Shown here: positions 1 through 64,000 of the stretch, piece after piece
Numbering within the stretch: position 1 is the stretch's first letter
Layout: every line of letters begins with the position of its first letter
Source of the DNA: Dipteris shenzhenensis
Lineage: Eukaryota
DNA: 64,000 nucleotides
Assembly: GCA_047967505.1 (NCBI GenBank)
Contig: CM106538.1
Reading direction: 5' to 3' (one strand)
Notes under the pieces: generated by a model
Databases searched by the model: none
What the model was told of the DNA's origin: nothing
What the model saw: only the letters and a program-made list of their open reading frames with translations
Translations under genes and position numbers: made by a program

Positions 1-3000
1 ATTCGTCAAAATGATTTATCGAGTTGTAGGCACTTGGAGTCTCGAGCAACTTTAACTTCTCAACAACTAACAAGTAGTTTTTGGATGGATGATGCCTTTG
101 AAACTTTGCCTCATTTTCTCTTGCTCTTGTGGTCAAATAGGAAGCTGCATATGCCCAGCATGCATGGATTAATAGGAACAGAGGTAGTTTGATATGCATT
201 GCACCAAAGATTTCCATTTAGATTACACTTTTGGTGGTTTTTAAAATTTTTGAGCCTATTGCAAGGTGCCATTCTACTAGTATTAGGATTTTGGATGCCT
301 TGCATGTAGATGGCCTCACAAGTGATTTTTTGTAGATTTGGGTGTCTCATTTATAGGGTTGATTGTCTTCTTGTGCACATGTGGTGAAGCCCTATACTAT
401 TTGCTAGCACCAGGAGATATGATATTCTTAGGCAGGCCTCCATACGCAGCTAGCAGTCCTTTAGAGGAAACAGAAAAAAAGTCCTATAGATGCTTTGATT
501 CCATAGTACCTTGTTGTCAATAAATTATTTTTCTCTACCCTTGGCCCGAGACACAGTAGAGAAAGTTTTTCTCAGATTATTGATTTTGTATCTCATCATC
601 AACAAGTAAAGGGTCCGTCGATATGTCTATTTATGTGGTACTCTACGCATGGATGGAGTAAGTGGCTCCATTCCCATGTGCACAATCTTTAATCTCTCCT
701 AAAATTCATGGAACTGGCCTTCAGTGGAATTATTAGTCATTTCATAATAAGCTAGATCCATATACATAAGGGCTAGGGTCTTTGCTGCAGAGAAACTTGA
801 AATCCTTTACATTTGTGTCTAATAATAAATATTTATCTAATTCCTATCTAATTTTGGTTCCACAAAACCGTCCTCTTCCTTTTGATTTTCTGCTACGATA
901 GTGAGGTGGTAGTTCCCTATTTGAAACATAGTTTGAATATCTATACACATAACATATTCTCTACCACCAATAAAGAATGTGGGGAGGACCAAAATAGGAA
1001 TGAACTATGGATCCTCTAAGTTTGAAGGATCATGGAGACTAGAAACCACTTCGGAGGTTTCTCTTCTCTCTGCTTCAATATCGACCCCTTATTGACCAAA
1101 TCAATTAACACCTTCCATGCTTTGGTGGCATTTGGATTTAGGCAAGTGTGCATGCTAGTATGACCGATGCTATAGCCCTTGTGACAACAATGTTTCAATT
1201 TTGACTCCTGTTAGTGGGAAGGGACCTATTGATGTGCTTAGACTCAAGGATAATGTATTATATCAGTACTCAAAACCTTGGTTGAATCAATTGGTGAGGA
1301 TGAAGTGGTTTTGAGGCTGGGTGCTGCTTTAGAATTATAGCAAGAGACTATGTACTTTGAGGATTACCTTCCCCAGTTGTCTGGGAGCATGTTTTTGTGT
1401 AGTTTTCCACTATAGAGGGAAAGGGAGGGGAAAGGTTCTTGTGTAACTCCCCTGTCCGATTGTGGAACTTCATTAGGCTTTTACCTTGGGGGACAACTCA
1501 TCATACGTGGAACCCAAATGCATAAATTACCATCATAAATGTTTTGGGCCCGTAGTTTACTTGGATTCTATTTGTCTATGTGGGGGTGGTCGATTGGGTA
1601 GAGGTGGTGGTCAATGTTGAGGACATTTGGGCAAACATATGTGCTTTTGCCCTTCGTAATAGCCTTGTCATTTGTTGTCTCGACTTCGTGCCCATGTTAG
1701 GGCCAATGCCACTATTCATTTGTTGTCATGGGGCTCGTATCCGTTTGGTCAATGACCCATGTTTTTACCAAGAAGGTGAGGTTTTTGTGTGACCTTTTTC
1801 GATCTCTTCATCATGTCCACGCTGCCATCTTTTTACCAAGGAGGTGAGGTTCTTGTGTGGATCCCCCCTTTGGTCTCTTTGTTGGTTGGCTCGCCATTCA
1901 TCTTCTTGGAATCTTGTGTGCTAAAAGGATGTGAAAGTGCACAATACTCACCACTATACTACAACAACTCGTCACTTACTTGCATGAGTGGCAACCTTGT
2001 AATGCCTTGGTGAACCACGTGGAGCACTATTGCACCTTGCCATGACCTTGTCCTTGTGTTTGCTCATGAGTTCCTAAACACCATCAAGAGGTAGTCTTGT
2101 GGACGTGGCATGCTGCAAAGGTTCTTATGTTTCCACCCATTGCAAGGTGGGTTCTTGTGGTTCTTCAAGCATGTGTGCCCTTGTCCATGGCAGCTTTAGA
2201 TTGATGAAGGTCTGGCTATGGTCCAAAGTAGGTTCTTGTGATGCCATCCCTTATGAGATGTGGGTTCTTGTGTAATTGCTTGGAAACTCCATGTTGTTTG
2301 TTGTGGGCCTACCACAATTGGTCCCCAAGTGGGTTATTGTGTGGCCACTTGTGGGGGGATTTTAGAGGGATTTTTATGGTAGCAAGTAGCTCGAGAAAAA
2401 ATGAGGAAGGTTCTTGTGGTTCTTCCACATTGAATGAGTATTCAGAGATGGGCCGGGCTGCTTGCTTCATCTTTTGCTCCAAGGGGATCGGTTCTTGTGT
2501 AAGTATCCCTTGGGCCTCTTCATGATGATTGTGGCTGACATTCTTTTTGTACTACGAGATAGGTTCTTGTGTGGCTATCCTTGGAACCTCATCACTAGTA
2601 TTGGTGCATGTCAAATCTTTACTCAAGGGGGCAGGTTCTTATGGGGCTATCCCTTGGGTCTCTTAGGCCAGGAGTATAGATTATTGTGGGGCTATCCTTC
2701 CGATTTGTTTGGGGTGACCTTCATGTGCAGTAGAGTGTTCACTGGGGAAAGAGTCGGTTTACCTGTTTGGACATGTACCTCCTTAAAAGAAGAGGTTGGT
2801 GTTGGTGATGAGCCAATAGCCACCTCTACCAAGGGTATCTTCTTCTTCACGTTGGTGTTCTTTGTGCATAGAGGAACCTTAGTGGTGCCTATGGAAAGCA
2901 CATGGTGGTGGTATCCTCAAGCCAGTTGACTTGGCATGTTGCTGCCACTATCCACGACTGACCTAGAATCACCTATTCCTTGAGGGTACTTGCTGGAGTC

Positions 3001-3146
3001 ACAAAATACTGGCATGTCAAGAGGTGATTAGCAACCAATGTGGGTATTTCAATTGTACCTACCACAGATGTTCTTTGTTCGTTTATCGCTATCATCCTGG
3101 AGGATGTTGGGGTTAAGGGTGCTTGGTGGAAGTGTTTAATGCTCGA

Positions 3147-3384
3147 GGGGATCACTATGTATAAACCCTCTATACCACATGCGTTCAAGGCCTATTTCTA
3201 AAATCCCTTATCTGTAAATTTTTCATTAATAAAATGTACCCCTTTTCTATACAAATCTATAAATTTTTTCCAAAACCATTTTAAATAGTCCCTTATGTAT
3301 ATTTATTTCTGTAAATTTTAGAAATAAAAAATATCCTTCTGTTGAACTCACGTGATAGGGTTACATATGATGAGTGACCCCCCT
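3147..3384. repeat. ~240-bp dispersed AT-rich repeat (MITE-like), copy 1
   Basis: TCACTATGTATAAACCCTCTATA...TTGAACTCAC.TGATAGGG.TACATATGATGAGTGACCC recurs at ~10690-10911; ends are weakly complementary. Confidence 0.7.
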
Positions 3385-3501
3385 GAGGTTTAATGAATGT
3401 CTCAAATGAGAGCAAGTTGTGGCTTGCCACTGTATCGAGCCTAGCACCTTTTTGTTTTTGGCATCAGCTTCATGCTATGCTTGCTACTTTTGGAGCTTAA
3501 G

Positions 3502-4100
3502 CTACTTCTCCTGTTCCTTTTTACGGTGGAGAGCTAGGCTCTCCACGGTGAGCGGTCCATAGTACTGTTTTAATTTGCTACCATTTATGTAGCCCACCAT
3601 ATCGACACCATCAAGTGTCTCAATGCGGACTATCCCTTGAGGGGTAATTTCTGACACTCGGTAGGGTCCTAGGACGTGATATTTTAGCTTCTGATTGGTT
3701 TTGCATATACTGAAGAGAAGGGATAAATCACCTTCATTAAGGTCTTTGAATTTTAGATTGTTGTCAAACCACTGTTTGTGCCGTAGTTTTTCAACCATCA
3801 TACCATGCACTTACCTTAGTCACGTCACCTCATCTAACCTCTCTAGCCTTACTAGGCTCATCTAACCTCTCCAGCTTTACTAGGCATTCGGCGAGAGGCT
3901 TGCCTGGAAGTCTCTCCCAAATTGCAATCTTGAGGCTCGGCACTAGAAATTCCATAGGCATGATTGCCTCTAGGACATAAGTGAGGCTGAATGGGGTGCT
4001 ATTAGTTGCCACTTTGTAGGCCATTCAATATGCCCACAAAGCTGTTGTAAGCTTGTATTTCCAATTGTTCCTACTTTCCTCTACCATTCTCATTAGGATT
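3502..4100 (-). pseudogene. Ty3/Gypsy integrase C-terminal remnant
   Basis: AYKVATNSTPFSLTY..EAIMPMEF and LGPYRVSEITPQGIVRIETLDG (GPY/F-type region) in broken ORFs 3830-4024 and 3502-3810. Confidence 0.8.
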
Positions 4101-6709
4101 TTATAGAGGTGGTGCTCTCAGCTTGGCCGTTAGCCTGGGGGTAGTAGGTTGTCGATTTGTGGTGTACAACAAGGAATTCAGCATCGCCCAAGTGGTCCAC
4201 GGGTCTATTTTTGCGACGGCCATAACTTTCCCGTCTTGCATCAGAACATGGTCGTGTTTGTACTCAAAATTATCAAAATAGCAATGGACCATAATCCTAT
4301 GTGGTTACTTTTTTCCAAAAGTGACGTATGTAAAAGGTAACTTACTTTTGGCAGTTATGTAGAAAATACTACTTTGGTCAATCATATTTATTTATGTATA
4401 AAGTCAATTATTTTTAGCTTTATGAAACTTTATCAACTTCCTTATCATATCCTTATTCAATCACATTTGAACAATCTATGCCATCGTATCATCAAGAAAA
4501 ACATTTAAAATTATCTTCTTATAATCTTTAATTATGAAAAAAGCACCTATGAGATAGTTGGATGATGAATCTCCTACGAAGCCTTTTTTTTTTGCATTGC
4601 CAAACCAGTTCATGAATTGCTTGATGTATACTTATTATAACTATATTTTACAATGACCATAACTCTCATGTTTCACAACAAAACGTAAATGTTAGTACAT
4701 TTGTGCTATGTTTCTAATGTGTTCTTAATATGTACCAACATAGTTATCAATATAGTATATTTTAATCGTTTTATAAAAGGTATACATGATTAATTATGGA
4801 AGTTGGAACCCACTTAAAAAATTTGTCTTGGGTATGATTGTTTGAAAGAATTAAGAAATTACACACTGAGTCATAAATAAAATACAATATCCTTAAATTC
4901 TATAGAGTTCCCATTAAAATGACATGGATCATTATAAGAAATTAGCAATATTCATCATGTCACCTAAGCAATTTTTCTAGAATATTGAAATGCACCTTAG
5001 CATTATTTAGAAAATATGTTTATGTGTTTAACTCATAAGTAACCATATATCTTTCTCACTCACTAACCTAAATCCTTATCACGTATACCCTTGTTTACTT
5101 ATTAAGATTTCAGATGCATGACGATCATTTTAGCATCCTACCTCAAGCATAGATTTTTTTTTTAAATGTCATTTATCCTAAAAGTGTGTGTTGTTTATTA
5201 CTATTTTGTTAACAAATTTCCATTTGTGATTCTACTTTAATCCCTCTTTGTCATGCATCAAGTTAATGGTTTTTAAAATTGTGATTCTATGCTCATTGTG
5301 TTACTCATAAGATCTTATTTCTAAATTTGCCTTCTCAATCTATTGTATTTTAAAGATTAGGAAATTTTAATTCAAACTGCATGGATATAGTATATGTTTG
5401 CACAAAATAAAGGGATACATTTTTGCATACAAATTTTTTTCTTGAGCTAAGAAATAGAGTAGGAGATTGCATGTATAAAACTTGTAAATGTATCCAATTT
5501 ATGATTATACTAACCTAGTCTTGATATTATATGCAATCTTGTTAAAGCCATATTGAAAAAACAATACTCAAATCTAATAAGGCTTATGTGTCATGATAGA
5601 TACTTCTATATTTCATGCTATAGAGTTTCATAAATATTAAATGACTAGCTTATTTTTGCATAAAGGGATTCATGAACATATTGTAAAACTGAACTTTCCA
5701 TGTGTTTTAGTTCGATACTCTAAGTGCCATACATAAAACAATGAACAAATTATGTAGTGCTATGTGGCATACTTTATCTTTTTCATTTTTCATGTTTTAT
5801 TTTCCTTCAAACAAAAACAGTTTAAACATTATCTTGCTTTAGAGATGAAACTTTAGCATAAAGTTAAGAACCATATGAATCATTATGTACCTTTTTGAGT
5901 CTTTTGCAGGTAGTTTTACCTCCTGGTAAAAAGAAAATATTATCAAAGAAAAAATGGATGTGACAAGTCTGAGATTGTATAATCTTTGTGGCTAGCATTT
6001 CATTAGTTGTCATACTTTTTTATTATTCAAGTAGTGGAGACATAGATCATTTTCATTCCATTTATTGACATGAAGGATACATTGAAACGATCCCTCAAAC
6101 CATCATCTTTCATATGGCTTAGTAAGATGATCAATTATTACTCACCCACTCATTTGCTTATAGTTAGCTTGAGAGATTGATTAGGGTCCTTATAACCTAA
6201 GAACTTATCTATGTTACAAATGAGTCAAATGGTGCCATCTCCACAAATGTTTTAAGAAAAGAATCACACCATGATCGATTGCAAGCTTAAAATATGAGAA
6301 ACATTGGTTTGAAAGAACACAATAATGCTATAACGATGTGCGTATCCTTTTGGGATTTCTAGCCAACATAAAATATCTCCTTGTGGAGTAGCTTATAACA
6401 AGAATGAACATTGATGTCTTATGAAACTATGGCATTAGTTTGATGTAATGCATTTACATTCATCATGATTCTAGATATCTATTATAGGCTCATTGTAGTG
6501 CTTTAGAGGCTAAAATAGATTGCTTTTTTAGTATTGTATTATGAAGTTTGCTAATTAGTAACTATGTTTCACAGGTGGATTTTTCCTCTATTTGTGTGGC
6601 TTATTTTTTTATTATAAAGAAATCATATGCTACTAGAAGAAAAGGTGGCAATATGCAACTTTTCATCCTTGTTCCATAAATTTTTATTATGATAAAGCTA
6701 ATGAACTAG

Positions 6710-7050
6710 GTAATGAAATATCAGATGCCATTACCACTAAAAGAATAGCTAGCATATAGCCTCCTTTATAGTCTCAATCAATTCTATGAAACTAATAAAT
6801 TGTCACAACAAACCATGGAGGATTGATAGTGACAATATATAGGAATGACCTTTTTCATATTGGCTCTCCGATGAGTGTATCAATCAATATGAACGAGGTA
6901 AGGAAATATCAAATGCCATTACCATGGAAAGAATAGGTAGCATGTGGCCTCCTCCATAGTCCCATTCAATTCGATGAAACCAACAAATGATCACAAAAAA
7001 CCATGGAGGATTGATAGTGACAATATATAATATCACCTTTTTTATACTGG
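6710..7050. repeat. ~190-bp diverged tandem duplication
   Basis: GAAATATCA.ATGCCATTACCA...AACCATGGAGGATTGATAGTGACAATATAT occurs twice. Confidence 0.8.
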
Positions 7051-7419
7051 CTATGATAAATGTATTACAATTCAGAACCATTCTCTTTGATGAAATGAAG
7101 TCAAATCATGAGTACCAATGCTCGAATATGTACATAATAAAGACGTAATATTTTATTGTGGATTGTCATAGACTGAAGTTAGTGAGAGAAATAATAGGCG
7201 ATTTTAGCCTTCTTGATCCCTTTTCTAAGGTAGGCCTAGCCTTGGAAATCCCTAGTAGTCAAACTATTTCCTTTCGACTCTACTTTTGTTAAGTAAAAGA
7301 CGCCATATTGCTAATAAAGAATGCAAGGACGGTTGTGAAAACAATGAACATTGATGTAGCCTTTGATGTAGTCTCTGATCAAATGAACAATACTGTGAGG
7401 ATAAGGAAGTAGTACATTG

Positions 7420-7690
7420 AAAGCTCCCACATAGAATTGCCACCTACTTCCTAGTTGCTTAGCAATGCACACATTGAAATACAATATAAGGTTTTCCATG
7501 TAGTCTCTTGAATGAAACGGGGTGTAATACATCTTTTAAGTCCCACATATAACTAGTCACCTACTTGCTAGCTACTTACCAATGCACATAGTGAAATATA
7601 ATTTAGGTTTTTCAAATTTTTGGGTGGGTTCAAAGGAATTCCCACACAGAATTGCTCACATACATGCTAGTTGCTTAGCATTGAAATAAA
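7420..7690. repeat. three diverged ~100-115-bp tandem units
   Basis: TCCCACA.A.AA...TAC.T.CTAG.T.CTTA.CA at ~7424, ~7541 and ~7640. Confidence 0.65.
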
Positions 7691-8949
7691 AGTCAATACT
7701 TAACGTAACCATTCGTCTAGAATGCTCATGAGAATCAACTCATTTAATGTCTACTCCTTAAGCAATCTAGCCTCATGATCACTCTACTCAGGTAAGATGG
7801 TTTGAAAACATCTGCATGCAAGCATGGCTTTGTCATCTACCGTATTATAGGGTTTTGCAGCTTTAGATACAGCACGGAAATTTCATCGCACCGTCCTGTT
7901 GATCTTGTAATCTACAGTCTCCGGAAGGCAACCTTCATAATTACATGACAAGTAGTCAAGCGAATCGTATGAGTGCTTCCTTTACGTCACGCCGGTAATC
8001 ACTGCTGCCCACATGTTTGTTGCTGCTTTTGAAACACCGAGTTTTGTTGGATGACTCGAGCAGCAGCGAAGCTTCCTTCCTGGAGCTCATGTGAGCTGCA
8101 CTGCATAAAAGGCGGATCGGTCTCGCTTTCCCGGATTGTGAAAAAAGTGGACAGGATCTTACTGATTGCTCTGTGAAGGTGGTGGAGCATCTGTAATTAT
8201 AACGGTAGTACTCTGGGCGAGCGGCCGTAGAAAGCGAGGCACATGGACGGCAGCTTTTTCTGAGGCTATGGAGGGACAGATTGTGTCTCTCTGTGAGTGC
8301 ACACGCACATCTGCAAACGTAGAACAAAAGAGCTCCGGTTCTTTAATCTCTGGGCAAAGTTGCATAATGCACGTATCTGTCATTTGCTGTAGGTGAGCTC
8401 ATGCGGGTTCCGGAGTGACATCGCACTGTGTCAATCCGCATTAAGCTTAGCCACAAGGTGAGCAGCGATAGAGCTTTATTGGCTCCTACGATTCGGAATT
8501 CCTCCTATAAAAGCCACTGCTGACAGCTTGAATCAGGCCATGAGAGCCTTTCGTTGGAACTCCTGCTGCTGCATACGCTTGTCCGGGATTCATGGTTTGA
8601 ACCGGGCAGAAGCAAGGTGTGATGTTGGCTCGGTTCAATCAGATCACAACGTTGGGTGTGAAGGTTCTGATCAGGTCGAGCCGAACCAATATCACACTGC
8701 GTGTATCCTAGTGAGCTGGGTTCTGACTGTAGGATGGAAATATTTCTTGCCAGAACGAAATCATGCTGGACTGACATAAACTGAAGGTCGTTGTTGAACC
8801 TTGACTACAGCAGAGACAAATTCCTCCAATCTTGAGGCTTCCACTTGAAAGCATATGGGAACTACTCTGAAGCAGGTAATACTCAAGAAGTTCACTCGTT
8901 GAGACATTGACTTCCTCTTGTGTTGAGAGTTGTAATTGGGTAATGGACC

Positions 8950-9205
8950 TGTGTGTGTGTGTGTGTTGGCTCAACAATCACGACTTCGAAACTTCATGAC
9001 ATCCTTTGCAAGTTGTAAGTATCATCATCAATGTATATTGCAATCTATGTATTTCATTGGTTGCAACATGGAGGGATGTGTGTGTGTGAGCTCAACAATC
9101 ACCACTTGGAAAATCATGACATTTGTTGTAAGTATTATCATCAATCTATATTGCTATCTATGTATTTCATTGGTTGCAACATGGAGGGATGTGTGTGTAT
9201 GTGTG
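8950..9205. repeat. ~120-bp tandem duplication bounded by (GT)n tracts
   Basis: ATCTATGTATTTCATTGGTTGCAACATGGAGGGATGTGTGTGT occurs twice. Confidence 0.8.
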
Positions 9206-10689
9206 TTTCTGCGCGCGTTCTTGCGCACATGTGAGCACACACTTGCATGCCGAGCAATTATTACTTTAGCATCTCTTGAATCTTTGGTTGCAAGCATTGA
9301 ATGGCCTTGCTATATGAAGCCCTTAGAGATCCTCTTCATGCACTTGTGAGCCTATAACCTATGCAAAGGGGTTGAACCATGGAAACTAGCTTGAACCGTA
9401 TAGATCGCATGCATGTGCACATTAATACATATGAAAAGATACATACAATTAATTGCTTAAGTCTTAACTGCATTGTATCTTCCAACTGAATCACCTTTTT
9501 TAACATTTTGAAGGCTACTTTTATCACACTTCAACATTTATGATTATAGTACAAAGATATTAGTTTAGAATGCAACCACTCTAGACATGTGCCTTTTGGA
9601 GAGTTTCCTTTATGATTTACAACTCATGATGAAATAACACGTTTAGGATAAAATCTTTAGTATGCACACTCCTCACTCTATACCCCAGGAGAGGTTAATA
9701 TTGCCTCCTCACTCATACCTATGCACACTCCTCACTCTATACTTCATGAAGGTGTATCTTAGTCTCCTCATAGGGTATTGTTATCTAGATCTCCATCTTG
9801 GAGGACTATCAAAACACTTTCAAGGACAAGCAAGCCACCATAATTGTAATAAAGTTGATAGTGTGCTCTATGGGATCATAATATCATCAATTTCTAGACT
9901 TTTTAAGAAAGGAAAACAAATAAACCAAAACATATGTGAGACCCAATTCTTGTTGATCATCTACGCTTAGAAAGCAAAGGAATCAAAACAAATAATGAAA
10001 CCAACTTTCTATTGATCACCTAAGCTTTTACTTATCAATTTCTAAGATCATGCAATAAGATCAAAACAATATAGTTGAAGATGTAGGTTTTCATGGAGGT
10101 TGTTATGAGTGATGCAAAACTCCTCCTTGGTACATTGTCATGTGGCACCATTTTCACTTTCGAAAAGCCATGAATAAATAAGAAAATAATGCAAAACCAT
10201 GCCACTATAAATTTTTAGAGTTTTAGAAAGAAAAACTTAGAAATCAATTTGAACAATGAAGCCCACTTTTTGTTGATCATTTGTAACATTCAAGAGCTCA
10301 TTGACCATAATAATACATTTTCAAAGTTCTCCACACTTGGTCCACCTCAATCAACTAGGCATTGTGCTACTTTTTCCCCCTTCCTTGGCACCACTTCCCT
10401 TGCATTTACCATGGGAATGAAAACAAACATATTGATAGTTCATAACAAATCAACATTCTCACAATCCATATTGAATGTTTTCTTGGATATGGCACCTATA
10501 ATGAGGACTTCACTATCTCACATATCAAAATGGTTCTCAAAATCATGTAATAAGATATATGGCATGCCAATAGCAATGAACAACATACTCAAAAATTTTA
10601 GACTTCAGTAAAGTCCAATTTCAAAACTGGACTAAAGAAAACTCTATAAATGTTGAATATCATACTCCCATATTTCTTTCTCAAGAAGG

Positions 10690-10911
10690 TTCACTATGTA
10701 TAAACCCTCTATATTACATGCGTTCAAGGACTACTTGTAAAATTCCTTCTCTATAAAGTTTCCACTAATAAAACATACCCTTTTTCTATACAAATCCTTT
10801 TTCCAAAATCAATTTAGATACTCCCTTATGTAAATTAATTTTTGCAAATTTTGGAAATAAGAAATGTCCTATTGAACTCACCTGATAGGGCTACATATGA
10901 TGAGTGACCCT
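10690..10911. repeat. dispersed repeat (MITE-like), copy 2
   Basis: Aligns with 3147-3384. Confidence 0.7.
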
Positions 10912-11293
10912 ACCAATATTTTTTCCCTTTGTCTTTCATAACAAGTCTTGCTTGAAAGGGTTTAATCATGCTACGATGTATGTACTATATGCAAGGATGT
11001 AGTATGATGCTAATACTATGCTTCAATGCATGCACACTATGCTAATAGTATGCTTCAATTTGAAGCTGAGCTAATGCATGCACAGATTGTTATCAACACA
11101 CACATCATCTTTTCAAATGTCTTCAAATCCAAAGCTTTTCGTTTTAAGGGTAAACTTGATATGATTCAAGTAGTTCTAGCTTTCATTTTGGGTAGAGAGC
11201 ACACATTGGTTCAAGATTTTACTTTTGCTAGACAAGAACAAGCTCCGGCCAAAGAGTGCACATCCATCTGAGAGATTTAAAACAAAAGATGTG

Positions 11294-11297
<4 letters not shown>

Positions 11298-11335
<38 letters not shown>
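11298..11335. repeat. (CT)n microsatellite
   Basis: Direct reading. Confidence 0.95.
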
Positions 11336-11338
<3 letters not shown>

Positions 11339-12169
11339 CTTCTTCTTTTCTAGATTTTGCCTTGTTCTATTTGTCTTCTATGATTGACTGAATTGTTTGT
11401 TTGTAAACATAAGCTAGCACGTCACAATTGAAGAAAATCATGAGATTGTCTTACTAGAAAATCCTGTGATCACCTCTCTAATTAACAAAAAGAAAAAAGC
11501 CTAAGATCCTCTCTCCCACAAGGAAATATGTAACAAAGGAAAAGGGGAACCTTGGCAAGGCTCTTCAAACCCTTTCAATTCCAATAGGGGTCAGGCCCCC
11601 GACTGGAAATTTTTCCTTAAAGCTAGGCCACACTTATGCTACATGGCATGAAGCAGTGGATGCAAGATACATGGGGCACCCAAGATAAGGCTAGCCATTG
11701 TGGCTAGCACATTGATAGACTCAAGAAATGATTATATGATAACTTTATTTTCATGTACAAAGACAATTTTAGGAATTTTGAGACTATTGCGATGTTTCCT
11801 ACAAAATAAATGTGTTGCTTGTTAGGGAATATGAGGGTAATATCATGTTTCTTCATGTTGCTTAGTTTCATTTTTTGGACTTTTGGAGTACTTTTTCCTT
11901 TCTTTCAAAGTATAGTTGCACCTATAATTTCCTTTCGCATTTTGTATCAATTGAATTGCTTCCTTTTCATAATCCAATTCACTTCTAAATTCATTAGTGG
12001 CTGATTGATTCTATCTTTTCATTTCCAATTTATGATTCATGGTAAGTATTCACAATTATTCAACATAGTAATATGTATTTTTATGACACAAATTAAAAAA
12101 CTATTTTATTTGCAGATATAATGTTATGGTGGTTCTTAGAAACTATAAATGTGGCACTGCTCCCTGCTC

Positions 12170-12500
12170 CCCTTACCCTTGCTACCTGCCACATCCACTT
12201 CTAGCCCGTTGTCTCTGCCGCCTCTGCCCCGCTGCCTCCACGGCTGGCCTGAACCTCAGGCCATCACCTCCACCCTGCTGTCGCCTCTGCCCTACCTACT
12301 GGCTCCAGCCTGTCACCTGCTATCAGCTTTGCCTCGTGACTCCTTCCTACTGTCGCCTCTGCTCCACCTACTCCAGCCCGTCACCTCCTGCCTGCTGTCG
12401 CCTCTGCCTGCTCTAGCTCGTCAGCTCCAAGGACAGCATTAGCACGGCCTTCTAGCCTACCGCCTGTCTGTTGCCTTTCCTGTGCACCTAGCCTGCCTCC
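12170..12500 (+). repeat. C-rich degenerate minisatellite (CTGTCGCCTCTGC units)
   Basis: CTGTCGCCTCTGC at ~12279, ~12350 and ~12396, with related variants. Confidence 0.65.
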
Positions 12501-13379
12501 ACGGCCTCCTCCCTGCTCTCGCACCCCCTGATGTCTGCCTTCTTGGGTAGGGATTCTTCCAGGTGGTTTTTAGGAGTCCGGAGGTGGCGAGCTCTGTGCT
12601 CCAAGCTAGCCCCTTGCCTTTGGGGTCTAGGATGATTTTTTTGCTACCCTTCTCCTTGTTTTGACCTGGTGCTTGAGGACATCAGGGTAACATCTCTCTT
12701 CATCAGATTTCCTAGTCTTCCACAGGTGTACCTTCGGCTTCTGGCCCGATAGGTGCCTCTTTTGGGGTTGTCACAGAGATCCCACCCATCACCGGCTTAC
12801 CTTCTTTTGCTACAGAGGCAGTTACTTTGGATGGGGTTCCCAGGGTCAGGGTCCTTGTTTTTGACCCAGATATTTCAGATGATCATATCATGCTTCAGAG
12901 GCCTGATGGCTCCTTTTTTAGGTAGAGAATTGAGATCTCTAGGCGTCAGGACTAGTGCACGATTTGCAGATGCTTTGGACACTTTGCCAGAGATTGTCCA
13001 AAGAAGAAGAAGAGGCCCAAAGGCTCGGGCCAAGCACCTGCACCTGCTGCTAGGCTAGGTGCACCTCTTGCTGGCAGGGTTACACACAGATGGGTTCCCA
13101 TCAGGGTGGTTCCTCCACTTCAGGCTCATCAGAAGGGGCCACTTCTTTCTACTTTCACTTGTCCTATAGGACTCGGAGACCTTGGAGCCATGGATGCCTT
13201 GGCTCAGGCCATTCACCCTGTGTCTACGTGGAGTGCTTGCAATTGTCCTCGAAAGTCACAGAAATCCACAAAAAACATTGTGAGCTTTCTTGAAGGTTCA
13301 TACTCATTGTTGTTGCCGAACACCCAAAACACGTGAAATTCTGTCACTTTCGATGGCAAAACATGTGAAAGAAGATAAT

Positions 13380-13925
13380 AATTGATGCAAAGGTGCATGC
13401 AAATCTTGTCAACAAGTCTCACTGCAAGAGTCCATGCATAACTTGCCTGTGTCCTTGTGTCCATCCCCATTAAAGGTAGCTACTCGCTTGGTAAGAACTC
13501 ACTTTTCTACTCCACTTCCTGTTACCCTATGCGCCTCTTGTCGCTATCTCCATCCCCCTCTTTCCTACACCCTCCCCACCTGATTTCACCATGTCCACCT
13601 CTTGTCACCTTGTCCCCCCTATCCACCTCCTCTCCACATCCTTTAAGTCCCTCCACTCCCAATACTACGATCACTATGAAGGTCATGGTAGCCACATCCA
13701 CATCTGTGACTACCCTAGGGCTGTATTGATGCCGATGCACTTGAGGGAGACCTCAACCTATATCCCAACGAGGTGGCAAAGTCAGAGAGGCAGATCCTGG
13801 AGGACTCTATCGAGGATATGCACATATGGATCGAGGCTTGTGGGCTGAAGCCCCTACGCATGCCACCTTCCCTCCAACAATAGGAGGAGAAGGTGAAGAA
13901 AAGGGCGGATAAGAAGGTAGCAAAG
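13380..13925 (+). repeat. left part of an unclassified small-ORF repeat, interrupted by the hAT insertion (continues 25897-26065)
   Basis: Shares GTGTCCATCCCCATTAAAGGT and the peptides SLHSQYYDH..MPMH..RQILE..CGLKP with 27570-28375; similarity resumes right after the hAT. Confidence 0.8.
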
Positions 13926-14292
13926 CAAGGATATTTTTATCGAAGGTATAGAAATATAGTATTATAATATACTGGCAAAATTTTTCATAAATTACTTTTA
14001 AAAGTTTCAAAGAATTGGCGAATTATATCTTTTGTTATAATTTTTGTTTCAAAACTTGGCTAAATATTCTAGGGCATTTAAAAAACTTTCAATTTTCACA
14101 AATATACTAAAAACTAGTTATATTGAAAACTCTGTCTTTTCCGTTTTACATAATTTCAAAATACATGAAATAGCTAGCATTTAGGATATTGTAGAGTATG
14201 CAAAACATAAAATTGTTTAAGGATAATGAATATCCTTCAAATCCAATGGGGGAAGAAAATTCTCAAAGTCTAGTTTAAATAGTCCAAAAAAG

Positions 14293-16971
14293 CTAATTAT
14301 AGCCTTTTCTTTTATAGCTTGACTTCCAGAGTGCTAATGCTCTATCATACGGAAAGCTAGTAACATCATAAGAACAAGAGTATAATCTCAAGCTAAGATC
14401 TAAGTTATCATCTAGCTTATTACGAAGCTTATTCTTCAAGTAACCGAGAGTACTAAAACACCTTTCATCCTCAACTGAATCAAGAATAAAGGTTTGACAT
14501 AAATTTGCAAGCTTGAAGTACTCAGAAATGTTATCTTGTAGGAATGTACTGCGAGAGAGCTCGTTCCAAAGCCGAACCATCGAACCTTGCATTTGAACGT
14601 TTTCCATTAAATTACTTTGCTAGTGCATGACTTCTCCAAAAAGGGAAGACTGTGAATAAAGCTTTCCAAAATCCAACAAACCATTGTACTTTATATTGTC
14701 CATGTCAATGTCCCGTCCAAAGTGTTTTTTGAGAGCATCCAAATGATTCTTTAGACCTGCTTTGATACTTTCATAAGATCCATTGACACAAAAATGTGGA
14801 AATATGATGGTAAATGCTTCCATTAGGTCATTTTGTGGAAACCTACTTCTAATCTCATCTACCACTGCACTTGCAACTTCACTAAGGGCATTTTTCAATG
14901 TTTGTACTTTCTTTAAAAAAGCCTCTTTTTTAATGTATTGTAGTTTTTTGTGTCATTTGTTTTCTCTCGTCATCCTGAAAACCTGATTGTTTGCACGAAG
15001 GTAAACATATCCTTCCTGGTCACATGTTAAAAGTGAGGAGTCCCCATCTAGGTCTATTAAACTTTTCCAATCTTTAAACAATTTCTCGTCTTGAAAACTG
15101 GAGCTTGACTTCTTATCGTATGCTGTTGTTATACTCAAATTAGTGAGTTTTATTGCCTTGACATATTCATTGATATAAATATCCTTTGATTGTGACATTT
15201 TACTCAACATATTCATTTTGTCTAAAAGTGGAATAATTCCACACAATCCTAATATCGAATCTATGTTGGTCAGTTTATGATACTTTTCAACCTCTTCTTC
15301 TACCTCCATGTGCATTAAATAGACCAAAGTCTTGTATTCATCCCATAATCTTTTCACTAGCTGAACCAAAGATATCGATCTAGTATCCACATTCTTCAAA
15401 ATCTTCCTCCCTTTTGTACCCAGTGCTTCTACAATAACTCTAAATTGATTGTATCTTTTTGGACTCTTGCAAAAGTAAGAGTAGCTTTTTTTAACCAACG
15501 TCTCGATTCGTTGTACTGATGGAAATGTGGACACAACTTTGTAAGCTAGATTTGTGCGATGAGTCATACAATGTATCCCAACACAGTAAGGAGTATATTT
15601 TGTTTCTATTTGTACAGAGACACCATTCCGAAAACCTTGCAAGACTGAAGCACCATCACATGCAAAACAAACAAGTTTCTTGACCATCTCAGACTCTATC
15701 ACGCCTCCATACTCTTTTAAAGCTTGGATCAAAACTTGCACTAAGTTATTAGCATTGGATTCTGAATTAAGTTTGTGTACATGTAAAAAATATGGTTTTC
15801 TCTTATTGTTTTCTACCACGTACAAATGCATTCCTAACCACGATGTAGTATCCACAGCTGTGTACTCATCCAATGACACATAAAAAAATTCTGCAAGTTT
15901 TAAAGTCTCCTTTAAATCATCAATTATGACTTGGTTCATGTGGTTAGCCATATTTGTTGCACTACTCCTTGACCAATGCATGCTTGCCAAATTAGGAACA
16001 GATTCCAAAAATTGAAGATATGATTGGTAACCCAAGAAGTCTATCAGTGAGTGGCCTTGCTTCAATATTTGCATGATAGTTGAGAATTGCACTATCTTTT
16101 CTCTATCAACCTGATCATCGATACATTCCCAACGCTTTTTCAATGATCCTTCACTTTTATTTCTGCTAGACTCTTGTGCAAGCAAGAACTTACTGTACTC
16201 AATCTCATTTTTTAATTGGCGGTTATTTTCCTTGTCCCATTCTTTGATCACTTTCTTTTCATTACTTGTACCTTCTATAGTCTTGTAAACCTTCCCACAA
16301 TGCTTCTCAATCATATCAATCTTCAATTGTAACCATGCCTCCTTTTTCCTTGCCCATGTGCATATTTTACAAATGGCCCACTTTGGTGCATCCCCAGTGT
16401 CCACTTGTTCTACATCTAACTAAGGATATTTGGCTACCCAATCTTCTTGAAAATTCCTACGAATATCCCAAGCTCTCTTTCTCTTCTGCTTACTTGAAGA
16501 GTTGCAATTTTGTGATGCATTCTCAATGGCTTCTTCAGTTGGTGTTGACATTGATGATACTTTTTCTGACATTTTTCCACTTTCCAATCCAGTTAAATCC
16601 ACTACCTCATTATTTGTCAATGATGTGCCAGCTGATGAATTTTCAATTCCAATTGCATTCCCTTGATTACAATTTTGTGATCCTGTCTTCCCTGCTTCCA
16701 AGACTTGAAAACTCAAATCCCTGTTAAAACTATCATCGTTAAGCAATGATCTAGAACATTGATTTCTAGCATGATGCATTGTGCCCAAAGCATGTTCAGG
16801 AGTCCCATAAATTGCTTCATGATTCATGGATGATGAACTTGAGAGTAAATTCTCTGGTGTACTTGATGTTGTAAACATGTTTATATTAGTGCCCAATGAT
16901 GTAGAAGGTAATAAGAAAGATGTCATTTTTGTATTTTTCTCTAGAGCTTGAACTTTCTTCTTTCTTCCCAT
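14293..16971 (-). pseudogene. hAT transposase (DUF4371/ZNF862-like plus hATC dimerisation domain), one frame with 3 premature stops
   Basis: Four ORFs share a frame; motifs RRNFQEDWVAKYP, CKIC, SLDE, ACDGAS, HCMTHRTNL, SVEDERCFSTL..LKNKLRNKL; stops at 16420, 14953 and 14620. Confidence 0.92.
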
Positions 16972-17325
16972 GATAAGTACCTGTATAAAAAATTATGTTT
17001 TTATCAGCAATTGAGCATAAAATAGAACATAATTTCTTTTCTCTAAACACATGCTGAAAAAATAGCATAATAATTCTTATCCTTATAAAATTATGTGCAC
17101 TTCAAGTGCATTGCAAATCAAGTATAACACATCTTCCAAGAGAAGAAATACTTTAATTTATTTTCATACAAATCTACTATATGAATACAAAATGAATACA
17201 AGTCCACCACATGAATACAACAAGATATTGCTAGCTTCAAAGCAACATTCATCTCATCAATTGGCCGCATTGCTAGACTTGCATTACATCCAAAGCAACA
17301 TTCAAAGGTAGATTGAGTATATTTT

Positions 17326-18988
17326 CTATGTTGCTAGCTTCAAAGCAACATTCATCTCATCAAGGGGCCGCATTGCTAGACTTGAATTACATCCAAATGT
17401 TGATAGGATACTATAGGTATCCATAAGTGCTATTCTCTCTACAGAATTCTCAGTCATCATCTTTTCAAAGGCATGTTTTTTTATACACTTTAATAGTGCA
17501 CTATCAGGCATGTGGCGAGACTGTTCAAAATACCCAACTGCATCTTCCCAAAACTGTATAATCTCTGTAATTATCCATCCTAATGCATATATGTCTGACT
17601 TAGGGCTATACACACCTCTCCTAGAAAAACATTGAAGCTCAGGTGTAAACCACTTCTTTCGTGCATGCTCTTACTCTTTCTTATGCTTCCTTTGTGTAAA
17701 TTGTTGGTCAGTCTCTAGAGGTGTCTTCTTCATATCCTTAAAAGCTTTTCTAGTCTCTAAAGAAACTAGTGCCATCCTTTAATCAATTATGCCAACTCTA
17801 CATGCACCATTTGCTGTGAAATCTAACTGAATGTTACCAGGATGTAAGTCTGTATGAATCCATTGACCCTTATGTAACCTTGCTAATCCAGCAATGAGTG
17901 CATGTATAATGTGGTGCACATTTGAACTAAAGTAGTTAATTTGCTCTATTTGCTCCCTTGTGCATACATCTTCCAATGTTCCTTATGCCCTTGCCTTTGT
18001 TTCTTTGCGTCTTTTTAGGATTATGTCAACATAGCACCTAAACCTGCCTTGCTCATATGGTAAAGTTCTCATGAAGTGCATCAAGCTACCACCGTTAAAA
18101 TATGGTGTGATAGTCCACAAGGGCTCTTCTGGAGTTGCTGCAACAACACGAACAAGCACAGGATGCCGAATTTGCATTTGTCCCTCCTTCCTTGCCTCTC
18201 GTGTAGGATCCCCTATGTCACCTTATATTGCTTTCCAGCATATAGCATATATGCTATAATAATCCTGGAGCACCTGTGAGTTGTACTTTGTAGACAAATC
18301 CATATGTGCCAGAACCTATCTTTTCACCAATTTGGATCTCATTTTCAGTTATGTACATCATGAAGGACACATTGCTTATATGACTTGCCCTGATTTGTAG
18401 CTTTTGAGAATCACTACCTTGCACTTCTCGCATTTTTCCATTCAAAATCCTTGCACTTTCTTCTCCTTTTGCTACTTCCTCTGCCCTTCCGAAAGTAATT
18501 GCTGACTTTTTCTCCCAACTTACAGCTAGTATGGTTTTCACATCCGACCTTATAACCTTTGTCTTATTTTTAGCCCAGAAGGAATTCCATAAATGCATCT
18601 TTTCCTCATTAATATCATTTGCAAATGTTGGGTTCCTTGCGCATGCTTCATTAAACCGAGCCAAGACATTCCCAATGTTGCTCTCTACCCATAGCATAAC
18701 ATCAGTGTCCCATTTTATGATCCCTACAAGGTGTTTCCTGTTAGGATCCAGTTCTACTTGACGCCTTGTATTCAAAACAACTTTGCTCTTTAGAGTATGC
18801 AATCTAGAAGTGCTTTCTATGGTCATCTCCATCTCCTTTGTACTCATGTTATTTATCTCTACAAGAAGCTCATCTCGAAGGACTTGATTGACATACTTTC
18901 GTTGTCCTTTAGATAACTCAAAATCAATAGCCTTACGCTTAGATCCTTCCATCCCTAAACCATATGTAGGATCAAAACAAAAGAGCAT
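17326..18988 (-). pseudogene. intronless protein kinase with ~190-aa N-terminal extension (disrupted)
   Basis: IGSGTYGFVYK, YAGK (shifted frame), IRHPVLVRV, PYFNGGSL, HTDLHPGNI, GIID*, WFTPEL, SDIYALG in order; frameshift near 18230-18260 and in-frame stops. Confidence 0.85.
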
Positions 18989-19059
18989 TCAAAAATAGTT
19001 CTAAATCTAAGAAATGGAACAGCTTTATCATAGCCCAACATACATGACATTGGTAACTT

Positions 19060-20486
19060 ATTAAAAAAAGAAGGATCACATCACATCATGCATACCAAAC
19101 AATAATGCATATGCATATTCACAACATAAACTTTAAAAAATAAATAAGCATATATTTTTGCAGGTTGTCAGCTAGAACTAAGGAACTTGGTCCTGGGTCG
19201 TGGTGCCTCTTAGCCCCCTACCTTGTGAGCGCAGGAACCAGACACCACTTCCTGAACCAAGCCCTTCTTTCATGTTTGAAATCATAATACTACACTACAT
19301 AAAGCATGCCAAACCAATTTCAACTTACTCTATACAATGCACCAATAAATACATTAAAAAAGAAAGAGCACATCACAGATAATGATGCATATGCATATTC
19401 ACAATAGAAACTTTTAAAAAATAAATAAGCATACATTCCTTCATCTTGTCAACTAGATCTAAGAAACTTGGTCCTAGGTCGTGGTACCTCTTAGCCCCCT
19501 ACCTTGTGAGCGCAAGGAACCAGACACCACTTCCTGAACCAAGCCCTTCTTTCATGTTTGAAATCATAATACTACACTACATAAAGCATGCCAAACCAAT
19601 TTCAACTTACTCTATACAATCCACCAATAAATACATTAAAAAAGAAAGAGCACATCATAGACAATGATGCATATGCATATTCACAATAGAAACTTTTAAA
19701 AAATAAATAAGCATACATTTCTTTAGCTTGTCAACTAGATCTAAGAAACTTGGTCCTAGGTCATGGTGCCTCTTAGCCCCCTACCTTGTGAGCACAGGAA
19801 CCAAACACCACTTCCTAGACCAAGTCCTTCTTTCATGTTTGAAATCTAATACTACACTACATAAAGCATGCCAAACCAATTTCAACTTACTCTATACAAT
19901 GCACCAATAAATACATTAAAGAAGAAAGAGCACATCACAGACAATGATGCATATGCATATTCATAACATAAACTTAAAAAAAATAAATAAGCATATATTT
20001 CTGCAGGTTGTTAGCTAGAACTAAGGAACTTGGTCCTAGGTCGTGGTGCCTCTTAGCCCCCTGCCTTGTGAGTGCAGGAACCAGACACCACTTCCTGAAC
20101 CAAGCCCTTCTTTCATATTTGAAATCATAATACTACACTACATAAAGCATGCCAAACCAATTTCAACTTACTCTATACAATGCACCAATAAATACATTAA
20201 AAAAGAAAGAGCACATCACAGACAATGATGCATGTGCATATTCACAACAGAAACTTTTAAAAAATAAATAAGCATACATTTCTTTAGCTTGTCAACTAGA
20301 TCTAAGAAACTTGGTCCTAGGTCGTGGTACCTCTTAGCCCCCTGCCTTGTGAGCGCAGGAACTAGACACCACTTCCTGAACCAACCCCTTCTTTCATGTT
20401 TGAAATCATAATACTATACTATATAAAGCATGCCAAACCAATTTCAACTTACTCTATACAATGCACCAATAAATACATTAAAAAAG
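19060..20486. repeat. tandem array of ~5 x 281-bp units
   Basis: AACTTGGTCCT.GGTC.TGGT.CCTCTTAGCCCC recurs at ~19183, 19465, 19747, 20027 and 20308. Confidence 0.95.
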
Positions 20487-21099
20487 ACTTGCTACCCATG
20501 TGGTAGCAGATCTGCTGCCTACATGTCAGCCTTAATTCTTTCCCTACTGTAGTTAATCCTCTACAGCTACTAGCTATGGTGTATGAAAGACCAAATAGAG
20601 ATTACACATACCAGTTTTAGTAGCACCCAAGCTTTAAGGCATCTCCTTCTGGTACCATGGATGTTGGTGATGGACAATTTCAAAGGATTGCAATAGATGG
20701 GGCATTGCCCACTATATGCCAACCTCCAATCTTGTCTCTATCTTACGCCTCAAAAACGATGGCCTGAATTAGACCAATAGTAGATTCATTAGGTGAGCAC
20801 CATACAAATGCATGGCCTAAAAGACAGCTCAAATATTACATGACAAATCAAGTAATCGACGTATTGTTCTGAAAGGCCAAATACGACACTACGTCGATCC
20901 TGAATAGTCATGACTCACACTCACAGACACACACACACACATGTATAACTAACAAAAGAAATTAAAAGTAAATATATGAGTAAAGCTTCTTAACAATATA
21001 TGAGTTAAGCCTCATGACAATAAAGAAGTCACATAAAGTCCTTAAGCCACTAAAAGACAAGAATTAGTGCTTCCTATAGTATCTCTTCCTTGTACCTCC

Positions 21100-21850
21100 C
21101 AACCAATAATTACATGTCCAAAGAAAATACCTTCTTTAAATAAAAGAGATTAACTCTTGGCAATCTAATGTTCCCAAATGAATCCTTGTTTAGCTATTAA
21201 CAATTAATGGAATTCTTATAAAATATTAGAGAAAATCCCAAGGGAGTATAACGCACATCCAAGTAATACTTAAGACTCCAAAGGGAATACTGTCCTTTAA
21301 AGGGATATGATAGCATCCAATAATGCACTATGAGAAGCCCCGACAATGTAGTATACTTCCTAATGAGAGCATTGAGCTCATCTTTTCAAGTACGAAATAA
21401 AGTATGGCTCGAACACGAGAATGCGAATGAAAATTAAATGAAACTAAATGCCAGTGCATGAGCCATCCCCCTAGAATACTTAAGAAAAAAGGTCGAGAGG
21501 GTGGAGATCTAAGGTCATTTCGCACTCAAGTAGAGAGTTGATTCATGCAACCAAGACATCTACTATTAACGATGCACAACATTGTTCAAACAACACAACC
21601 AATCTATGGCATGAGAAATGTTAGAGGGGGGGAAAATGTCTGGCCCTGACGACGTAGATGCTTTGGGAGATATTCCTGCAAGGATTGCTATCAGAGCATT
21701 AAAATTAGACGAGCCTCGATTGAGCTGGTAGATAAGAAATGACGTCAGTTCCTTGCAGAAAATGCTCCGAGGCATCAAGATTCTTGCCATAAATAGATTC
21801 TTTGGACTGCGAGAACTCGGCTTCCTTCCACACAAACGTTCATAAACAGC
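21100..21850 (-). pseudogene. possible heavily decayed LINE 3' (zf-RVT region) fragment
   Basis: T*VRNDLRS resembles the plant L1 WxxRNxxxF motif; Trp-rich broken frames. Confidence 0.3.
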
Positions 21851-21915
21851 TCATTTCCTACTCATTTTCCCATAGTCCCTAGTCGCTGTGAAGATCTCCA
21901 CCTCCAGACCTCCAC

Positions 21916-22338
21916 ATGAAGGACCCTCAGCTCTTCTCCATCCTTTTCCTCTCCCTCTCTTCCCTCTTCCTCCCCCTCTCGGCCTCCTCCTCCAGCCAAC
22001 CCCGCTACCTCAGCCCCCCACTCAAGTTCCAATTCTATCGCACCACTTGCCCCCAGCTCGAAAAGATCATAAAAGAGAGAGTTGCTTACTGGAGCTCCCT
22101 CGACGACACCACTCCTGCTCCTGTCTTGCGTCTCTTCTTCCATGATTGTTTCGTTCAAGGCTGCGATGCTTCTGTGCTCATCAACTCCACGACTAAATCC
22201 ACAGTAGAGAGGGATGCTACCATCAACTTTAGCATCGGAGATTTCTTTGTTTTGGATGACATCAAACAGCGTTTAGAGGAGTGTCCCGACACTGTCTCTT
22301 GTGCTGACACTATTACTCTCGCTACATGGAAGGCATAG
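21916..22338 (+). pseudogene. class III secretory peroxidase 5' fragment
   Basis: Signal peptide, FYRTTCP, LRLFFHDCFVQGCDASVLI, CPDTVSCAD; truncated after ~140 aa. Confidence 0.93.
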
Positions 22339-22344
22339 TGGGTC

Positions 22345-22760
22345 AGCTTCAAAGTTTTCTCTCACTGCTTTCTTGCACAAAGATGGAGTCTCGTCTCCAA
22401 GAGTATAGAACCTAAAATCGAGAGACGTTTCTGGCAATGAAAAATCCAAAGAACCTGAGTTCTCCCTGGTACTAGGCACAACGCCGGATGAGGTATCAGC
22501 TATACGATGAGTGTTACCCTGTGTGACTTTATGTTGTCTTGAGTTTACTACACAATCATTAGGAATTGAAGTTCTCTTCTGTCCGGTGAGATGTTGAACA
22601 ACAGAACAAAAGTTCGACGCATCGGTAGTGACACAGTTTCCCTGCGCGACTACAATTGAGGAGAAGCCCAAGCCAGTCTCTTGCCTCTATACTAGACTGC
22701 TTCCAAAGAAGGTAACCAGAGAAGCGAAGAGCATTCTAGCGAGAGTGTAAGCCCACAAAA
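22345..22760 (-). pseudogene. VQ-motif protein gene fragment
   Basis: VTTDASNFCSVVQHLTG matches the FxxxVQxLTG VQ consensus; no intact start. Confidence 0.8.
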
Positions 22761-25700
22761 ATCAGCAAAAAGCCATGCAAATGCTAGAAGAATCAGCAAG
22801 ATGCACTCGCAACAAGCTTTCCATCTCTCTGATGTAAAAATGTTTACGATTGTTATTCAATGGAACGCCAATGAAGGACATATGTACTAATCTCCACAGA
22901 GAACACGATTTCCTAGCCTTAGGAGTCACGACTTCAGCACTGGGTGTTTGCAAAAACACGAAACTTCGAAGGCAAGTAGCACACCCAGCTCTTGATTTGG
23001 GCTTGAAAATGGGCAGAACATCAACGGAGGAGGAGGATGGATGGAGCGAAGAGTAGTCGCAAGACAAATGCTACTGCAAAGTGGTGGCAAGCAGGTAGGA
23101 GTTGTAGAAAATTGGAGGCAAAGGGGGAGTTGGTGAGCACTTACTAGCTTGAGAATGATTTTACGTCGCCGTTTGGGACTTGATTTGGCAGCAAGCTGGC
23201 AGCTTACACCCTGGTCCCCATCCTATGACTCATGAGTCATCAGTTATAAGTTAGAGCCTTATATTACAATTTACAAAATTTCAAAATTTTCATTAGGAAT
23301 TCAAATACCTTATGGTCTATTGAATATCACATTAAAGTAATGCTCATTTTTGTTATAGTAGGTCAAAAACTTATATACACTCAAAATTGCCAATTTATGA
23401 AACCTTCTCAAAAAAATTTTCAAGGTTATTTCTCAAAATTTTCCATTCATCTGACATTAAACCTCGATTTTTCATGAACACTAGTCCAAGCCATGAGGAC
23501 AATTGCTATATAGTTGTGGTCCTCCATATATTTTCCAAGCAATATAGGTGTGGTCATCCATCTCATTAATTATCGATGATGTGGTCCAAATAATCTTCAG
23601 GCATCAGCTTGTGTCGCCTACTCTCCACCTACTATCCCCATCTAAAGCATGCTTAATTATGGGTACAAATTAAATATCCTTTAAGTTTGCATTCCACAAT
23701 GTCTCCACAACTTTTTCTAACCAAGTCACAATATCAGGACTGCTGGTGGTATGTATTCCATTTCACAACATCCAAGGATGACATTCAAGTCCCTAATAAA
23801 TCTTGAATCAACTCTTTTCTATGATTCATTTGAAATAATCCTAGTGGCTTTTATTCTCTCATGGTATTATTGTTGTTACAAACTCTAAGGCTTGCTCTGC
23901 ACTACTGAGATCGTACAAAGAGATATATGTCATCTCAACGTCCTCGTTCTCTTCATCTTGTAGTGTGTCTTATCCAACGTTATCTGACTCTATACTTTGT
24001 CGTTGTTTTAGTGTGTGTAAGTCACTATCAACTCATACTTGATATAATGGCTACATTTACACTTAAGCTGATTATTCAACAATAGCTAATATCAATGCCT
24101 TCTAACGCGCTCTTTCAATTTCAGTTGCTAATCTAAAGCGAGGAGGGGACTTGGGAGGCCATCAGTTTAAACGATGAATCTACACAACATATGAAATGCG
24201 CATGAAACAGGCTCAAAGTGAAAGTACCTGGAGTGACAACTCACGAGTCCTGGGTGATGGCTCCTTCGAGCTTCGAAGTTCGTATGAGTTGACTAGTGAG
24301 GAGTTCACATCGCACGATTATCAATGCCCAATTGCCTCTCAAATATTGATTCTGGATTCTGCAAACATTGAGGCTTGAGCCTTGAAAGGTGCCGGTGGGA
24401 TTTGGGAACTTGGGCTTCCTTTAAAGATTGATGTGACAGGCTCACGAATCACTACTTAGTACTAAAGTCTAAGTGCTCACGACTCACTGCTCACAAGCAA
24501 AGATGAAGCCTGATAGCAATTTGCAATGGGATAGAGCATTAAGCAAAGATGTGACAGAATGAGAAGAGACTAGAGTTTGAGAAAGGGACGTTGGATTTTG
24601 GAAAAGGGACGTTGGAAAAGAAACTTGGGAACTTGGGCTGGGAGAGAGGAGATTACAACATGTTATGTATCCCCATAGACATTGGATTATATTTGGACAA
24701 TCTCTAGGGACATGTCTTACCTTCCTTAGCACTCCACGAGGACATCTAGAGGTGCAAGTAGCTAGGAGAGGTCTTGCTCATATGGGACTTCAATGCCAAG
24801 ACCAACAACATGTGTGTGTGTGTGTGTGTGTAAAAATAGAAAGAGAGTATGTCCCCCTATACATTGATACATTTAAGTATTTGCATGTGGCATTTTAGTT
24901 TAGTTCATTTCTTCTTATTTGTTGTCATAAATCTATAGAATCTTCCACTATACAAGATTGTGAGACTGGATAGATGGCTTAAGTGTACTAAATGTATGAG
25001 AATGCTAGAGGGGTAGATTTATATTTAAAGCCTCTATTGACTGGCCAGTTCTTTACATTGTGATAAATTTCTAAACACATAAATGCATAGTACATGATGA
25101 AATTAAAGTTAGATTTTCACACACACACACACACATACACACAACTAAATATAAATGCATAGAAGTACATGATGAAATTAAAGTTAGATTTTCACACACA
25201 CACACAACTAAATATGTGACTTATTGCATATTCACTACTCTAGCTCTATTCATTAATTTAGTTGAATTTTTACCTACTTTTTGCGATCATAAACTGTGAC
25301 TAAAGAAATACTTAAAATATCTAACAAGACACCTTCTACCATGCCATTATAGAAAATTTCATTCTTTAATTTTGTGTCATTTTAATCATTTGATTATTCT
25401 TGCTAGGAATCTATTGTTGTTTCTATTTACCTATGTATGTAGTGTCCTTCCATGTTCTTGTTGAAGATAGAAGCATGAAGAGATATATCCCTACTATATG
25501 ACTTGATGAGGGGTAGACATATTGCTAATGATGGGCCTACCATAGGCTTGAGTTAGCCAAATGTACGCTGGATATAAGGGCACAAGTCTTCTTGATTGCA
25601 CAAGTCTTCTTTTGGTGCTTAATTCTATAGATCTAGCCAAAATTTTAAATTGTATATATAATATGTTGGTGAAAGTTTCCAAATATATTTATTTATTATA

Positions 25701-25896
25701 TAAAACTTTGGCGAATTTTCATGGACTTTATTTATAATTTTATAATCTTGAAGGCTAAACCTAGCTCTTTTTTTAATTTTAGTTTCAAATTGTGGCGAAT
25801 ACACTAAGCTTTTATTTTTATAAAAGCATATAAACTTTCACAAGCCATATAAAACTTTCGCTTATTAACGAAACTAACGCGAAAAAATCATCCCTG

Positions 25897-26065
25897 TAGC
25901 AAAGGCCTTGACTTCACAGGTTAGCGGGCAACAATAAGCAACGATGGCTGCTGTAGTGTGTATGGGTTTTCTTGTTGGCTTGCAGAGGCTCTTCCTTAGA
26001 GGAATCCTCTTACTTGTAAGCATATCTTTTGTATTTCAATATACTACTACACTTTTGGCCAAGAA
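25897..26065 (+). repeat. right part of the interrupted small-ORF repeat
   Basis: TTGCAGAGG..CTTCCTTA.A.GAATCCTCTTACTTGTAA matches ~28295-28335. Confidence 0.8.
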
Positions 26066-27159
26066 ATTGCAAATGATTTGTATTGAAGTCGTTTCAATTT
26101 AATGTTCTAATAGCTTCTTCCTCCTTCCCTATTTTTGTTGTCACTTGAGCCTCTTCAGAGTTTTTCTTCATTTTGCAACATCTGCATCATAGTTGTATGC
26201 CTCCTTTCGTGATTTAGATTCACTCGCATGTAGGAATACTATTGCGCACTACAAAGAGTTGATGTTAGATACAGCATGCTAGAAAACTGTTTACTAGAAG
26301 TAATGAAATGTAGATATTGATGAGCAACAATACTAGGCAGCCTTGCTTCAATAATCAATAGACTGCTCGGACATGATACTAATCTTGAAACTATGCATTG
26401 ATTCATGTCTACAAATGATTAATAGATGGGATGCTATTTTTTTTCTTGCAATCTCATGCAAAATGATGCTCAGAATGTCTATTGATTGTTTACTTCTTCT
26501 CTGGCCCGATTTAGAAGTACGTTTAGTCGTGGCAACAGTGTATGTATTAATCAAGATGAAGCATTTTAGTTCTTGAAAGGTGACTCTCGTGACCTATTTT
26601 GAGCATTTTTTAATACTGTAAGTTGTATTTGGAGGTCTGCATTTGTAAGTCGTCCATGTCCTTGGCTTGAGGATTTCCAAACAAAGATTAAAAGGTGTTG
26701 TTTTTGCTCGAGGTGATCTTAATAAATCATATGGATCATACTTCCACTCGACAGATATACTTAGTTATGACAAACAATCAATAAGCCAATAACATACTTT
26801 TATTAAGCTAAATTTACAAGGTTTGTAGGTTGTGAGCAATCAAGGAGACTACGGACACCTGTTAATAAATCCCGGTATCTATATACCTTTTAGGGATTTT
26901 TAAAATTTAATCCCATTTAAACCTTAGCATTACCTTTCATTTTAAATCTTGGTTGAGATTCAAGCTTGCCTTTAATTTTAAAGGCTCAAAAAATTGTTTT
27001 TTTTCAAGCACTGGACAATGCATGGTCTGCGTTGATGTAGACTTGAACGGCTCACGTGGCTCACATTTCAAAAGCCCACATGGCTCACGATCACGTTTCA
27101 AAAGCCCACGATGAAAAAAATAGTTATAATCACGAATCTGCATGAGTCTCTCGTTGGAT

Positions 27160-29105
27160 ACTAGAATAAAATAGTATGTTTTCGTGATATGTTTTAAGGT
27201 TTAGCCATAAGCTAGCCTATGTTAATGCAGACATGAAGTGCTTTGTTAATGTAAATGTGCCTTGTTAACTATTTGGAGGTCTACATTAATGTAGACTGTT
27301 CTTTGTGCTACGGCATTGTTGACTTGTTATTGTGATCTATTATGACGAATTGATTAATCGTATTACTAGATTAAAATTGTATGTTTTTGCGATAGGTTTG
27401 GCCATATGTTGGTCTGCATTAACGCAGACATGAAGTGCTTTGTTAATGCAAATGTGCCCCTCATGTCCATATGGCCATGCAAAGCTCATGTCCACTCACC
27501 CTCTTGAGCTTTCTTGGAGCTACGTATGCATATCTATCGTGGCCACCCAACATGCACGAGAAAGCTGATATTAATTGCATGAGAGGTGCATGCAAAAATC
27601 ATCTAAACCTTCCTTCTCGTGTCCATCTGGCCATGCAAAACTCGCTTGCGCCATTGTGTCCATCCCCATTAAAGGTCAAAACATCTCACTTATCCACTCC
27701 ACTCACCTGTGCCCTCTCCACCTCCTATCGATAACCTTGTGCATTTCTTCTCGCCTCGTCCACCCCCTTTCCCTTGCGCCCTCCCCACCTTCTCTTAGGC
27801 TGTGCACCTCTTATCGCTTGTCGCTTTGTCCACCCCCTCTTGCCTTCAGCCTGTTCAGATCCTGTCGGCCTGTCCACCCCCTGCCCACCTCCCGCCATGT
27901 CTTCATGGCACTACACAACTACAATAGCTACACTAACAGTGAGCTCATGCAATACCTTGAGTCCCTACACTCCCAGTTCTATGACCACTGTCAAGCTCGT
28001 GGCTACCACATCCATGACATCTAGGACTACCTCGGGGTTGCTCTCATGCCCATGCACAAAGGGGACCTGGACGTGAATTGGTACGAGGAGGGGAAGTCCA
28101 AGAGGCAGATTCTAGAAGAGTCAATTTATGAAATGCACAAATAGATTGAAGGGTGTGGCTTGAAGCCATTGTGCATGTCACCTTCCCTCAAACAATAGGA
28201 GGAGAAGGCGAAAAAGAAGGCGGAGAAGGAGGAGGATAAGGCATCAACTTTGCATGCTGGTGATAATTAGGTAGCGATGATTTCAATAGTGTGTTTGCAG
28301 AGGTGCTTCCTTACAAGAATCCTCTTACTTGTAAAGACATCTTTGCTATAGCAATATATAAAAGTTTTTGACAAAACATTTCATTGTCTCATTCCAAACA
28401 TTTTGAGTGAGTTAATTTAGCGTCTTTGTAATACCATTTGTTACTGTGAAGTTGCAATAAGATCTTGAAAGCTGGATCCATTTGTTTTTTCATCATCTTT
28501 GACCGAACGAAATCTATCCACAGTAAGACTGTGTCTCTAAACACATAACATATAGTTTACGAATGACATGGACGAGACTCCGACTCACAGGCCTCAAATT
28601 TGCAACCCTACCTTACACTTTAGTGAGAAGGCCATTTTTTACTATGGCCTTTTTAAAATAGTACGTTTTTGCGATATGTTTTAAGGTGTAGCCGTAAGCT
28701 GGTCTACTTCTCACAGACATGAAGTGCTTTGTTAGCTATTTGGAGGTCTAACTAGACTGTTCTTTGTGCCATGACATTGTTGACTTCTTACTGTGATATA
28801 TTATGACGAATAGAATAATCGTATTACTAGAACAAAATAGTATGTTGTTGCGATATGTTGTAAGGTTTGCCCTTATGTTGGTTTGTGTTAATGCAGACAT
28901 GAAGTGCTTTGTTAACGCAAATGTGCTTTGTTAACTATTTGGAGGTCTGTGTTAACATAGACCATTCTTTGTTATTATGATATATTATGATGAATTGATT
29001 AATCGTATTACATGCAAAAAATAGTATGTTGTCGCGATATGTTGTATTTTTTGGCCGTAAGCTTATCTGCGTTAATATAGACATGAAGTGCTTTGTTAAC
29101 GCAAA
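27160..29105. repeat. ~190-bp tandem repeat family (AGACATGAAGTGCTTTGTTA core) split by an insertion
   Basis: Core at ~27229, 27426, 28716, 28896 and 29079. Confidence 0.85.
27570..28375 (+). repeat. uninterrupted copy of the small-ORF repeat (decayed ORF 27905-28270)
   Basis: MALHNYNSY..SLHSQFYDHCQARGYHIHDI*DYLGVALMPMH..KRQILEESIYEMHK*IEGCGLKP, homologous to 13640-13925. Confidence 0.75.
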
Positions 29106-30565
29106 TGATATCATAAATGTCCGAACATGCATGGTTGCTAATAGTTGGTAAGACCTCATGTGCACGTTTCATTCAACTCCATGCATGGTTTATAAAGCAT
29201 GGATTCAAGCAACTCGATGCAAAAATAGGACAAGCTGTATGGCAAAGTCGAAGAGATTAGATAAAATACAAGTGCCATTTTGTTTATTATGAAAGGTTAC
29301 AGGAATGCAATTTCATTCCAAAATTGGGATAACATGAGCACTACAACGTTGTCGATCCCAACGTAGTGACGCTGCATCTCCCTGCAAGCCCTCCCAAGCA
29401 CTCTGCAACTTGCAAAGACGTCCACGACACGGTTTCTCGGTGTCATGGAGGAAAGCAACCATCTGGAAAATGAAAATACAGTGAACGATCAACACATTGG
29501 AAAAAAGTGGTGACCTTAAAACCCACAAGAATTGATTGGTACCATACTTGCAAAGGGCAAGGGATCGCTTGGCGCCTGCATGCATCAACGTGTCTCCAAC
29601 CTTGAATCGGTTGAAGTTACTTTTTGGCCCAGTCTCCCTAATGACATTGTACCCAGAACCAAAACCCGAACCACCCGCCTGTGCATTGGCCTCGTGATCA
29701 CAATGTGGCAGTGGACATTGACCTCTCGCCAACCCAAAAGTGATGATTTGTCGGCCAGACCAAACTTCTAGAACATAAAGACCTCATGGGAAAGCGTTAG
29801 GGCAACATGGGCCCTTGCTAGCCCGAAAAAACATAGTAAGGTGTTTCATGTTTAATCTGTGTACACAGAGATGTGGCAACGGAAATGATTTCAGAGTGAA
29901 TTAATGATAAAATGAATTCATCATAAATTTCCCTTACTCATTTGTATACTGGAGGGCTAGAAGGAGCTCGCCTTCCTTTTGCTTATCCACGTTCAAGAAC
30001 ACGGAAATAATGTCTAAAGATACAACGTTGAGACGGTTCTGCTCCAACCTGAGTGCATGGAAAACAAGAGGGGAGAATACTTATCGAACAGAACTCTTCC
30101 TATGTGAACGTGGAGAGGAAATTGGAGTTCATGTCGGAGATGAGGGAACATTTGTTGGTGGCTCGTTTGTAATCTTTAAGAAAGAATAATGTAGAGAGAG
30201 TCTCTCGGGCGTCACGATAGGACAAACTATATTGTGGGTTTGGGCCAGCAGGATGTAAAGGGTGGCATGTGTAAAAAGAGAAACGAGAATGGGGTGGAAA
30301 CAATTTCGAAAAGAATGGAAGGCCACTCCCGACAGCCTTTATCACTGGTGGGTGGCTAGGAAGTAATGGTGACTGGCGGAAGAGGATAAACGGGAAGATT
30401 AAGATAAACGGGATGATTAGGACAAAAGTTCAAACAAGTGGCAGAGGATTAACGACAATAAAACTGAGAAACTTTCCACCAAAGTGATAGACATACTTTG
30501 ATCAAACAAAGAAAAAAGTTCGGCGCCCATATCCTGCGGCTTTCAGCAGTCCTCCACCACCCGAC

Positions 30566-31180
30566 ATGTCTTTGGACGAGGTTTCCTTGCAGTGGACGAT
30601 TGGCAATGAAAGTCTAAACAGAGTCATCAGGACTGTTGTGTGGAGGAAAGCTTCTCTTGAGCTCCGACTTTTTTGCAAAGCTTACTACCGTCTGCATATT
30701 CGTTTGATTGCTTGAACGCGCACATCTCTATCTGAGAAATGGAGGCATTGGGACATCGAAGGCAACGAGCAGTTCATGGTGGAGTCCTCTCTTGCGAGTT
30801 TGTATAAGCTTGTACACAAGTTCATCGGTGCTTCAGATGACATAGTTGATGTTAAATCCCATGATAATGTGGATGTGCCGGATAATGCCGGCCGTTCGAT
30901 GGTGAACGTGGATCGTTATCCGCTCTCCTCGACTTTCGATGATGACTTTGTGCTGCTCCGCGAGGGGGGCGAGAGCCATTGATCAATCCACATAGACGAT
31001 TCGGATGACGAGACAAGTGAACACACTGCCAAAACTCCAAAGAGTGTGTTGCCCTTAATATTTAACAGCAAGGGTGCCAATGTCCTGAAGAAAAGGATAA
31101 GGAACCCTGATAACATAATCCAAGTTGCAGAAATACCCAGGCAGTACGATGGGAATGTCATTCTAACTGTTGCTACATGA
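30566..31180 (+). pseudogene. decayed ORF of unknown, possibly TE-derived, protein
   Basis: One frame from ATG 30566 reads through isolated TGA stops to ..EIPRQYDGNVIL. Confidence 0.35.
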
Positions 31181-31435
31181 TTTTTTAAAATAATCATTGA
31201 AATCTTGGCCAAAGCTCGCATTATTTTGTCCTTTCGCCAGAAGCTCACTCATTTCCACGGGCTTGAAAAAAGCTCAAACGGGAAAGCTCGCAGAAAAACG
31301 ATCCTCCCTCATCAACATATACATGGTACCTGCAACATTTGGAAGCAATTGCCCATTGCTCGCCATGTACCTACTCCTCTCAATCTGCATACGCTAAACT
31401 CCGATCGAAAGATCTAATTAAAGTGGATGAGATGG

Positions 31436-31881
31436 AGGAAAATTATTATTTGGCCATACAGGAGCTCTAGAAGACTGCCCATGAAATCTACAAAAGAAAT
31501 AAGGAGCAGGCAAGGGAAGTGGCGGAGGCATTAACAAGGATGCAAGAAGAAAGAAATCAACTACAGGAAGAGCTAAAGAGAAAGAAAGCCAAAAAAAAAT
31601 CACTACAAGCTGTCAGGGAGAAAATCCTCGACACATCAAAGAAACAAAAAAAAATCACTACAAGCTGTCAGGGAAAATTATTATTTGGCCATACAGGAGC
31701 TCTAGAAGACTGCCCATGAAATCTACAAAAGAAATAAGGAGCAGGCAAGGGAAGTGGCGGAGGCATTAACAAGGATGCAAGAAGAAAGAAATCAACTACA
31801 GGAAGAGCTAAAGAGAAAGAAAGCCAAAAAAAAATCACTACAAGCTGTCAGGGAGAAAATCCTCGACACATCAAAGAAACA
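31436..31881 (+). repeat. near-perfect 235-bp-period tandem duplication (coiled-coil peptide)
   Basis: ORFs 31519 and 31754 have identical N-terminal sequences. Confidence 0.95.
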
Positions 31882-31954
31882 TCAAGCGACATCAGAAGAG
31901 GCTACCAAACAGGTGCAACAACTCCAGGCCAAAAAACAAGAGTTGCAGCATCCT

Positions 31955-32670
31955 CTCTAACACATCTTCTCATAATGTCATCCTTGCTGCAATGGTACAG
32001 TTGTCCGGCAATCAATTGGTAAGGGGTTGCATCCTTGATCAGCTTCCTTACGCGTTCTTTGTTTAAGGGATGGTCTTGGGGAAAAACATTGGTCAAAAAA
32101 TGTCCTATCTTTTTTGCCCATTCAGGAATAAGGTCGACCAAGAATAATGAAGCATTAGGTAGGTCATCATCTACTCCTGTGGGTGGTTCTCCATTAGGGA
32201 TTCTAGACATATGGTCAGCTAAAACATGTTGTGACCATTTACAAACCACAACGGTGAAATCAAATTCAAGGAGGATTAACATCCATTGTGTGATTCTTCC
32301 TGTCATATAAAGCTTGTTGACCAAGTACAACATTGCTTGGTGATCTACACAAAACACAAATTTGTTGGCCAAGAGGTAATGCATGAATTTCTTCATTGCA
32401 TACACCATGCCTAACCCTTCGCATTTAGTCGTTGTATAGTTCATCTCAGTGGAGTTCAACTAGTGATTGGCAAAGTACACTAGATAATCTAAGTTGTATT
32501 CTCCTAGTTGTGCTAATACACACCCAATGGCCACGTTCAAAGCATCTACATGGACATGGAATATGAAATCCCAATGGAGGTCTCAATATGGGTGCACTTG
32601 CGAGTGCGTGCTTAAGAGTTTCAAAAGATATTTGGCACTCATCAATCCATACAAATATGGGTTTTAACAT
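31955..32670 (-). pseudogene. Ty3/Gypsy RT-RNase H fragment
   Basis: SFETLKHALASAPIL, NYTTTKCEGLGMVYAMKKF..VDHQA..LEFDF..LADHMSR. Confidence 0.9.
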
Positions 32671-33214
32671 TTTGCGAGTTTATTTTCTACGAGTTTTGCG
32701 AGTTTTTCAATATATGCAACCACAATAATATAGCTAGTGGCTAGCTATATTTAACATGCAATCTTGGAATATGTACATGTTGATGATGCAATTTTACATC
32801 ACACCAAACTTTCAAAACAACAATTCCACAAGAATAGCTATGAGCAAAATGTTTATTAAAACTTAGCACTCATAACATGTTTTATAGCCAACATTTGTTT
32901 GACATGTGATTTTAAAATGAATAGTTGCTTTCGATGAAATATTGCATGACACCAAACCTCAAAAAACCTTTTTCAGAAGAATAGAAAATCATCATAGTGT
33001 TTACCTCAAGTAAGATAATTAATACCATCTAGATAACCTTGACATTATAATATATCCAGAAACATAATGCCTTAATATCACATGAAATCAAGGACAAAAA
33101 CAAAAGCTCATTGATAGGCTTTGCAAACCATAAATCTAATCCTCCGGAAAGTTTCTAAACATAATACTCTACCAGGTTTCTTAACAAAACCCTCGACCAA
33201 GTTTCTGGTTGCAC

Positions 33215-33481
33215 TAAATAAAGTTCTTGGAGATAAATAAGACAACACTGAAAACGAAAGATAGCTGAAGAAGAAATATATATCACCAAAGGAACTCAAT
33301 ACAAGAGAAGAGATATGTGCGAAAGAAACTATGGAGGGGGCAAACAGCAGTCCTCCAGAGTAGTCAACTGAAGTGGGCTCTGCACTAGCTCCACAAGTTG
33401 GAACTAAACCAGATCTAGGTCAGCAACCTATTGCCAAAAGAGCAAAGGTTTGCTGCAGATCTGCAAAGAAGGGCAGCAACA
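33215..33481 (-). repeat. inverted copy of the distal half of the Copia LTR
   Basis: Reverse complement aligns with ~36735-37002. Confidence 0.9.
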
Positions 33482-36400
33482 ATTCCAGATCACTGCTGAT
33501 GATGATCTGAAGGTAAAGCTGGCAGACTACCAACGGTTAATTGCTGAGTTTGCCACAACTGGTCCTCCCAAATCCGAGGATGACCAAGTTACTTTCTTTT
33601 TGAACAAACTCCCACCTAAGTACTTCAGTTTTATGCAGCAAATCATTTCTCAACCCTCCCTTCCTACCTTTTATGAGTTCGAATGTCAACTCTTGCGTTA
33701 TGCTCGTCTCTACTCTCAGGTTCACCAAAAACATAGTGTTCCTGCTTCAGAGGGGGCTCTTCTCTCCGGGATTCAAAAAGATCAACTCAACTCTAAGAAG
33801 CCCTCTCCCACTCCTGACTCCAATAATTCCTCTGGTATTAAACCCGCCTGGCACAACCTTCTAAAAAAGAACCGGTTTTGTCAGCATTGCCAGAAAGTTG
33901 GGCATGTTGATGACGAATGTCGCTCCAAAGCCGAAGGCATTCTCCCACAACCCCCCAACACGACTCTTCTGCCACCTCGCTGGCGCCCTAGGAGTGGTCC
34001 TCCTCCACCTAACGCTAGCCCTTGGAGACCATAGGGCCATGTCACTAATCAGTTCACCCCATCCCCTCCCTTCATCACTCCCGAAGGCCTGTCTGACTGG
34101 TCCACTGGAGATTCTCTAGACTTCACTTCCCAGGCCTTGATCCATATCACCGAGCTTGACTCCTCCCCATCCATATCTGGATCAGCATTTCATACTCTAC
34201 CATGTGGCCATAAAGCCCCTTGGATTGTGGATAGTGGAGCCACTCATCATATGACCCCTCATCGTGATCTCTTCATTTCTTGCCAACCGGCAACAGGGGG
34301 AGTCCGCTGTGGCAATAACTCTGTCGCTCCTATTCGTGGCGTTGGTTCAATCAAATTTGATACCGACAAAGGCCCCAATCTTGCTCAGTTGGATCAAGTG
34401 TTTTATGTCCCCCAATTAGGGGTCAATCTTCTTTCCATCCATCAACTTTGCCTTCTTAGTCGTGCGGTGCTATTTACAAAGACGCATGTCGAAATCATAG
34501 ATGAGACATCAGGACTCCTTTTAGCTCAGGGCGAAGCCCAACCTCATGGTCTGTACCTCATGACACAATTTCTTGAGACTCCCTCCAATACCGGCTCTGA
34601 GTTTCATCGGCTTCATGGTCTTGCTACCCTGAAAGATCCGACTGACACAGAACAATTGTGGCATTATCGACTGGGACATTTGTCCTATGACTCTTTATAT
34701 GAAATGTCTCGGGATCATTTGGTTGATGGCCTACCTCAATTATCACGAGCCAAAGATATTTGCTGTCCATGCCAATTAGGCAAACAAAGCAGATGGAACC
34801 CTAGACAAGTACAAAGCTCGCTTAGTAGTGCAAGGATTTCGCCAAAAACATGGTATCGATTATGAGGAAACCTTTGCACCTACTACTCGGTTGACATCCT
34901 TTCACCTCCTCCTCGCTCTAGCTGCTCATCACAGCTGGTCTATCTATCAGATGGATGTCAAGAGTGCCTTTCTCAATGGCTACCTCGATGAGGAAGTCTA
35001 TGTGGCTCCCCCACCAGGTTTTTCTCCTCCTAGCCATGAAAATAAGGTATTCCGTCTCCGCAAAGCTCTTTATGGGCTTAAACAAGCACCTCGGTCCTGG
35101 TTCCACCGAATAGACACCTTCCTCAAAACTAATGGGTTTCATTCCACTCCTTTTGATCCGAATTTATATATACATCAATCTTTAGAGGGGGTCTGCTTTA
35201 TCTTACTTTACGTAGATGATCTTTTGCTTTTGGGCTCTACCACCACCACGCTTCAATCCATTAAAACACAACTCAGCACCACATTCGAGATGACCGTCGA
35301 TCTTGGTCTTCTCTCCTATTTCTTGGGCATGGAAGTTGAGCAGCATTCTGGTGGTATCTTTGTTTCTCAATAGAAATATGCTCTTCAACTCCTTGATCAG
35401 ATCATCCCCCACGAGCCTAAGCCAGCTGCCACTCCCTTGGATCCCACAGTCAAGCTCTCAAAGGACTTGAAGTCTCCTCCCTTTGATGAACATCTCTATC
35501 GTCAAGTTGTTGGCAAGCTACTCTGGCTCATTCACACTTGTCCAGATCTTTCTTACTCAGTTTCTATTCTTAGTCAGTACTTTAATGAACCCAAGCACAC
35601 TCATTGGCATGCATGTATTCGTATCTTACAGTTCATACGTGGTACTTACTCTTATGGTTTACATTTCAGACCTCGACTAACACTACAGGGATACACTGAT
35701 TCCGACTGGGTTAGAGACTCGGACAATCCCCGTTCTCATGGTGGCTACATTTTCTCGTTCGGCTCGGCACCTGTTTCTTGGTCCAGCCGTAAACAAGAAA
35801 CTGTTGCTGGATCTTCTACTGAGGCTGAATACCGGGCCTTGTATGATTGTACCACAGAGGCCATATATCTCCGGCAGTTTCTGGCAGAGCTACACTTTCC
35901 TTGTACTGAACCAACGGTCCTCTACGTCGACAATAAAAGTGTCATCGCTCTCGCCGGCAATCCCATTTTCTCCAACCGCACCAAACATGTTGGCGTACAC
36001 TTTCATTTTACTCGCGAGCAAGTGGAACTGGGTACTATTCGATTGATATATGTTCCAGCTGCCGATAATCATGTTGACATTCTTACCAAGCCGGTTAACT
36101 GACCTTTTCTTGAGCATCTTAGCCCACAGCTGGGGATTGGTGTACCGCCTCCTTCTCCTTGGCAGTATTTTTTTTGTATACTAGTGCTTAAAGGAAGTGA
36201 ACAAATCCCTTGTGAGGGCACTCCTTAAGCATCTCTCTTTCTGTACTCTATGATTGTACCATCACTACTGGGCATTTAGTGAAGATGAAAACCTACTTTG
36301 TAGGCATCTCCATCTAAATGAAAACCCTCTTACCCAAAAAAAAAAAAAAAAGGGCTGATGATGAAGATAGATCACCCCTGGAACCATTTTTTGATTACCC

Positions 36401-37004
36401 CTAGAACCATTCTACCTTGGACATTGAGAGGGGGTGTTAAGCCAGGCAATCTCCAAACGCAGAAGCCAGGGCCACACAAGTGGCCAGAAAGGCCAAAAAT
36501 GGCCAACCATTACTGGCCGACCAGCTGGCCGACCTCCTGGGTCAAGCCTATAAAATGCAGTAGCCCCCTGGCTACCACATCACTTTTGGAACAGGCTGCT
36601 GCACACCTGCGCTCCAGCATCTCTACCTCCTCTGCCTCTGCTCCTGCATCCTCTCCAACTTCTCTACCTCCTCTGCTTCCGCTCCATCATCCTCTCCTGC
36701 AGCTGCTCCAGATCAGCATCAACTTACTCCTCTATTGTTGTTGCCCTTCTTTGCAGATCTGCAACAAACCTTTGCTCTTCTGGCAATAGGTTGCTGACCC
36801 AGATCTCGTTCAGTTCCAACTTGTGGAGCTAGTGCAGAGCCCACTTCAGTTGACTGCTCTGGAGGACTGCTGTTCGCTCCCTCCACAGTTTCTTTCGCAG
36901 ATATCTCTTCTTTTGTATTGAGTTCCTTTGGTGATATATATTTCTTCTTCAGCTATCTTTCGTCTTCAGGGTTGTCTTATTTATCTCCAAGAACTTTCTT
37001 TATA
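33215..37004 (+). mobile_element. rearranged Ty1/Copia element (partial gag, protease, RT, RNase H; integrase core deleted; 3' LTR ~36435-37004)
   Basis: CQHCQKVGHVDDEC, WIVDSGATHHM, LWHYRLGH, QMDVKSAFLNG, LYVDDL, GYTDSDW, RTKHV; PPT GAGAGGGGG before TGTTAAG. Confidence 0.92.
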
Positions 37005-37656
37005 GTGTGCTTGTTTGAGAACATATGCTTGTGCAATGATCTTTACCTGCTGCGAGTGGTTAAGTTTATTGTAAAAGCAGCATAGTAGCTAATCCTGTTT
37101 TGATGCTAGAGACGAGTTTTGTTACCTTTGTGAGTTATTGTCATGAAGTTAGAAACAACACTCTTCTTTTTGCATTTACATGACAAGTTTCGTAATGTTT
37201 CAACTAGATATGTATTTCCATGCACACGTTCTGTATGTCTTGCAATTAATGATTCAAAGGGAAAGAACCCCGTGCAGATAGTGAAATAGTGATTTGACTG
37301 GTATCAAGGTCATTAAAGTTGGATATTTCAAGCTGTCATGTGGAATCTGTCAGGATGTTTGATCCTTTGTGTTTCTTGCCACTAGACAAGGCCCCTGTTA
37401 CTAGACGTATGAGGGGGAAGGGGAGGGCATGTGGGTCTTGCAGCTCCATATATTTATTCCGTGAGGCACATCTTTTGATTATTCATGATCTAATGTGAAG
37501 AGTCGTTTTTTGAGTGGTCACTTACTTTGTCTCATGCTCTTTATTAAGGACAAGCTTGTGCATGTGCGTACTTGCAGTTATTTGGTCCTCCATGGTTTTT
37601 ACTTGGGCTATTCATGGCCTGATGTGATAGGTCATCTTCTGAGTAGCCACTTCTTA

Positions 37657-37826
37657 TTCTGTATCGGCTCTCTGCTTTACTGGATTGCTCCCTGAGCATC
37701 TCTAGGAAAGTTCATGGAGAGTGCTTACTACTCTTTAGCTACAATTCTGTATCGGCTCTCTGCTTTACTGGATTGCTCCCTGAGCATCTCTAGGAAAGTT
37801 CATGGAGAGTGCTTACTACTCTTTAG
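37657..37826. repeat. near-perfect ~88-bp tandem duplication
   Basis: ATTCTGTATCGGCTCTCTGCTTTACTGG...CTACTCTTTAG occurs twice. Confidence 0.95.
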
Positions 37827-38149
37827 AAGAGAACAGCATTTGAACATTACCAAAATAGTGCAGATTTGTCCTGTGAAAAACCTCTGCTACCCATATTGCT
37901 CCTTTGAATTCTTTGGGCTTTTAATTTTTGGAAAGTTTGTAATGTAACCATCTATGCTGACCATGCTGTTGGGATCCTTTATACTGGCCCCTTCTTTCTT
38001 CTACTCCACCCGTTCCTCCTATTTCAACTTGCCCCTTTATCCCCTTTCCCTTTCTCTCCCTGCTAACCTTATCTGCTCGTGCAGTTTTTGGCAATGCATA
38101 AAGTTTTTCAAAGCAAAGCATATGAGCATCCTCAGCCTCATCAGTAACA

Positions 38150-38490
38150 GTCACCAATAATAGTGTGTGACTAGAAAAGATGTGACACACTCCTGGTAGG
38201 ACCTCTTTGTGAAAGAGAGAGATTATTGAGATAAAAAATTATCAATCCTTGGTGAGTTGAGCAAATATCGTTTACACATAAATTATTAAAATAAAAGCCG
38301 TGTACATGATCACTTTAATTGTCACCAATGACAGTGTATGACTAGAAAAGATTCGATTTACTTGTGGAGGGACCCCCTTTGTGAAAGAGAGAATACCAAA
38401 ATGAAATTTGTCAATCCTTGCGAAGTCGAACAAGGATCATTTATGTAATTAAATTATTAAAATAAAAGCTGTTTGCACATGATCACTTCA
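38150..38490. repeat. ~170-bp diverged tandem duplication
   Basis: GTCACCAAT..GACTAGAAAAGAT..TTTGTGAAAGAGAGA..AAATTATTAAAATAAAAGC occurs twice. Confidence 0.8.
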
Positions 38491-39318
38491 TTCATTCTCT
38501 CTTCATGTTAGAATTCTGGAAGAGGAAGATGAACTTATCACATTAAGAAAGTGAGCAGCATAACTGTGCAAGCTAGTACTAGAGTCTGAGAAATGCCCAT
38601 GCTCTTTCATCTCTTTCACAAAGAGTTAGTGCTTTTGGAGAGGAGAGCACAGAAAACAGAAAGCTAGATCTGCGTTTCTTTTGAAAACAAAACTGGATTA
38701 GTATCCAGTTAGTACGGATTAGCTTTTCTGTAGTTCAGGTTATTTGTGAATCAGGACTTGTATTGGGCTCAAGTTCATTCAATGAATACATAGTTATAAT
38801 TGGCAAGTCAGCATTTGTGATCGTGAATTGGAAACTTTTTTTTCGTTCTCTTCATATTCTCTGAGGGATTGTGCCCTTGCGAGAAGGAGGGTGACTCAGG
38901 TTCAGTCAGGTGCGTTTAAAGTTCGCGGTCCAGGTTATCTGGAGATGTACTTTTGTTGCAGACCTTGCCAAAGGAAGGACGGGTTGAAATAGACCCTCAG
39001 AGCATGGTGCTTGGAAGACTCCAGGTTTTCACTCATTATGAGGGGGACAACTGGAAGATCGTGACGGCTGGATTGCTTGAGTTCGAAGGCATGAATGTGA
39101 CGGAAGATGGTGGTGCCAGGAGGTGCTATCAAAGATGGACCTGTGTACCAAGATGATGTGCAGAAGCGGAACCAGACCTAGTGGAGCAAGAGCCACTGGA
39201 TGAAAAGCCAAGAAAAGATTTCGACGTCGAAAAGTTCTAGAGGACTAGGACCAAGGAGTTACTGGAGCATCTTTATCGACGTGTTGGCATTGGGCCTAGA
39301 TGTGTCGGTGAGAGGGGG

Positions 39319-40534
39319 TGTTGGAATGGTCACCTCCCCATCTGTAAGCCTCCATATGAGGAGAGCGTGGGGGAGGGAGACCTAGGGCAGAAGATGCCCA
39401 GAGAAGAGAGGGAGGGGGCTGCCACATGGTCAGAACCTCACAGCCAAGAGAGGAGGATCCCTGAAGGAACAATACGGGACAGCATCGTGGCTGTACGGGA
39501 CTGTGCAGATCCTTGGAGGCACTGACATCAGCAGGGTGTACCGAACTGTACGGCGCTGGAGAAGGGTCTGGCAGAGGCGCTTGCATGACGGGGTCCTTGG
39601 CAAGGTATATGGGCAGGTCTATGGCCTGCAAGCAGGGCTGGCAGGTGGTAGGACAGCAGCAGCAAAGGGGCTGGGCCCTGCATGGAACAAAGGGCCCGCA
39701 AAGGTCCCTAAATAGGCTGGATAGGCAGCCAACCAGCCAACCAACTGGTCGGTTGGTTAGAACTGCTACAGACCAGCCAGTCAGCCCATTTAGGGCTGGC
39801 TGGTCGGTTGGTTCAAGGGGACCTTGAGCCCTATAAAAGGAGAGGCCTCAGGCCTCATTTAATATCCAACTATCCAGCAAGTTCAGGAGCAGACAGGAGC
39901 AGCCAGAAGCCACTCCCTTGGGTCTCACACTAGGGGTGAAGGAGACTGGAAGGTGTGCTACAGACTGAGTTCCCTAGAGGCTGGACCTTGGCTGTCTTCT
40001 AGGGCAGCAAGGTGTTGTGATCATCATATCTTCTGGAGCAGCCATTCACAAGCAGGTTGGAGCAGTGGAACAGCTATCTTGGGGCCTACATTCAGGAGGA
40101 CCAAGGGGACCTGTGTGCTGCAGACAAAGCTTGGCAGGGGCTGCCCACCTAGGCTGATTCACAGGCAGTAAGGTGGAGAAGAACACACTAGACGGAAAGT
40201 CTACAGACGCTCAAGGTGGAGCACGCGGGCTCGAGTCTAGAGATATAGCCAGCAGATAGGAGAAGTACCTTGTGGTAAGATCAGAGGACCACACCATTGG
40301 TGGGACTCTGGATCCATCTCTTTTGTATTGTGTCCATAGTTTTCGACAGAAATATATTATATTGGTGGTTTCTCTATCTGGCTGGTTCATTGTCTATTGA
40401 TGAGTCTGCACATCTATTTTATGCACATAAGTTAAGAAGTTTGTGATTCCACATCCCACACCACACTGTGTGAGCTCCTAGGCATTATTATCAGTCTTCC
40501 GCTGTGCGTACCTTCTGTTGGATAATTTCTAACA
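39319..40534 (+). mobile_element. probable 3' LTR (~1.2 kb) of a truncated LTR retrotransposon
   Basis: PPT GAGAGGGGG then TGTTGGA ... TCTAACA; TATAAAAG at ~39832; no PBS downstream. Confidence 0.6.
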
Positions 40535-42059
40535 TAGTTCGCTTTGGCATGGATTCAGAATATAGATCAACAATGTTGGATTAGAACATAAATAGATAAT
40601 CTATTTTTTTGGATTCAAAACATAAATAGACAATCTATATTGTGTATAGCTTTGGAGATGAGTTTCAAATTTAAGTTGCAAGCTAACTTTGCAACAAACG
40701 AGCCGAAAGAACATTGCATGAATTGAAAAACACTTATTTTAGAAAGACACAACGAAAATCAGAGAATTCAATGGAAAAACAAAAACTCTGTTATTGTATT
40801 AAATTCATCACAAGTTCCTTCTTATAGAAAGACTTGCTCACAAGATTTGAAGTCCGCTTGTTTTCATAAGGTCCTTGGCACTCAACATCCTCATAGTAGT
40901 AGTATTTGAGAATAGTGCTGAGCAAACCATGTCAAAGACTACCACCATTAGGATGTTAAGTGGCATAAGAGCTTCTTCAGGCTATGGACATGGTGTTGAG
41001 CGAACAACTCTAATACAGATTTTGCTTTGGCATAGATTCAGAACATAAAAGACGTGAGATAAATGGCACTTCCAATCTTGTGAGCAAGTCTTTCTACAAA
41101 TCTTGTGAGCCAGCTTCAAATCTCGTGAATAGGTCCTTCTATAAGAAGGAACTTGGTAGTCGAGATTGGCACTCAAAATCCTAACAGTAGTAGTCTTCGA
41201 CATTAGTGGGCTAACTGAACTATGACTTAGGAATGAAGTAGCCATCTTTGCAAGTGAAGCAATCATGAAAGCCATAGATTGTTGTAGCCATTCGGCTAGA
41301 TTTTTCATGAGCAATCATTGCACTAGAGACGCCACAACTGAAAGCCCACCAGCTTGCGGGTCTTGGTGGAGCAACTAATGGCATCACAGAGATACTCCAA
41401 GCTCCCCACTATTCCACTAGCATCATGAAAACAAGAGGACATCAAATCTTGAGGCCAGTCTTCCACTGGGCTGTCTATTATCTCCTCACCAACTGCTTAG
41501 AGTCTTTTGCTGACTTGTACAACACCTCCTTGCACTCCTTGTTTTCCTCATCCTTGCATTCTCGCTCAATACACCTTCTAGCGTCTGCCATGTCTAGCCA
41601 AAAACTTATATCATAAGCATAATAGTTACATGATTCAATGGAAGCAAGTTCAAATCAAACAACCAACTACCTAACGTATGATCCTTGTCATTTTGCTTTC
41701 TCATCTCGTATGATCAAGTTCTTTGCTTGCATACCGTCTAGAAGGGCTTGTAGATAGGAAGATAGTTGCTGGAAGGTTCATGGGTAGTTGGCCATCTCTA
41801 GGAGGGAGAGGTAGAAATAGAGGATAGCGATCCTGGAAGGTTCAAGGAAGAGGTAGCAAAAGAGGATAGCAAGGAAAGAAGCATCGTATTTTTGAGTGTT
41901 TTGTTTGTTGAAGAGAGCGAGAGACTATCTCCTCTAGTTAGATAGTAAGAGAGTTCAAAGAACCAGCCTTCTCATTCCATTTTCAACATTGGGCCATTGC
42001 TTAAGTGGTAGTCATTTCCATTGGTGCCAAGGTCACCGATTGATAGAAATGACTGCTAG

Positions 42060-42320
42060 TGACTGCCATGCTAGGATTGCTAGCACACTTATTAGCAGTT
42101 AGCACTTAGCCCTCACTGCTAAGTGCTAGCACTCCTAGCATAGCAGCATTTAGCCCTCATTGCTAAGTGCTAGCACTCCTAGCATAGCAGTGCTAATTCT
42201 AATTGCTAAGTGCTAAGTTCTAGTATTCAGAGTGCTAATTGCTAAGTGCTGGCATTAGAGAGTGCTAAGTGCTAAGTAGTAACATTAAGAAGTGTTAAGT
42301 GCTGAGTGCAAACTACTATG
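42060..42320. repeat. TAGCACT/AGTGCTA low-complexity repeat with strand-inverted halves
   Basis: TAGCAC units predominate on the left and (A)AGTGCT units on the right. Confidence 0.7.
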
Positions 42321-44129
42321 CTTGAAGGTTTCTTGCCTAGTATGTAGGCTGTGAGCTATTCTAGTAGCATGATGCTCCCTTGGTGGAGAAGACCATTTTG
42401 CCTTGACTCCTCATCCTGCAACTCCTTTGGTCATGGCTGCTTGCCTAGCATCGCGTCTCGTTTGCCACAATAGGGGGCTTTGGTATGCCCATGAGGATGT
42501 GAGTGCACCAATGCCTCCTACTATGGCCAAACAACTCCTCATGTGTCTTGGAATCCCGTTTGGTGCCTCATGTGAATCTAATAGCCATATGGTCTCATGG
42601 TAGAGAGGACCATCTGCCTTGGCTCCCCATCTTGCAACTCCTCTAGTTGTGGCTATGACTAGTTAAGCATTGTGGGCTAGTGAGCCCATGCAATACGTGC
42701 AAGAGAGGATAGTTACACCATGATAAACTTAGGTTGTAGCAAATTCATAGGGAGAGAAATGAGGCTTTCATAGTGTTGAAGGGGGGTAGTGGAGTGCTTG
42801 GGGAAAAGCCTCTTGGGTCCTTTATATAGCTAGGCTTAGGGGGCTTACCACGCTGGCCCTTGCTCAACTATCAATTCTTCTTTGTATGTTCAATCCTGAG
42901 ACCTTGGGTGTCATACATGACAAAATCCCCTGTTGGATTTGCCATCTCAGAGTTACCATCATGATCTCCTCGAAATTTTTCCATAACCGTCCTAGAATTG
43001 ACTTGATGTGACGATGATCAAGAAGGGATAGCGGGTTGGATCTCTAACCTATCGGTCTCATTGGAGGCCCCATCATTTAGTACATCACGTCATGTGACTT
43101 TTGGTGCCTCTCCCTAGAATCATCACACAATTTACGTTGGGATTTCACTTTGCAAGACCATCACAATTCTCCTTGTTATTCTGGTAAAGATCAATACTTT
43201 CCGTTGCCTAAGTGGTAGTGGTAGTCATTTTCGTCAGTGCCAAGGTCGGTGATCGATGGAACATCCATAAGATGTTCATCTTAGAACATGGGATGGATTT
43301 TTTGATCTCTATGGTCAGATAAGGAGAGAGTATCCAGATAGCACAAGGACTGTGAATCTTAATAATGTAATAAAATACATGACTGCTTTCAAAACCAAGG
43401 AATGATGGGACATTGCATGCGAATTCATGATTGATTTTTATGTAAAACAATGGCAATCTCTTGTTCCTTAATTTTAAGGTTGCAACGCCCTTCAAAAGGG
43501 GTTTTCCTTTCTAGAGAAGGGAGAAATTAACCTTAAAAAAGGAGTGCTAATTTGGAAAAATTTTCTTTTAGTGCACTACGAAAATAATTGAAAATAGCTT
43601 AACTAGAAATATGACTTCTGAATTGCCATTCAAAATGAAATTCTAGGCTATCCTTAAAATTTGAGACTAGGCAATGCCAATGCTTGTCTGCTACAATGGT
43701 ATACTTATTAGTATGCACATTCATGAGATTGATGGTGGTTGTAGAAATTGATGTCATTTCTACAGTCTGCATGCATGCAGTAATCATAATTGATTTTGGT
43801 TAGTAATCATTCATTGATAGGCACGCAAAGAGTGAGACTGTAATCATTCATTGATTTTAGGTAGTAATCATTCACTCATAGGCATGCAAAGAGTGAGACC
43901 ATGGCTCTTCCTCCCACCATTAGAATTTACGAGCTCCACCCTCTTCCGTGGTCTCCATTCTCTCTGACCTCCACCCCCTTTACAGCCTTCCCTCCTGCAT
44001 TTCCTTTGTGTGTACAACACTAATCTTTGCATTGTCCACCCTCGATCACTTCCTCTGACCTCTACAAGCTCTACCGACTAGGTATTTTGTTGATTTCAAG
44101 ACCTCTCATGTTTTTTAAATTTGCTTTGT

Positions 44130-44560
44130 TGTTCTAATCATCACGATGCGATTAGGGTCCCTTCATCAATTTTAAAACTCATGTATCGCAAACGGATGAT
44201 TTCAACACTCCCTTATCATTGATTTGAAACTCACGTTATCGCATTCTGATGATTCTAACACTTTCTTATTGCCTTGTCATTCAGATCATCACAACATGAT
44301 TAGGGTCCCTTCATCGATCTGAAACTCATGTATTAAGTTATGATGATTCTGAGATTTCCTTATAGCTTTGTTGTTTAGATCATCACAATGCAATTAGGGT
44401 CCCTTCGTCGATTCTAAAACTCATGTGTGTATCATGTCCTGATGATTTTTACACTCCCTTATCACTTTCTCATTTAGATCATCACAATGCGATTAGGGTC
44501 CCTTTGTTGATTTTGAAACTCATGTATCACATTCTGACGATTCAGACACTCCCTTATCAT
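44130..44560. repeat. 4 diverged tandem units of ~100-150 bp
   Basis: ATCATCAC.A...ATTAGGGTCCC..AAACTCATGT at ~44137, 44285, 44379 and 44478. Confidence 0.85.
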
Positions 44561-45073
44561 AGATGGCTAGAGTAAGCTGATAGTTAGGCTATTGAAAAAA
44601 AGTGTTCCCAAGAACGAGGGAGGGTGCAAAATTTTCAATAGTATTCATCATGTGTCCTCATGAATATTAGAAGGTCATTGAAACATATTTTGTGCACCAT
44701 ATCCATTCTCCCTTTCTAGCAACTTGTCAGGTCCATAGGCAAACACTTCAAATTGAGAACACAATGGCAAAGACCTAGCCTAGGAGAATTGCATGAGGCT
44801 GCCAAGGATTTCTTGGTCAAGTTCTTCAAGGATAGCTATGTCTTGGCAACCCATCCTCCATTGCACTTACTCAAGTTTTGGTTCAACTAATTATTAGGAA
44901 AAAAGGGAGCTCATTTTGGGGCCTTTTAGGGTTTAGAAAAATAGGCTCTCGACCAATCAGAAGAGGAGCAACATAATGTTGGAAAAATACTAAAAACCAT
45001 GTAAAAATATAAAATAAGTCATATTCAAAATCTTTTTCTTTTATTATGTCTGACATACGTGATCTTCAAAAGA

Positions 45074-45331
45074 TGATTTTCTATGCAGTATTTGATGATT
45101 CTGATATCGCCAGCACGTTCGGAGTGAGCCAAAACCCCCAAATCGACCCTAGAGACATCGAAAACCGATGCTTGGAGGCCTGCTCCAGCAAATCCTCCAT
45201 TTTGAGCATTTTTGCCCTTTCCTAGGCCTCCGGGCGTCGGTTTTCGGTGTCTCCAGGGTCGATTTGGGGGTTTTGGCCTACTCCAGACGCGTTGGTGATA
45301 TCAGAACTATCAAATATTGCACAAAAAATCA
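45074..45331. mobile_element. foldback/MITE-like hairpin with ~108-bp arms
   Basis: 45074-45181 is the imperfect reverse complement of 45224-45331; 42-nt loop. Confidence 0.8.
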
Positions 45332-45877
45332 AGCAAAGAAAATCCGAGAACCGATTTACCGTTAGACCCAACACAATTGTTGTTGAAGAGCACATTAGCA
45401 TAGCAACACCAAAATGTTTAGAAATCAAAGCAAAAACTCATGCTTACAAATATAGCTTGTGTAATCATCCCAACTCTAGTGATTTGCTTTCTAAGAAGTA
45501 ATTACAAAGCTTCGAGGGCAAAGATTGGTAACAAAATATTAAAATATAAATATGTGGAGGCAAGGAAGAAACAAGAGGGCATGAGCATTGCCCTATGCCA
45601 AAATAAAGGGACATCAAGCTAGAAAGGAAGGGTCCATAGCTTCACTTAGCTGAGCTTTTCTTCCATTTTCAGCTTTCCTTCGCTTTTCAACATAAATCTT
45701 GAAGCCAAAACTAATGATTCCATTAAAACTCTCGACATAGAGTGGGCTAAACATAGAATTGTTTTTAAAAACGGCAAAATTGGGTAGGGCTAATAATACA
45801 GAACTTGATGGAGAGAGCTCACGTGTAAACAAGTAGTTTCTTTTCAAATTTCCGAGTGTGGGATGCGGTTGTAAAGA

Positions 45878-46745
45878 GACAGATCATCTTTGCTGGCCAA
45901 AAGCATTTCGACGATAGCCGCACCTTGGCCGACTACAACATCCACAAGAAGAGCACCCTGCACTTGGTGCTTCGCCTGGGAGGCGTCATGCCCATCACCT
46001 TTGGTAACGTCAAGACCAAGATTCCTCCTCTTGAGAGCCCCAATACCTGCAATGCCAAGGTCAAGATTCAAGCGAAGGAAGACGTCAACGGAGAAAGTGA
46101 AGGCAAGAGACGTGATGATCAGGTCATCGGTTATGGGAAGACCATCACCCTTGAAGACAACAAAGGTATCCCTCATTCAGATGTTCATTTTATTCATGGT
46201 TCGTGTCTAGGACAAACCGTTAAGACCGGCCTAGATACTGACAACGTGAAGGCCAAGATTGAAGAAAAGGAATGCAACAGTTCAGATGACCCAAAGGCCA
46301 TCACCATTGAAGGCATTGGTTATGGGAAGGCCATCAGCATCGAGGGCATCTTTTCTAATCTGGATTTGAAGACTAGCTTGGAGACCGGGAATGTGAAGGC
46401 CAACACTCATAACAAGACCAGGGAGACCCGCTCGGCTACAGACAATATGAGGGCCAAGATTCATGAAAAGGAAGGCATCCGCCCAGATGTCCAAGTCATT
46501 AATTTTGTTAATCTTCATGGCAAGTATCTAGGCCAGTCCCTAAGATTCTTCAAGTGGAAGAGACATGTATGGTCGAGAGAGCCTGTGTGGACGATTACTC
46601 GCTTAAAGGTGGTAGACAGTTTTGTAGACTTTACAAACTGTCTACCAGGTCAAAAGCCTTGATGCTACAAAGGAGCAGCCCAGAAATACCAGACCTTCAA
46701 AGCCCTTTTTCAACAATCCAACACTTGGAGTGGAAACCATTTTAA
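45878..46745 (+). pseudogene. degenerate tandem ubiquitin/ubiquitin-like repeats, 5'-truncated
   Basis: [30 protein letters not shown], then [34 protein letters not shown]. Confidence 0.85.
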
Positions 46746-47674
46746 ACACAGTGTTTAGGGCTAAAGGGAAGATGGTCACAGGTTCTAAAGCAAAAGTGTT
46801 CACATGTTGGGTTGCATGTCCCTCAGATTCCAATCATGAAGCCTTGGCCTTTACGGCAGGCCACTGTTTTACAAAGGAGATGTTATCCTTGAGGTACGCA
46901 GAGAACAACATGCTAGATTTTGAAAAACACAATTTCTCAGAATTGGTGGGATGTTTTGGAATTGATGTTGGCCGTGTAGAATTCAATACCTTTGGTTTCA
47001 CATGCTCATTGAAGCCATTGGTGATTGTAAGTGACAATGAAGATATTGCTCTCTTTCCAATGACAAGTGGAGAGATCCACCATTTACTATTGCCATGTAG
47101 TGTGGAATTGGAGTGTGGGAACAACAAGTTTATGGTAGTATTCTCTTATCCCTGCGCACAAACTTTTGTTATTCAGGCATATGAAGAATTAATTGAAGGA
47201 AGGGTTGATCATGGGATTGGAAACCTTTATTCATTCATGGGATTGAATAATGCTCAGCTATATCAGTTGCTAGTAGAAACTTTCCAGGAGTTTAACGATG
47301 GCTCTTTGGTTTGCTCACCGGGAGCCCTGGAGAAAGTTGAAGCCATATATTGCTGCTACAAATGTAGCACCGTTGGTGGTTCAAGTGGTGGACCTGCCAT
47401 GCCCACTCATCTACCTGGGTACACAGTGGGGATCCATGATGGAGCGGTCCAATATCAGGACTACAACATGGCCACATCGACGGACTCACCAGCATTCGTT
47501 ACAATATATGCACAGTTCGTGCTACCGAGGCTCCCTTGTAAAGATAGCAGCTTTTGGGTTGGTTGGAACCTTGCACCATTTGAGCGGTGGCTTAGCAAGC
47601 ACCATTTGGTATGGGGGGGATCAAACAAAAGAGGCAACAGGATAGGATGGACTTGGCTATCATTCCAGCAGTGA
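46730..47674 (+). CDS. trypsin-like (PA clan) serine protease domain, probably the C-terminal part of the ubiquitin-repeat ORF
   Basis: TAGHC (His), EDIAL (Asp), STVGGSSGGP (Ser) in order within a 314-aa uninterrupted frame. Confidence 0.75.
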   Translation: METILNTVFRAKGKMVTGSKAKVFTCWVACPSDSNHEALAFTAGHCFTKEMLSLRYAENNMLDFEKHNFSELVGCFGIDVGRVEFNTFGFTCSLKPLVIVSDNEDIALFPMTSGEIHHLLLPCSVELECGNNKFMVVFSYPCAQTFVIQAYEELIEGRVDHGIGNLYSFMGLNNAQLYQLLVETFQEFNDGSLVCSPGALEKVEAIYCCYKCSTVGGSSGGPAMPTHLPGYTVGIHDGAVQYQDYNMATSTDSPAFVTIYAQFVLPRLPCKDSSFWVGWNLAPFERWLSKHHLVWGGSNKRGNRIGWTWLSFQQ

Positions 47675-50600
47675 AGCGGGTGGAACTTACCCAAGAAGGA
47701 GAAGCTGAAATACGAATCAAGCAAGACAGATGAAGAAGATGTTGTCACACCGCCACCAACCCTACGAGCTCCCTTGGCTTTGGTTACTGACTTTGATTGA
47801 GCAACGGCTCCTTAACATGCAATGCATGGTGGTGTTTTTTAGCTTTGCTTGGTTGTATATCAAATTTCCTTTTTTTTTCATGCAGCATGTAATCGTGTTG
47901 TACATGAAGCTCAATACATGGAATTAATGATAAACCATGGGCTAATTGAAGATCATCCTTAATCGTGTTTATTGTTCTAAGCTAGCACATGTCTTCCCTC
48001 TACCTGGAATTGCTTTTCGTCTGATGGCACTGACTTATAACATGCATTTTATTATACGGTGTAGTTTAAATTCTCTTCGCTTGAAGTCTGTTGCTTCTTT
48101 TTTTGTCCTCGCTCAATTTTTTGTAATCCACTTTTAAGGTGCACCACTTGGTTTTTGATAAATCCCCTTCAATGTAGTGCCATGATGACTTTATGAGCCC
48201 TTATATTGAATAGCTCCACAACCAACGTTGTTAGTATTAGCAGAAATCAGAGCCCGACATACCTGAGTCATCAAGATTATAGTGGCATGTACATAGTTGC
48301 ATATGAAACATGTTTCATACCTGAATGAAATGTTTCTGAAATGTGTAGACGTTTTGTACGTTTGAATCACGTGTATTATGCATCTTTTAAAAAAAAAGAA
48401 AACTATTGAAAAAAAAATTTTGAGATTTTTTTTTAATTTTAAAAAAATCATAAATATGAAGTAACTTTCATGACTTTTCCTATTATTATATATCTGAATA
48501 ATAGTGACTACTCTATTTTTCACTAATATTCAGGTGTAGAATAATGAAAGACAATTCATGAACTATTATTATGCATATGAAGTTTCTACTTAGTTGGAAT
48601 TGTGTTTCTTTGTGCCATAGATGCATCAATTGCAACAAGGACTATGGTGACATGTGCATATATGATATTTCTACATCTGAAGTTTCTACTCTCATTACAA
48701 AACAGGGTAATATATTCCATTCAAAACGAATTATATAACGCGTGGGGGAGTAAGAACTCTATTCCTCACCTCAACAATGTGACAGAAAAGCCAGGGGGGT
48801 GGTCTATAATGCCACGACATCCCTAGTAGCGTCAAATGAAAAAATAAAGAGCAGTCCTAGGTTCTCATGAAAGAAATCAGTCTCTCTCAAGTTGCTGCAG
48901 AGGACCCGGTGCATCTATCCCACCGACTCCTAATGGAAGAGATAATCTCAGTCCATATAGCAATCTAAATATGAGCCTCTATGCTACGGCAACCCCTAGG
49001 ATGTGTGCACATCTCAAGCACCAGATCCACCAAAAAGTGATACTCGATATCACCTCCCAAGCTGATCCCGTTGATAAAGAAGGTAGTGAATCCTGAGCTA
49101 GAAGAGGTATCAAAAACAAATCCTGCGGATCCATGATACTAAAATCTGTAGGACTGCGCCTCTGTCGAGACTGCATGAAGAAAGCATGATCACCACCCTC
49201 AGACTCATACAAGGCAAAAGCACCTGATCCCCTGCCCCAAAGAGCTTAGCCCCACGTTATCGTGAAGGACTCAGAAGTAATATGAGAGAACAGTCGGAAG
49301 ATCCCGGTCCAAACCACCATAGCACTATGACACGTCCATAAGCAGTGCTTTCATGATTCCTCTGCAAGCTGACATCTCATACACAAAGACGGTCTACCCA
49401 TCTGACAAAGCCAAGAACCCACTAGGATACCTTTGTGTATAGTGAGCCAAAGAAAGTGTGAGAACTTCCTTGCTCTACTCATCCCAAAAAAATGAGTCCA
49501 ATAGCTCGACATGAGCTGCTCTGTGATCCCCTGTGCCTGCCAATGCTGAACTACTGAGGGTAAGTAATGGGTGGCTCTCTGCTGAATCCGATACCCTGCT
49601 CTCGTGGAATATTGAAAGAACTGCAATGGAGCATCCGATCCTAGAGGGGCTGGCCAAGACTACTCACCTGGATCCCAGTCAAGTCCCCTGAGCGGTCTAC
49701 CCTGGAAAATCCATAACCTCGATCTGGTCTCCTCTGTGACTGTCAAACGTGAAGGATCAAGAGACCACTCCTTCCCCAGGCATCCAATCACTTTGATCCT
49801 CTGCCAATACAGACCTGCTCCAGTGGCTGCGTAGGGGTGAGTCTGTGAGAGGAGTCTGCTGAAAAATAAATAAACGGAGCCGGTCCCAACCTCACTCCAA
49901 TGCACAAGCCAGTCTCATCGAAATAGCCAGACCAAATACAGTCAGCCGGGAGATTCTCTTGGGATGTTGTAAGAGTATCCCTCCAAGGCTGAGGAATGGC
50001 TCTCATGATCTGAAGTCTGATAGGAGCCACCCGTAAGAGTGGTCCATGTCTAGCAGCAATATTCTCCTCTGTGATCTCCTGATCTCCCCTAAACCAATCT
50101 CCCACAGAAGACAACCCGTGAGAGTGCCACCTCGCTAGATTGGTCCTGGGCTTTGTGCCAAGAGGGACACCCTGATACTGTATCAATGTGTTATGGAAGA
50201 GTGGTTGCCTGGCAATTTCCTCTCTGGAGAAAGGAATTGCCCGAATGAGGTACGAATGGAAAAGGGCCCAAATCTGGATAAGCCTTCTCACCAATGGAGA
50301 AGAAGGTTGAGTGTGATGATCCGTCAAAAAAATCCAACCAACACTACCAGGCCACTAACCTACTACCTTAGGAACACATTGTAGGACTCCATGTACAAGA
50401 AACTGCTTCCATGGCTAATCTCCTGGAGTCAAACCTCTGACCAGAAGTTTGACTAGAAGTGCCCTACTCTGGAGCTCCAGATCAAGAATCCCAAGATCTC
50501 CCTGTGCTGTGGGTAGGGTGATAGTGGCCCATGAAACTCTCACTCTAGTGTCCTCTGTACCATCCCTTCCACTCCAAAGAAAGTTCCTGAGCAGTCTCCT

Positions 50601-53105
50601 CACCTATCTGATACTATTTGCATGGAAGCACCAACATGAAGCAACGTACCACATGGTCGCCAACAACACCTGGTTGAGCACCAATGCTCTAGCAACTAAG
50701 GAAAGTCTAGCAGTACTCTAATATGCTAACTTCTTGCGAATGCTCTTTAGCACTTGGGCAAACTGCTGCGAGGGGGACACATCTACTCCAACTTGGAAGC
50801 CCAAATACTTGGTGGCGGTGCCTCTCGGTATCCAAGCAAAACCTTTGTCCACACCCCAAGATGGAGTATCCTACTGAGCTCTAGTCCAAATACCCTTCAA
50901 CTTATTCCGATTGACAAGTCCTCCTGAGGCTAGGCAGAACTTGTCAATGGATGCGGCGGTGCAAGTGAGACTATGACAATCACCCCTAATCGTCAGTGCA
51001 GTATCATCAATAAACTCAGTGTCCAAAAGCTCTTGCTCATGCCTGATCGGAAGAGATAGCCCCAGAGTGCCATGACTGGTAGCCTGCATGAAGTACCCTA
51101 GAGCCTCGGCCACAAAGAGGAGATAAGGAGCAAGAGGACAACCTTGACAGACCGATCTAGATAACTGAAAAGTAGGTCCTCTTCCTCCACAAAGGACCAT
51201 CCTGCTAGTTGAGTGGGAGTATAAGGAAGAACTCTAAGAAATCCATCTGTCACTGAAACCAAGCCTCCTCATGGTGCCCTCCAAGAAACTCCAGTTAACT
51301 CTATCACAAGCCTCCTCAAAGTCGAGAAGTAAAACTGCAGTGTCCTGCTGACTCTCCCGTGCCCAGTGTGTGGCCTCCCAAAAAGTGAACACGATGTCTA
51401 GGATACTCTGATCCTGAACAAAACCAATCTGAGTGGCTCTGAGAATATCTTGCATCAGAGGTTTGAGTCTCAAAGCCAAGGTTTCCGCTAAGATTTTGTA
51501 GGCAGTCCCAAGAAGAGTGATAGGTCTCCAATTGCGGAGGAGTGATTTGTCTCTCCCTTTCGGGATGAGACAAATAAGACCTATGCACATGGACTCGCCC
51601 AAAGATCCTAGCTCAAGAGCCTTGGAAAAAGTAGGCAATAGATGAGGCCCAACTGTATCTCAAACAAACCTGAAGAAAAGTGGAGAAAGGCCATCCTTGC
51701 CTGGGCATATGTCAGAAGGAAGATCCCGTAAGGCATCTGTGAGCTCCAGTAGAGTCAAGGGACTTTCAAATCCAGAAGGTCTGCTGAGAGTAAAATCTGA
51801 ATTGAGCTCTCCTGCCCTGCAAGTCCTCCAATCTCTCATGGGCTTGCTGACCTTTTATGAATAAGGAGTCTGGGAAACTCTGTACCAACCCCTAGAGTCT
51901 GGCTACCTCGGCTCTCTGAGATCTCTCTCTGAGTCTAATCCTTGCTTTCTCATGCTTGGCTCTATCCTGACAAGCATCATTGACTCTAGCAAGAGCTCTT
52001 TTTACCCATGTAAGCCACTCAACCTCCCCTAGTAACTCCTCAGAGAGCCAAGTGTCGCTAAGCATCTGTACAAACTCCGCCTCCTAGAAAATAAAATCAA
52101 GGACTCTCACTGAAGCCGAAGTCTCCATTCTGGAGGTGGCCAGGACCTGCAACAAAATTGGAGCATGATCTGATAAAGTAAAACTTGGTCGGATACCAAC
52201 CTGTCCTCCTCTAGCCTAGCCCCACTGGCCAACATAAAATCTATCCAATCTAGCTAGAGAAAGGGATCCATGGGAAGTGCCTGACCAGGAGAACTGCAAG
52301 CTGTTAGGCATATGAGAGAAGTCATCTAGCCAAAATGCATCTTGAAGCCCGGCCTGTAAAATGAAATTGTCCCACTCTGCTCTTTCTCTGTTTGAAAGAC
52401 CGCCCCAATCCAAGTGTCAGCCTGGGGGAGGGCATCTTTGATTTGTCTCCAAAAAACCCATCTAGGTCCCTGCCTCTGTGGGAGCATACACATTGAGAAC
52501 ACCAACCAAAGTGTTCTCAACCTGGATGGTAATAAAGGCCGCCCTGCTCTCCACCAGTGTGCCCTCCTGAATGACCTCTGAAGCCCACATGGCTGCCACT
52601 GCAATACAAATCCCACCCCTATTGTCAGCTGCTGGACTCCAGAAAGTCCTACTCTGGCCTCTAAGTAAAGAACTGCATCTGTCAATCCTATCCTGAGACA
52701 GCTTGTGCTCCTGAATGAGCACAATATCCGGAGGAGAGCCTGAAGACATGAGCCGGAGGGAGTCTCTAAGTATCTGCAATCTAGGTACTCCTACCCTGTT
52801 GTTGAGATATCAAGCTGTAGCCCCGATGTATCTCCTCGGTGACTATCATTTATGTCACCGCCTATATTGGTTTTACTCGTGGTGTAGTTAGACTGCCACG
52901 TATGTTTTGGTTTGGGTTCACATACGAACCACGTATTCTAGGGTTTGACATATAGGGTATACCCCTCTCCTATTGTATTGTTGTTGTGTGCTATTTTCAA
53001 CTGAGTGAAGATAAGCTTCAGCCTCCACATCTTGTGTCCTCCCTCTTGTGTATGTTGTGAAGAAGCTGCAATCGAGCCTCCTCCCTCTCTCCCGCATTCT
53101 TTACA

Positions 53106-53117
53106 TGGTATCAGAGC
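53106..53117 (+). promoter_or_regulatory. tRNA-iMet primer binding site
   Basis: TGGTATCAGAGC directly after the 5' LTR. Confidence 0.9.
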
Positions 53118-54616
53118 TTGGTTCGTGGTGAGGAGCTCAAGTAGCAAGAAGAGGTTGCGATACCCTGGTAAGAGGATTTGCGTCTTCTTTCATTTTGGAT
53201 GCTGGGGAGCATATCTCTGCAAGTACACAGCCGTGAGTGCAAGGTGCACTGTCACTGATTCCGACGCCCCGGTGTGAAGCTCGGGTGCATTACCCCGAGA
53301 AAAACAAACTGCGAAGTTTGTGACGCGTTGAAATCGCGGTTCAGGGCCGTTTCGGGGTCCGTTTTGGCATCGCAAAGTTTTCGCAGGCACTCAGGAGAAG
53401 TAGCCGTTTTTTACTGTGTATGCTGTATTTTCGCCTACGTGCGATTTGTGACAGACAGGTTGCTGTGTGACACCGGTGCAGAGATTTTGAGAAACGAATG
53501 CCATTTTGGGTTACTGTGTTTATGCATATTCGTCACTTGAAGTGACTCATGGTTGCTTGCCACTGCCCTTGTGAGGCTGTTTGCAGAAGTGTTGTTGTTT
53601 GCCCTTGTGAGGCATTTGCTGTGTTTCCAGGTTAATGTTGCAATTTGTGATTTGCAAAATGTCTGAGAATCTATTTACTATTGTCAGTGAGAAGCTTGAC
53701 AAGAATAACTTCCAAGCATGGAAGTTCAGGATGACAAACTTCCTCATGGAAAAGGGAGTTTGGGAGTACACCAGTGGGGAAAGTGTAGAACCAGTATTGG
53801 GAGCTGCTTCCACTCCTACTGAATTAAAGGCCTTTAAAGAATGGCATGAAAAAGCCAGGAAATGCCTGTACTGGTTGTTTGTCAATATTTTAGATTCCAT
53901 GATTGTGCATATACAAGATGTAGAGACGCCTAGGGATACATTGGTGAAGCTGTATAGTACAAATACAAATACACGAAAGATGCAGCTTAAGCAGGAGTTG
54001 CACAATGTGTAGAGGAAAAATCTGAGTATAAATGAGTACTCCTTGAAGGTGAAAGGTCTTGCAGAATCTCTTGGATCCATTGGAGCACCTGTTGATGATG
54101 AGGACTTAGTGTCCGTGACCTTGAATGGTCTTGGGAAGGATTATGCACAGTTTCGGACATCCATTGGAGTCCGTGAAACATTTTTTGATTTTCAGGAACT
54201 TATTGCTCTCTTGCTGAGTGAGGAGCAAAGGAATGGTGGTTCAGCCACATCAACTTCTCAAGAGTGTGCCTTCTACTCGAATACAGGTAGAGGCAGGGGT
54301 AGAGGAAGAGGCTGTTTTGGCGGCCGCACAGGAAATCAAAATCAACAGCAGCAATAGGAAAACTAGTCCTATGGAGGAGGACGTGGTACTTCTAGAGGCA
54401 GGGGGAGCCAAAGAGGCCGTGGTACATGGCAAAGGAACCAACAAGTAAATAGCAGTACATAATGCTATTATTGTGAAATTCTGTGCTATTATTGTGAAAA
54501 GCCTGGGCACAAGGAGAATACCTGCCATAAAAAGCAGAATGACATCAAAAGTGGGAAGTTGCAGCAAAGCAACTATGCGTCATCATGCGGGCACGGTGAT
54601 GACATAAATGAGCACC

Positions 54617-54735
54617 TTTTTTTTTTTTTTTTTCATGAAAAAGACTTCTATTAAGTAAGAACAAAAACCCGCGAGAGCAAGCTCAAAGCGGAATACATCA
54701 TGAAATCATGAGGATAATAAAAAACCCCCTCAGAG
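54617..54735 (-). mobile_element. short poly(A)-tailed retro-insertion (SINE or 5'-truncated LINE) inside Copia gag-pol
   Basis: T17 tract at one end; flanked by TGACATAAA(A)TGAGCACCTTTTT direct repeats at 54600 and 54736. Confidence 0.8.
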
Positions 54736-57700
54736 TGACATAAAATGAGCACCTTTTTGTGATGCAGCATATGGTTAACTCCATGACAGGAGATGTTGCA
54801 GCTTGCAATGATGTTTGGTATGTTGATTCAGGTGCTTCTAACCACATGACCACTCATGATGAGTGGTTTCATGATGTCAGAAATCTGAATAAGCTAGGTT
54901 ATGTTGAAACAGGTGATGATAGTGCGCACCCAATTACGTAAGTTAGTAAAGTGCCATTGGCTATGCAGGATGGCAAAACGAAGTACTTGGCAAATGTACT
55001 TCATGTTCCCAAAATCACCAAGAAGCTGGTTTCAGTTGGCCAGATGGTTGAGCAAGGTCTGCAGGTCAGATTTAATCTTGATGGATGCTTTGTTGAGGAC
55101 TTGAAAAATAAGTGCCGCCTGGTTACAAAAGGCAACAAAAATGGCAGAATGTTTACCTTGGATGTTGATATGCCTGAGGTGAAGCTGCTATGTTTGCGCA
55201 TGGGAGAGGTGTCATTGCAGATATTGAGATATGGCACAAGTGCATTGGGCACGTGAATATACAAAGGCTGAAATCTATGCAAACGAAAAACATTGTTGCA
55301 GGTTTGTCTAAATTCAGAGTCGAGGGAATGTAAAAGGTATGTGAAGCATGCCAAATGGGCAAGCATGCATTTCTAAAAAATGCTAAGGTGAGCAGAAGGC
55401 CTTTGGAAGTGATCCACTCAGATGTGTGGGCAACCAAAGCTGCTTCTATTGGTGGATGCCATTACTATGTGACGTTTATTGATGACTACACTAGGAAGGT
55501 GTGGATTTATTTTATGAAACACAAAAGTGAAGTGTTCAGCTATTTCAAGGCTTTTAAGGCCATGGTTGAAAAAGAGAAAGGTGTGCACATTAAGGTGCTA
55601 AGATCTGATGGAGGGGATCTGATGGAGGGGGAGAATACTTTTCACAAGAATTCAGTGAATATCTGAAAGAACCGGGAATTAAAAGGAAGTACTCATGCAG
55701 GTTTACCCCTCAGCATAATGGGGTTGTAGAAAGGAAGAACATGCATATTGCAGAAGTAGGACGAGCGATCCTAAATGAGAAAAATATGCCAGACTATTTT
55801 TGGGCTGAAGCAGTAGCAACTGCTGTTTATATTATGAACAGAACCCCCACTGCAGCTGTCCATGGCATGACACTTGAAGAAATGTATACAGGTCAAACCA
55901 AATATTTTTCACTTGACGGTATTTGGTTGCATAGCTTATGTTCATGTTCCTGATGAGAAAAGAACAAGGTTGGATCCAAAGGCAGAAAAATGCATCTTCA
56001 TTGGATATGCTCTGCATCAGAAAGGGTATCGCTGTTATAACCCTTCCACTCGCAAAATGCAAGTGAGCAGAGATGTTGTCTTTGATGAAATGAGCAGTTG
56101 GTATGCACCAACTGTTATGGTAGGAGATGCAGATGCAGGAAATGGGAATGCTGTAGTAAATGCACAGCAGCAATCTCAAGCCTTGAGTGGACCAGGAGAG
56201 TTCTCTACTAGTGGATCTAATGCATGGACAGGGAGATTCAGATCTAGTGAATCGTCACATGGCAGTTTTGATAGTGTTGTGCAGGTATCACTGTGCAGGT
56301 ATCACGCAAGGGAAAAGAAAAGGTGGACCATGCTCCAGTGTTTAATGTCTCAGCTGGTAGCTCTCGTGTTGATGGAGAGTCAAGTGGCTTTGAAATGAGC
56401 CTTGATGAGGTACTGGGGATTCCCTCTGTTGTTACACCTGGTGTAAGAAAAAGCATTAAAGACTCTTGCAAGTGATCCAATTGTATGCAGGTCCACTCGT
56501 GTTAAGTATCCAGTTGACAGGCTGAGATATGATGGGTATACATCACATCACTATGCTTATATGGTGAAGGTTCTAGAGGGACCAGAGCCCACATGCTTTG
56601 AGGATGCAGCAGGGCATAACAATTAGGAAGCGGCAATGGATGAAGAGATGGTTGCCTTGGATGCAAACCACACTTGGGATTTGATGCCTTTGCCTCATGA
56701 TAAGAAGGCTATTGGTTGCAAGTGGGTTTACAAATGGTCTTTGCATCAGATCGATGTGAAGAATGCTTTCTTGCATGGTGATTTGCAAGATGAGGTGTAT
56801 ATGATGCAGCAAAAGGTTACGAGGATGATGCACACCCCGATTTTATATGCAAGTTGCGCAAAGCCTTGTATGGCTTAAAACAGGCGCCCAGGGCATGGTC
56901 GAACAAGATAGGGCAATATCTTGTTACTATCGGATTTCAGATTTCCAATGCAGATTTTTCACTTTATGTGAAAAGGACAGACAAGGGGATTGTGCTTGTA
57001 GTCATCTATGTTGATGACTTGATCATTACAGGTGATAGTGATGCAGATATAAATCAAGTGAATCTGCTTTTGAAGCAAAAATTTGAGATGAAAGATTTGG
57101 GAGAGCTGTGTTACTTCTTGGGCATTGAGGTTATTAGATCCCTAAGTGGAATATGGCTGTTGCAGAGGCAATATGGTTTGAACATGCTGTCCAAATATGG
57201 GATGATAGGCTGTAAGCCTATTTCTGTTCCATTGGAGCAAAATGTGAAGCTCAGTGCAGAGGTAGGTGAACTTCTTGAAGATATTACTATGTACAGGCGC
57301 ATAGTAGATAGCTTGATTTACATGACTATCACCAGACCAAATTTGAGCTATGCTGTGGGGTTGGTGAGTCAGTTTATGCAGGCACCAAGGAAGCCACATT
57401 TGGATGCGGCTAGATGCATACTGCGGTATGTGAAGTCCTTATTGCATTATGGATTGTTTTATGAAGCTGGGTGTGCATTACAGGTACATGGGTACACAGA
57501 TGTTGATTGGGCTGGTAGTGTCTCAAACAGGAGATCTACTAGTGGTTTTATGTTTTCCCTTGAGAGTGCTACCATCTGTTGGAGCAGCAAGAAGCAGCCC
57601 TTGTCGAGCACAGAGGCTGAGTACAGGGGTGCAACTATGGCTGCATGTGAGGTAGCTTGGTTATGAAAGCTACTTGCAGATATGGGACAATCAGTTCATG

Positions 57701-59918
57701 CAACAGGTTTCATTCCTTGTGACAACATTAGTAGCATCATGCTTGCTAATAACCCAGTTTATCATGCTAGAACAAAGCACATTGAGGTGCATTACCACTT
57801 TGTGAGGGAGAAGGTTCTAGCAGGTGAGATTGACCTTGTATATGTGAGCACTGAGGAGCAGGTGGCTGATATTTTTACGAAGGCCTTGGGTACCGAGAAG
57901 CTTCGCAGATTTAGGAGCTTGCTTAGTGTACTTGAGATGGATTTGAGCTTGAGGGGGAGTGTTGAGATATCAAGCTCTAGCCCCGATGTATCTCCTGGGT
58001 GACTATCATTTATGTCACCGCCTATGTTGGTTGTACTCGTGGTGTAGTTAGACTGCCACGTCTATTTTGGTTTGGGTTCACATATGAACCACGTATTCTA
58101 GGGTATATCCCTCTCCTATTGTATTGTTGTTGTGTGCTATTTTCAATTGAGTGAAGATAAGCTTCAGCCTCCACATCTTGTGTCCTCCCTCTTGTGTATG
58201 TTGTGAAGAAGCTGCAATCGAGTCTCCTTCCTCTCTCCCACATTCTTTACACATGTGTCCGTCAGGGCCAGTGAAAAACTTACGACCATTCAGGCCCCTC
58301 ACAGGAAAGACTAGGCATGAAAAGAGGGTGAGGTAGAGCCACTGGCCACAACATGGATGTCCCTGGGAGAGGAATCGGACCATAAACCTTCCCTAGCTGA
58401 AGGCCATACCTGACTGAGCTGAAGATCAATAGCATCCTGAAGTGGAAAGGAACACTGCCGAGAGTGGAGGCCCTGAAAGTCGAACCACCCAACACAACGG
58501 TTTAGAGGGATCTCCCCCAAGAGTCTACCTCTTGGGGCCCTTCCTGATCCACATGAATCGAGGGAGAGGACTGACGGGAGACCGGAAAGGCTGCTGGCTC
58601 AAAGTCATCTGGAGGGGGCTGAAATGGACCCTCAGCCCCTGCACTAGGTCGTCTGCTGGGGCAATCCCTAATAAAGTGACCTCTCTTGCGACAGAAAAGG
58701 CACTGGTCAGGAAGACCCTCATACGAGACTCCTTGTTGGATCTGGATTCCATCACCAGTAGGATACAAAATCAAAGTGGGAGGAGGGCGAGGAGGAGAAA
58801 ACTCTGAAGTAAGCTTGACCCTAGTAACACCTGTACCGGCAAGGGACTGAGCATAAGATAAACGAGCACGTGAGGAAGAGATGACTGTGCCTACCACACT
58901 AGCCATATGCTCCACAGCTCTGCGGCAAGAACTGATCTCTTCTGGAAGACCAGGGAAAAGCATCCAAAAAGAAACTTCTCTCGGTCCAGGTGAGGTAGCA
59001 CTGAAATGCTTCCGCCAAGGCCATGAATGAATGACTCTGCTCTGATAGTGAAGTGGTGAGTTCATGAGCACCCTTTGGGCCTACTCCATTGACTGGAGCC
59101 CAAGAGAAAAGTAACCTCTGCCAAGCAGTCTAAAAACACTAACTGGGACACTGAGCGAGGCCATGTTGATGTACAGCCAATCACATAATTGTTGGCCTCT
59201 ACCCAGTAGAAAGCCAATAATGTGCATCAGTCGAAAACCCTCCTCTGCTGCCTCAATCATCTACACAATGTCTAGAGGGAAAGCAACCGTAACTTTCTAC
59301 TTCCTCAGGTTGGGCAACGGGGCATTGATGTCCTACATTGTCTCTCAGCTATTGCTGTCGTGAGGGAAGGAGCTACCCCTGCTAGAATTTTCTACTCTCA
59401 TTGAAACTGTATTTATACGTGCAATAGATGTATCAGTTGTAGGGACTATGGTGATATGTGTATATATGATACATTCCTTGAAATAGATGTGGTTTAGGAT
59501 GAGGATGAGGATAATGATGAGTCTTGACTCTTGACTCTTCACTTATCACTGATTTTCATGAAGATCCTGGGAGGATCATTGAGACTGTGATTTCCTATTT
59601 ATGCTTCATGAACCATATGTAATCTCCTTTCAGTAGTTATTCATCTACATTCCATGCTTTTGACTATTGCTTCCAGCAGGCTCCAGCTATTATGCCAAAT
59701 TATGCTCATGGCTGCCACTGCAATACAAATCCCACCCCTATTGTCAGCTGCTGGACTCCAGAAAGTCCTACTCTGGCCTCTAAGTGAAGAACTGCATCTG
59801 TCAATCCTATCCTGAGACAGCTTGTGCTCCTGAATGAGCACAATATCCGGAGGAGAGCCTGAAGACATGAGCCGGAGGGAGTCTCTAAGTATCTGCAATC
59901 TAGGTACTCCTATCCTGT

Positions 59919-62200
59919 TGTTGAGATATCAAGCTGTAGCCCCGATGTATCTCCTCGGTGACTATCATTTATGTCACCGCCTATGTTGGTTGTACTCGTG
60001 GTGTAGTTAGACCGCCACGTATGTTTTGGTTTGGGTTCACATATGAACCACGTATTCTAGGGTTTGACATATAGGGTATACCCCTCTCCTATTGTATTGT
60101 TGTTGTGTGCTATTTTCAACTGAGTGAAGATAAGCTTCAGCCTCCACATCTTGTGTCCTCCCTCTTGTGTATGTTGTGGAGAAGCTGCAATCGAGCCTCC
60201 TCCCTCTCTCCCGCATTCTTTACATGGTATCAGAGCTTGGTTCGTGGTGAGGAGCTCAAGTAGCAAGAAGAGGTCGCGATACCCTGGTAAGAGGATTTGC
60301 GTCTTCTTTCATTTTGGATGCTGGGGAGCATATCTCTGCAAGTACACAGCCGTGAGTGCAAGGTGCACTGTCACTGATTCCGACGCCCCGGTGTGAAGCT
60401 CGGGTGCATTACCCCGAGAAAAACAAACTGCGAAGTTTGTGACGCATTGAAATCGCGGTTCGGGGCCGTTTCGGGGTCCGTTTTGGCATTGCAAAGTTTT
60501 CACAGGCACTCAGGAGAAGCCGCCGTTTTTTACTGTGTATGCTGTATTTTCGCCTAAGTGCGATTTGTGACAGAGAGGTTGCTGTGTGACACCGGTGCAG
60601 AGATTTTGAGAAACGCATGCCATTTTGGGTTACTGTGTTTATGCATATTCGTCACTTGAAGTGAGTCATGGTTGCTTGCCACTGCCCTTGTGGGGCTGTT
60701 TGCAGAAGTGTTGTTGTTTGTCCTTGTGAGGCATTTGCTGTGTTTCCAGGTTAATGTTGCAATTTGTGATTTGCAAAACGTCTGAGAATCTGTTTACTAT
60801 TGTCAGTGAGAAGCTTGACAAGAATAACTTCCAAGCATGGAAGTTCAGGATGACAAACTTCCTCATGGAAAAGGGAGTTTGGGAGTACATCAGTGGGGAA
60901 AGTGTAGAACCAGTCTTGGGAGCTGCTTCCACTCCTACTGAATTAAAGGCCTTTAAAGAATGGCATGAAAAAGCCAGGAAATGCCTGTACTGGTTGTTTG
61001 TCAATATTTTAGACTCCATGATTGTGCATATACAAGATGTAGAGACGCCTAGGGATACATTGGTGAAGCTGTATAGTACAAATACAAATACACGAAAGAT
61101 GCAGCTTAAGCAGGAGTTGCATAATGTGTAGAGGAAAAATCTGAGTATAAATGAGTACTCCTTGAAGATGAAAGGTCTTGCAGAATCTCTTGGATCCATT
61201 GGAGCACCTGTTGATGATGACTTAGTGTCCGTGACGGCGCATAGTAGATAGCTTGATTTACATGACCATCACCATACCAAATTTGAGCTATGCTATGGGG
61301 TTGGTGAGTCAGTTTATGCAGGCACCAAGGAAGCCACATTTGGATGCGGCTAGATGCATACTGCGGTATGTGAAGTCCACATTGCATTATGGATTGTTTT
61401 ATGAAGCTGGGTGTGCATTACAGGTACATGGGTACATAGATGCTGATTGGGCTGGTAGTGTCTCAAACAGGAGATCTACTAGTGGCTTTATGTTTTCCCT
61501 TGGGAGTGCTACCATCTGTTGGAGCAGCAAGAAGCAGCCGACAGTTGCCTTGTCGAGCACAGAGGCTGAGTACAGGGGTGCAACTATGGCTGCATGTGAG
61601 GTAGCTTGGTTATGAAAGCTACTTGCAGATATGGGACAATCAGTTCATGCAACAGTTGTCATTCATTGTGACAACATTAGTAGCATCATGCTTGCTAATA
61701 ACCCAGTTTATCATGTTAGAACAAAGCACATTGAGGTGCATTACCACTTTGTGAGGGAGAAGGTTCTAGCAGGTGAGATTGACCTTGTATATGTGAGCAC
61801 TGAGGAGCAGGTGGCTGATATTTTTACGAAGGCCTTGGGTACCGAGAAGCTTCGCAGATTTAGGAGCTTGCTTAGTGTACTTGAGATGGATTTGAGCTTG
61901 AGGGGGAGTGTTGAGATATCAAGCTCTAGCCCCAATGTATCTTCTGGGTGACTATCATTTATGTCACCGCCTATGTTGGTTGTACTCGTGGTGTAGTTAG
62001 ACTGCCACGTCTGTTTTGGTTTGGGTTCACATATGAAGCACGTATTCTAGGGTATACCCCTCTCCTATTGTATTGTTGTTGTGTGCTATTTTCAACTGAG
62101 TGAAGATAAGCTTCAGCCTCCACATCTTGTGTCCTCCCTCTTGTGTATGTTGTGAAGAAGCTGCAATCGAGTCTCCTTCCTCTCTCCCACATTCTTTACA
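59919..62200 (+). mobile_element. internally deleted Copia copy (~2.3 kb)
   Basis: Both LTRs, PBS and PPT kept; gag joins late RT at ~61235 (GTGTCCGTGAC|GGCGCATAG). Confidence 0.92.
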
Positions 62201-62464
62201 CTTGTGTCCGTCAGGGCCAGTGAAAAACTTACGACCATTCAGGCCCCTCACGTTTCACGAAATAATGGAAAGACTAGGCATGAAAAGAGGGTGAGGTAGA
62301 GCCACTGGCCACAACATGGATGTCCGTGGGAGAGGAATCGGACCATAAACCTTCCCTAGCTGAAGGCCATACCTGACCGAGCTGAAGATCTATAGCATCC
62401 TGAAGTGGAAAGGAACACTGCCGAGAGTGGAGACCCTGAAAGTCGAACCACCCAACACAACGGT

Positions 62465-63270
62465 TTAGAGGGATCTCCCCCAAGAGTCTACCTCTTGGGG
62501 CCCTTCCTGATGCACATGAATCGAGGGAGAGGACTGATGGGAGACCAGAAATGCTGCTGGCTCAACGTCGTCTGGAGGGGGCTGAAATCGACCCTCAGCC
62601 CCTGCACTAGGTCGTCTGCTGGGGCAATCCCTAATAAAGTGACCTCTCTTGCGACAGAAAAGGCACTGGTCAGGAAGACCCTCATACGAGACTCCTTGTT
62701 GGATCTGGATTCCATCACTAGTAGAATACAAAATCAAAGTGGGAAGAGGGCGAGGAGGAGAAAACTCTGATGTAAGCTTGACCCTAGTAACGCCTGTACC
62801 GGCAAGGGACTGAGCATAAGATAAACGAGCACGTGAGGAAGAGATGACTGTGCCTGCCACACTAGCCATATGCTCCACAGCTCTGCGGCAAGAACTGATC
62901 TCTTCTGGAAGACCAGGGAAAAGCATCCAAAAAGAAACCTGTCTCGGTCCAGGTGAGGTAGCACTGAAATGCTTCCGCCAAGGCCATAAATGAATGACTC
63001 TGCTCTGATAGTGAAGTGGTGAGCTCATGAGCACCCTTTGGACCTACTCCATTGACTGAAGCCCAAAAGAAAAGTAACCTCTGCCAAGCAGTCTGAAAAC
63101 ACTAACTGAGACACTGAGCGAGGCCATGCTGGTGTACACCCAATCACATAATTGTTGGCCTCTACCCAGTAGAAAGCCAATAATGTGCATCAGTCGAAAA
63201 CCCTCCTCTGCTGCCTCAATCATCTGCACAATGTCTAGAGGGAAAGCAACCATAACTTCTACTTCCTCAG
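62465..63270 (-). pseudogene. duplicated LINE ORF1 (zinc knuckle)
   Basis: Near-identical to 58502-59071. Confidence 0.88.
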
Positions 63271-64000
63271 GTTGGGCAACGGGGCATTGATGTCCTACAT
63301 TGTCTCTCAGCTATTGCTGTCGTGAGGGAAGGAGCTACCCCTGCTAGAATTTTCTACTCTCATTGAAACTGTATTTATACGTGCAATAGATGTATCAGTT
63401 GTAGGGACTATGGTGATATGTGTATATATGATACATTCCTTGAAATAGATGTGGTTTAGGATGAGGATGAGGATAATGATGAGTTTTGACTCTTGAGTCT
63501 TCATTTATCACTGATTTTCATGAAGATCCTGGGAGGATCATTGAGACTGTGATTTCCTATTTATGCTTCATGAACCATATGTAATCTCCTTTCAGTAGTT
63601 ATTCATCTACATTCCATGCTTTTGACTATTGCTTCCAGCAGGCTCCAGCTATTATGCCAAATTATGCTCATGTATGATGAGGACTCGGTATGCTTTTTGT
63701 ATGTCTTTTGTATCATGTATGGAATCACTTACAGTCCTTTTTCTTACATTATTGTATATGACATGAGTCACACCTAGGCATACCCAGGTATAAATGTTCA
63801 TATTTTCTCTGCCCTAGGTATGATTTTTGTATGTCCTTTCAATTTTGTATCATGTATGGAATCACTTACAACACAATCTTTACTTGCACATTCTTGTATT
63901 GATATGACTCCTACCCTAGGTATAAATGTTCATTTTTTTCCTGCCCAAATGAAACTTGTTTCGTACTTTTTATGAAACCCATACGAAACCTATGAAACCC

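Follow-up and report, generated by a model that had tools for sequence, protein, structure and literature searches.

A segment of 11,971 bp in Dipteris shenzhenensis (positions 13926-25896 of the 64,000-nucleotide stretch analysed here, the window) is, at a probability of about 0.8, one decayed hAT insertion from a multi-copy family with a kinase-like gene, and this copy also holds a private filler of genic DNA. The segment has exact boundaries and is a hAT element; other copies share its ends and contain the kinase region, and the filler sets it apart from most of them. The element would have moved by cut and paste, with an 8-bp staggered cut in an older target repeat. Its family is probably multi-copy and moderately diverged, in a repeat-rich plant genome. 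The body common to its members would read, on the minus strand, as the right end, about 2.2 kb of non-coding DNA, probably a 281-bp array, the kinase-like gene, the transposase gene and the left end, both genes apparently intronless. Between these family arms the window copy holds about 2.7 kb of filler, composed of a peroxidase gene's 5′ third, promoter included, and an opposite-sense fragment of a VQ-motif gene.

Ends and target site

The insertion lies between two exact copies of the 8-bp sequence TAGCAAAG, at 13918-13925 on the left and 25897-25904 on the right. Both this target-site duplication (TSD) and the short terminal inverted repeats (TIRs), which begin with CA (CAAGGAT... on the left, CAGGGAT... 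on the right), agree with the 8-bp TSD and 'CA' TIR consensus given for hATs in Table 1 of PMC4423477. The left TIR, CAAGGATATTTTTATCG (13926-13942, plus strand), is the 3′ end when the element is read in the direction of its genes. Aligned with the right TIR, CAGGGATGATTTTTTCG in reverse complement (25880-25896, minus strand), it is identical in 15 of 18 columns, the remainder being one mismatch and two one-base gaps. The left subterminal region (13943-14292, plus strand) contains TGGCGAAT at 14016 and weakly resembles, in direct orientation, its counterpart at the right end, where the motif recurs at 25709 and 25793. These are the only three occurrences in the 64-kb window, all of them 90-188 bp from a terminus. 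Because 15 of 100 shuffles also reach three, the count alone is not above chance and it is the placement that carries the weight. A composite subterminal motif, TTTCAAANNNNTGGCKAAT, was dropped after a single match.

To place the TSD and TIRs against chance, 30,944 8-mer pairs in the real window were scored alongside 30 composition-preserving shuffles. Three pairs in the real window reach the score of this element, and the shuffles reach it 0.57 times on average (range 0-3). The TSD and TIRs alone are thus weak evidence, only weakly above chance, and the case for an insertion therefore rests on a paralogous empty site, on the hAT transposase inside the element and on other copies that stop at the same two bases.

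To test for an empty site, we fused the flanks 13001-13925 and 25905-26900 and searched the window with the fused sequence. The joined flanks match 27957-28242 across the junction (73.8% over 290 columns, E 1e-24) and also match 28295-28358 (82.8% over 64). This uninterrupted paralog of the target repeat (27957-28358, plus strand) serves as the empty-site reference, and it has the target once, as GGATAAG followed by GC (28233-28243). Together with the 8-bp TSD, this paralogous empty site supports the entry of 13926-25896 as one bounded piece of the hAT superfamily. An earlier sequence-only reading of this DNA had described an 8-bp TSD with imperfect inverted termini, TGGCGAAT-like motifs near both ends, and a repeat, uninterrupted at 27570-28375, that would be restored on removal of the element; each of these observations is borne out here. 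Searches for other content found no Pfam match in six frames of the left flank and no match in Rfam and tRNA scans of 13000-27000.

Transposase and related copies

An intronless transposase pseudogene of 892 codons, assigned to the hAT superfamily, occupies 14293-16971 on the minus strand. Its frame aligns over the full length with relatives of 817-819 aa and contains three in-frame stops (TAG at 16420-16422, TGA at 14953-14955 and TAG at 14620-14622). A profile search recovered 12,937 proteins at a threshold of E<=0.001, of which 305 remained at E<=1e-30. Since the window protein itself has no Pfam match even at E<=10, and a profile of four sequences has no PDB match, a deeper profile or the fold is needed to recognise hAT membership. 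A profile built from 43 sequences, the window protein forming its first row, matches four Hermes transposase sequences in three collinear blocks (E 5e-9 to 3e-8), one of which is the C-terminal ER-FS block, and the SVEDERCFS block that aligns with Hermes is kept in the window transposase. The AlphaFold model (mean pLDDT 77.4, pTM 0.68) has Hermes chains as all of its best ten Foldseek matches (E 6e-10 to 6e-8). Among the long relatives, 6 of 43 match Dimer_Tnp_hAT (PF05699) at E<=0.001, and two of the ten examined pass the cut-off. Homology to the solved Hermes transposases, in sequence through the profile and in predicted fold through the model, supports a transposase of Hermes/hAT type. The relationship is a distant one: the profile matches Hermes of the housefly (PDB 2bw3, 4d1q, 6dww, 8edg, 8sjd) at E 5e-9, TM scores, normalised to Hermes, are 0.57-0.68 for the best fold matches, and identity to the window protein is 12-14%. 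Compared with Hermes, the window protein extends further at its disordered N-terminus (164 residues) and contains additional helical segments.

We sought other copies in contigs (Logan) of three low-coverage DNA runs from the same organism, in which depth is not copy number. The aligned contigs (149 in X1, 119 in X2 and 84 in X3) range in likeness from at least 99% down to below 90%, and diverged copies are represented at both ends of the element as well as in the transposase and the kinase-like region. The right internal and subterminal region (23641-25879) is also common to other copies, at a lower depth (2-18). At the left, contigs of other copies cease to match at 13929, one of them (X2 record 10) continuing for about 2.5 kb in an unlike flank; at the right, an X2 contig departs exactly after 25896 into a different flank, and X2 record 14 covers 25426-25905. 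None of the contigs of X1, X2 and X3 contains both ends, and BLASTN and TBLASTN found no second copy of any module within the window. Differences between copies are transition-biased, and deletion-type joints occur in the contigs (14245>16368 and 15006>17821). In an RNA run (X12, about 19% sampled), 11 reads matched, all on the repeat at 23418-23482.

At plus-strand positions 14622 and 14955 every contig of all three runs has G and the window has A, so that two of the three transposase stops become CAG and CGA in other copies. The three stops probably arose in the window copy through changes of C-to-T type, and one other copy gains a stop of its own in this frame. The 24 differences listed for the transposase frame (from 40 of 433 differences) comprise 8 synonymous and 16 non-synonymous changes; this split gives no sign of selection, and on these listed differences the copies look neutral. 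With three stops in the transposase, and a frameshift and four internal stops in the kinase-like gene, the window copy is no longer autonomous, and it could move only if an intact relative supplied the transposase.

Array, filler and host gene fragments

A tandem array (19099-20487) of a 281-bp unit in 4.9 copies with 92% match immediately precedes the kinase frame when read in gene orientation, and contigs of other copies extend into its first unit, to 19134-19192. The filler that follows (20488-23173) has zero or near-zero depth in all three DNA runs. Across the 2.8 kb of 20372-23173 the depth is zero in each of them, compared with 2-74 in the family parts, and most family members would therefore be without it. 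This DNA of about 2.7 kb is private to the window copy or to a small subfamily, and its G+C content (0.40-0.42) is higher than that of the element's own parts (0.34-0.37).

Two fragments of host genes lie tail to tail within the filler. The first (21916-22338, plus strand) comes from a class III peroxidase gene (PF00141, E 1.7e-23, profile positions 2-85 of 237) and has a start codon, a signal-peptide-like N-terminus, only the first third of the domain, and a TATA-like box about 120 bp upstream; six frames of 20480-25401 gave no further match to the rest of the peroxidase. The second (22273-22686, minus strand), from a VQ-motif gene, lacks a start codon (PF05678, E 3.3e-6, 26.9 bits versus a cut-off of 20.5). 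We infer that template switching during gap repair brought the filler in as a copy, or that it was acquired when two neighbouring insertions fused.

The filler may instead have arrived in a second step, and we regard this as a real possibility, if not the history that we favour. An element of about 9 kb, with the transposase, the kinase, the array and the right arm, would have inserted, and the filler would have entered in place later without ever being mobile inside a hAT, its DNA taken from the sister chromatid during repair of an excision break or brought by a Helitron or another nested element that has neither TIRs nor LTRs. A filler with zero depth in all three runs between arms common to other copies, and with a G+C content unlike theirs, fits this history, and passages of PMC3260210 describe Ds elements whose interior was replaced by filler, which they ascribe to errors of break repair. 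It counts against a later entry that no TSD, TIR or LTR pair bounds the filler. The unrelated tail-to-tail fragments suit template-switch copying, but they do not tell where the copying took place, and nothing that we found speaks directly against the two-step history.

A route through two insertions is quite unlikely. Here, the inner ends of two close insertions in the same orientation would have been lost or mutated, and transposase, acting on the outer ends, would have moved both insertions to this site together with the intervening host DNA of the peroxidase and VQ region, a macrotransposon model given in section 9 of PMC8903248 for Pack-TYPE elements, hAT included. The architecture is the one predicted, with shared arms outside and unique genic DNA inside, but the internal CAAGGAT occurrences (21182 on the minus strand, 21679 and 23773) are not accompanied by the rest of the terminal repeat, and a self-comparison of 19000-25896 found no inverted partner. 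A peroxidase cut after one third and abutting a VQ fragment is also unlike an intact piece of chromosome, and no inner-end remnants are recognisable beside the host DNA, although decay may hide them. Finally, a coincidence of an 8-bp repeat with inverted ends, in a mosaic of unrelated repeats and with no single insertion, is close to refuted: the shuffles do yield such pairs, and of the two other pairs that reach this score in the real window, one is copia-like sequence duplicated in inverted orientation, but here the paralog runs across the junction at the exact base, other copies stop at 13929 and at 25896, the segment contains a Hermes-type transposase, and all three TGGCGAAT sites of the window adjoin the ends.

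The kinase-like gene and known systems

The single decayed insertion that we favour also includes an intronless kinase-like pseudogene (17326-18952, minus strand), in which a frameshift near 18222-18256 splits an N-terminal part from a catalytic part. The N-terminal part (232 codons) has the glycine loop GSGTYGFVYK, and the catalytic part after the frameshift has HTDLHPGN and SPKSDIYALGW; an H-x-D-x4-N loop is thus present besides the glycine loop, and a stop stands at the place of DFG. There are four internal stops (TAG at 18254; TAA at 17983, 17779 and 17671). PK_Tyr_Ser-Thr (PF07714) matches at E 4.5e-10 (39.7 bits versus a cut-off of 23.1, profile positions 56-204 of 258), and PF00069 reaches 31.2 bits versus a cut-off of 31.7. 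In the PDB the kinase part matches Lck best, at E 3e-7 across 39 residues, which is too weak for a subfamily name. Word-based searches found no relative of the 244-aa N-terminal frame at E<=0.001 among longer proteins, which is weak evidence, and no match for the 299-aa catalytic part; in Atlas the N-terminal frame had scores under 0.9 only. Judged from its sequence, the gene is broken in the window copy and very divergent.

In other copies the kinase region (17103-18970) has depth in all four bins in all three DNA runs, at a level equal to or above that of the transposase. Three contigs join it to the transposase (15006>17821 in X3; 17093>17959 in X1 and X2), the joints having short sides (30 and 57 letters), a likeness threshold of 85% and a warning of repeats from the tool. 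Because the kinase occurs in contigs of other copies and is joined there to the transposase, it looks like a component of the family and not a later, private nested insertion, probably an old passenger that the family has amplified. The earlier reading of a multi-gene hAT that moved as a unit with its cargo survives in part: transposase, kinase, array and host fragments do all lie inside one insertion, and the contigs and joints tie the kinase to the family, but transposase and kinase are both broken, and the filler, at zero depth in three of three runs, is absent from most members.

It is unlikely, though conceivable, that the kinase-like gene functions as an accessory gene in a hAT lineage with two genes, retained as helpful in intact members and deletion derivatives, where the kinase may phosphorylate the transposase or a host silencing factor. 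Three observations leave room for this: other copies contain the kinase region, at depths no lower than those of the transposase; small indels in those copies at 18220 and 18240 sum to minus 1, the size needed to join both kinase frames; and no close cellular relative was found. If true, this family would be the first among hATs to conserve a second gene that encodes an enzyme. Full-text searches showed no hAT element with a kinase among the titles listed, and the kinase mention in the relevant passage of PMC4423477 concerns an insertion target.

Passages of PMC4423477 and PMC3260210 describe hATs as usually single-gene elements of a few kb and call gene capture by them rare. The Ac/Ds elements of maize, including Ds2 and Ds-like elements, are among the nearest systems: as described in parts of PMC3260210, they too have an 8-bp TSD, deletion derivatives and filler with gene fragments, and they too are sited in repetitive DNA and decaying. 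The 11-bp TIR printed there as (C/T)AGGGATGAAA agrees with the right TIR at 9 of 11 bases and with the left TIR at fewer. AAACGG occurs once within 300 bp of either end, whereas most Ds2 and Ds-like elements in that account have at least three, and the window element lacks the combination of the 11-bp TIR with AAACGG clusters that marks the Ac/Ds family. It is also larger (12 kb, versus 4.6 kb for Ac) and, unlike Ac/Ds, has a transposase far from the Pfam hAT models and a family with a kinase-like second frame.

Pack-TYPE elements, Pack-hAT among them, likewise have TIRs, an 8-bp TSD, host gene fragments in the interior (here peroxidase positions 2-85 of 237 and a VQ motif) and ends and arms common to relatives, according to sections of PMC8903248. 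They are defined there as non-autonomous and have no transposase gene, whereas the window element is far larger and has a full-length but broken transposase (the 892-codon frame with three stops) and a second gene. ToxhAT of wheat-pathogenic fungi, as presented in parts of PMC6737239, is likewise large (14.3 kb), bounded by TIRs and named after its hAT-like transposase gene, and it has several other genes, eight of them annotated, as cargo. Unlike the window element, it is fungal, has 74-bp TIRs, a virulence gene and parts that are separate repeats, and lacks a kinase; the two have no sequence relation. A second ORF beside the transposase in many family copies is likewise described in passages of PMC4423477 for Harbinger/PIF and CACTA elements, but their second genes are not kinases, and hATs in the same account usually encode one transposase.

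Cargo-bearing hATs have already been described and are not new in themselves. The hAT reported here departs from the usual form twice, in a 12-kb body whose family carries a kinase-like second gene, and in one copy that has acquired a VQ fragment and, from a peroxidase gene, the promoter and first third. If the family has no open kinase frames, this would be just another composite transposon decaying among the many repeats of a plant genome. If such frames exist, the family would make it possible to test whether a hAT can have an accessory enzyme, and would also be a natural example of the payload size that a hAT can carry.

Boundaries of the insertion

An 8-bp target site duplication (TSD), TAGCAAAG, is read directly at 13918-13925 and 25897-25904, and the 11,971-bp element between these copies carries terminal inverted repeats (TIRs) immediately inside them: CAAGGATATTTTTATCG on the left (13926-13942) and, as its reverse complement, CAGGGATGATTTTTTCG on the right (25880-25896), identical in 15 of 18 columns. 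Both the duplication and the imperfect inverted ends claimed in the sequence-only reading are thus borne out. Taken alone, TSD plus TIR is weak support for an insertion. When the window's 8-mer pairs with a spacing of 200-20,000 bp were scored for TSD plus TIR, the score of the element was reached by 3 of 30,944 pairs, and by a mean of 0.57 pairs in 30 shuffles. Of the remaining two window pairs, one (33420-33480/36735-36795) proved to be copia-like sequence duplicated in inverted orientation and was rejected as a candidate; the other is 1287/17257.

The case for insertion is based on three independent lines: an empty site, the placement of TGGCGAAT, and other copies that end at the same bases. 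Both flanks, fused with a single TSD copy and compared with the window, align collinearly through the junction with a paralogous repeat lying 1.7 kb downstream (27957-28242, 73.8%, E 1e-24; 28295-28358, 82.8%), confirming the claim that removing the element restores an uninterrupted repeat. Exact TGGCGAAT occurs three times across the 64 kb, on each occasion at a distance of 90-188 bp from a terminus, as had been claimed of such motifs near both ends. Logan contigs from three DNA runs of low coverage that carry the same organism label (X1, X2, X3) and one RNA run (X12) were compared with 12900-26900 at 85% likeness; contigs 3-10% diverged span 13929 to ~19190 in all three DNA runs, and an X2 contig diverges into a different flank precisely after 25896.

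Directly left of the target repeat lies a high-copy repeat (12901-13222); X2 and X3 cover it at depth 67-184, and their contigs carry 74 other letters in place of a 77-base stretch. The surroundings are rich in retroelements. The inverted duplication at 33420-33480 and 36735-36795 is long and surrounds the palindromic CAGATCTG, with copia-type frames for gag, pre-integrase and reverse transcriptase inside it (33408-36102); other long frames match a gypsy-type RNase H (31902-32459, minus), ubiquitin in part (45829-47674, plus) and a copia-type reverse transcriptase (56794-57666, plus).

Transposase and kinase-like frames

The transposase frame (16971-14296, minus; 892 codons, intronless) contains in-frame stops at 16420-16422, 14953-14955 and 14620-14622 (minus) and can be aligned over its full length with relatives of 817-819 aa, to which it is 31-34% identical; the first stop occupies the position of W in the Y/F-P-W motif of two of three relatives. 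Pfam gave no match to the window protein, even with the threshold relaxed to E<=10. Searching 1.84 billion representatives with a profile recovered 12,937 proteins at E<=0.001, of which 305 reach E<=1e-30. Among 43 long relatives, six matched Dimer_Tnp_hAT, two zf-C17orf113, one DUF4371 and none a kinase, and the profile of these 43 matches four Hermes transposase sequences in three collinear blocks, with E-values of 5e-9 to 3e-8. In the AlphaFold model (pLDDT 77.4, pTM 0.68) residues 1-164 are disordered, and its best 10 Foldseek matches are Hermes chains (TM 0.57-0.68 on Hermes's length). Profiles and model indicate a large transposase family that is part of hAT.

By an established mechanism, transposases of hAT elements bind the ends and subterminal motifs, excise the element and insert it with an 8-bp stagger. 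The present insertion is accounted for by such cut and paste; the window copy itself is unable to provide its own transposase.

Upstream on the same strand lies an intronless kinase-like frame (18952-17326, minus). Its N-terminal part, 232 codons with GSGTYGFVYK at the end, is terminated by a TAG at 18254; past a frameshift, HTDLHPGN and SPKSDIYALGW lie in the catalytic part, which matches PF07714 (E 4.5e-10, 39.7 bits) and holds three TAA stops. A 70-bp direct duplication, 94% identical (17225-17294 and 17328-17397), spans the last kinase-frame codons, so the 3′ end of the kinase gene is present once more. A polypyrimidine tract with ACAG at its end (16975-16995, minus), ~10 bases ahead of the transposase ATG, resembles a splice acceptor; it hints at an intron in the transposase 5′ leader and perhaps at a transcript common to both genes. 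Protein, structure and Atlas searches found no close relative of the kinase-like frame, and full-text literature searches revealed no kinase-bearing hAT family among the titles listed. The boldest reading, in which a hAT lineage with two genes keeps the kinase for an accessory role, we regard as unlikely.

The right end has 9 of 11 bases of the Ac/Ds TIR, as given in PMC3260210. The element is nevertheless not Ac/Ds, because its transposase is distant and just one AAACGG is found close to an end, nor a Pack-hAT in the strict sense, since a transposase frame is retained. Among hAT-named elements, ToxhAT is large (14.3 kb) and cargo-bearing (PMC6737239), and PMC8903248 and PMC3260210 report gene fragments within hATs as rare yet real.

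Array, filler and right arm

Beyond the kinase-like frame lies a tandem array (19099-20487; 281 bp x 4.9). A six-frame Pfam scan of 20480-25401 recovered only a peroxidase N-terminus (plus), which two scans place at positions 2-85 to 2-87 of the 237-position profile, roughly its first third, and a VQ motif (minus); both are thus gene fragments, arranged tail to tail. CA/TG microsatellites occur at 20917-20944, 24808-24837 and 25113-25143; two of them, separated by ~300 bp near the right arm, form an inverted pair of 27-30 nt. A ~65-bp core at 23418-23482 reaches a summed depth of 100-220 in X1, X2 and X3, with many differing flanks and loose ends on either side, and holds all 11 X12 reads across 12900-26900; it looks like a separate, highly abundant short repeat.

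All four kinase bins are covered in all three DNA runs (depth 8.6-74), 23641-25896 more thinly (0-18), and the peroxidase/VQ filler (20372-23173) at 0-0.6 in each, as in single-copy flanks. We conclude that transposase, kinase and both ends are family-level, and that the filler is private to the window copy or to few copies; the proposal that transposase, kinase, array and host-gene fragments moved as a single unit is partly supported. Contigs also carry internal-deletion joints, 14245>16368, 15006>17821 (X3) and 17093>17959 (X1, X2), the last two connecting kinase with transposase sequence, with shorter sides of just 57 and 30 letters. One X2 record (record 10; 4,043 letters) matches 13929-15469 and continues for ~2.5 kb unlike the window.

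Three possible routes are inferred for the arrival of the filler. It may have been copied in by template switching during break repair, paralleling the source proposed for Ds filler in PMC3260210. Fusion of two neighbouring insertions, a model set out in section 9 of PMC8903248, could have trapped it, but is somewhat disfavoured, as no inner ends were found. The filler may instead have been added in place later, although a nested TIR or LTR element is a somewhat disfavoured source, with no TIR or LTR pair found around it. The absence of such boundaries fits capture before as well as after the last move.

Decay of the family

At plus-strand 14622 and 14955, where the window has A, every contig in all three DNA runs carries G; two of the three stops in the transposase thus arose from CAG and CGA by C-to-T type changes private to the window copy. 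One other copy acquires a transposase stop. Differences between copies are transition-biased, and the 24 listed for the transposase frame divide into 8 synonymous and 16 non-synonymous. The copies of this family appear to be decaying neutrally.

Follow-up and report, generated by a model that had tools for sequence, protein, structure and literature searches.

The locus examined here raises the question of whether a transposon can have a protein kinase gene of its own. Within a 64,000-nucleotide stretch of DNA from Dipteris shenzhenensis (hereafter the window), a broken kinase-like gene lies on the same strand as, and directly upstream of, a broken hAT-like transposase gene. An initial annotation proposed that the kinase may be a resident second gene of the transposon family rather than a recently captured host kinase. 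For eukaryotic cut-and-paste transposons, the transposase alone is commonly regarded as sufficient, and classical hAT elements are not known to have a second gene. We favor, with some reserve, the interpretation that the window holds a dead copy of a multi-copy hAT-like transposon whose lineage carries genes for both a kinase and a Hermes-fold transposase. This dead element would begin near 13918 and reach 19134 at the least, with an end at about 20490 being probable.

The surroundings are repeat-rich land-plant DNA, with pieces of Copia-type reverse transcriptase and integrase, LINE-type reverse transcriptase and gypsy-type RNase H. Two related Copia-type elements (53550-58000 and 60669-62000) contain near-identical gag-like and reverse transcriptase/RNase H pieces, and other decayed retroelements are found at 31905-36100 and 50874-52809. 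The first exon of a class III peroxidase (21892-22335, plus strand; PF00141, E 1.7e-23) is located ~1.4 kb beyond the tandem array that precedes the kinase.

An atypical kinase pseudogene and its relatives

The kinase-like pseudogene occupies 18988..17326 of the minus strand (1663 nt, corresponding to 554 codons, intronless); all features of the two genes and of the spacer between them given below are on this strand. It consists of a 244-residue N-terminal extension followed by an ePK-like domain. The 5′ part of the gene is a 244-codon open frame (18988..18257) that ends in the G-loop GSGTYG (18316-18299), and the remainder of the kinase domain lies in a second frame (18222..17326). The read-through of this second frame, with X at the stops (P0001), matches the Pfam families PK_Tyr_Ser-Thr (PF07714; E 3.5e-11, 43.4 bits versus a cut-off of 23.1) and Pkinase (PF00069; 35.5 bits, cut-off 31.7). 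Scores against APH (19.9 bits, cut-off 23.2), whose match is confined to the catalytic loop, and Kdo (18.5 bits, cut-off 21.3) are both below cut-off, and none of the APH or atypical kinase-like families of Pfam (APH, Kdo, ABC1 and RIO) gives a domain-wide match above cut-off. The N-terminal region has no Pfam match.

The catalytic loop, HTDLHPGN (17856-17833), retains the Asp and Asn of HRDLKxxN, with His in place of Lys and Thr in place of Arg. Further downstream are GIID, which is directly followed by a TAA (17781-17779), WFTPE at the APE position (17652-17638; the family form is LAPEL), DIYALGW (17595-17575) and the natural stop codon TAG (17328-17326). Six lesions, four premature stops and two frameshifts, interrupt the 554 codons. 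A premature TAG (18256-18254), a +2 nt frameshift near 18240 and a -1 nt frameshift near 18220 together break the stretch in which the β3-lysine motif is expected (18218..18256), and the other three stops are TAA codons (17985-17983, 17781-17779 and 17673-17671). The second of these TAA codons represents a spoiled Trp codon, since relatives carry the Trp of a DWG motif at this position.

Other copies of the sequence were available from two low-coverage DNA runs (X1 and X2) with the same species label, which were aligned to 13500-21800 at 80% likeness. Other copies without the two extra nucleotides at 18240 account for a depth of 23.5 out of 39.8 in X1 and 30.9 out of 53.2 in X2, and an extra C behind 18220 is present at all depth in both runs. 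Combining these two indel states yields a continuous kinase frame that reads YAGKQYKG, where the best relative, P0005, has VGKKYKG. An intron at the frame break (GT..AG, 18271-18223) was considered and rejected, since the pseudogene is colinear with P0005 and the indels of the other copies close the frame. The colinearity with P0005 and with a 555-residue fern protein (P0053), the N-terminal 244 residues included, indicates that the kinase gene is intronless.

A full HMMER pass against 1.84 billion (1.84e9) representatives identified only 48 proteins at E<=1e-3; their lengths are mostly 57-360 residues, and P0005 is the best match (E 9.5e-37, 52% identity). The named relatives are hypothetical proteins from Adiantum nelumboides, Adiantum capillus-veneris and Diphasiastrum complanatum, two ferns and a lycophyte. 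They occur at several loci per genome, among them GOP47_0026011, GOP47_0030942, L7F22_000015, L7F22_034811, L7F22_030593, L7F22_007633, O6H91_07G007400, O6H91_08G070000 and O6H91_08G071500; some are near-identical and many are truncated or have spoiled motifs, a spread that resembles that of a mobile family. P0053 aligns colinearly with the window kinase over the N-terminal extension (pairwise E 5e-6) as well as over the kinase part (3e-29), and the two share a C-terminal end motif. The window kinase is thus not a fragment, as the initial annotation had held, and the N-terminal extension that it could not recognize is present in the family.

In an alignment of 26 sequences (A2), the catalytic Asp is kept in 21 of 26; the DLH motif has its His in 24 of 25, and 20 of 24 read IDWG. 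Because HxDLH and DWG are kept across the aligned relatives, they are family traits and not products of decay; the suspicion that the window's GIID-stop is a former DWG is borne out, and the unusual catalytic loop noticed at the outset turns out to be characteristic of the family. DWG is also found in CK2 alpha, and a DLH loop in Haspin and in many APH-type kinases. The G-loop, β3 Lys, HxD, catalytic Asn, DWG Asp and APE are all represented in the family, in which the β3 motif is VAKKY or VGKKY, and the loop Arg of HRDLKxxN is replaced by Cys or Thr. The C-terminal end (RP[LI]xE[ML]) is conserved, and the N-terminal region of ~250 residues is family-specific.

The family is most similar to TK/TKL kinases (RIPK1, BRAF, IRAK4, Eph, FGFR), as judged from Pfam scores above cut-off, the Foldseek match and the core motifs. 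P0053 scores 60.9 bits against PF00069, and its 23.5-bit match to APH is confined to residues 385-428, which contain the catalytic loop. The closest PDB profile match of the kinase has an E-value of 1.5e-9, and ordinary kinases match weakly. An AF2 model of P0053 (pLDDT 54.6) is confident in the C-lobe only, with the N-terminal extension predicted as low-confidence helices; in Foldseek, this low-confidence model matches TK/TKL kinases (best E 3.9e-4, prob 1.00). However, the family differs from TK/TKL kinases in its loop H[C/T]DLHxxN, with His at the position of the Ser/Thr-kinase Lys, in having DWG for DFG, and in its private N-terminal ~250 residues and RP[LI]xE[ML] end, and there is no close family among them.

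Other searches gave a similarly narrow distribution. A word search of proteins with P0001, among near lengths, found no match, and one with alignment A2 included at least two Adiantum proteins among the matches listed. The Atlas search with the kinase returned generic kinase clusters only, and a pattern scan of prokaryote genome contigs had no match. The sole locus from a scan of viral contigs (L081, 6934-7146) encodes a 46-residue stretch from the catalytic loop to DWG that shares 40-48% identity with members of the family; a transposase is absent from this contig. A distant branch of a similar kinase type is represented by P0033 and its cluster P0054-P0058, intact 528-residue proteins on contigs of 2.1-2.5 kb, which have an N-terminal extension and the motifs HNDIAPTN, ICDWG and RRWVAPEL, and are 22-24% identical to the window kinase (tblastn). 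Since all named relatives are from seed-free vascular plants, the fungal or otherwise foreign origin that the initial annotation had contemplated is without support. Its view that this is not a recently captured ordinary host kinase agrees with our finding that the sole clear relatives form a small orphan family.

A transposase with a Hermes-like relative

The hAT-like transposase pseudogene (16971..14293) starts with an ATG at 16971, and its frame comprises 900 codons (16992..14293). This single frame is interrupted by three premature stops (TAG 16422-16420, TGA 14955-14953 and TAG 14622-14620) and by no frameshift. The encoded protein contains a CxxC..HC finger (16371-16291), followed by CDGASV (15660-15643), HCMTHRTNL (15573-15547) and, near the C-terminus, ERCFSTLG (14466-14443); we take the underlying DGAS, C.HxxNL and ERxFS motifs to be those of hAT transposases. 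Within the conserved C-terminal ERxFS region, a piece of ~55 nt (14465-14520) is loose-ended on either side in the DNA runs, where its depth rises to 268-374, and it seems to be common at the DNA level to more abundant repeats.

The transposase is colinear with P0002 (819 residues; 35% identity, a single tblastn segment 16539-14296) and is 39.8% identical over 757 residues to an intact 874-residue ORF found on two metagenome contigs, L001 (408-3032) and L002 (409-3033). No Pfam family was matched by the 900-residue read-through at E<=1, nor by the L002 ORF or P0002 at E<=10, and another relative, P0003, matched DUF4371 weakly (17.9 bits, cut-off 32.1). A sequence comparison of the transposase with the PDB, including Hermes, gave no match. 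The predicted model of the L002 ORF (677 residues, pLDDT 64.8), searched against the PDB with Foldseek, had Hermes as all ten of its top ten matches (E 1.2e-8 to 1.3e-6); the TM-scores by target are 0.50-0.55 over ~600 aligned columns, and they apply to the modeled relative and not to the broken copy of the window. Thus, the hAT-like label derives from the Hermes-like fold of a relative, a fold with an RNase H-like core and a large all-helical insertion, with no support from sequence models. The window transposase resembles hAT elements such as Hermes and Ac in this fold of a 40%-identical relative and in the N-terminal CxxC..H finger. It differs from them in the lack of a Pfam hAT match and of a sequence match to Hermes; in addition, 8-bp TSDs and TIRs were not found at the window element, and a second gene is present.

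We then asked how widely the kinase accompanies transposases of this type. A metagenome scan with the transposase alignment detected 192 relatives, from which 80 loci (872 kb) were taken that form 50 groups at 97% identity. The ORF of L001 and L002 is the only intact long ORF among these 80 loci, and it may belong to a live element. Thirty kinase-family queries against the 80 loci gave no match at E<=1e-5 and none that was credible at E<=1. In 47 of the loci (31 of the 50 groups), the sequence ahead of the predicted transposase start is at least 2.1 kb long, and no kinase is found in any of these 47; in L001 and L002, which are the closest relatives, the contig ends 407 nt upstream of the ATG. 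These metagenome relatives are only 26-40% identical to the window transposase. The kinase is therefore no regular companion of this transposase clade as a whole. Judging by length, the contigs of P0008, a 232-residue kinase C-terminus (3625 nt), and of P0002 (3638 nt) might each accommodate a kinase end, a spacer and a transposase.

A probable repeated unit containing both genes

The kinase stop and the transposase ATG are separated by a spacer of 354 nt (16972..17325), so that the initial description of an intronless kinase of ~550 codons, upstream of the transposase and on the same strand, proved accurate. The 3′ end of the kinase (17328-17397) recurs as a 70-nt copy in the spacer (17225-17294). 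On its 5′ side, the kinase is immediately preceded by a tandem array (19099..20487; TRF, 92% matches), in which a 281-bp unit is repeated 4.9 times.

In the DNA runs, coverage is unbroken between 13929 and 19134 and resumes over the tandem array. Mean word depth is similar for the two genes, with 20.0 over eight transposase bins and 24.5 over six kinase bins in X1, and 20.6 and 26.0, respectively, in X2. The flanks have a depth of 0 at 13500-13776, 20425-20978 and 21256-21800, and the sequence from 20425 on is empty apart from one weak bin. Since the kinase stretch has a depth of 17-35 in both low-coverage runs while the unique flanks are uncovered, it is repeated and not single-copy. The aligned contigs are mostly 95-99% alike to the window (47 of 89 in X1 and 30 of 60 in X2) and, therefore, represent paralogous copies rather than the window locus itself.

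The left boundary of the repeated unit, on the 3′ side of the genes, is at 13918..13929. Contig matches start at 13929 in both runs, and one contig of X2 (record 9, 4043 nt) has 2.5 kb of unlike sequence beyond this boundary. An older repeat in the flank (13367-13917), which is like 27560-28232, loses its homology at 13917. We used this older repeat to search for the right end of the unit; the homology ends at 13917/28232 and does not resume. The array has a depth of 20-55, the highest of the covered stretch, and is probably a subterminal part of the element, although it could alternatively be an independent satellite. A perfect 16-nt inverted match connects 14924-14939, in the transposase coding region, with the ends of four array units (19348-19363, 19630-19645, 20191-20206 and 20472-20487). 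The inverted 8-mer GGTAGCAA at 13916 and 20496 was tried as a pair of element ends and rejected, having no matching TSD.

No boundary is detected between the kinase and the transposase. Contig breaks in this region coincide with the 70-nt duplicate, and one contig of X2 (record 12) spans 17043-17257 with two differing letters. A derivative of the family lacks 865 nt (17094..17958), and with them the catalytic half of the kinase as well as the greater part of the spacer. Its joint, 17093>17959, is present in both runs (depth 10.2 in X1 and 18.7 in X2, with only 30 letters on the shorter side) and ties mid-kinase sequence to the transposase leader. Based on the similar depth, the empty flanks, the joint present in both runs and the indel states of other copies that close the kinase frame, we take both genes to lie in one repeated unit, with a length of no less than 5.2 kb and more probably of 6.6 kb. 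The physical association of kinase and transposase in this genome is thus well supported. The proposal of a resident second gene is thus supported in part: the two genes are repeated together in this species, but none of the 31 distinct testable groups of distant transposase relatives holds the kinase, and neither TIRs nor a TSD enclosing both genes were found.

Origin and possible role of the kinase

Both genes are pseudogenes in the window copy, and the copies differ in how the two have fared. The window kinase has six lesions in 554 codons and the transposase three in 900, and the probability that at least six of nine would fall in the kinase is 0.08 (binomial). The kinase is therefore lesion-denser without significance, and the similar decay originally noted for the two genes is contradicted by the counts but not by the statistics. 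Among the 12 of 25 indels listed, the further kinase indels in other copies (-2, +2, -13 and -4) all shift the frame, while three of the four transposase coding indels are multiples of three, which suggests weaker constraint on the kinase. The 865-nt deletion of the kinase seems common among copies (in X2, depth is 8-9 inside the interval versus 28-31 beside it). Among the 40 of 287 substitution differences listed, one is in the kinase and 30 are in the transposase, with 7 synonymous and 23 non-synonymous changes in the latter, a pattern that is about neutral. Silenced repeats are expected to be rich in transitions, and these account for 141 of the 196 differences in X1 and for 152 of the 213 in X2. 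At the premature TGA of the window transposase (14955), other copies have CGA. RNA-seq, to which the initial annotation had looked for the kinase, did not bear out its expression: in two runs with the same species label, sampled 19 and 24 in 100, there were 0 reads on the kinase, and just 1 and 4 reads, respectively, aligned at all at a likeness of at least 80%.

These observations bear on a rather unlikely alternative, in which a complete kinase of a host family was taken up once, by transduplication or as a retrocopy, and was amplified as inert cargo. Such a passenger would account for the frame-shifting kinase indels and common deletion beside mostly in-frame transposase indels, for the lesion counts of the window copy, and for the absence of a kinase from all 47 testable transposase-relative loci (31 groups). 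However, the kinase gene is complete and intronless, in the same orientation as the transposase and equipped with its own start and stop, whereas plant genes captured by transposons are usually fragments. Furthermore, its frame is open across the break in other copies, and the searches gave no close host kinase: 52% identity is the most that any relative reaches, and the relatives are fragmentary and multi-copy.

It is improbable that two separate multi-copy repeats, a kinase-bearing repeat and a one-gene hAT element, are nested or adjacent here. Such an arrangement would fit the outcome of scans for terminal repeats (TSD with at most 1 mismatch, TIR with at least 10 of 14), which found no pair enclosing both genes; looser settings gave AT-rich pairs only, and the best left-right inverted match (26.3 bits) is equalled by 3 of 50 shuffles and is no better than chance. 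An imperfect 28-nt inverted pair (14206-14233/17070-17097) flanks the transposase alone, and none of the contigs listed, which are 200-600 nt in length, bridges both ORFs. Nevertheless, other copies run through both arms of this inverted pair (13929-14549, 13929-15469 and 17043-17257), depth is alike over both genes, the joint 17093>17959 recurs in two runs, and the genes share a strand at a spacing of 354 nt. An ordinary decayed host kinase pseudogene lying by chance beside a transposon insertion, for which the abundance of decayed genes and repeats in the window might speak, is highly improbable given that the kinase stretch is covered at a depth of 17-35 by contigs 95-99% alike while the unique flanks are uncovered.

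We therefore return to the two-gene hAT-like transposon, of which the kinase is likely a lineage-specific accessory gene. The complete same-strand ORF, the open frame of other copies and the conservation of motifs as far as ferns and a lycophyte speak for a kinase that may once have worked for the element. In the founder element, the kinase gene would have been open and its product an active ATP-dependent phosphotransferase, as suggested by the catalytic motifs present in the family. This product may have acted in trans to the benefit of the element, most likely by phosphorylating either the transposase or a host factor involved in chromatin or silencing. The kinase would have been dispensable in cis, such that copies with a broken or deleted kinase could still spread using proteins made elsewhere. 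We more tentatively suggest that, among seed-free vascular plants, a hAT-like lineage has had a kinase of its own for a long time, one that forms a distinct ePK branch with the HxDLH..N loop, DWG and the private N-terminal domain. The fragments in Adiantum and Diphasiastrum would then be remains of such elements, and the kinase would be a regulator whose substrates are the transposase or host proteins of silencing or chromatin.

Among the openly accessible articles searched, there was no report of a kinase gene in a hAT element or in a plant transposon. The nearest parallel is found in the TBE Tc1/mariner transposons of Oxytricha, where a separate kinase-domain ORF of unknown function is reported beside the transposase (PMC4724952). 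As described there, TBE elements differ from the window element in transposase superfamily and host kingdom, in the zinc finger of that ORF and in having three ORFs, and the likeness is one of gene content as described. Fungal DNA transposons are reported to encode TET/JBP dioxygenases as lineage-limited accessory enzymes (PMC12730594); the enzyme, hosts and transposase groups are different from ours, and the shared idea is that of an accessory gene in some lineages.

Lineage-specific accessory enzymes reveal how elements steer their own activity or their host. Even if the kinase were mere cargo, the window element would still represent a rare case in which a hAT element captured and amplified a whole gene. 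If the tentative reading of a long-carried, phosphorylating kinase is true, no earlier accessory kinase of this kind would be known from the hAT superfamily or from plants. A kinase borne by a plant hAT element would offer a testable case of phosphorylation control supplied by the element itself, and it would explain why the genomes of ferns and a lycophyte contain unannotated kinase fragments in multiple copies, which could otherwise be miscounted as part of the host kinome.

Follow-up and report, generated by a model that had tools for sequence, protein, structure and literature searches.

A probable dead chimeric gene of polyubiquitin pieces and a fern-type serine protease in Dipteris shenzhenensis

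The window (the whole stretch of DNA analysed, 64,000 nucleotides) carries on its plus strand a locus which, with moderate confidence, is best explained as a dead and lineage-restricted chimeric gene with worn polyubiquitin pieces at its 5′ end and a fern-type serine protease at its 3′ end. This grading is a joint one for the whole explanation, i.e. the chimera, the open frame in relatives, the role of the ubiquitin (Ub)-derived part as a leader and the death of the window copy. The polyubiquitin-derived block (45877-46524) has all its pieces in one frame, and the block of a divergent trypsin-fold serine protease (46531-47800) has an aligned His/Asp/Ser triad. The Ub-derived repeats and the protease are a single gene; the fusion is real and not a chance juxtaposition, because both parts share one 657-codon open frame in a related organism (organism A). 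The linkage of Ub repeats and protease as one architecture, which had been noticed in the initial annotation, was thereby confirmed. No intron is needed, in line with the absence of evident introns noted there, because a 1883-nt contig of organism A is colinear with the window over 45977-47857. If the explanation is correct, the locus would be a natural case of one gene having taken over the coding sequence of a highly expressed polyubiquitin gene as its 5′ part, which later wore down without leaving its frame; it would parallel, in a cellular gene, the ubiquitin captures of pestiviruses. The practical result is modest: as a pseudogene, the window locus should not be annotated as protein-coding.

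The polyubiquitin-derived part

In the frame-1 ORF at 45829-46662 (277 aa), aa 18-50 were recognised as Pfam ubiquitin with 30.2 bits (cutoff 25.4; E 3.9e-7), and phmmer matched the ORF to single Ub chains with an E of about 3.5e-11. In the phmmer search against the PDB, aa 17-87 were aligned to Ub 41-76 of one unit and on into Ub 1-37 of the next, and this alignment to polyubiquitin chains shows head-to-tail units without spacer; moreover, aa 200-226 were aligned to Ub 19-45. The first piece, located at 45877..45987 (plus strand, frame 1; coordinates taken by hand from the translation), is a Ub C-terminal half (Ub 41-76) identified by Pfam and phmmer. It has neither an N-terminal half nor an upstream in-frame ATG, the preceding stop codon being at 45826-45828, and the proposed 5′-truncation relative to ubiquitin was borne out by the lack of a Ub N-terminal half before 45877. 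This half had been described as ending in LVLRLGG; the half itself stands, but the GG end does not, as the alignment reads LRLGGV and runs into the next unit. The N-terminal part of that unit (about Ub 1-37) was found at 45988..46089 (plus strand) with an alignment crossing the Ub-Ub junction. It directly abuts the preceding unit, and its Met codon at 45988-45990 (codon 54) is the first in-frame ATG.

Worn, incomplete pieces of Ub N-terminal halves follow at 46090..46524 (plus strand, frame 1) and belong to the direct repeat families D1-D3. Pieces of the GKTITLE type are repeated at about 46126-46158, 46291-46314 and 46315-46347 and pieces of the NVKAKI..KE type at about 46207-46272 and 46366-46416, and the last and best eroded unit, at 46426-46524, matches about Ub 14-48 (all plus strand). 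At the DNA level, the eroded middle (46090-46527) contains four copies of a 38-mer coding for ...NVKAKI..KE in addition to the repeated GKTITLE-type pieces; it matched di-ubiquitin with an E of about 1e-5 and single Ub with about 0.06, and a match to Ub 17-46 was obtained. The several eroded N-terminal motifs recognised in the initial annotation are thus supported by the di-Ub match and the repeat families. When the eroded units were scanned alone with Pfam ubiquitin, no match was obtained in the five segments. Complete 76-residue units ending in GG are absent, one C-terminal half and partial N-terminal pieces being present instead, and 45877-46524 is therefore polyubiquitin-derived and not a polyubiquitin gene. 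A self-processing mechanism after Ub-GG, suggested previously, is unlikely, given that there is no complete Ub unit and that the sole Ub C-terminus (LRLGGV) lies upstream of the first in-frame Met. Because no complete unit survives, cleavage after GG is unsupported, as is an affiliation with Crinkler or FAM111 proteins.

The protease part

The protease gene contributes a pre-domain (46531..46667, plus strand, frame 3) that is homologous to aa 54 to about 105 of the Adiantum protein P0001 (tblastn, 43% identity, E 1e-10; read-through alignment score 120), followed by a Trypsin_2 / S1B-like serine protease domain (46668..47671, plus strand, frame 2) with 55% identity to the same protein (E 2e-131). 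Frame 2 is open over 46628-47674 (348 aa from stop to stop), including the triad, whose codons were positioned by hand at 46862-46864 (His), 47042-47044 (Asp) and 47384-47386 (Ser) on the plus strand. The complete H-D-S triad claimed for this frame holds, its residues being ordered and aligned to known catalytic residues both in the family alignment, with the columns ..GH.., D.A. and GSSGGP, and in the profile alignment to Esp. The family profile matched the staphylococcal glutamyl endopeptidases (Esp) with an E of 1.1e-12; His and Asp landed on the Esp motifs LTNKHV and SDLAIL, and the Ala of the S235A chain stood opposite the second Ser of GSSGGP.

A structural model was generated with AlphaFold2 from a 40-sequence alignment consisting of the window protein and 39 relatives (pLDDT 81.3, pTM 0.84); the model from a 3-sequence alignment only was unusable (pLDDT 29.9). 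Foldseek against the PDB returned at least 500 matches at E <= 0.001, with V8 protease at the top (3e-10), and the VIA structural match to 1wcz had a Z of 20.2 over 193 aligned residues with an rmsd of 2.6. As modelled, the protease part belongs to the PA clan and is predicted to have the trypsin fold with two β-barrels. Pfam gave a weak DUF7481 match alone for the window protease (18.8 bits against a cutoff of 26.1), and no literature was found on DUF7481 (PF24297). The Trypsin_2 threshold was passed by 7 of the 19 relatives scanned, and 15 of the 40 aligned sequences matched at E <= 0.01; the window protein and its nearest relatives score under the Pfam threshold. The domain carries a family-specific helical insert and a C-terminal extension.

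Lesions in the window and copies in related organisms

Contigs from four runs (X1-X4) of the related organisms A-D, nearly identical to the window, were compared with it; 22 runs were listed, of which 15 carry the locus, with no RNA run among the latter. The comparison was performed by assembled contigs with a complete accounting of differences for the contig of organism A only, and 70 substitutions and 15 indels of the other contigs lie outside the differences listed. X1-X3 lack contigs between 45300 and 45800 and past about 48000, and X4 covers all bins; nothing was inferred from blanks. The contig of organism A (1883 nt, 45977-47857, 23 substitutions and 2 gaps) bridges the Ub-derived part and the protease, and so does that of organism D (1445 nt, 45899-47426).

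The first frameshift is located at the fusion junction (46530..46531, plus strand), where one base is missing (AGG in the window, AGGG in relatives); an additional G behind 46530 was found in all three runs covering the site (X1, X3 and X4). The homology to Adiantum (aa 54 onward) begins at this position, with a tblastn HSP at 46530-46706 in frame +3. The second frameshift, at 46667..46668 (plus strand), is likewise a missing base: the tblastn alignment moves from frame +3 into frame +2, and an additional C behind 46667 is present in three of the four runs (X1, X2 and X4), the contig of the fourth ending there. Both breaks were thus fixed in two ways, by Adiantum protein homology and by single-base insertions in relatives. 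Two frameshifts do exist as annotated initially, but their positions are after 46530 and 46667 and not near 46550 and at the T run near 46705. Both indels sit in short runs (GG and C), and assembly errors could produce them.

The third lesion is a premature TGA stop at 47672..47674 (plus strand). The codon is TGG (Trp) in the four relatives compared (47674 A>G in all of X1-X4) and Trp in Adiantum, and the tblastn alignment to the Adiantum protein reads through it. The C-terminal tail (...TPPPTL...; 47675..47800, plus strand) retains Adiantum homology by tblastn to 47776, and the ancestral stop is TGA 47798-47800 according to the open-frame listing. The end of the gene had previously been placed at 47674, which is the premature stop; the frame closes at 47798-47800. 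When either the three changes alone or all 25 differences of X1 were introduced, a frame of 657 codons was open to this stop. The intact version that had been expected as a paralog therefore exists as a frame, but it was seen in a relative (organism A) rather than as a paralog.

The contig of organism B has a frame-breaking 5-nt deletion at 47125, and in that of organism D a net loss of 85 nt and a 2-nt deletion at 47259 also break the frame. Because organisms B and D carry such deletions, the gene may be decaying group-wide, organism A being open just because too little time has passed. In organism C, the length differences listed for the repeat region (9; 11+5+2+6 = 24; 33; 39; and 393 plus 9 letters) are all multiples of three.

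The differences common to all four runs comprise nine non-synonymous changes (stop included) versus two synonymous ones, and at the sites where Adiantum can polarise (46923, 47136 and 47674) the window state looks derived. Those found in the A/C lineage only are synonymous in seven and non-synonymous in five cases; within the Ub-derived part and linker, six of the eight A/C-lineage changes are synonymous versus 25% expected (binomial p 0.004). The lineages do not differ significantly in their balance of synonymous and non-synonymous changes (Fisher p 0.09 and 0.07), and the counts are small and unpolarised. On account of the three lesions and the nine versus two changes on its branch, the window copy is, judged from its sequence, a pseudogene, in agreement with the earlier suspicion.

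Origin of the chimeric gene and alternative explanations

According to the proposed explanation, a 5′-truncated polyubiquitin coding sequence would have joined the protease gene at about residue 48 of a Ub unit, by a capture whose mechanism we infer, with the protease contribution starting at codon ~54 of a fern-family Trypsin_2/S1B-like gene. In close relatives both parts would form one intronless open frame, and the product predicted from its first in-frame Met, the Met of the second Ub unit, would have 604 aa, consisting of about 180 aa of partial Ub-derived units, a short pre-domain and a protease that appears catalytically complete. The Ub-derived ~180 aa would no longer form any complete Ub domain and most likely represent a captured, translated leader that gives a start codon and an N-terminal extension, whereas a function as cleavable or foldable ubiquitin seems unlikely. 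In the window genome, the gene would have died through the loss of a single base at each of two sites, a nonsense codon and relaxed amino-acid constraint. No annotated protein with a Ub-protease fusion was found among 834 candidates (longer homologs of 542-2000 aa), which is weak evidence, and no relevant literature was found on a polyubiquitin-serine protease gene fusion in ferns.

It is conceivable, though rather doubtful, that all lineages carry the fusion as a non-functional chimeric retrocopy or pseudogene and that organism A is open only by recency; copies of a protease mRNA and a polyubiquitin mRNA would have been joined, e.g. by template switching, and have landed as dead DNA. The intronless, colinear arrangement with a 5′-truncated Ub part, the independent frame-breaking lesions in the window, organism B (5-nt) and organism D (net 85-nt and 2-nt), the absence of the architecture from annotated proteins and the TE-rich surroundings, which include copia fragments, would all fit. 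Against this stand the 657-codon frame, which is open through ~230 codons of rearranged Ub pieces that all share one frame, the synonymous excess of A/C-lineage changes in the Ub-derived part and linker (6/8, p 0.004), the multiples of three among the length variants listed for organism C, and the lack of a clear poly(A) remnant, the closest A-rich tract (48388-48450) lying ~590 nt beyond the stop. No clear target-site duplication was found at the locus. Decidedly improbable is an intact window copy whose three lesions are assembly or consensus errors: both indels do shorten short homopolymers (AGGG to AGG and CC to C), as is typical of long-read consensus errors, but the premature stop arose by substitution (TGG to TGA), the window branch holds eight further non-synonymous versus two synonymous changes, and two relatives independently bear other frame-breaking deletions. 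Least credible by far is that a polyubiquitin fragment and a protease, two unrelated pseudogenes, lie side by side by chance; Adiantum homology begins exactly where Ub similarity stops and other family members are without Ub, but the junction is in frame in each of the three relatives covering it, one open frame spans both parts, and the window and the bridging contigs of organisms A and D have the same arrangement.

The Ub-derived region might also be a functional regulatory module, i.e. a Ub-like pro-domain or degron of a conflict or defence protease, convergent with FAM111 and its tandem UBLs or with the Ubl headers of Crinklers, or a deubiquitinase cleavage site as in pestivirus Ub insertions; this is regarded as unlikely. 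It would accommodate the synonymous excess and in-frame length variation of the region, and the multi-copy, patchy distribution of the family together with repeated gene death would suit a conflict gene. However, no piece covers the whole Ub fold, Pfam ubiquitin was empty in all five sub-segments, the only Ub C-terminus, which aligns as LRLGGV and not GG, is located before the first Met, and a ubiquitin domain is absent from all 40 aligned sequences. Similarly unlikely is a broader version, in which one fern lineage would have made decayed polyubiquitin repeats a selected, length-variable N-terminal module of an unstudied eukaryotic protease family spanning ferns, Selaginella, a green alga, Physarum and Acrasis, with a layout that might be convergent to the UBL-Trypsin_2 order of FAM111; the gene might then have been born and lost quickly, like conflict or immunity genes.

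Comparison with known systems

The double β-barrel trypsin fold is shared with V8 protease/Esp/Spl and HtrA/Deg (Trypsin_2 PF13365, MEROPS S1B-like) with a Z of about 20 over 186-194 residues and an rmsd of 2.6-2.7. In Esp, the His, Asp and Ser motifs are aligned with those of the window protease and the stretch GIH.GG...YN after the Ser is shared, but Esp lacks both the ~35-residue helical insert by which the Asp and Ser barrels are separated and the conserved C-terminal extension ...FV..Y...VLP.LP...W...PF..WL of the window family. The window protein differs from the S1B-like group in being eukaryotic, with no signal peptide evident on reading of the translation, and from Deg/HtrA in that the C-terminal PDZ is missing (Pfam), the extension being a family-specific helical segment.

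The vertebrate proteins FAM111A and FAM111B have the same order of Ub-related sequence followed by a Trypsin_2-type protease, FAM111A with two UBLs before the Trypsin_2 domain, as far as described in the available part of PMC9798293. The FAM111A protease domain gave the longest structural alignment among the chains listed (8s9k_C, Z 19.0, 203 residues), which would favour a regulatory module. However, FAM111 has two folded UBL domains, whereas the Ub part of the window is fragmented canonical polyubiquitin without a complete Ub-like unit by sequence, and no sequence-level affinity was seen among the best 60 of 98 family-profile matches, which include no FAM111 chain. The window architecture would have arisen independently, in one plant lineage. 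In cytopathogenic pestiviruses (BVDV), host enzymes cleave at the Ub-protease boundary. These viruses acquire host Ub, often as partial units, through non-homologous recombination, and it then immediately precedes a chymotrypsin-like serine protease, with insertion at the NS2/NS3 junction (accessible portion of PMC13517609), and this order has likewise been taken in favour of a module. A complete Ub ends at the protease N-terminus in BVDV, whereas the window junction falls within a unit and leaves the protease without a preceding Ub-GG; moreover, the NS3 case is viral and the window case is a cellular gene. Crinkler (CRN/CR) proteins are also modular: a ubiquitin-like element stands at the N-terminus, the enzymatic domain at the C-terminus may be a peptidase, and their header is defined by an LxLFLAK-type motif in the part of PMC12957317 at hand. 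The window has decayed canonical polyubiquitin in place of a CR header, and the Crinkler affinity brought up initially lacks support because, by that partial description, no LxLFLAK-type header was seen on reading of the frame-1 translation.

Distribution of the protease family

The only close homologs among 5.8 billion proteins were two hypothetical proteins of Adiantum capillus-veneris, and an exhaustive profile search yielded 36 relatives, the named ones being in Adiantum, Selaginella, Acrasis, Physarum and Symbiochloris. A Ub linkage general to the protease family was not seen: Pfam detected no ubiquitin domain in any of the 40 aligned sequences, nor does the Adiantum N-terminus resemble the Ub-derived part. 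The by-eye impression that the Adiantum N-terminus is Ub-derived was rejected, because comparisons of P0001 with the Ub-derived part were at chance level in BLASTP (best E 2.7) and in Smith-Waterman alignment (score 22 versus a shuffle mean of 23.5, with 1284 of 2000 shuffles equal or better). The N-terminus of A. nelumboides P0007 showed no similarity to the Ub-derived ORF (best E 1.0), and a viral contig scan gave 15 pattern matches with none confirmed. Elsewhere in the window, a 488-aa ORF (14953-16419) gave distant relatives only. The locus flags a patchily distributed, unannotated trypsin-fold protease subfamily in seed-free plants and amoebae. By reading of the sequences, some members of the family end in basic NLS-like tails.

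Organization of the locus and its ubiquitin-derived part

The locus at 45829-47800 (+) is best read as a lineage-restricted chimeric gene that is dead in the window genome. In the ORF listing it appears as three overlapping open frames on the + strand: frame 1 covers 45829-46662 (277 aa), frame 3 covers 46512-46745 (77 aa), and frame 2 covers 46628-47674 (348 aa up to 47674) and is continued at 47675-47800. Frame 1 passed the Pfam ubiquitin threshold with aa 18-50 (E 3.9e-7), and its aa 17-87 were aligned without a break to polyubiquitin chains of the PDB, covering ubiquitin residues 41-76 and then residues 1-37 of the next unit. Such an unbroken run through the junction of two units marks a head-to-tail polyubiquitin gene and not a lone ubiquitin-like domain.

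By comparison with ubiquitin, a C-terminal half was assigned to 45877-45987 (+), an N-terminal half to 45988-46089 (+) and the remainder to about five shorter N-half pieces (+), the last of which ends at 46524, near ubiquitin residue 48. A di-ubiquitin match was obtained for 46090-46527 (E about 1e-5), one affilin di-ubiquitin chain was aligned over aa 32-137, and aa 200-226 of frame 1 matched ubiquitin residues 19-45 in a PDB sequence search. At the DNA level, a 38-mer coding for the ...NVKAKI..KE helix is present in four copies (46043, 46235, 46382 and 46436) and GKTITLE-type pieces are repeated at 46125, 46281 and 46314. With Pfam alone none of five sub-segments of this region was recognized, and no piece of it spans the complete ubiquitin fold. 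The copy is 5′-truncated, as described in the initial annotation: no ubiquitin similarity was found upstream of 45877 and a stop codon is located at 45826-45828. The first in-frame ATG, at 45988, is the Met of the second ubiquitin unit.

Very high word depths (hundreds to thousands) were observed at 45906-46006 and 46209-46309. They derive from contigs of 44-81 nt in three public sequencing runs of related organisms (X1-X3), which show 2-4 mismatches to the ubiquitin part followed by unlike sequence. Most simply, these contigs are the relatives' own ubiquitin genes or transcripts, and they show that the captured DNA is still near real ubiquitin.

The protease part

Only two relatives of the protease, hypothetical proteins of Adiantum capillus-veneris with 58% and 54% identity, were found in a word-indexed search of 5.8 billion proteins in the range of 169-541 aa; among longer proteins this search found no relative. 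In tblastn with the 478-aa Adiantum protein, aa 54-125 were aligned to 46530-46706 in frame +3 and aa 108-476 to 46667-47776 in frame +2 (55% identity), the latter alignment crossing the TGA at 47672-47674, where the Adiantum residue is Trp. An exhaustive profile search yielded 36 proteins at E ≤ 0.001 (16 at ≤ 1e-10), with A. capillus-veneris, A. nelumboides, Selaginella moellendorffii, the green alga Symbiochloris, Physarum and Acrasis as named sources; the annotation of all members is either hypothetical or a generic one (serine protease, Peptidase S1 domain-containing protein). The Pfam Trypsin_2 threshold was missed by the nearest members and passed by 7 of 19 more distant ones, and a match at E ≤ 0.01 was present in 15 of 40 aligned sequences (the window protein and 39 relatives).

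The structure model generated from this alignment was confident (pLDDT 81.3, pTM 0.84) and resembled V8 protease, the staphylococcal glutamyl endopeptidase Esp, DegP/DegQ, HtrA1, Rv3671c and the FAM111A protease domain (Foldseek E 3e-10 to 1e-8; VIA structural comparison, Z 19-20 with 175-203 residues aligned). The family profile matched Esp with E 1.1e-12. In the alignment with the chain of the Esp mutant S235A, the second Ser of the window motif GGSSGGP is paired with the Ala, and the His and Asp motifs also match in position, which bears out the complete H-D-S triad noticed initially. The codons of the catalytic His (46862-46864), Asp (47042-47044) and Ser (47384-47386), all on the + strand, were derived by hand from the window sequence and the tblastn alignments. 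Two elements of the window family go beyond Esp, namely a helical insert that separates the barrels and an extension at the C-terminus that is conserved. No PDZ domain was found in the protease frame with Pfam, and no signal peptide was seen on reading of the ORF translation. The protease belongs to the PA clan, nearest to Trypsin_2/S1B enzymes, and sits in an uncharacterised eukaryotic subfamily.

Five distant members (P0009, P0010, P0015, P0016 and P0036) carry short basic ends that by eye contain putative nuclear localisation signals; the window's protease clade has a ...TPPPTL... tail instead.

Evidence from relatives for a single gene

The window was compared with contigs, not reads, from four of 22 listed public runs (15 of the 22 containing the sequence), representing four different organisms (X1-X4, organisms A-D), and the identity was roughly 98-99%. 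An extra G is present behind 46530 in X1, X3 and X4, the place being outside the X2 coverage, and an extra C behind 46667 in X1, X2 and X4, the X3 contig ending there; both sit exactly where the homology changes frame. Position 47674 is G in all four runs, giving TGG. Relative to these organisms, the window copy lacks one base at each of two places and contains one nonsense codon. In organism A (run X1) a single contig of 1883 nt, with 23 substitutions and the two insertions, covers 45977-47857, in agreement with the lack of introns reported before. A second bridge across the ubiquitin-protease junction is a 1445-nt contig of organism D. With the listed differences applied, the frame starting at 45829 is uninterrupted up to the stop at 47798-47800 (script counting stops); it comprises 657 codons, or 604 from the first Met, about 179 of the latter being ubiquitin-derived. 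Since both parts lie in one frame in the relatives, the proposed linkage of ubiquitin repeats and protease holds, and the chance juxtaposition named as its refutation is excluded.

The fusion junction is located at 46525-46531, and the homology starts at residue 54 of the Adiantum protein. The 56 Adiantum residues before the homology show no similarity to the ubiquitin-derived part (score 22 versus a shuffle mean of 23.5), and none of the 40 aligned sequences has a ubiquitin domain; the fusion therefore appears, as far as can be seen, to be restricted to the window's own small group.

Proposed origin and comparison with known fusions

As judged by sequence and structure model, the gene encodes a catalytically complete trypsin-fold protease without PDZ domain, preceded in frame by polyubiquitin debris. 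From the polyubiquitin fragment the gene would have gained its start codon and the protease about 180 additional N-terminal residues, in which Lys, Ile, Gly, Thr, Asn and Glu are abundant. The join inside a ubiquitin unit, together with the 5′ truncation and the lack of introns, is consistent with an origin of the fusion by non-homologous joining of two coding sequences, which may have been mRNAs joined in the course of retroposition. As to marks of retroposition, no poly(A) remnant and no target-site duplication were found.

In natural ubiquitin fusions and in pestivirus ubiquitin insertions, deubiquitinases cleave after GG. Here this cleavage, and with it the self-processing considered initially, is unlikely because no ubiquitin GG precedes the protease, the sole ubiquitin C-terminus being aligned as LRLGGV and not as ...RGG. 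Ubiquitin capture adjoining a serine protease is also seen in cytopathogenic BVDV (pestivirus insertions are described in a passage of PMC13517609), and the order ubiquitin-then-Trypsin_2 is shared with FAM111, for which a regulatory role of UBLs is described in PMC9798293; both likenesses are of architecture only. A FAM111-like regulatory role of the ubiquitin-derived part is conceivable, although folded ubiquitin units are absent here. For the suggested comparison with Crinkler effectors no support was found. A limited literature search, which leaves absence unproven, yielded no published report of such a ubiquitin-protease fusion in ferns.

State of the gene in the window and in relatives

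Among the differences listed (70 further substitutions and 15 further indels lie outside), which give small and unpolarised counts, those common to the four runs comprise 9 non-synonymous (stop included) and 2 synonymous changes, about equal to the neutral expectation of 25% synonymous. The relatives share the Adiantum state at 46923, 47136 and 47674, which makes that of the window the derived one. The three lesions and the near-neutral split argue for a true pseudogene, as had been presumed, rather than consensus errors, though both indels lie in short base runs.

The gene is not safe in other relatives either, as frame-breaking deletions are present in organisms B (5 nt missing at 47125) and D (a net loss of 85 nt within the repeats, with another 2 nt missing at 47259); the private changes of D are 7 non-synonymous and 3 synonymous. 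Of the changes restricted to the A/C lineages, 7 are synonymous and 5 non-synonymous, and the 8 in the ubiquitin-derived part and linker include 6 synonymous ones (binomial p 0.004 versus 25%), the contrast between lineages being not significant (p 0.07-0.09). The listed repeat length variants of organism C are all multiples of three. These patterns are suggestive of translation and constraint of the ubiquitin-derived part in lineages with a living gene.

Surroundings of the locus

The flank upstream of the ubiquitin part is repetitive. At 44124-44564, just upstream of the truncated ubiquitin, a unit of about 99 nt is present in three tandem copies (62-79% alike), and a MITE- or hairpin-like inverted repeat of 108 nt (84% complementary, 42-nt loop) is located at 45074-45331; in this area one organism D contig contains an opposite-strand joint. 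The window surroundings are plant-like, with plentiful transposable elements. Fragments of Ty1/copia gag, integrase and RT were found at 33408-35373 and 55871-57666 and an RNase H fragment at 31902-32459; the copia elements, at 33408-36102 (+) and 55871-57666 (+), are degenerate, their domains (gag, Pol beta-barrel, gag-pre-integrase, RVT_2, retroviral SH3-like) being spread over several frames. Two ORFs of 192 aa each with DUF4283 and a CCHC zinc knuckle (58502-59080 and 62465-63043, both on the - strand) have identical Pfam coordinates, which suggests that a plant retroelement-like gene was directly duplicated, the copies lying about 4 kb from each other. A 488-aa open frame without Pfam match is located at 14953-16419 (-), with 16420-16992 (-) behind it; its only three relatives, one of which contains PF27073, are distant (35-39% identity, 407-819 aa).
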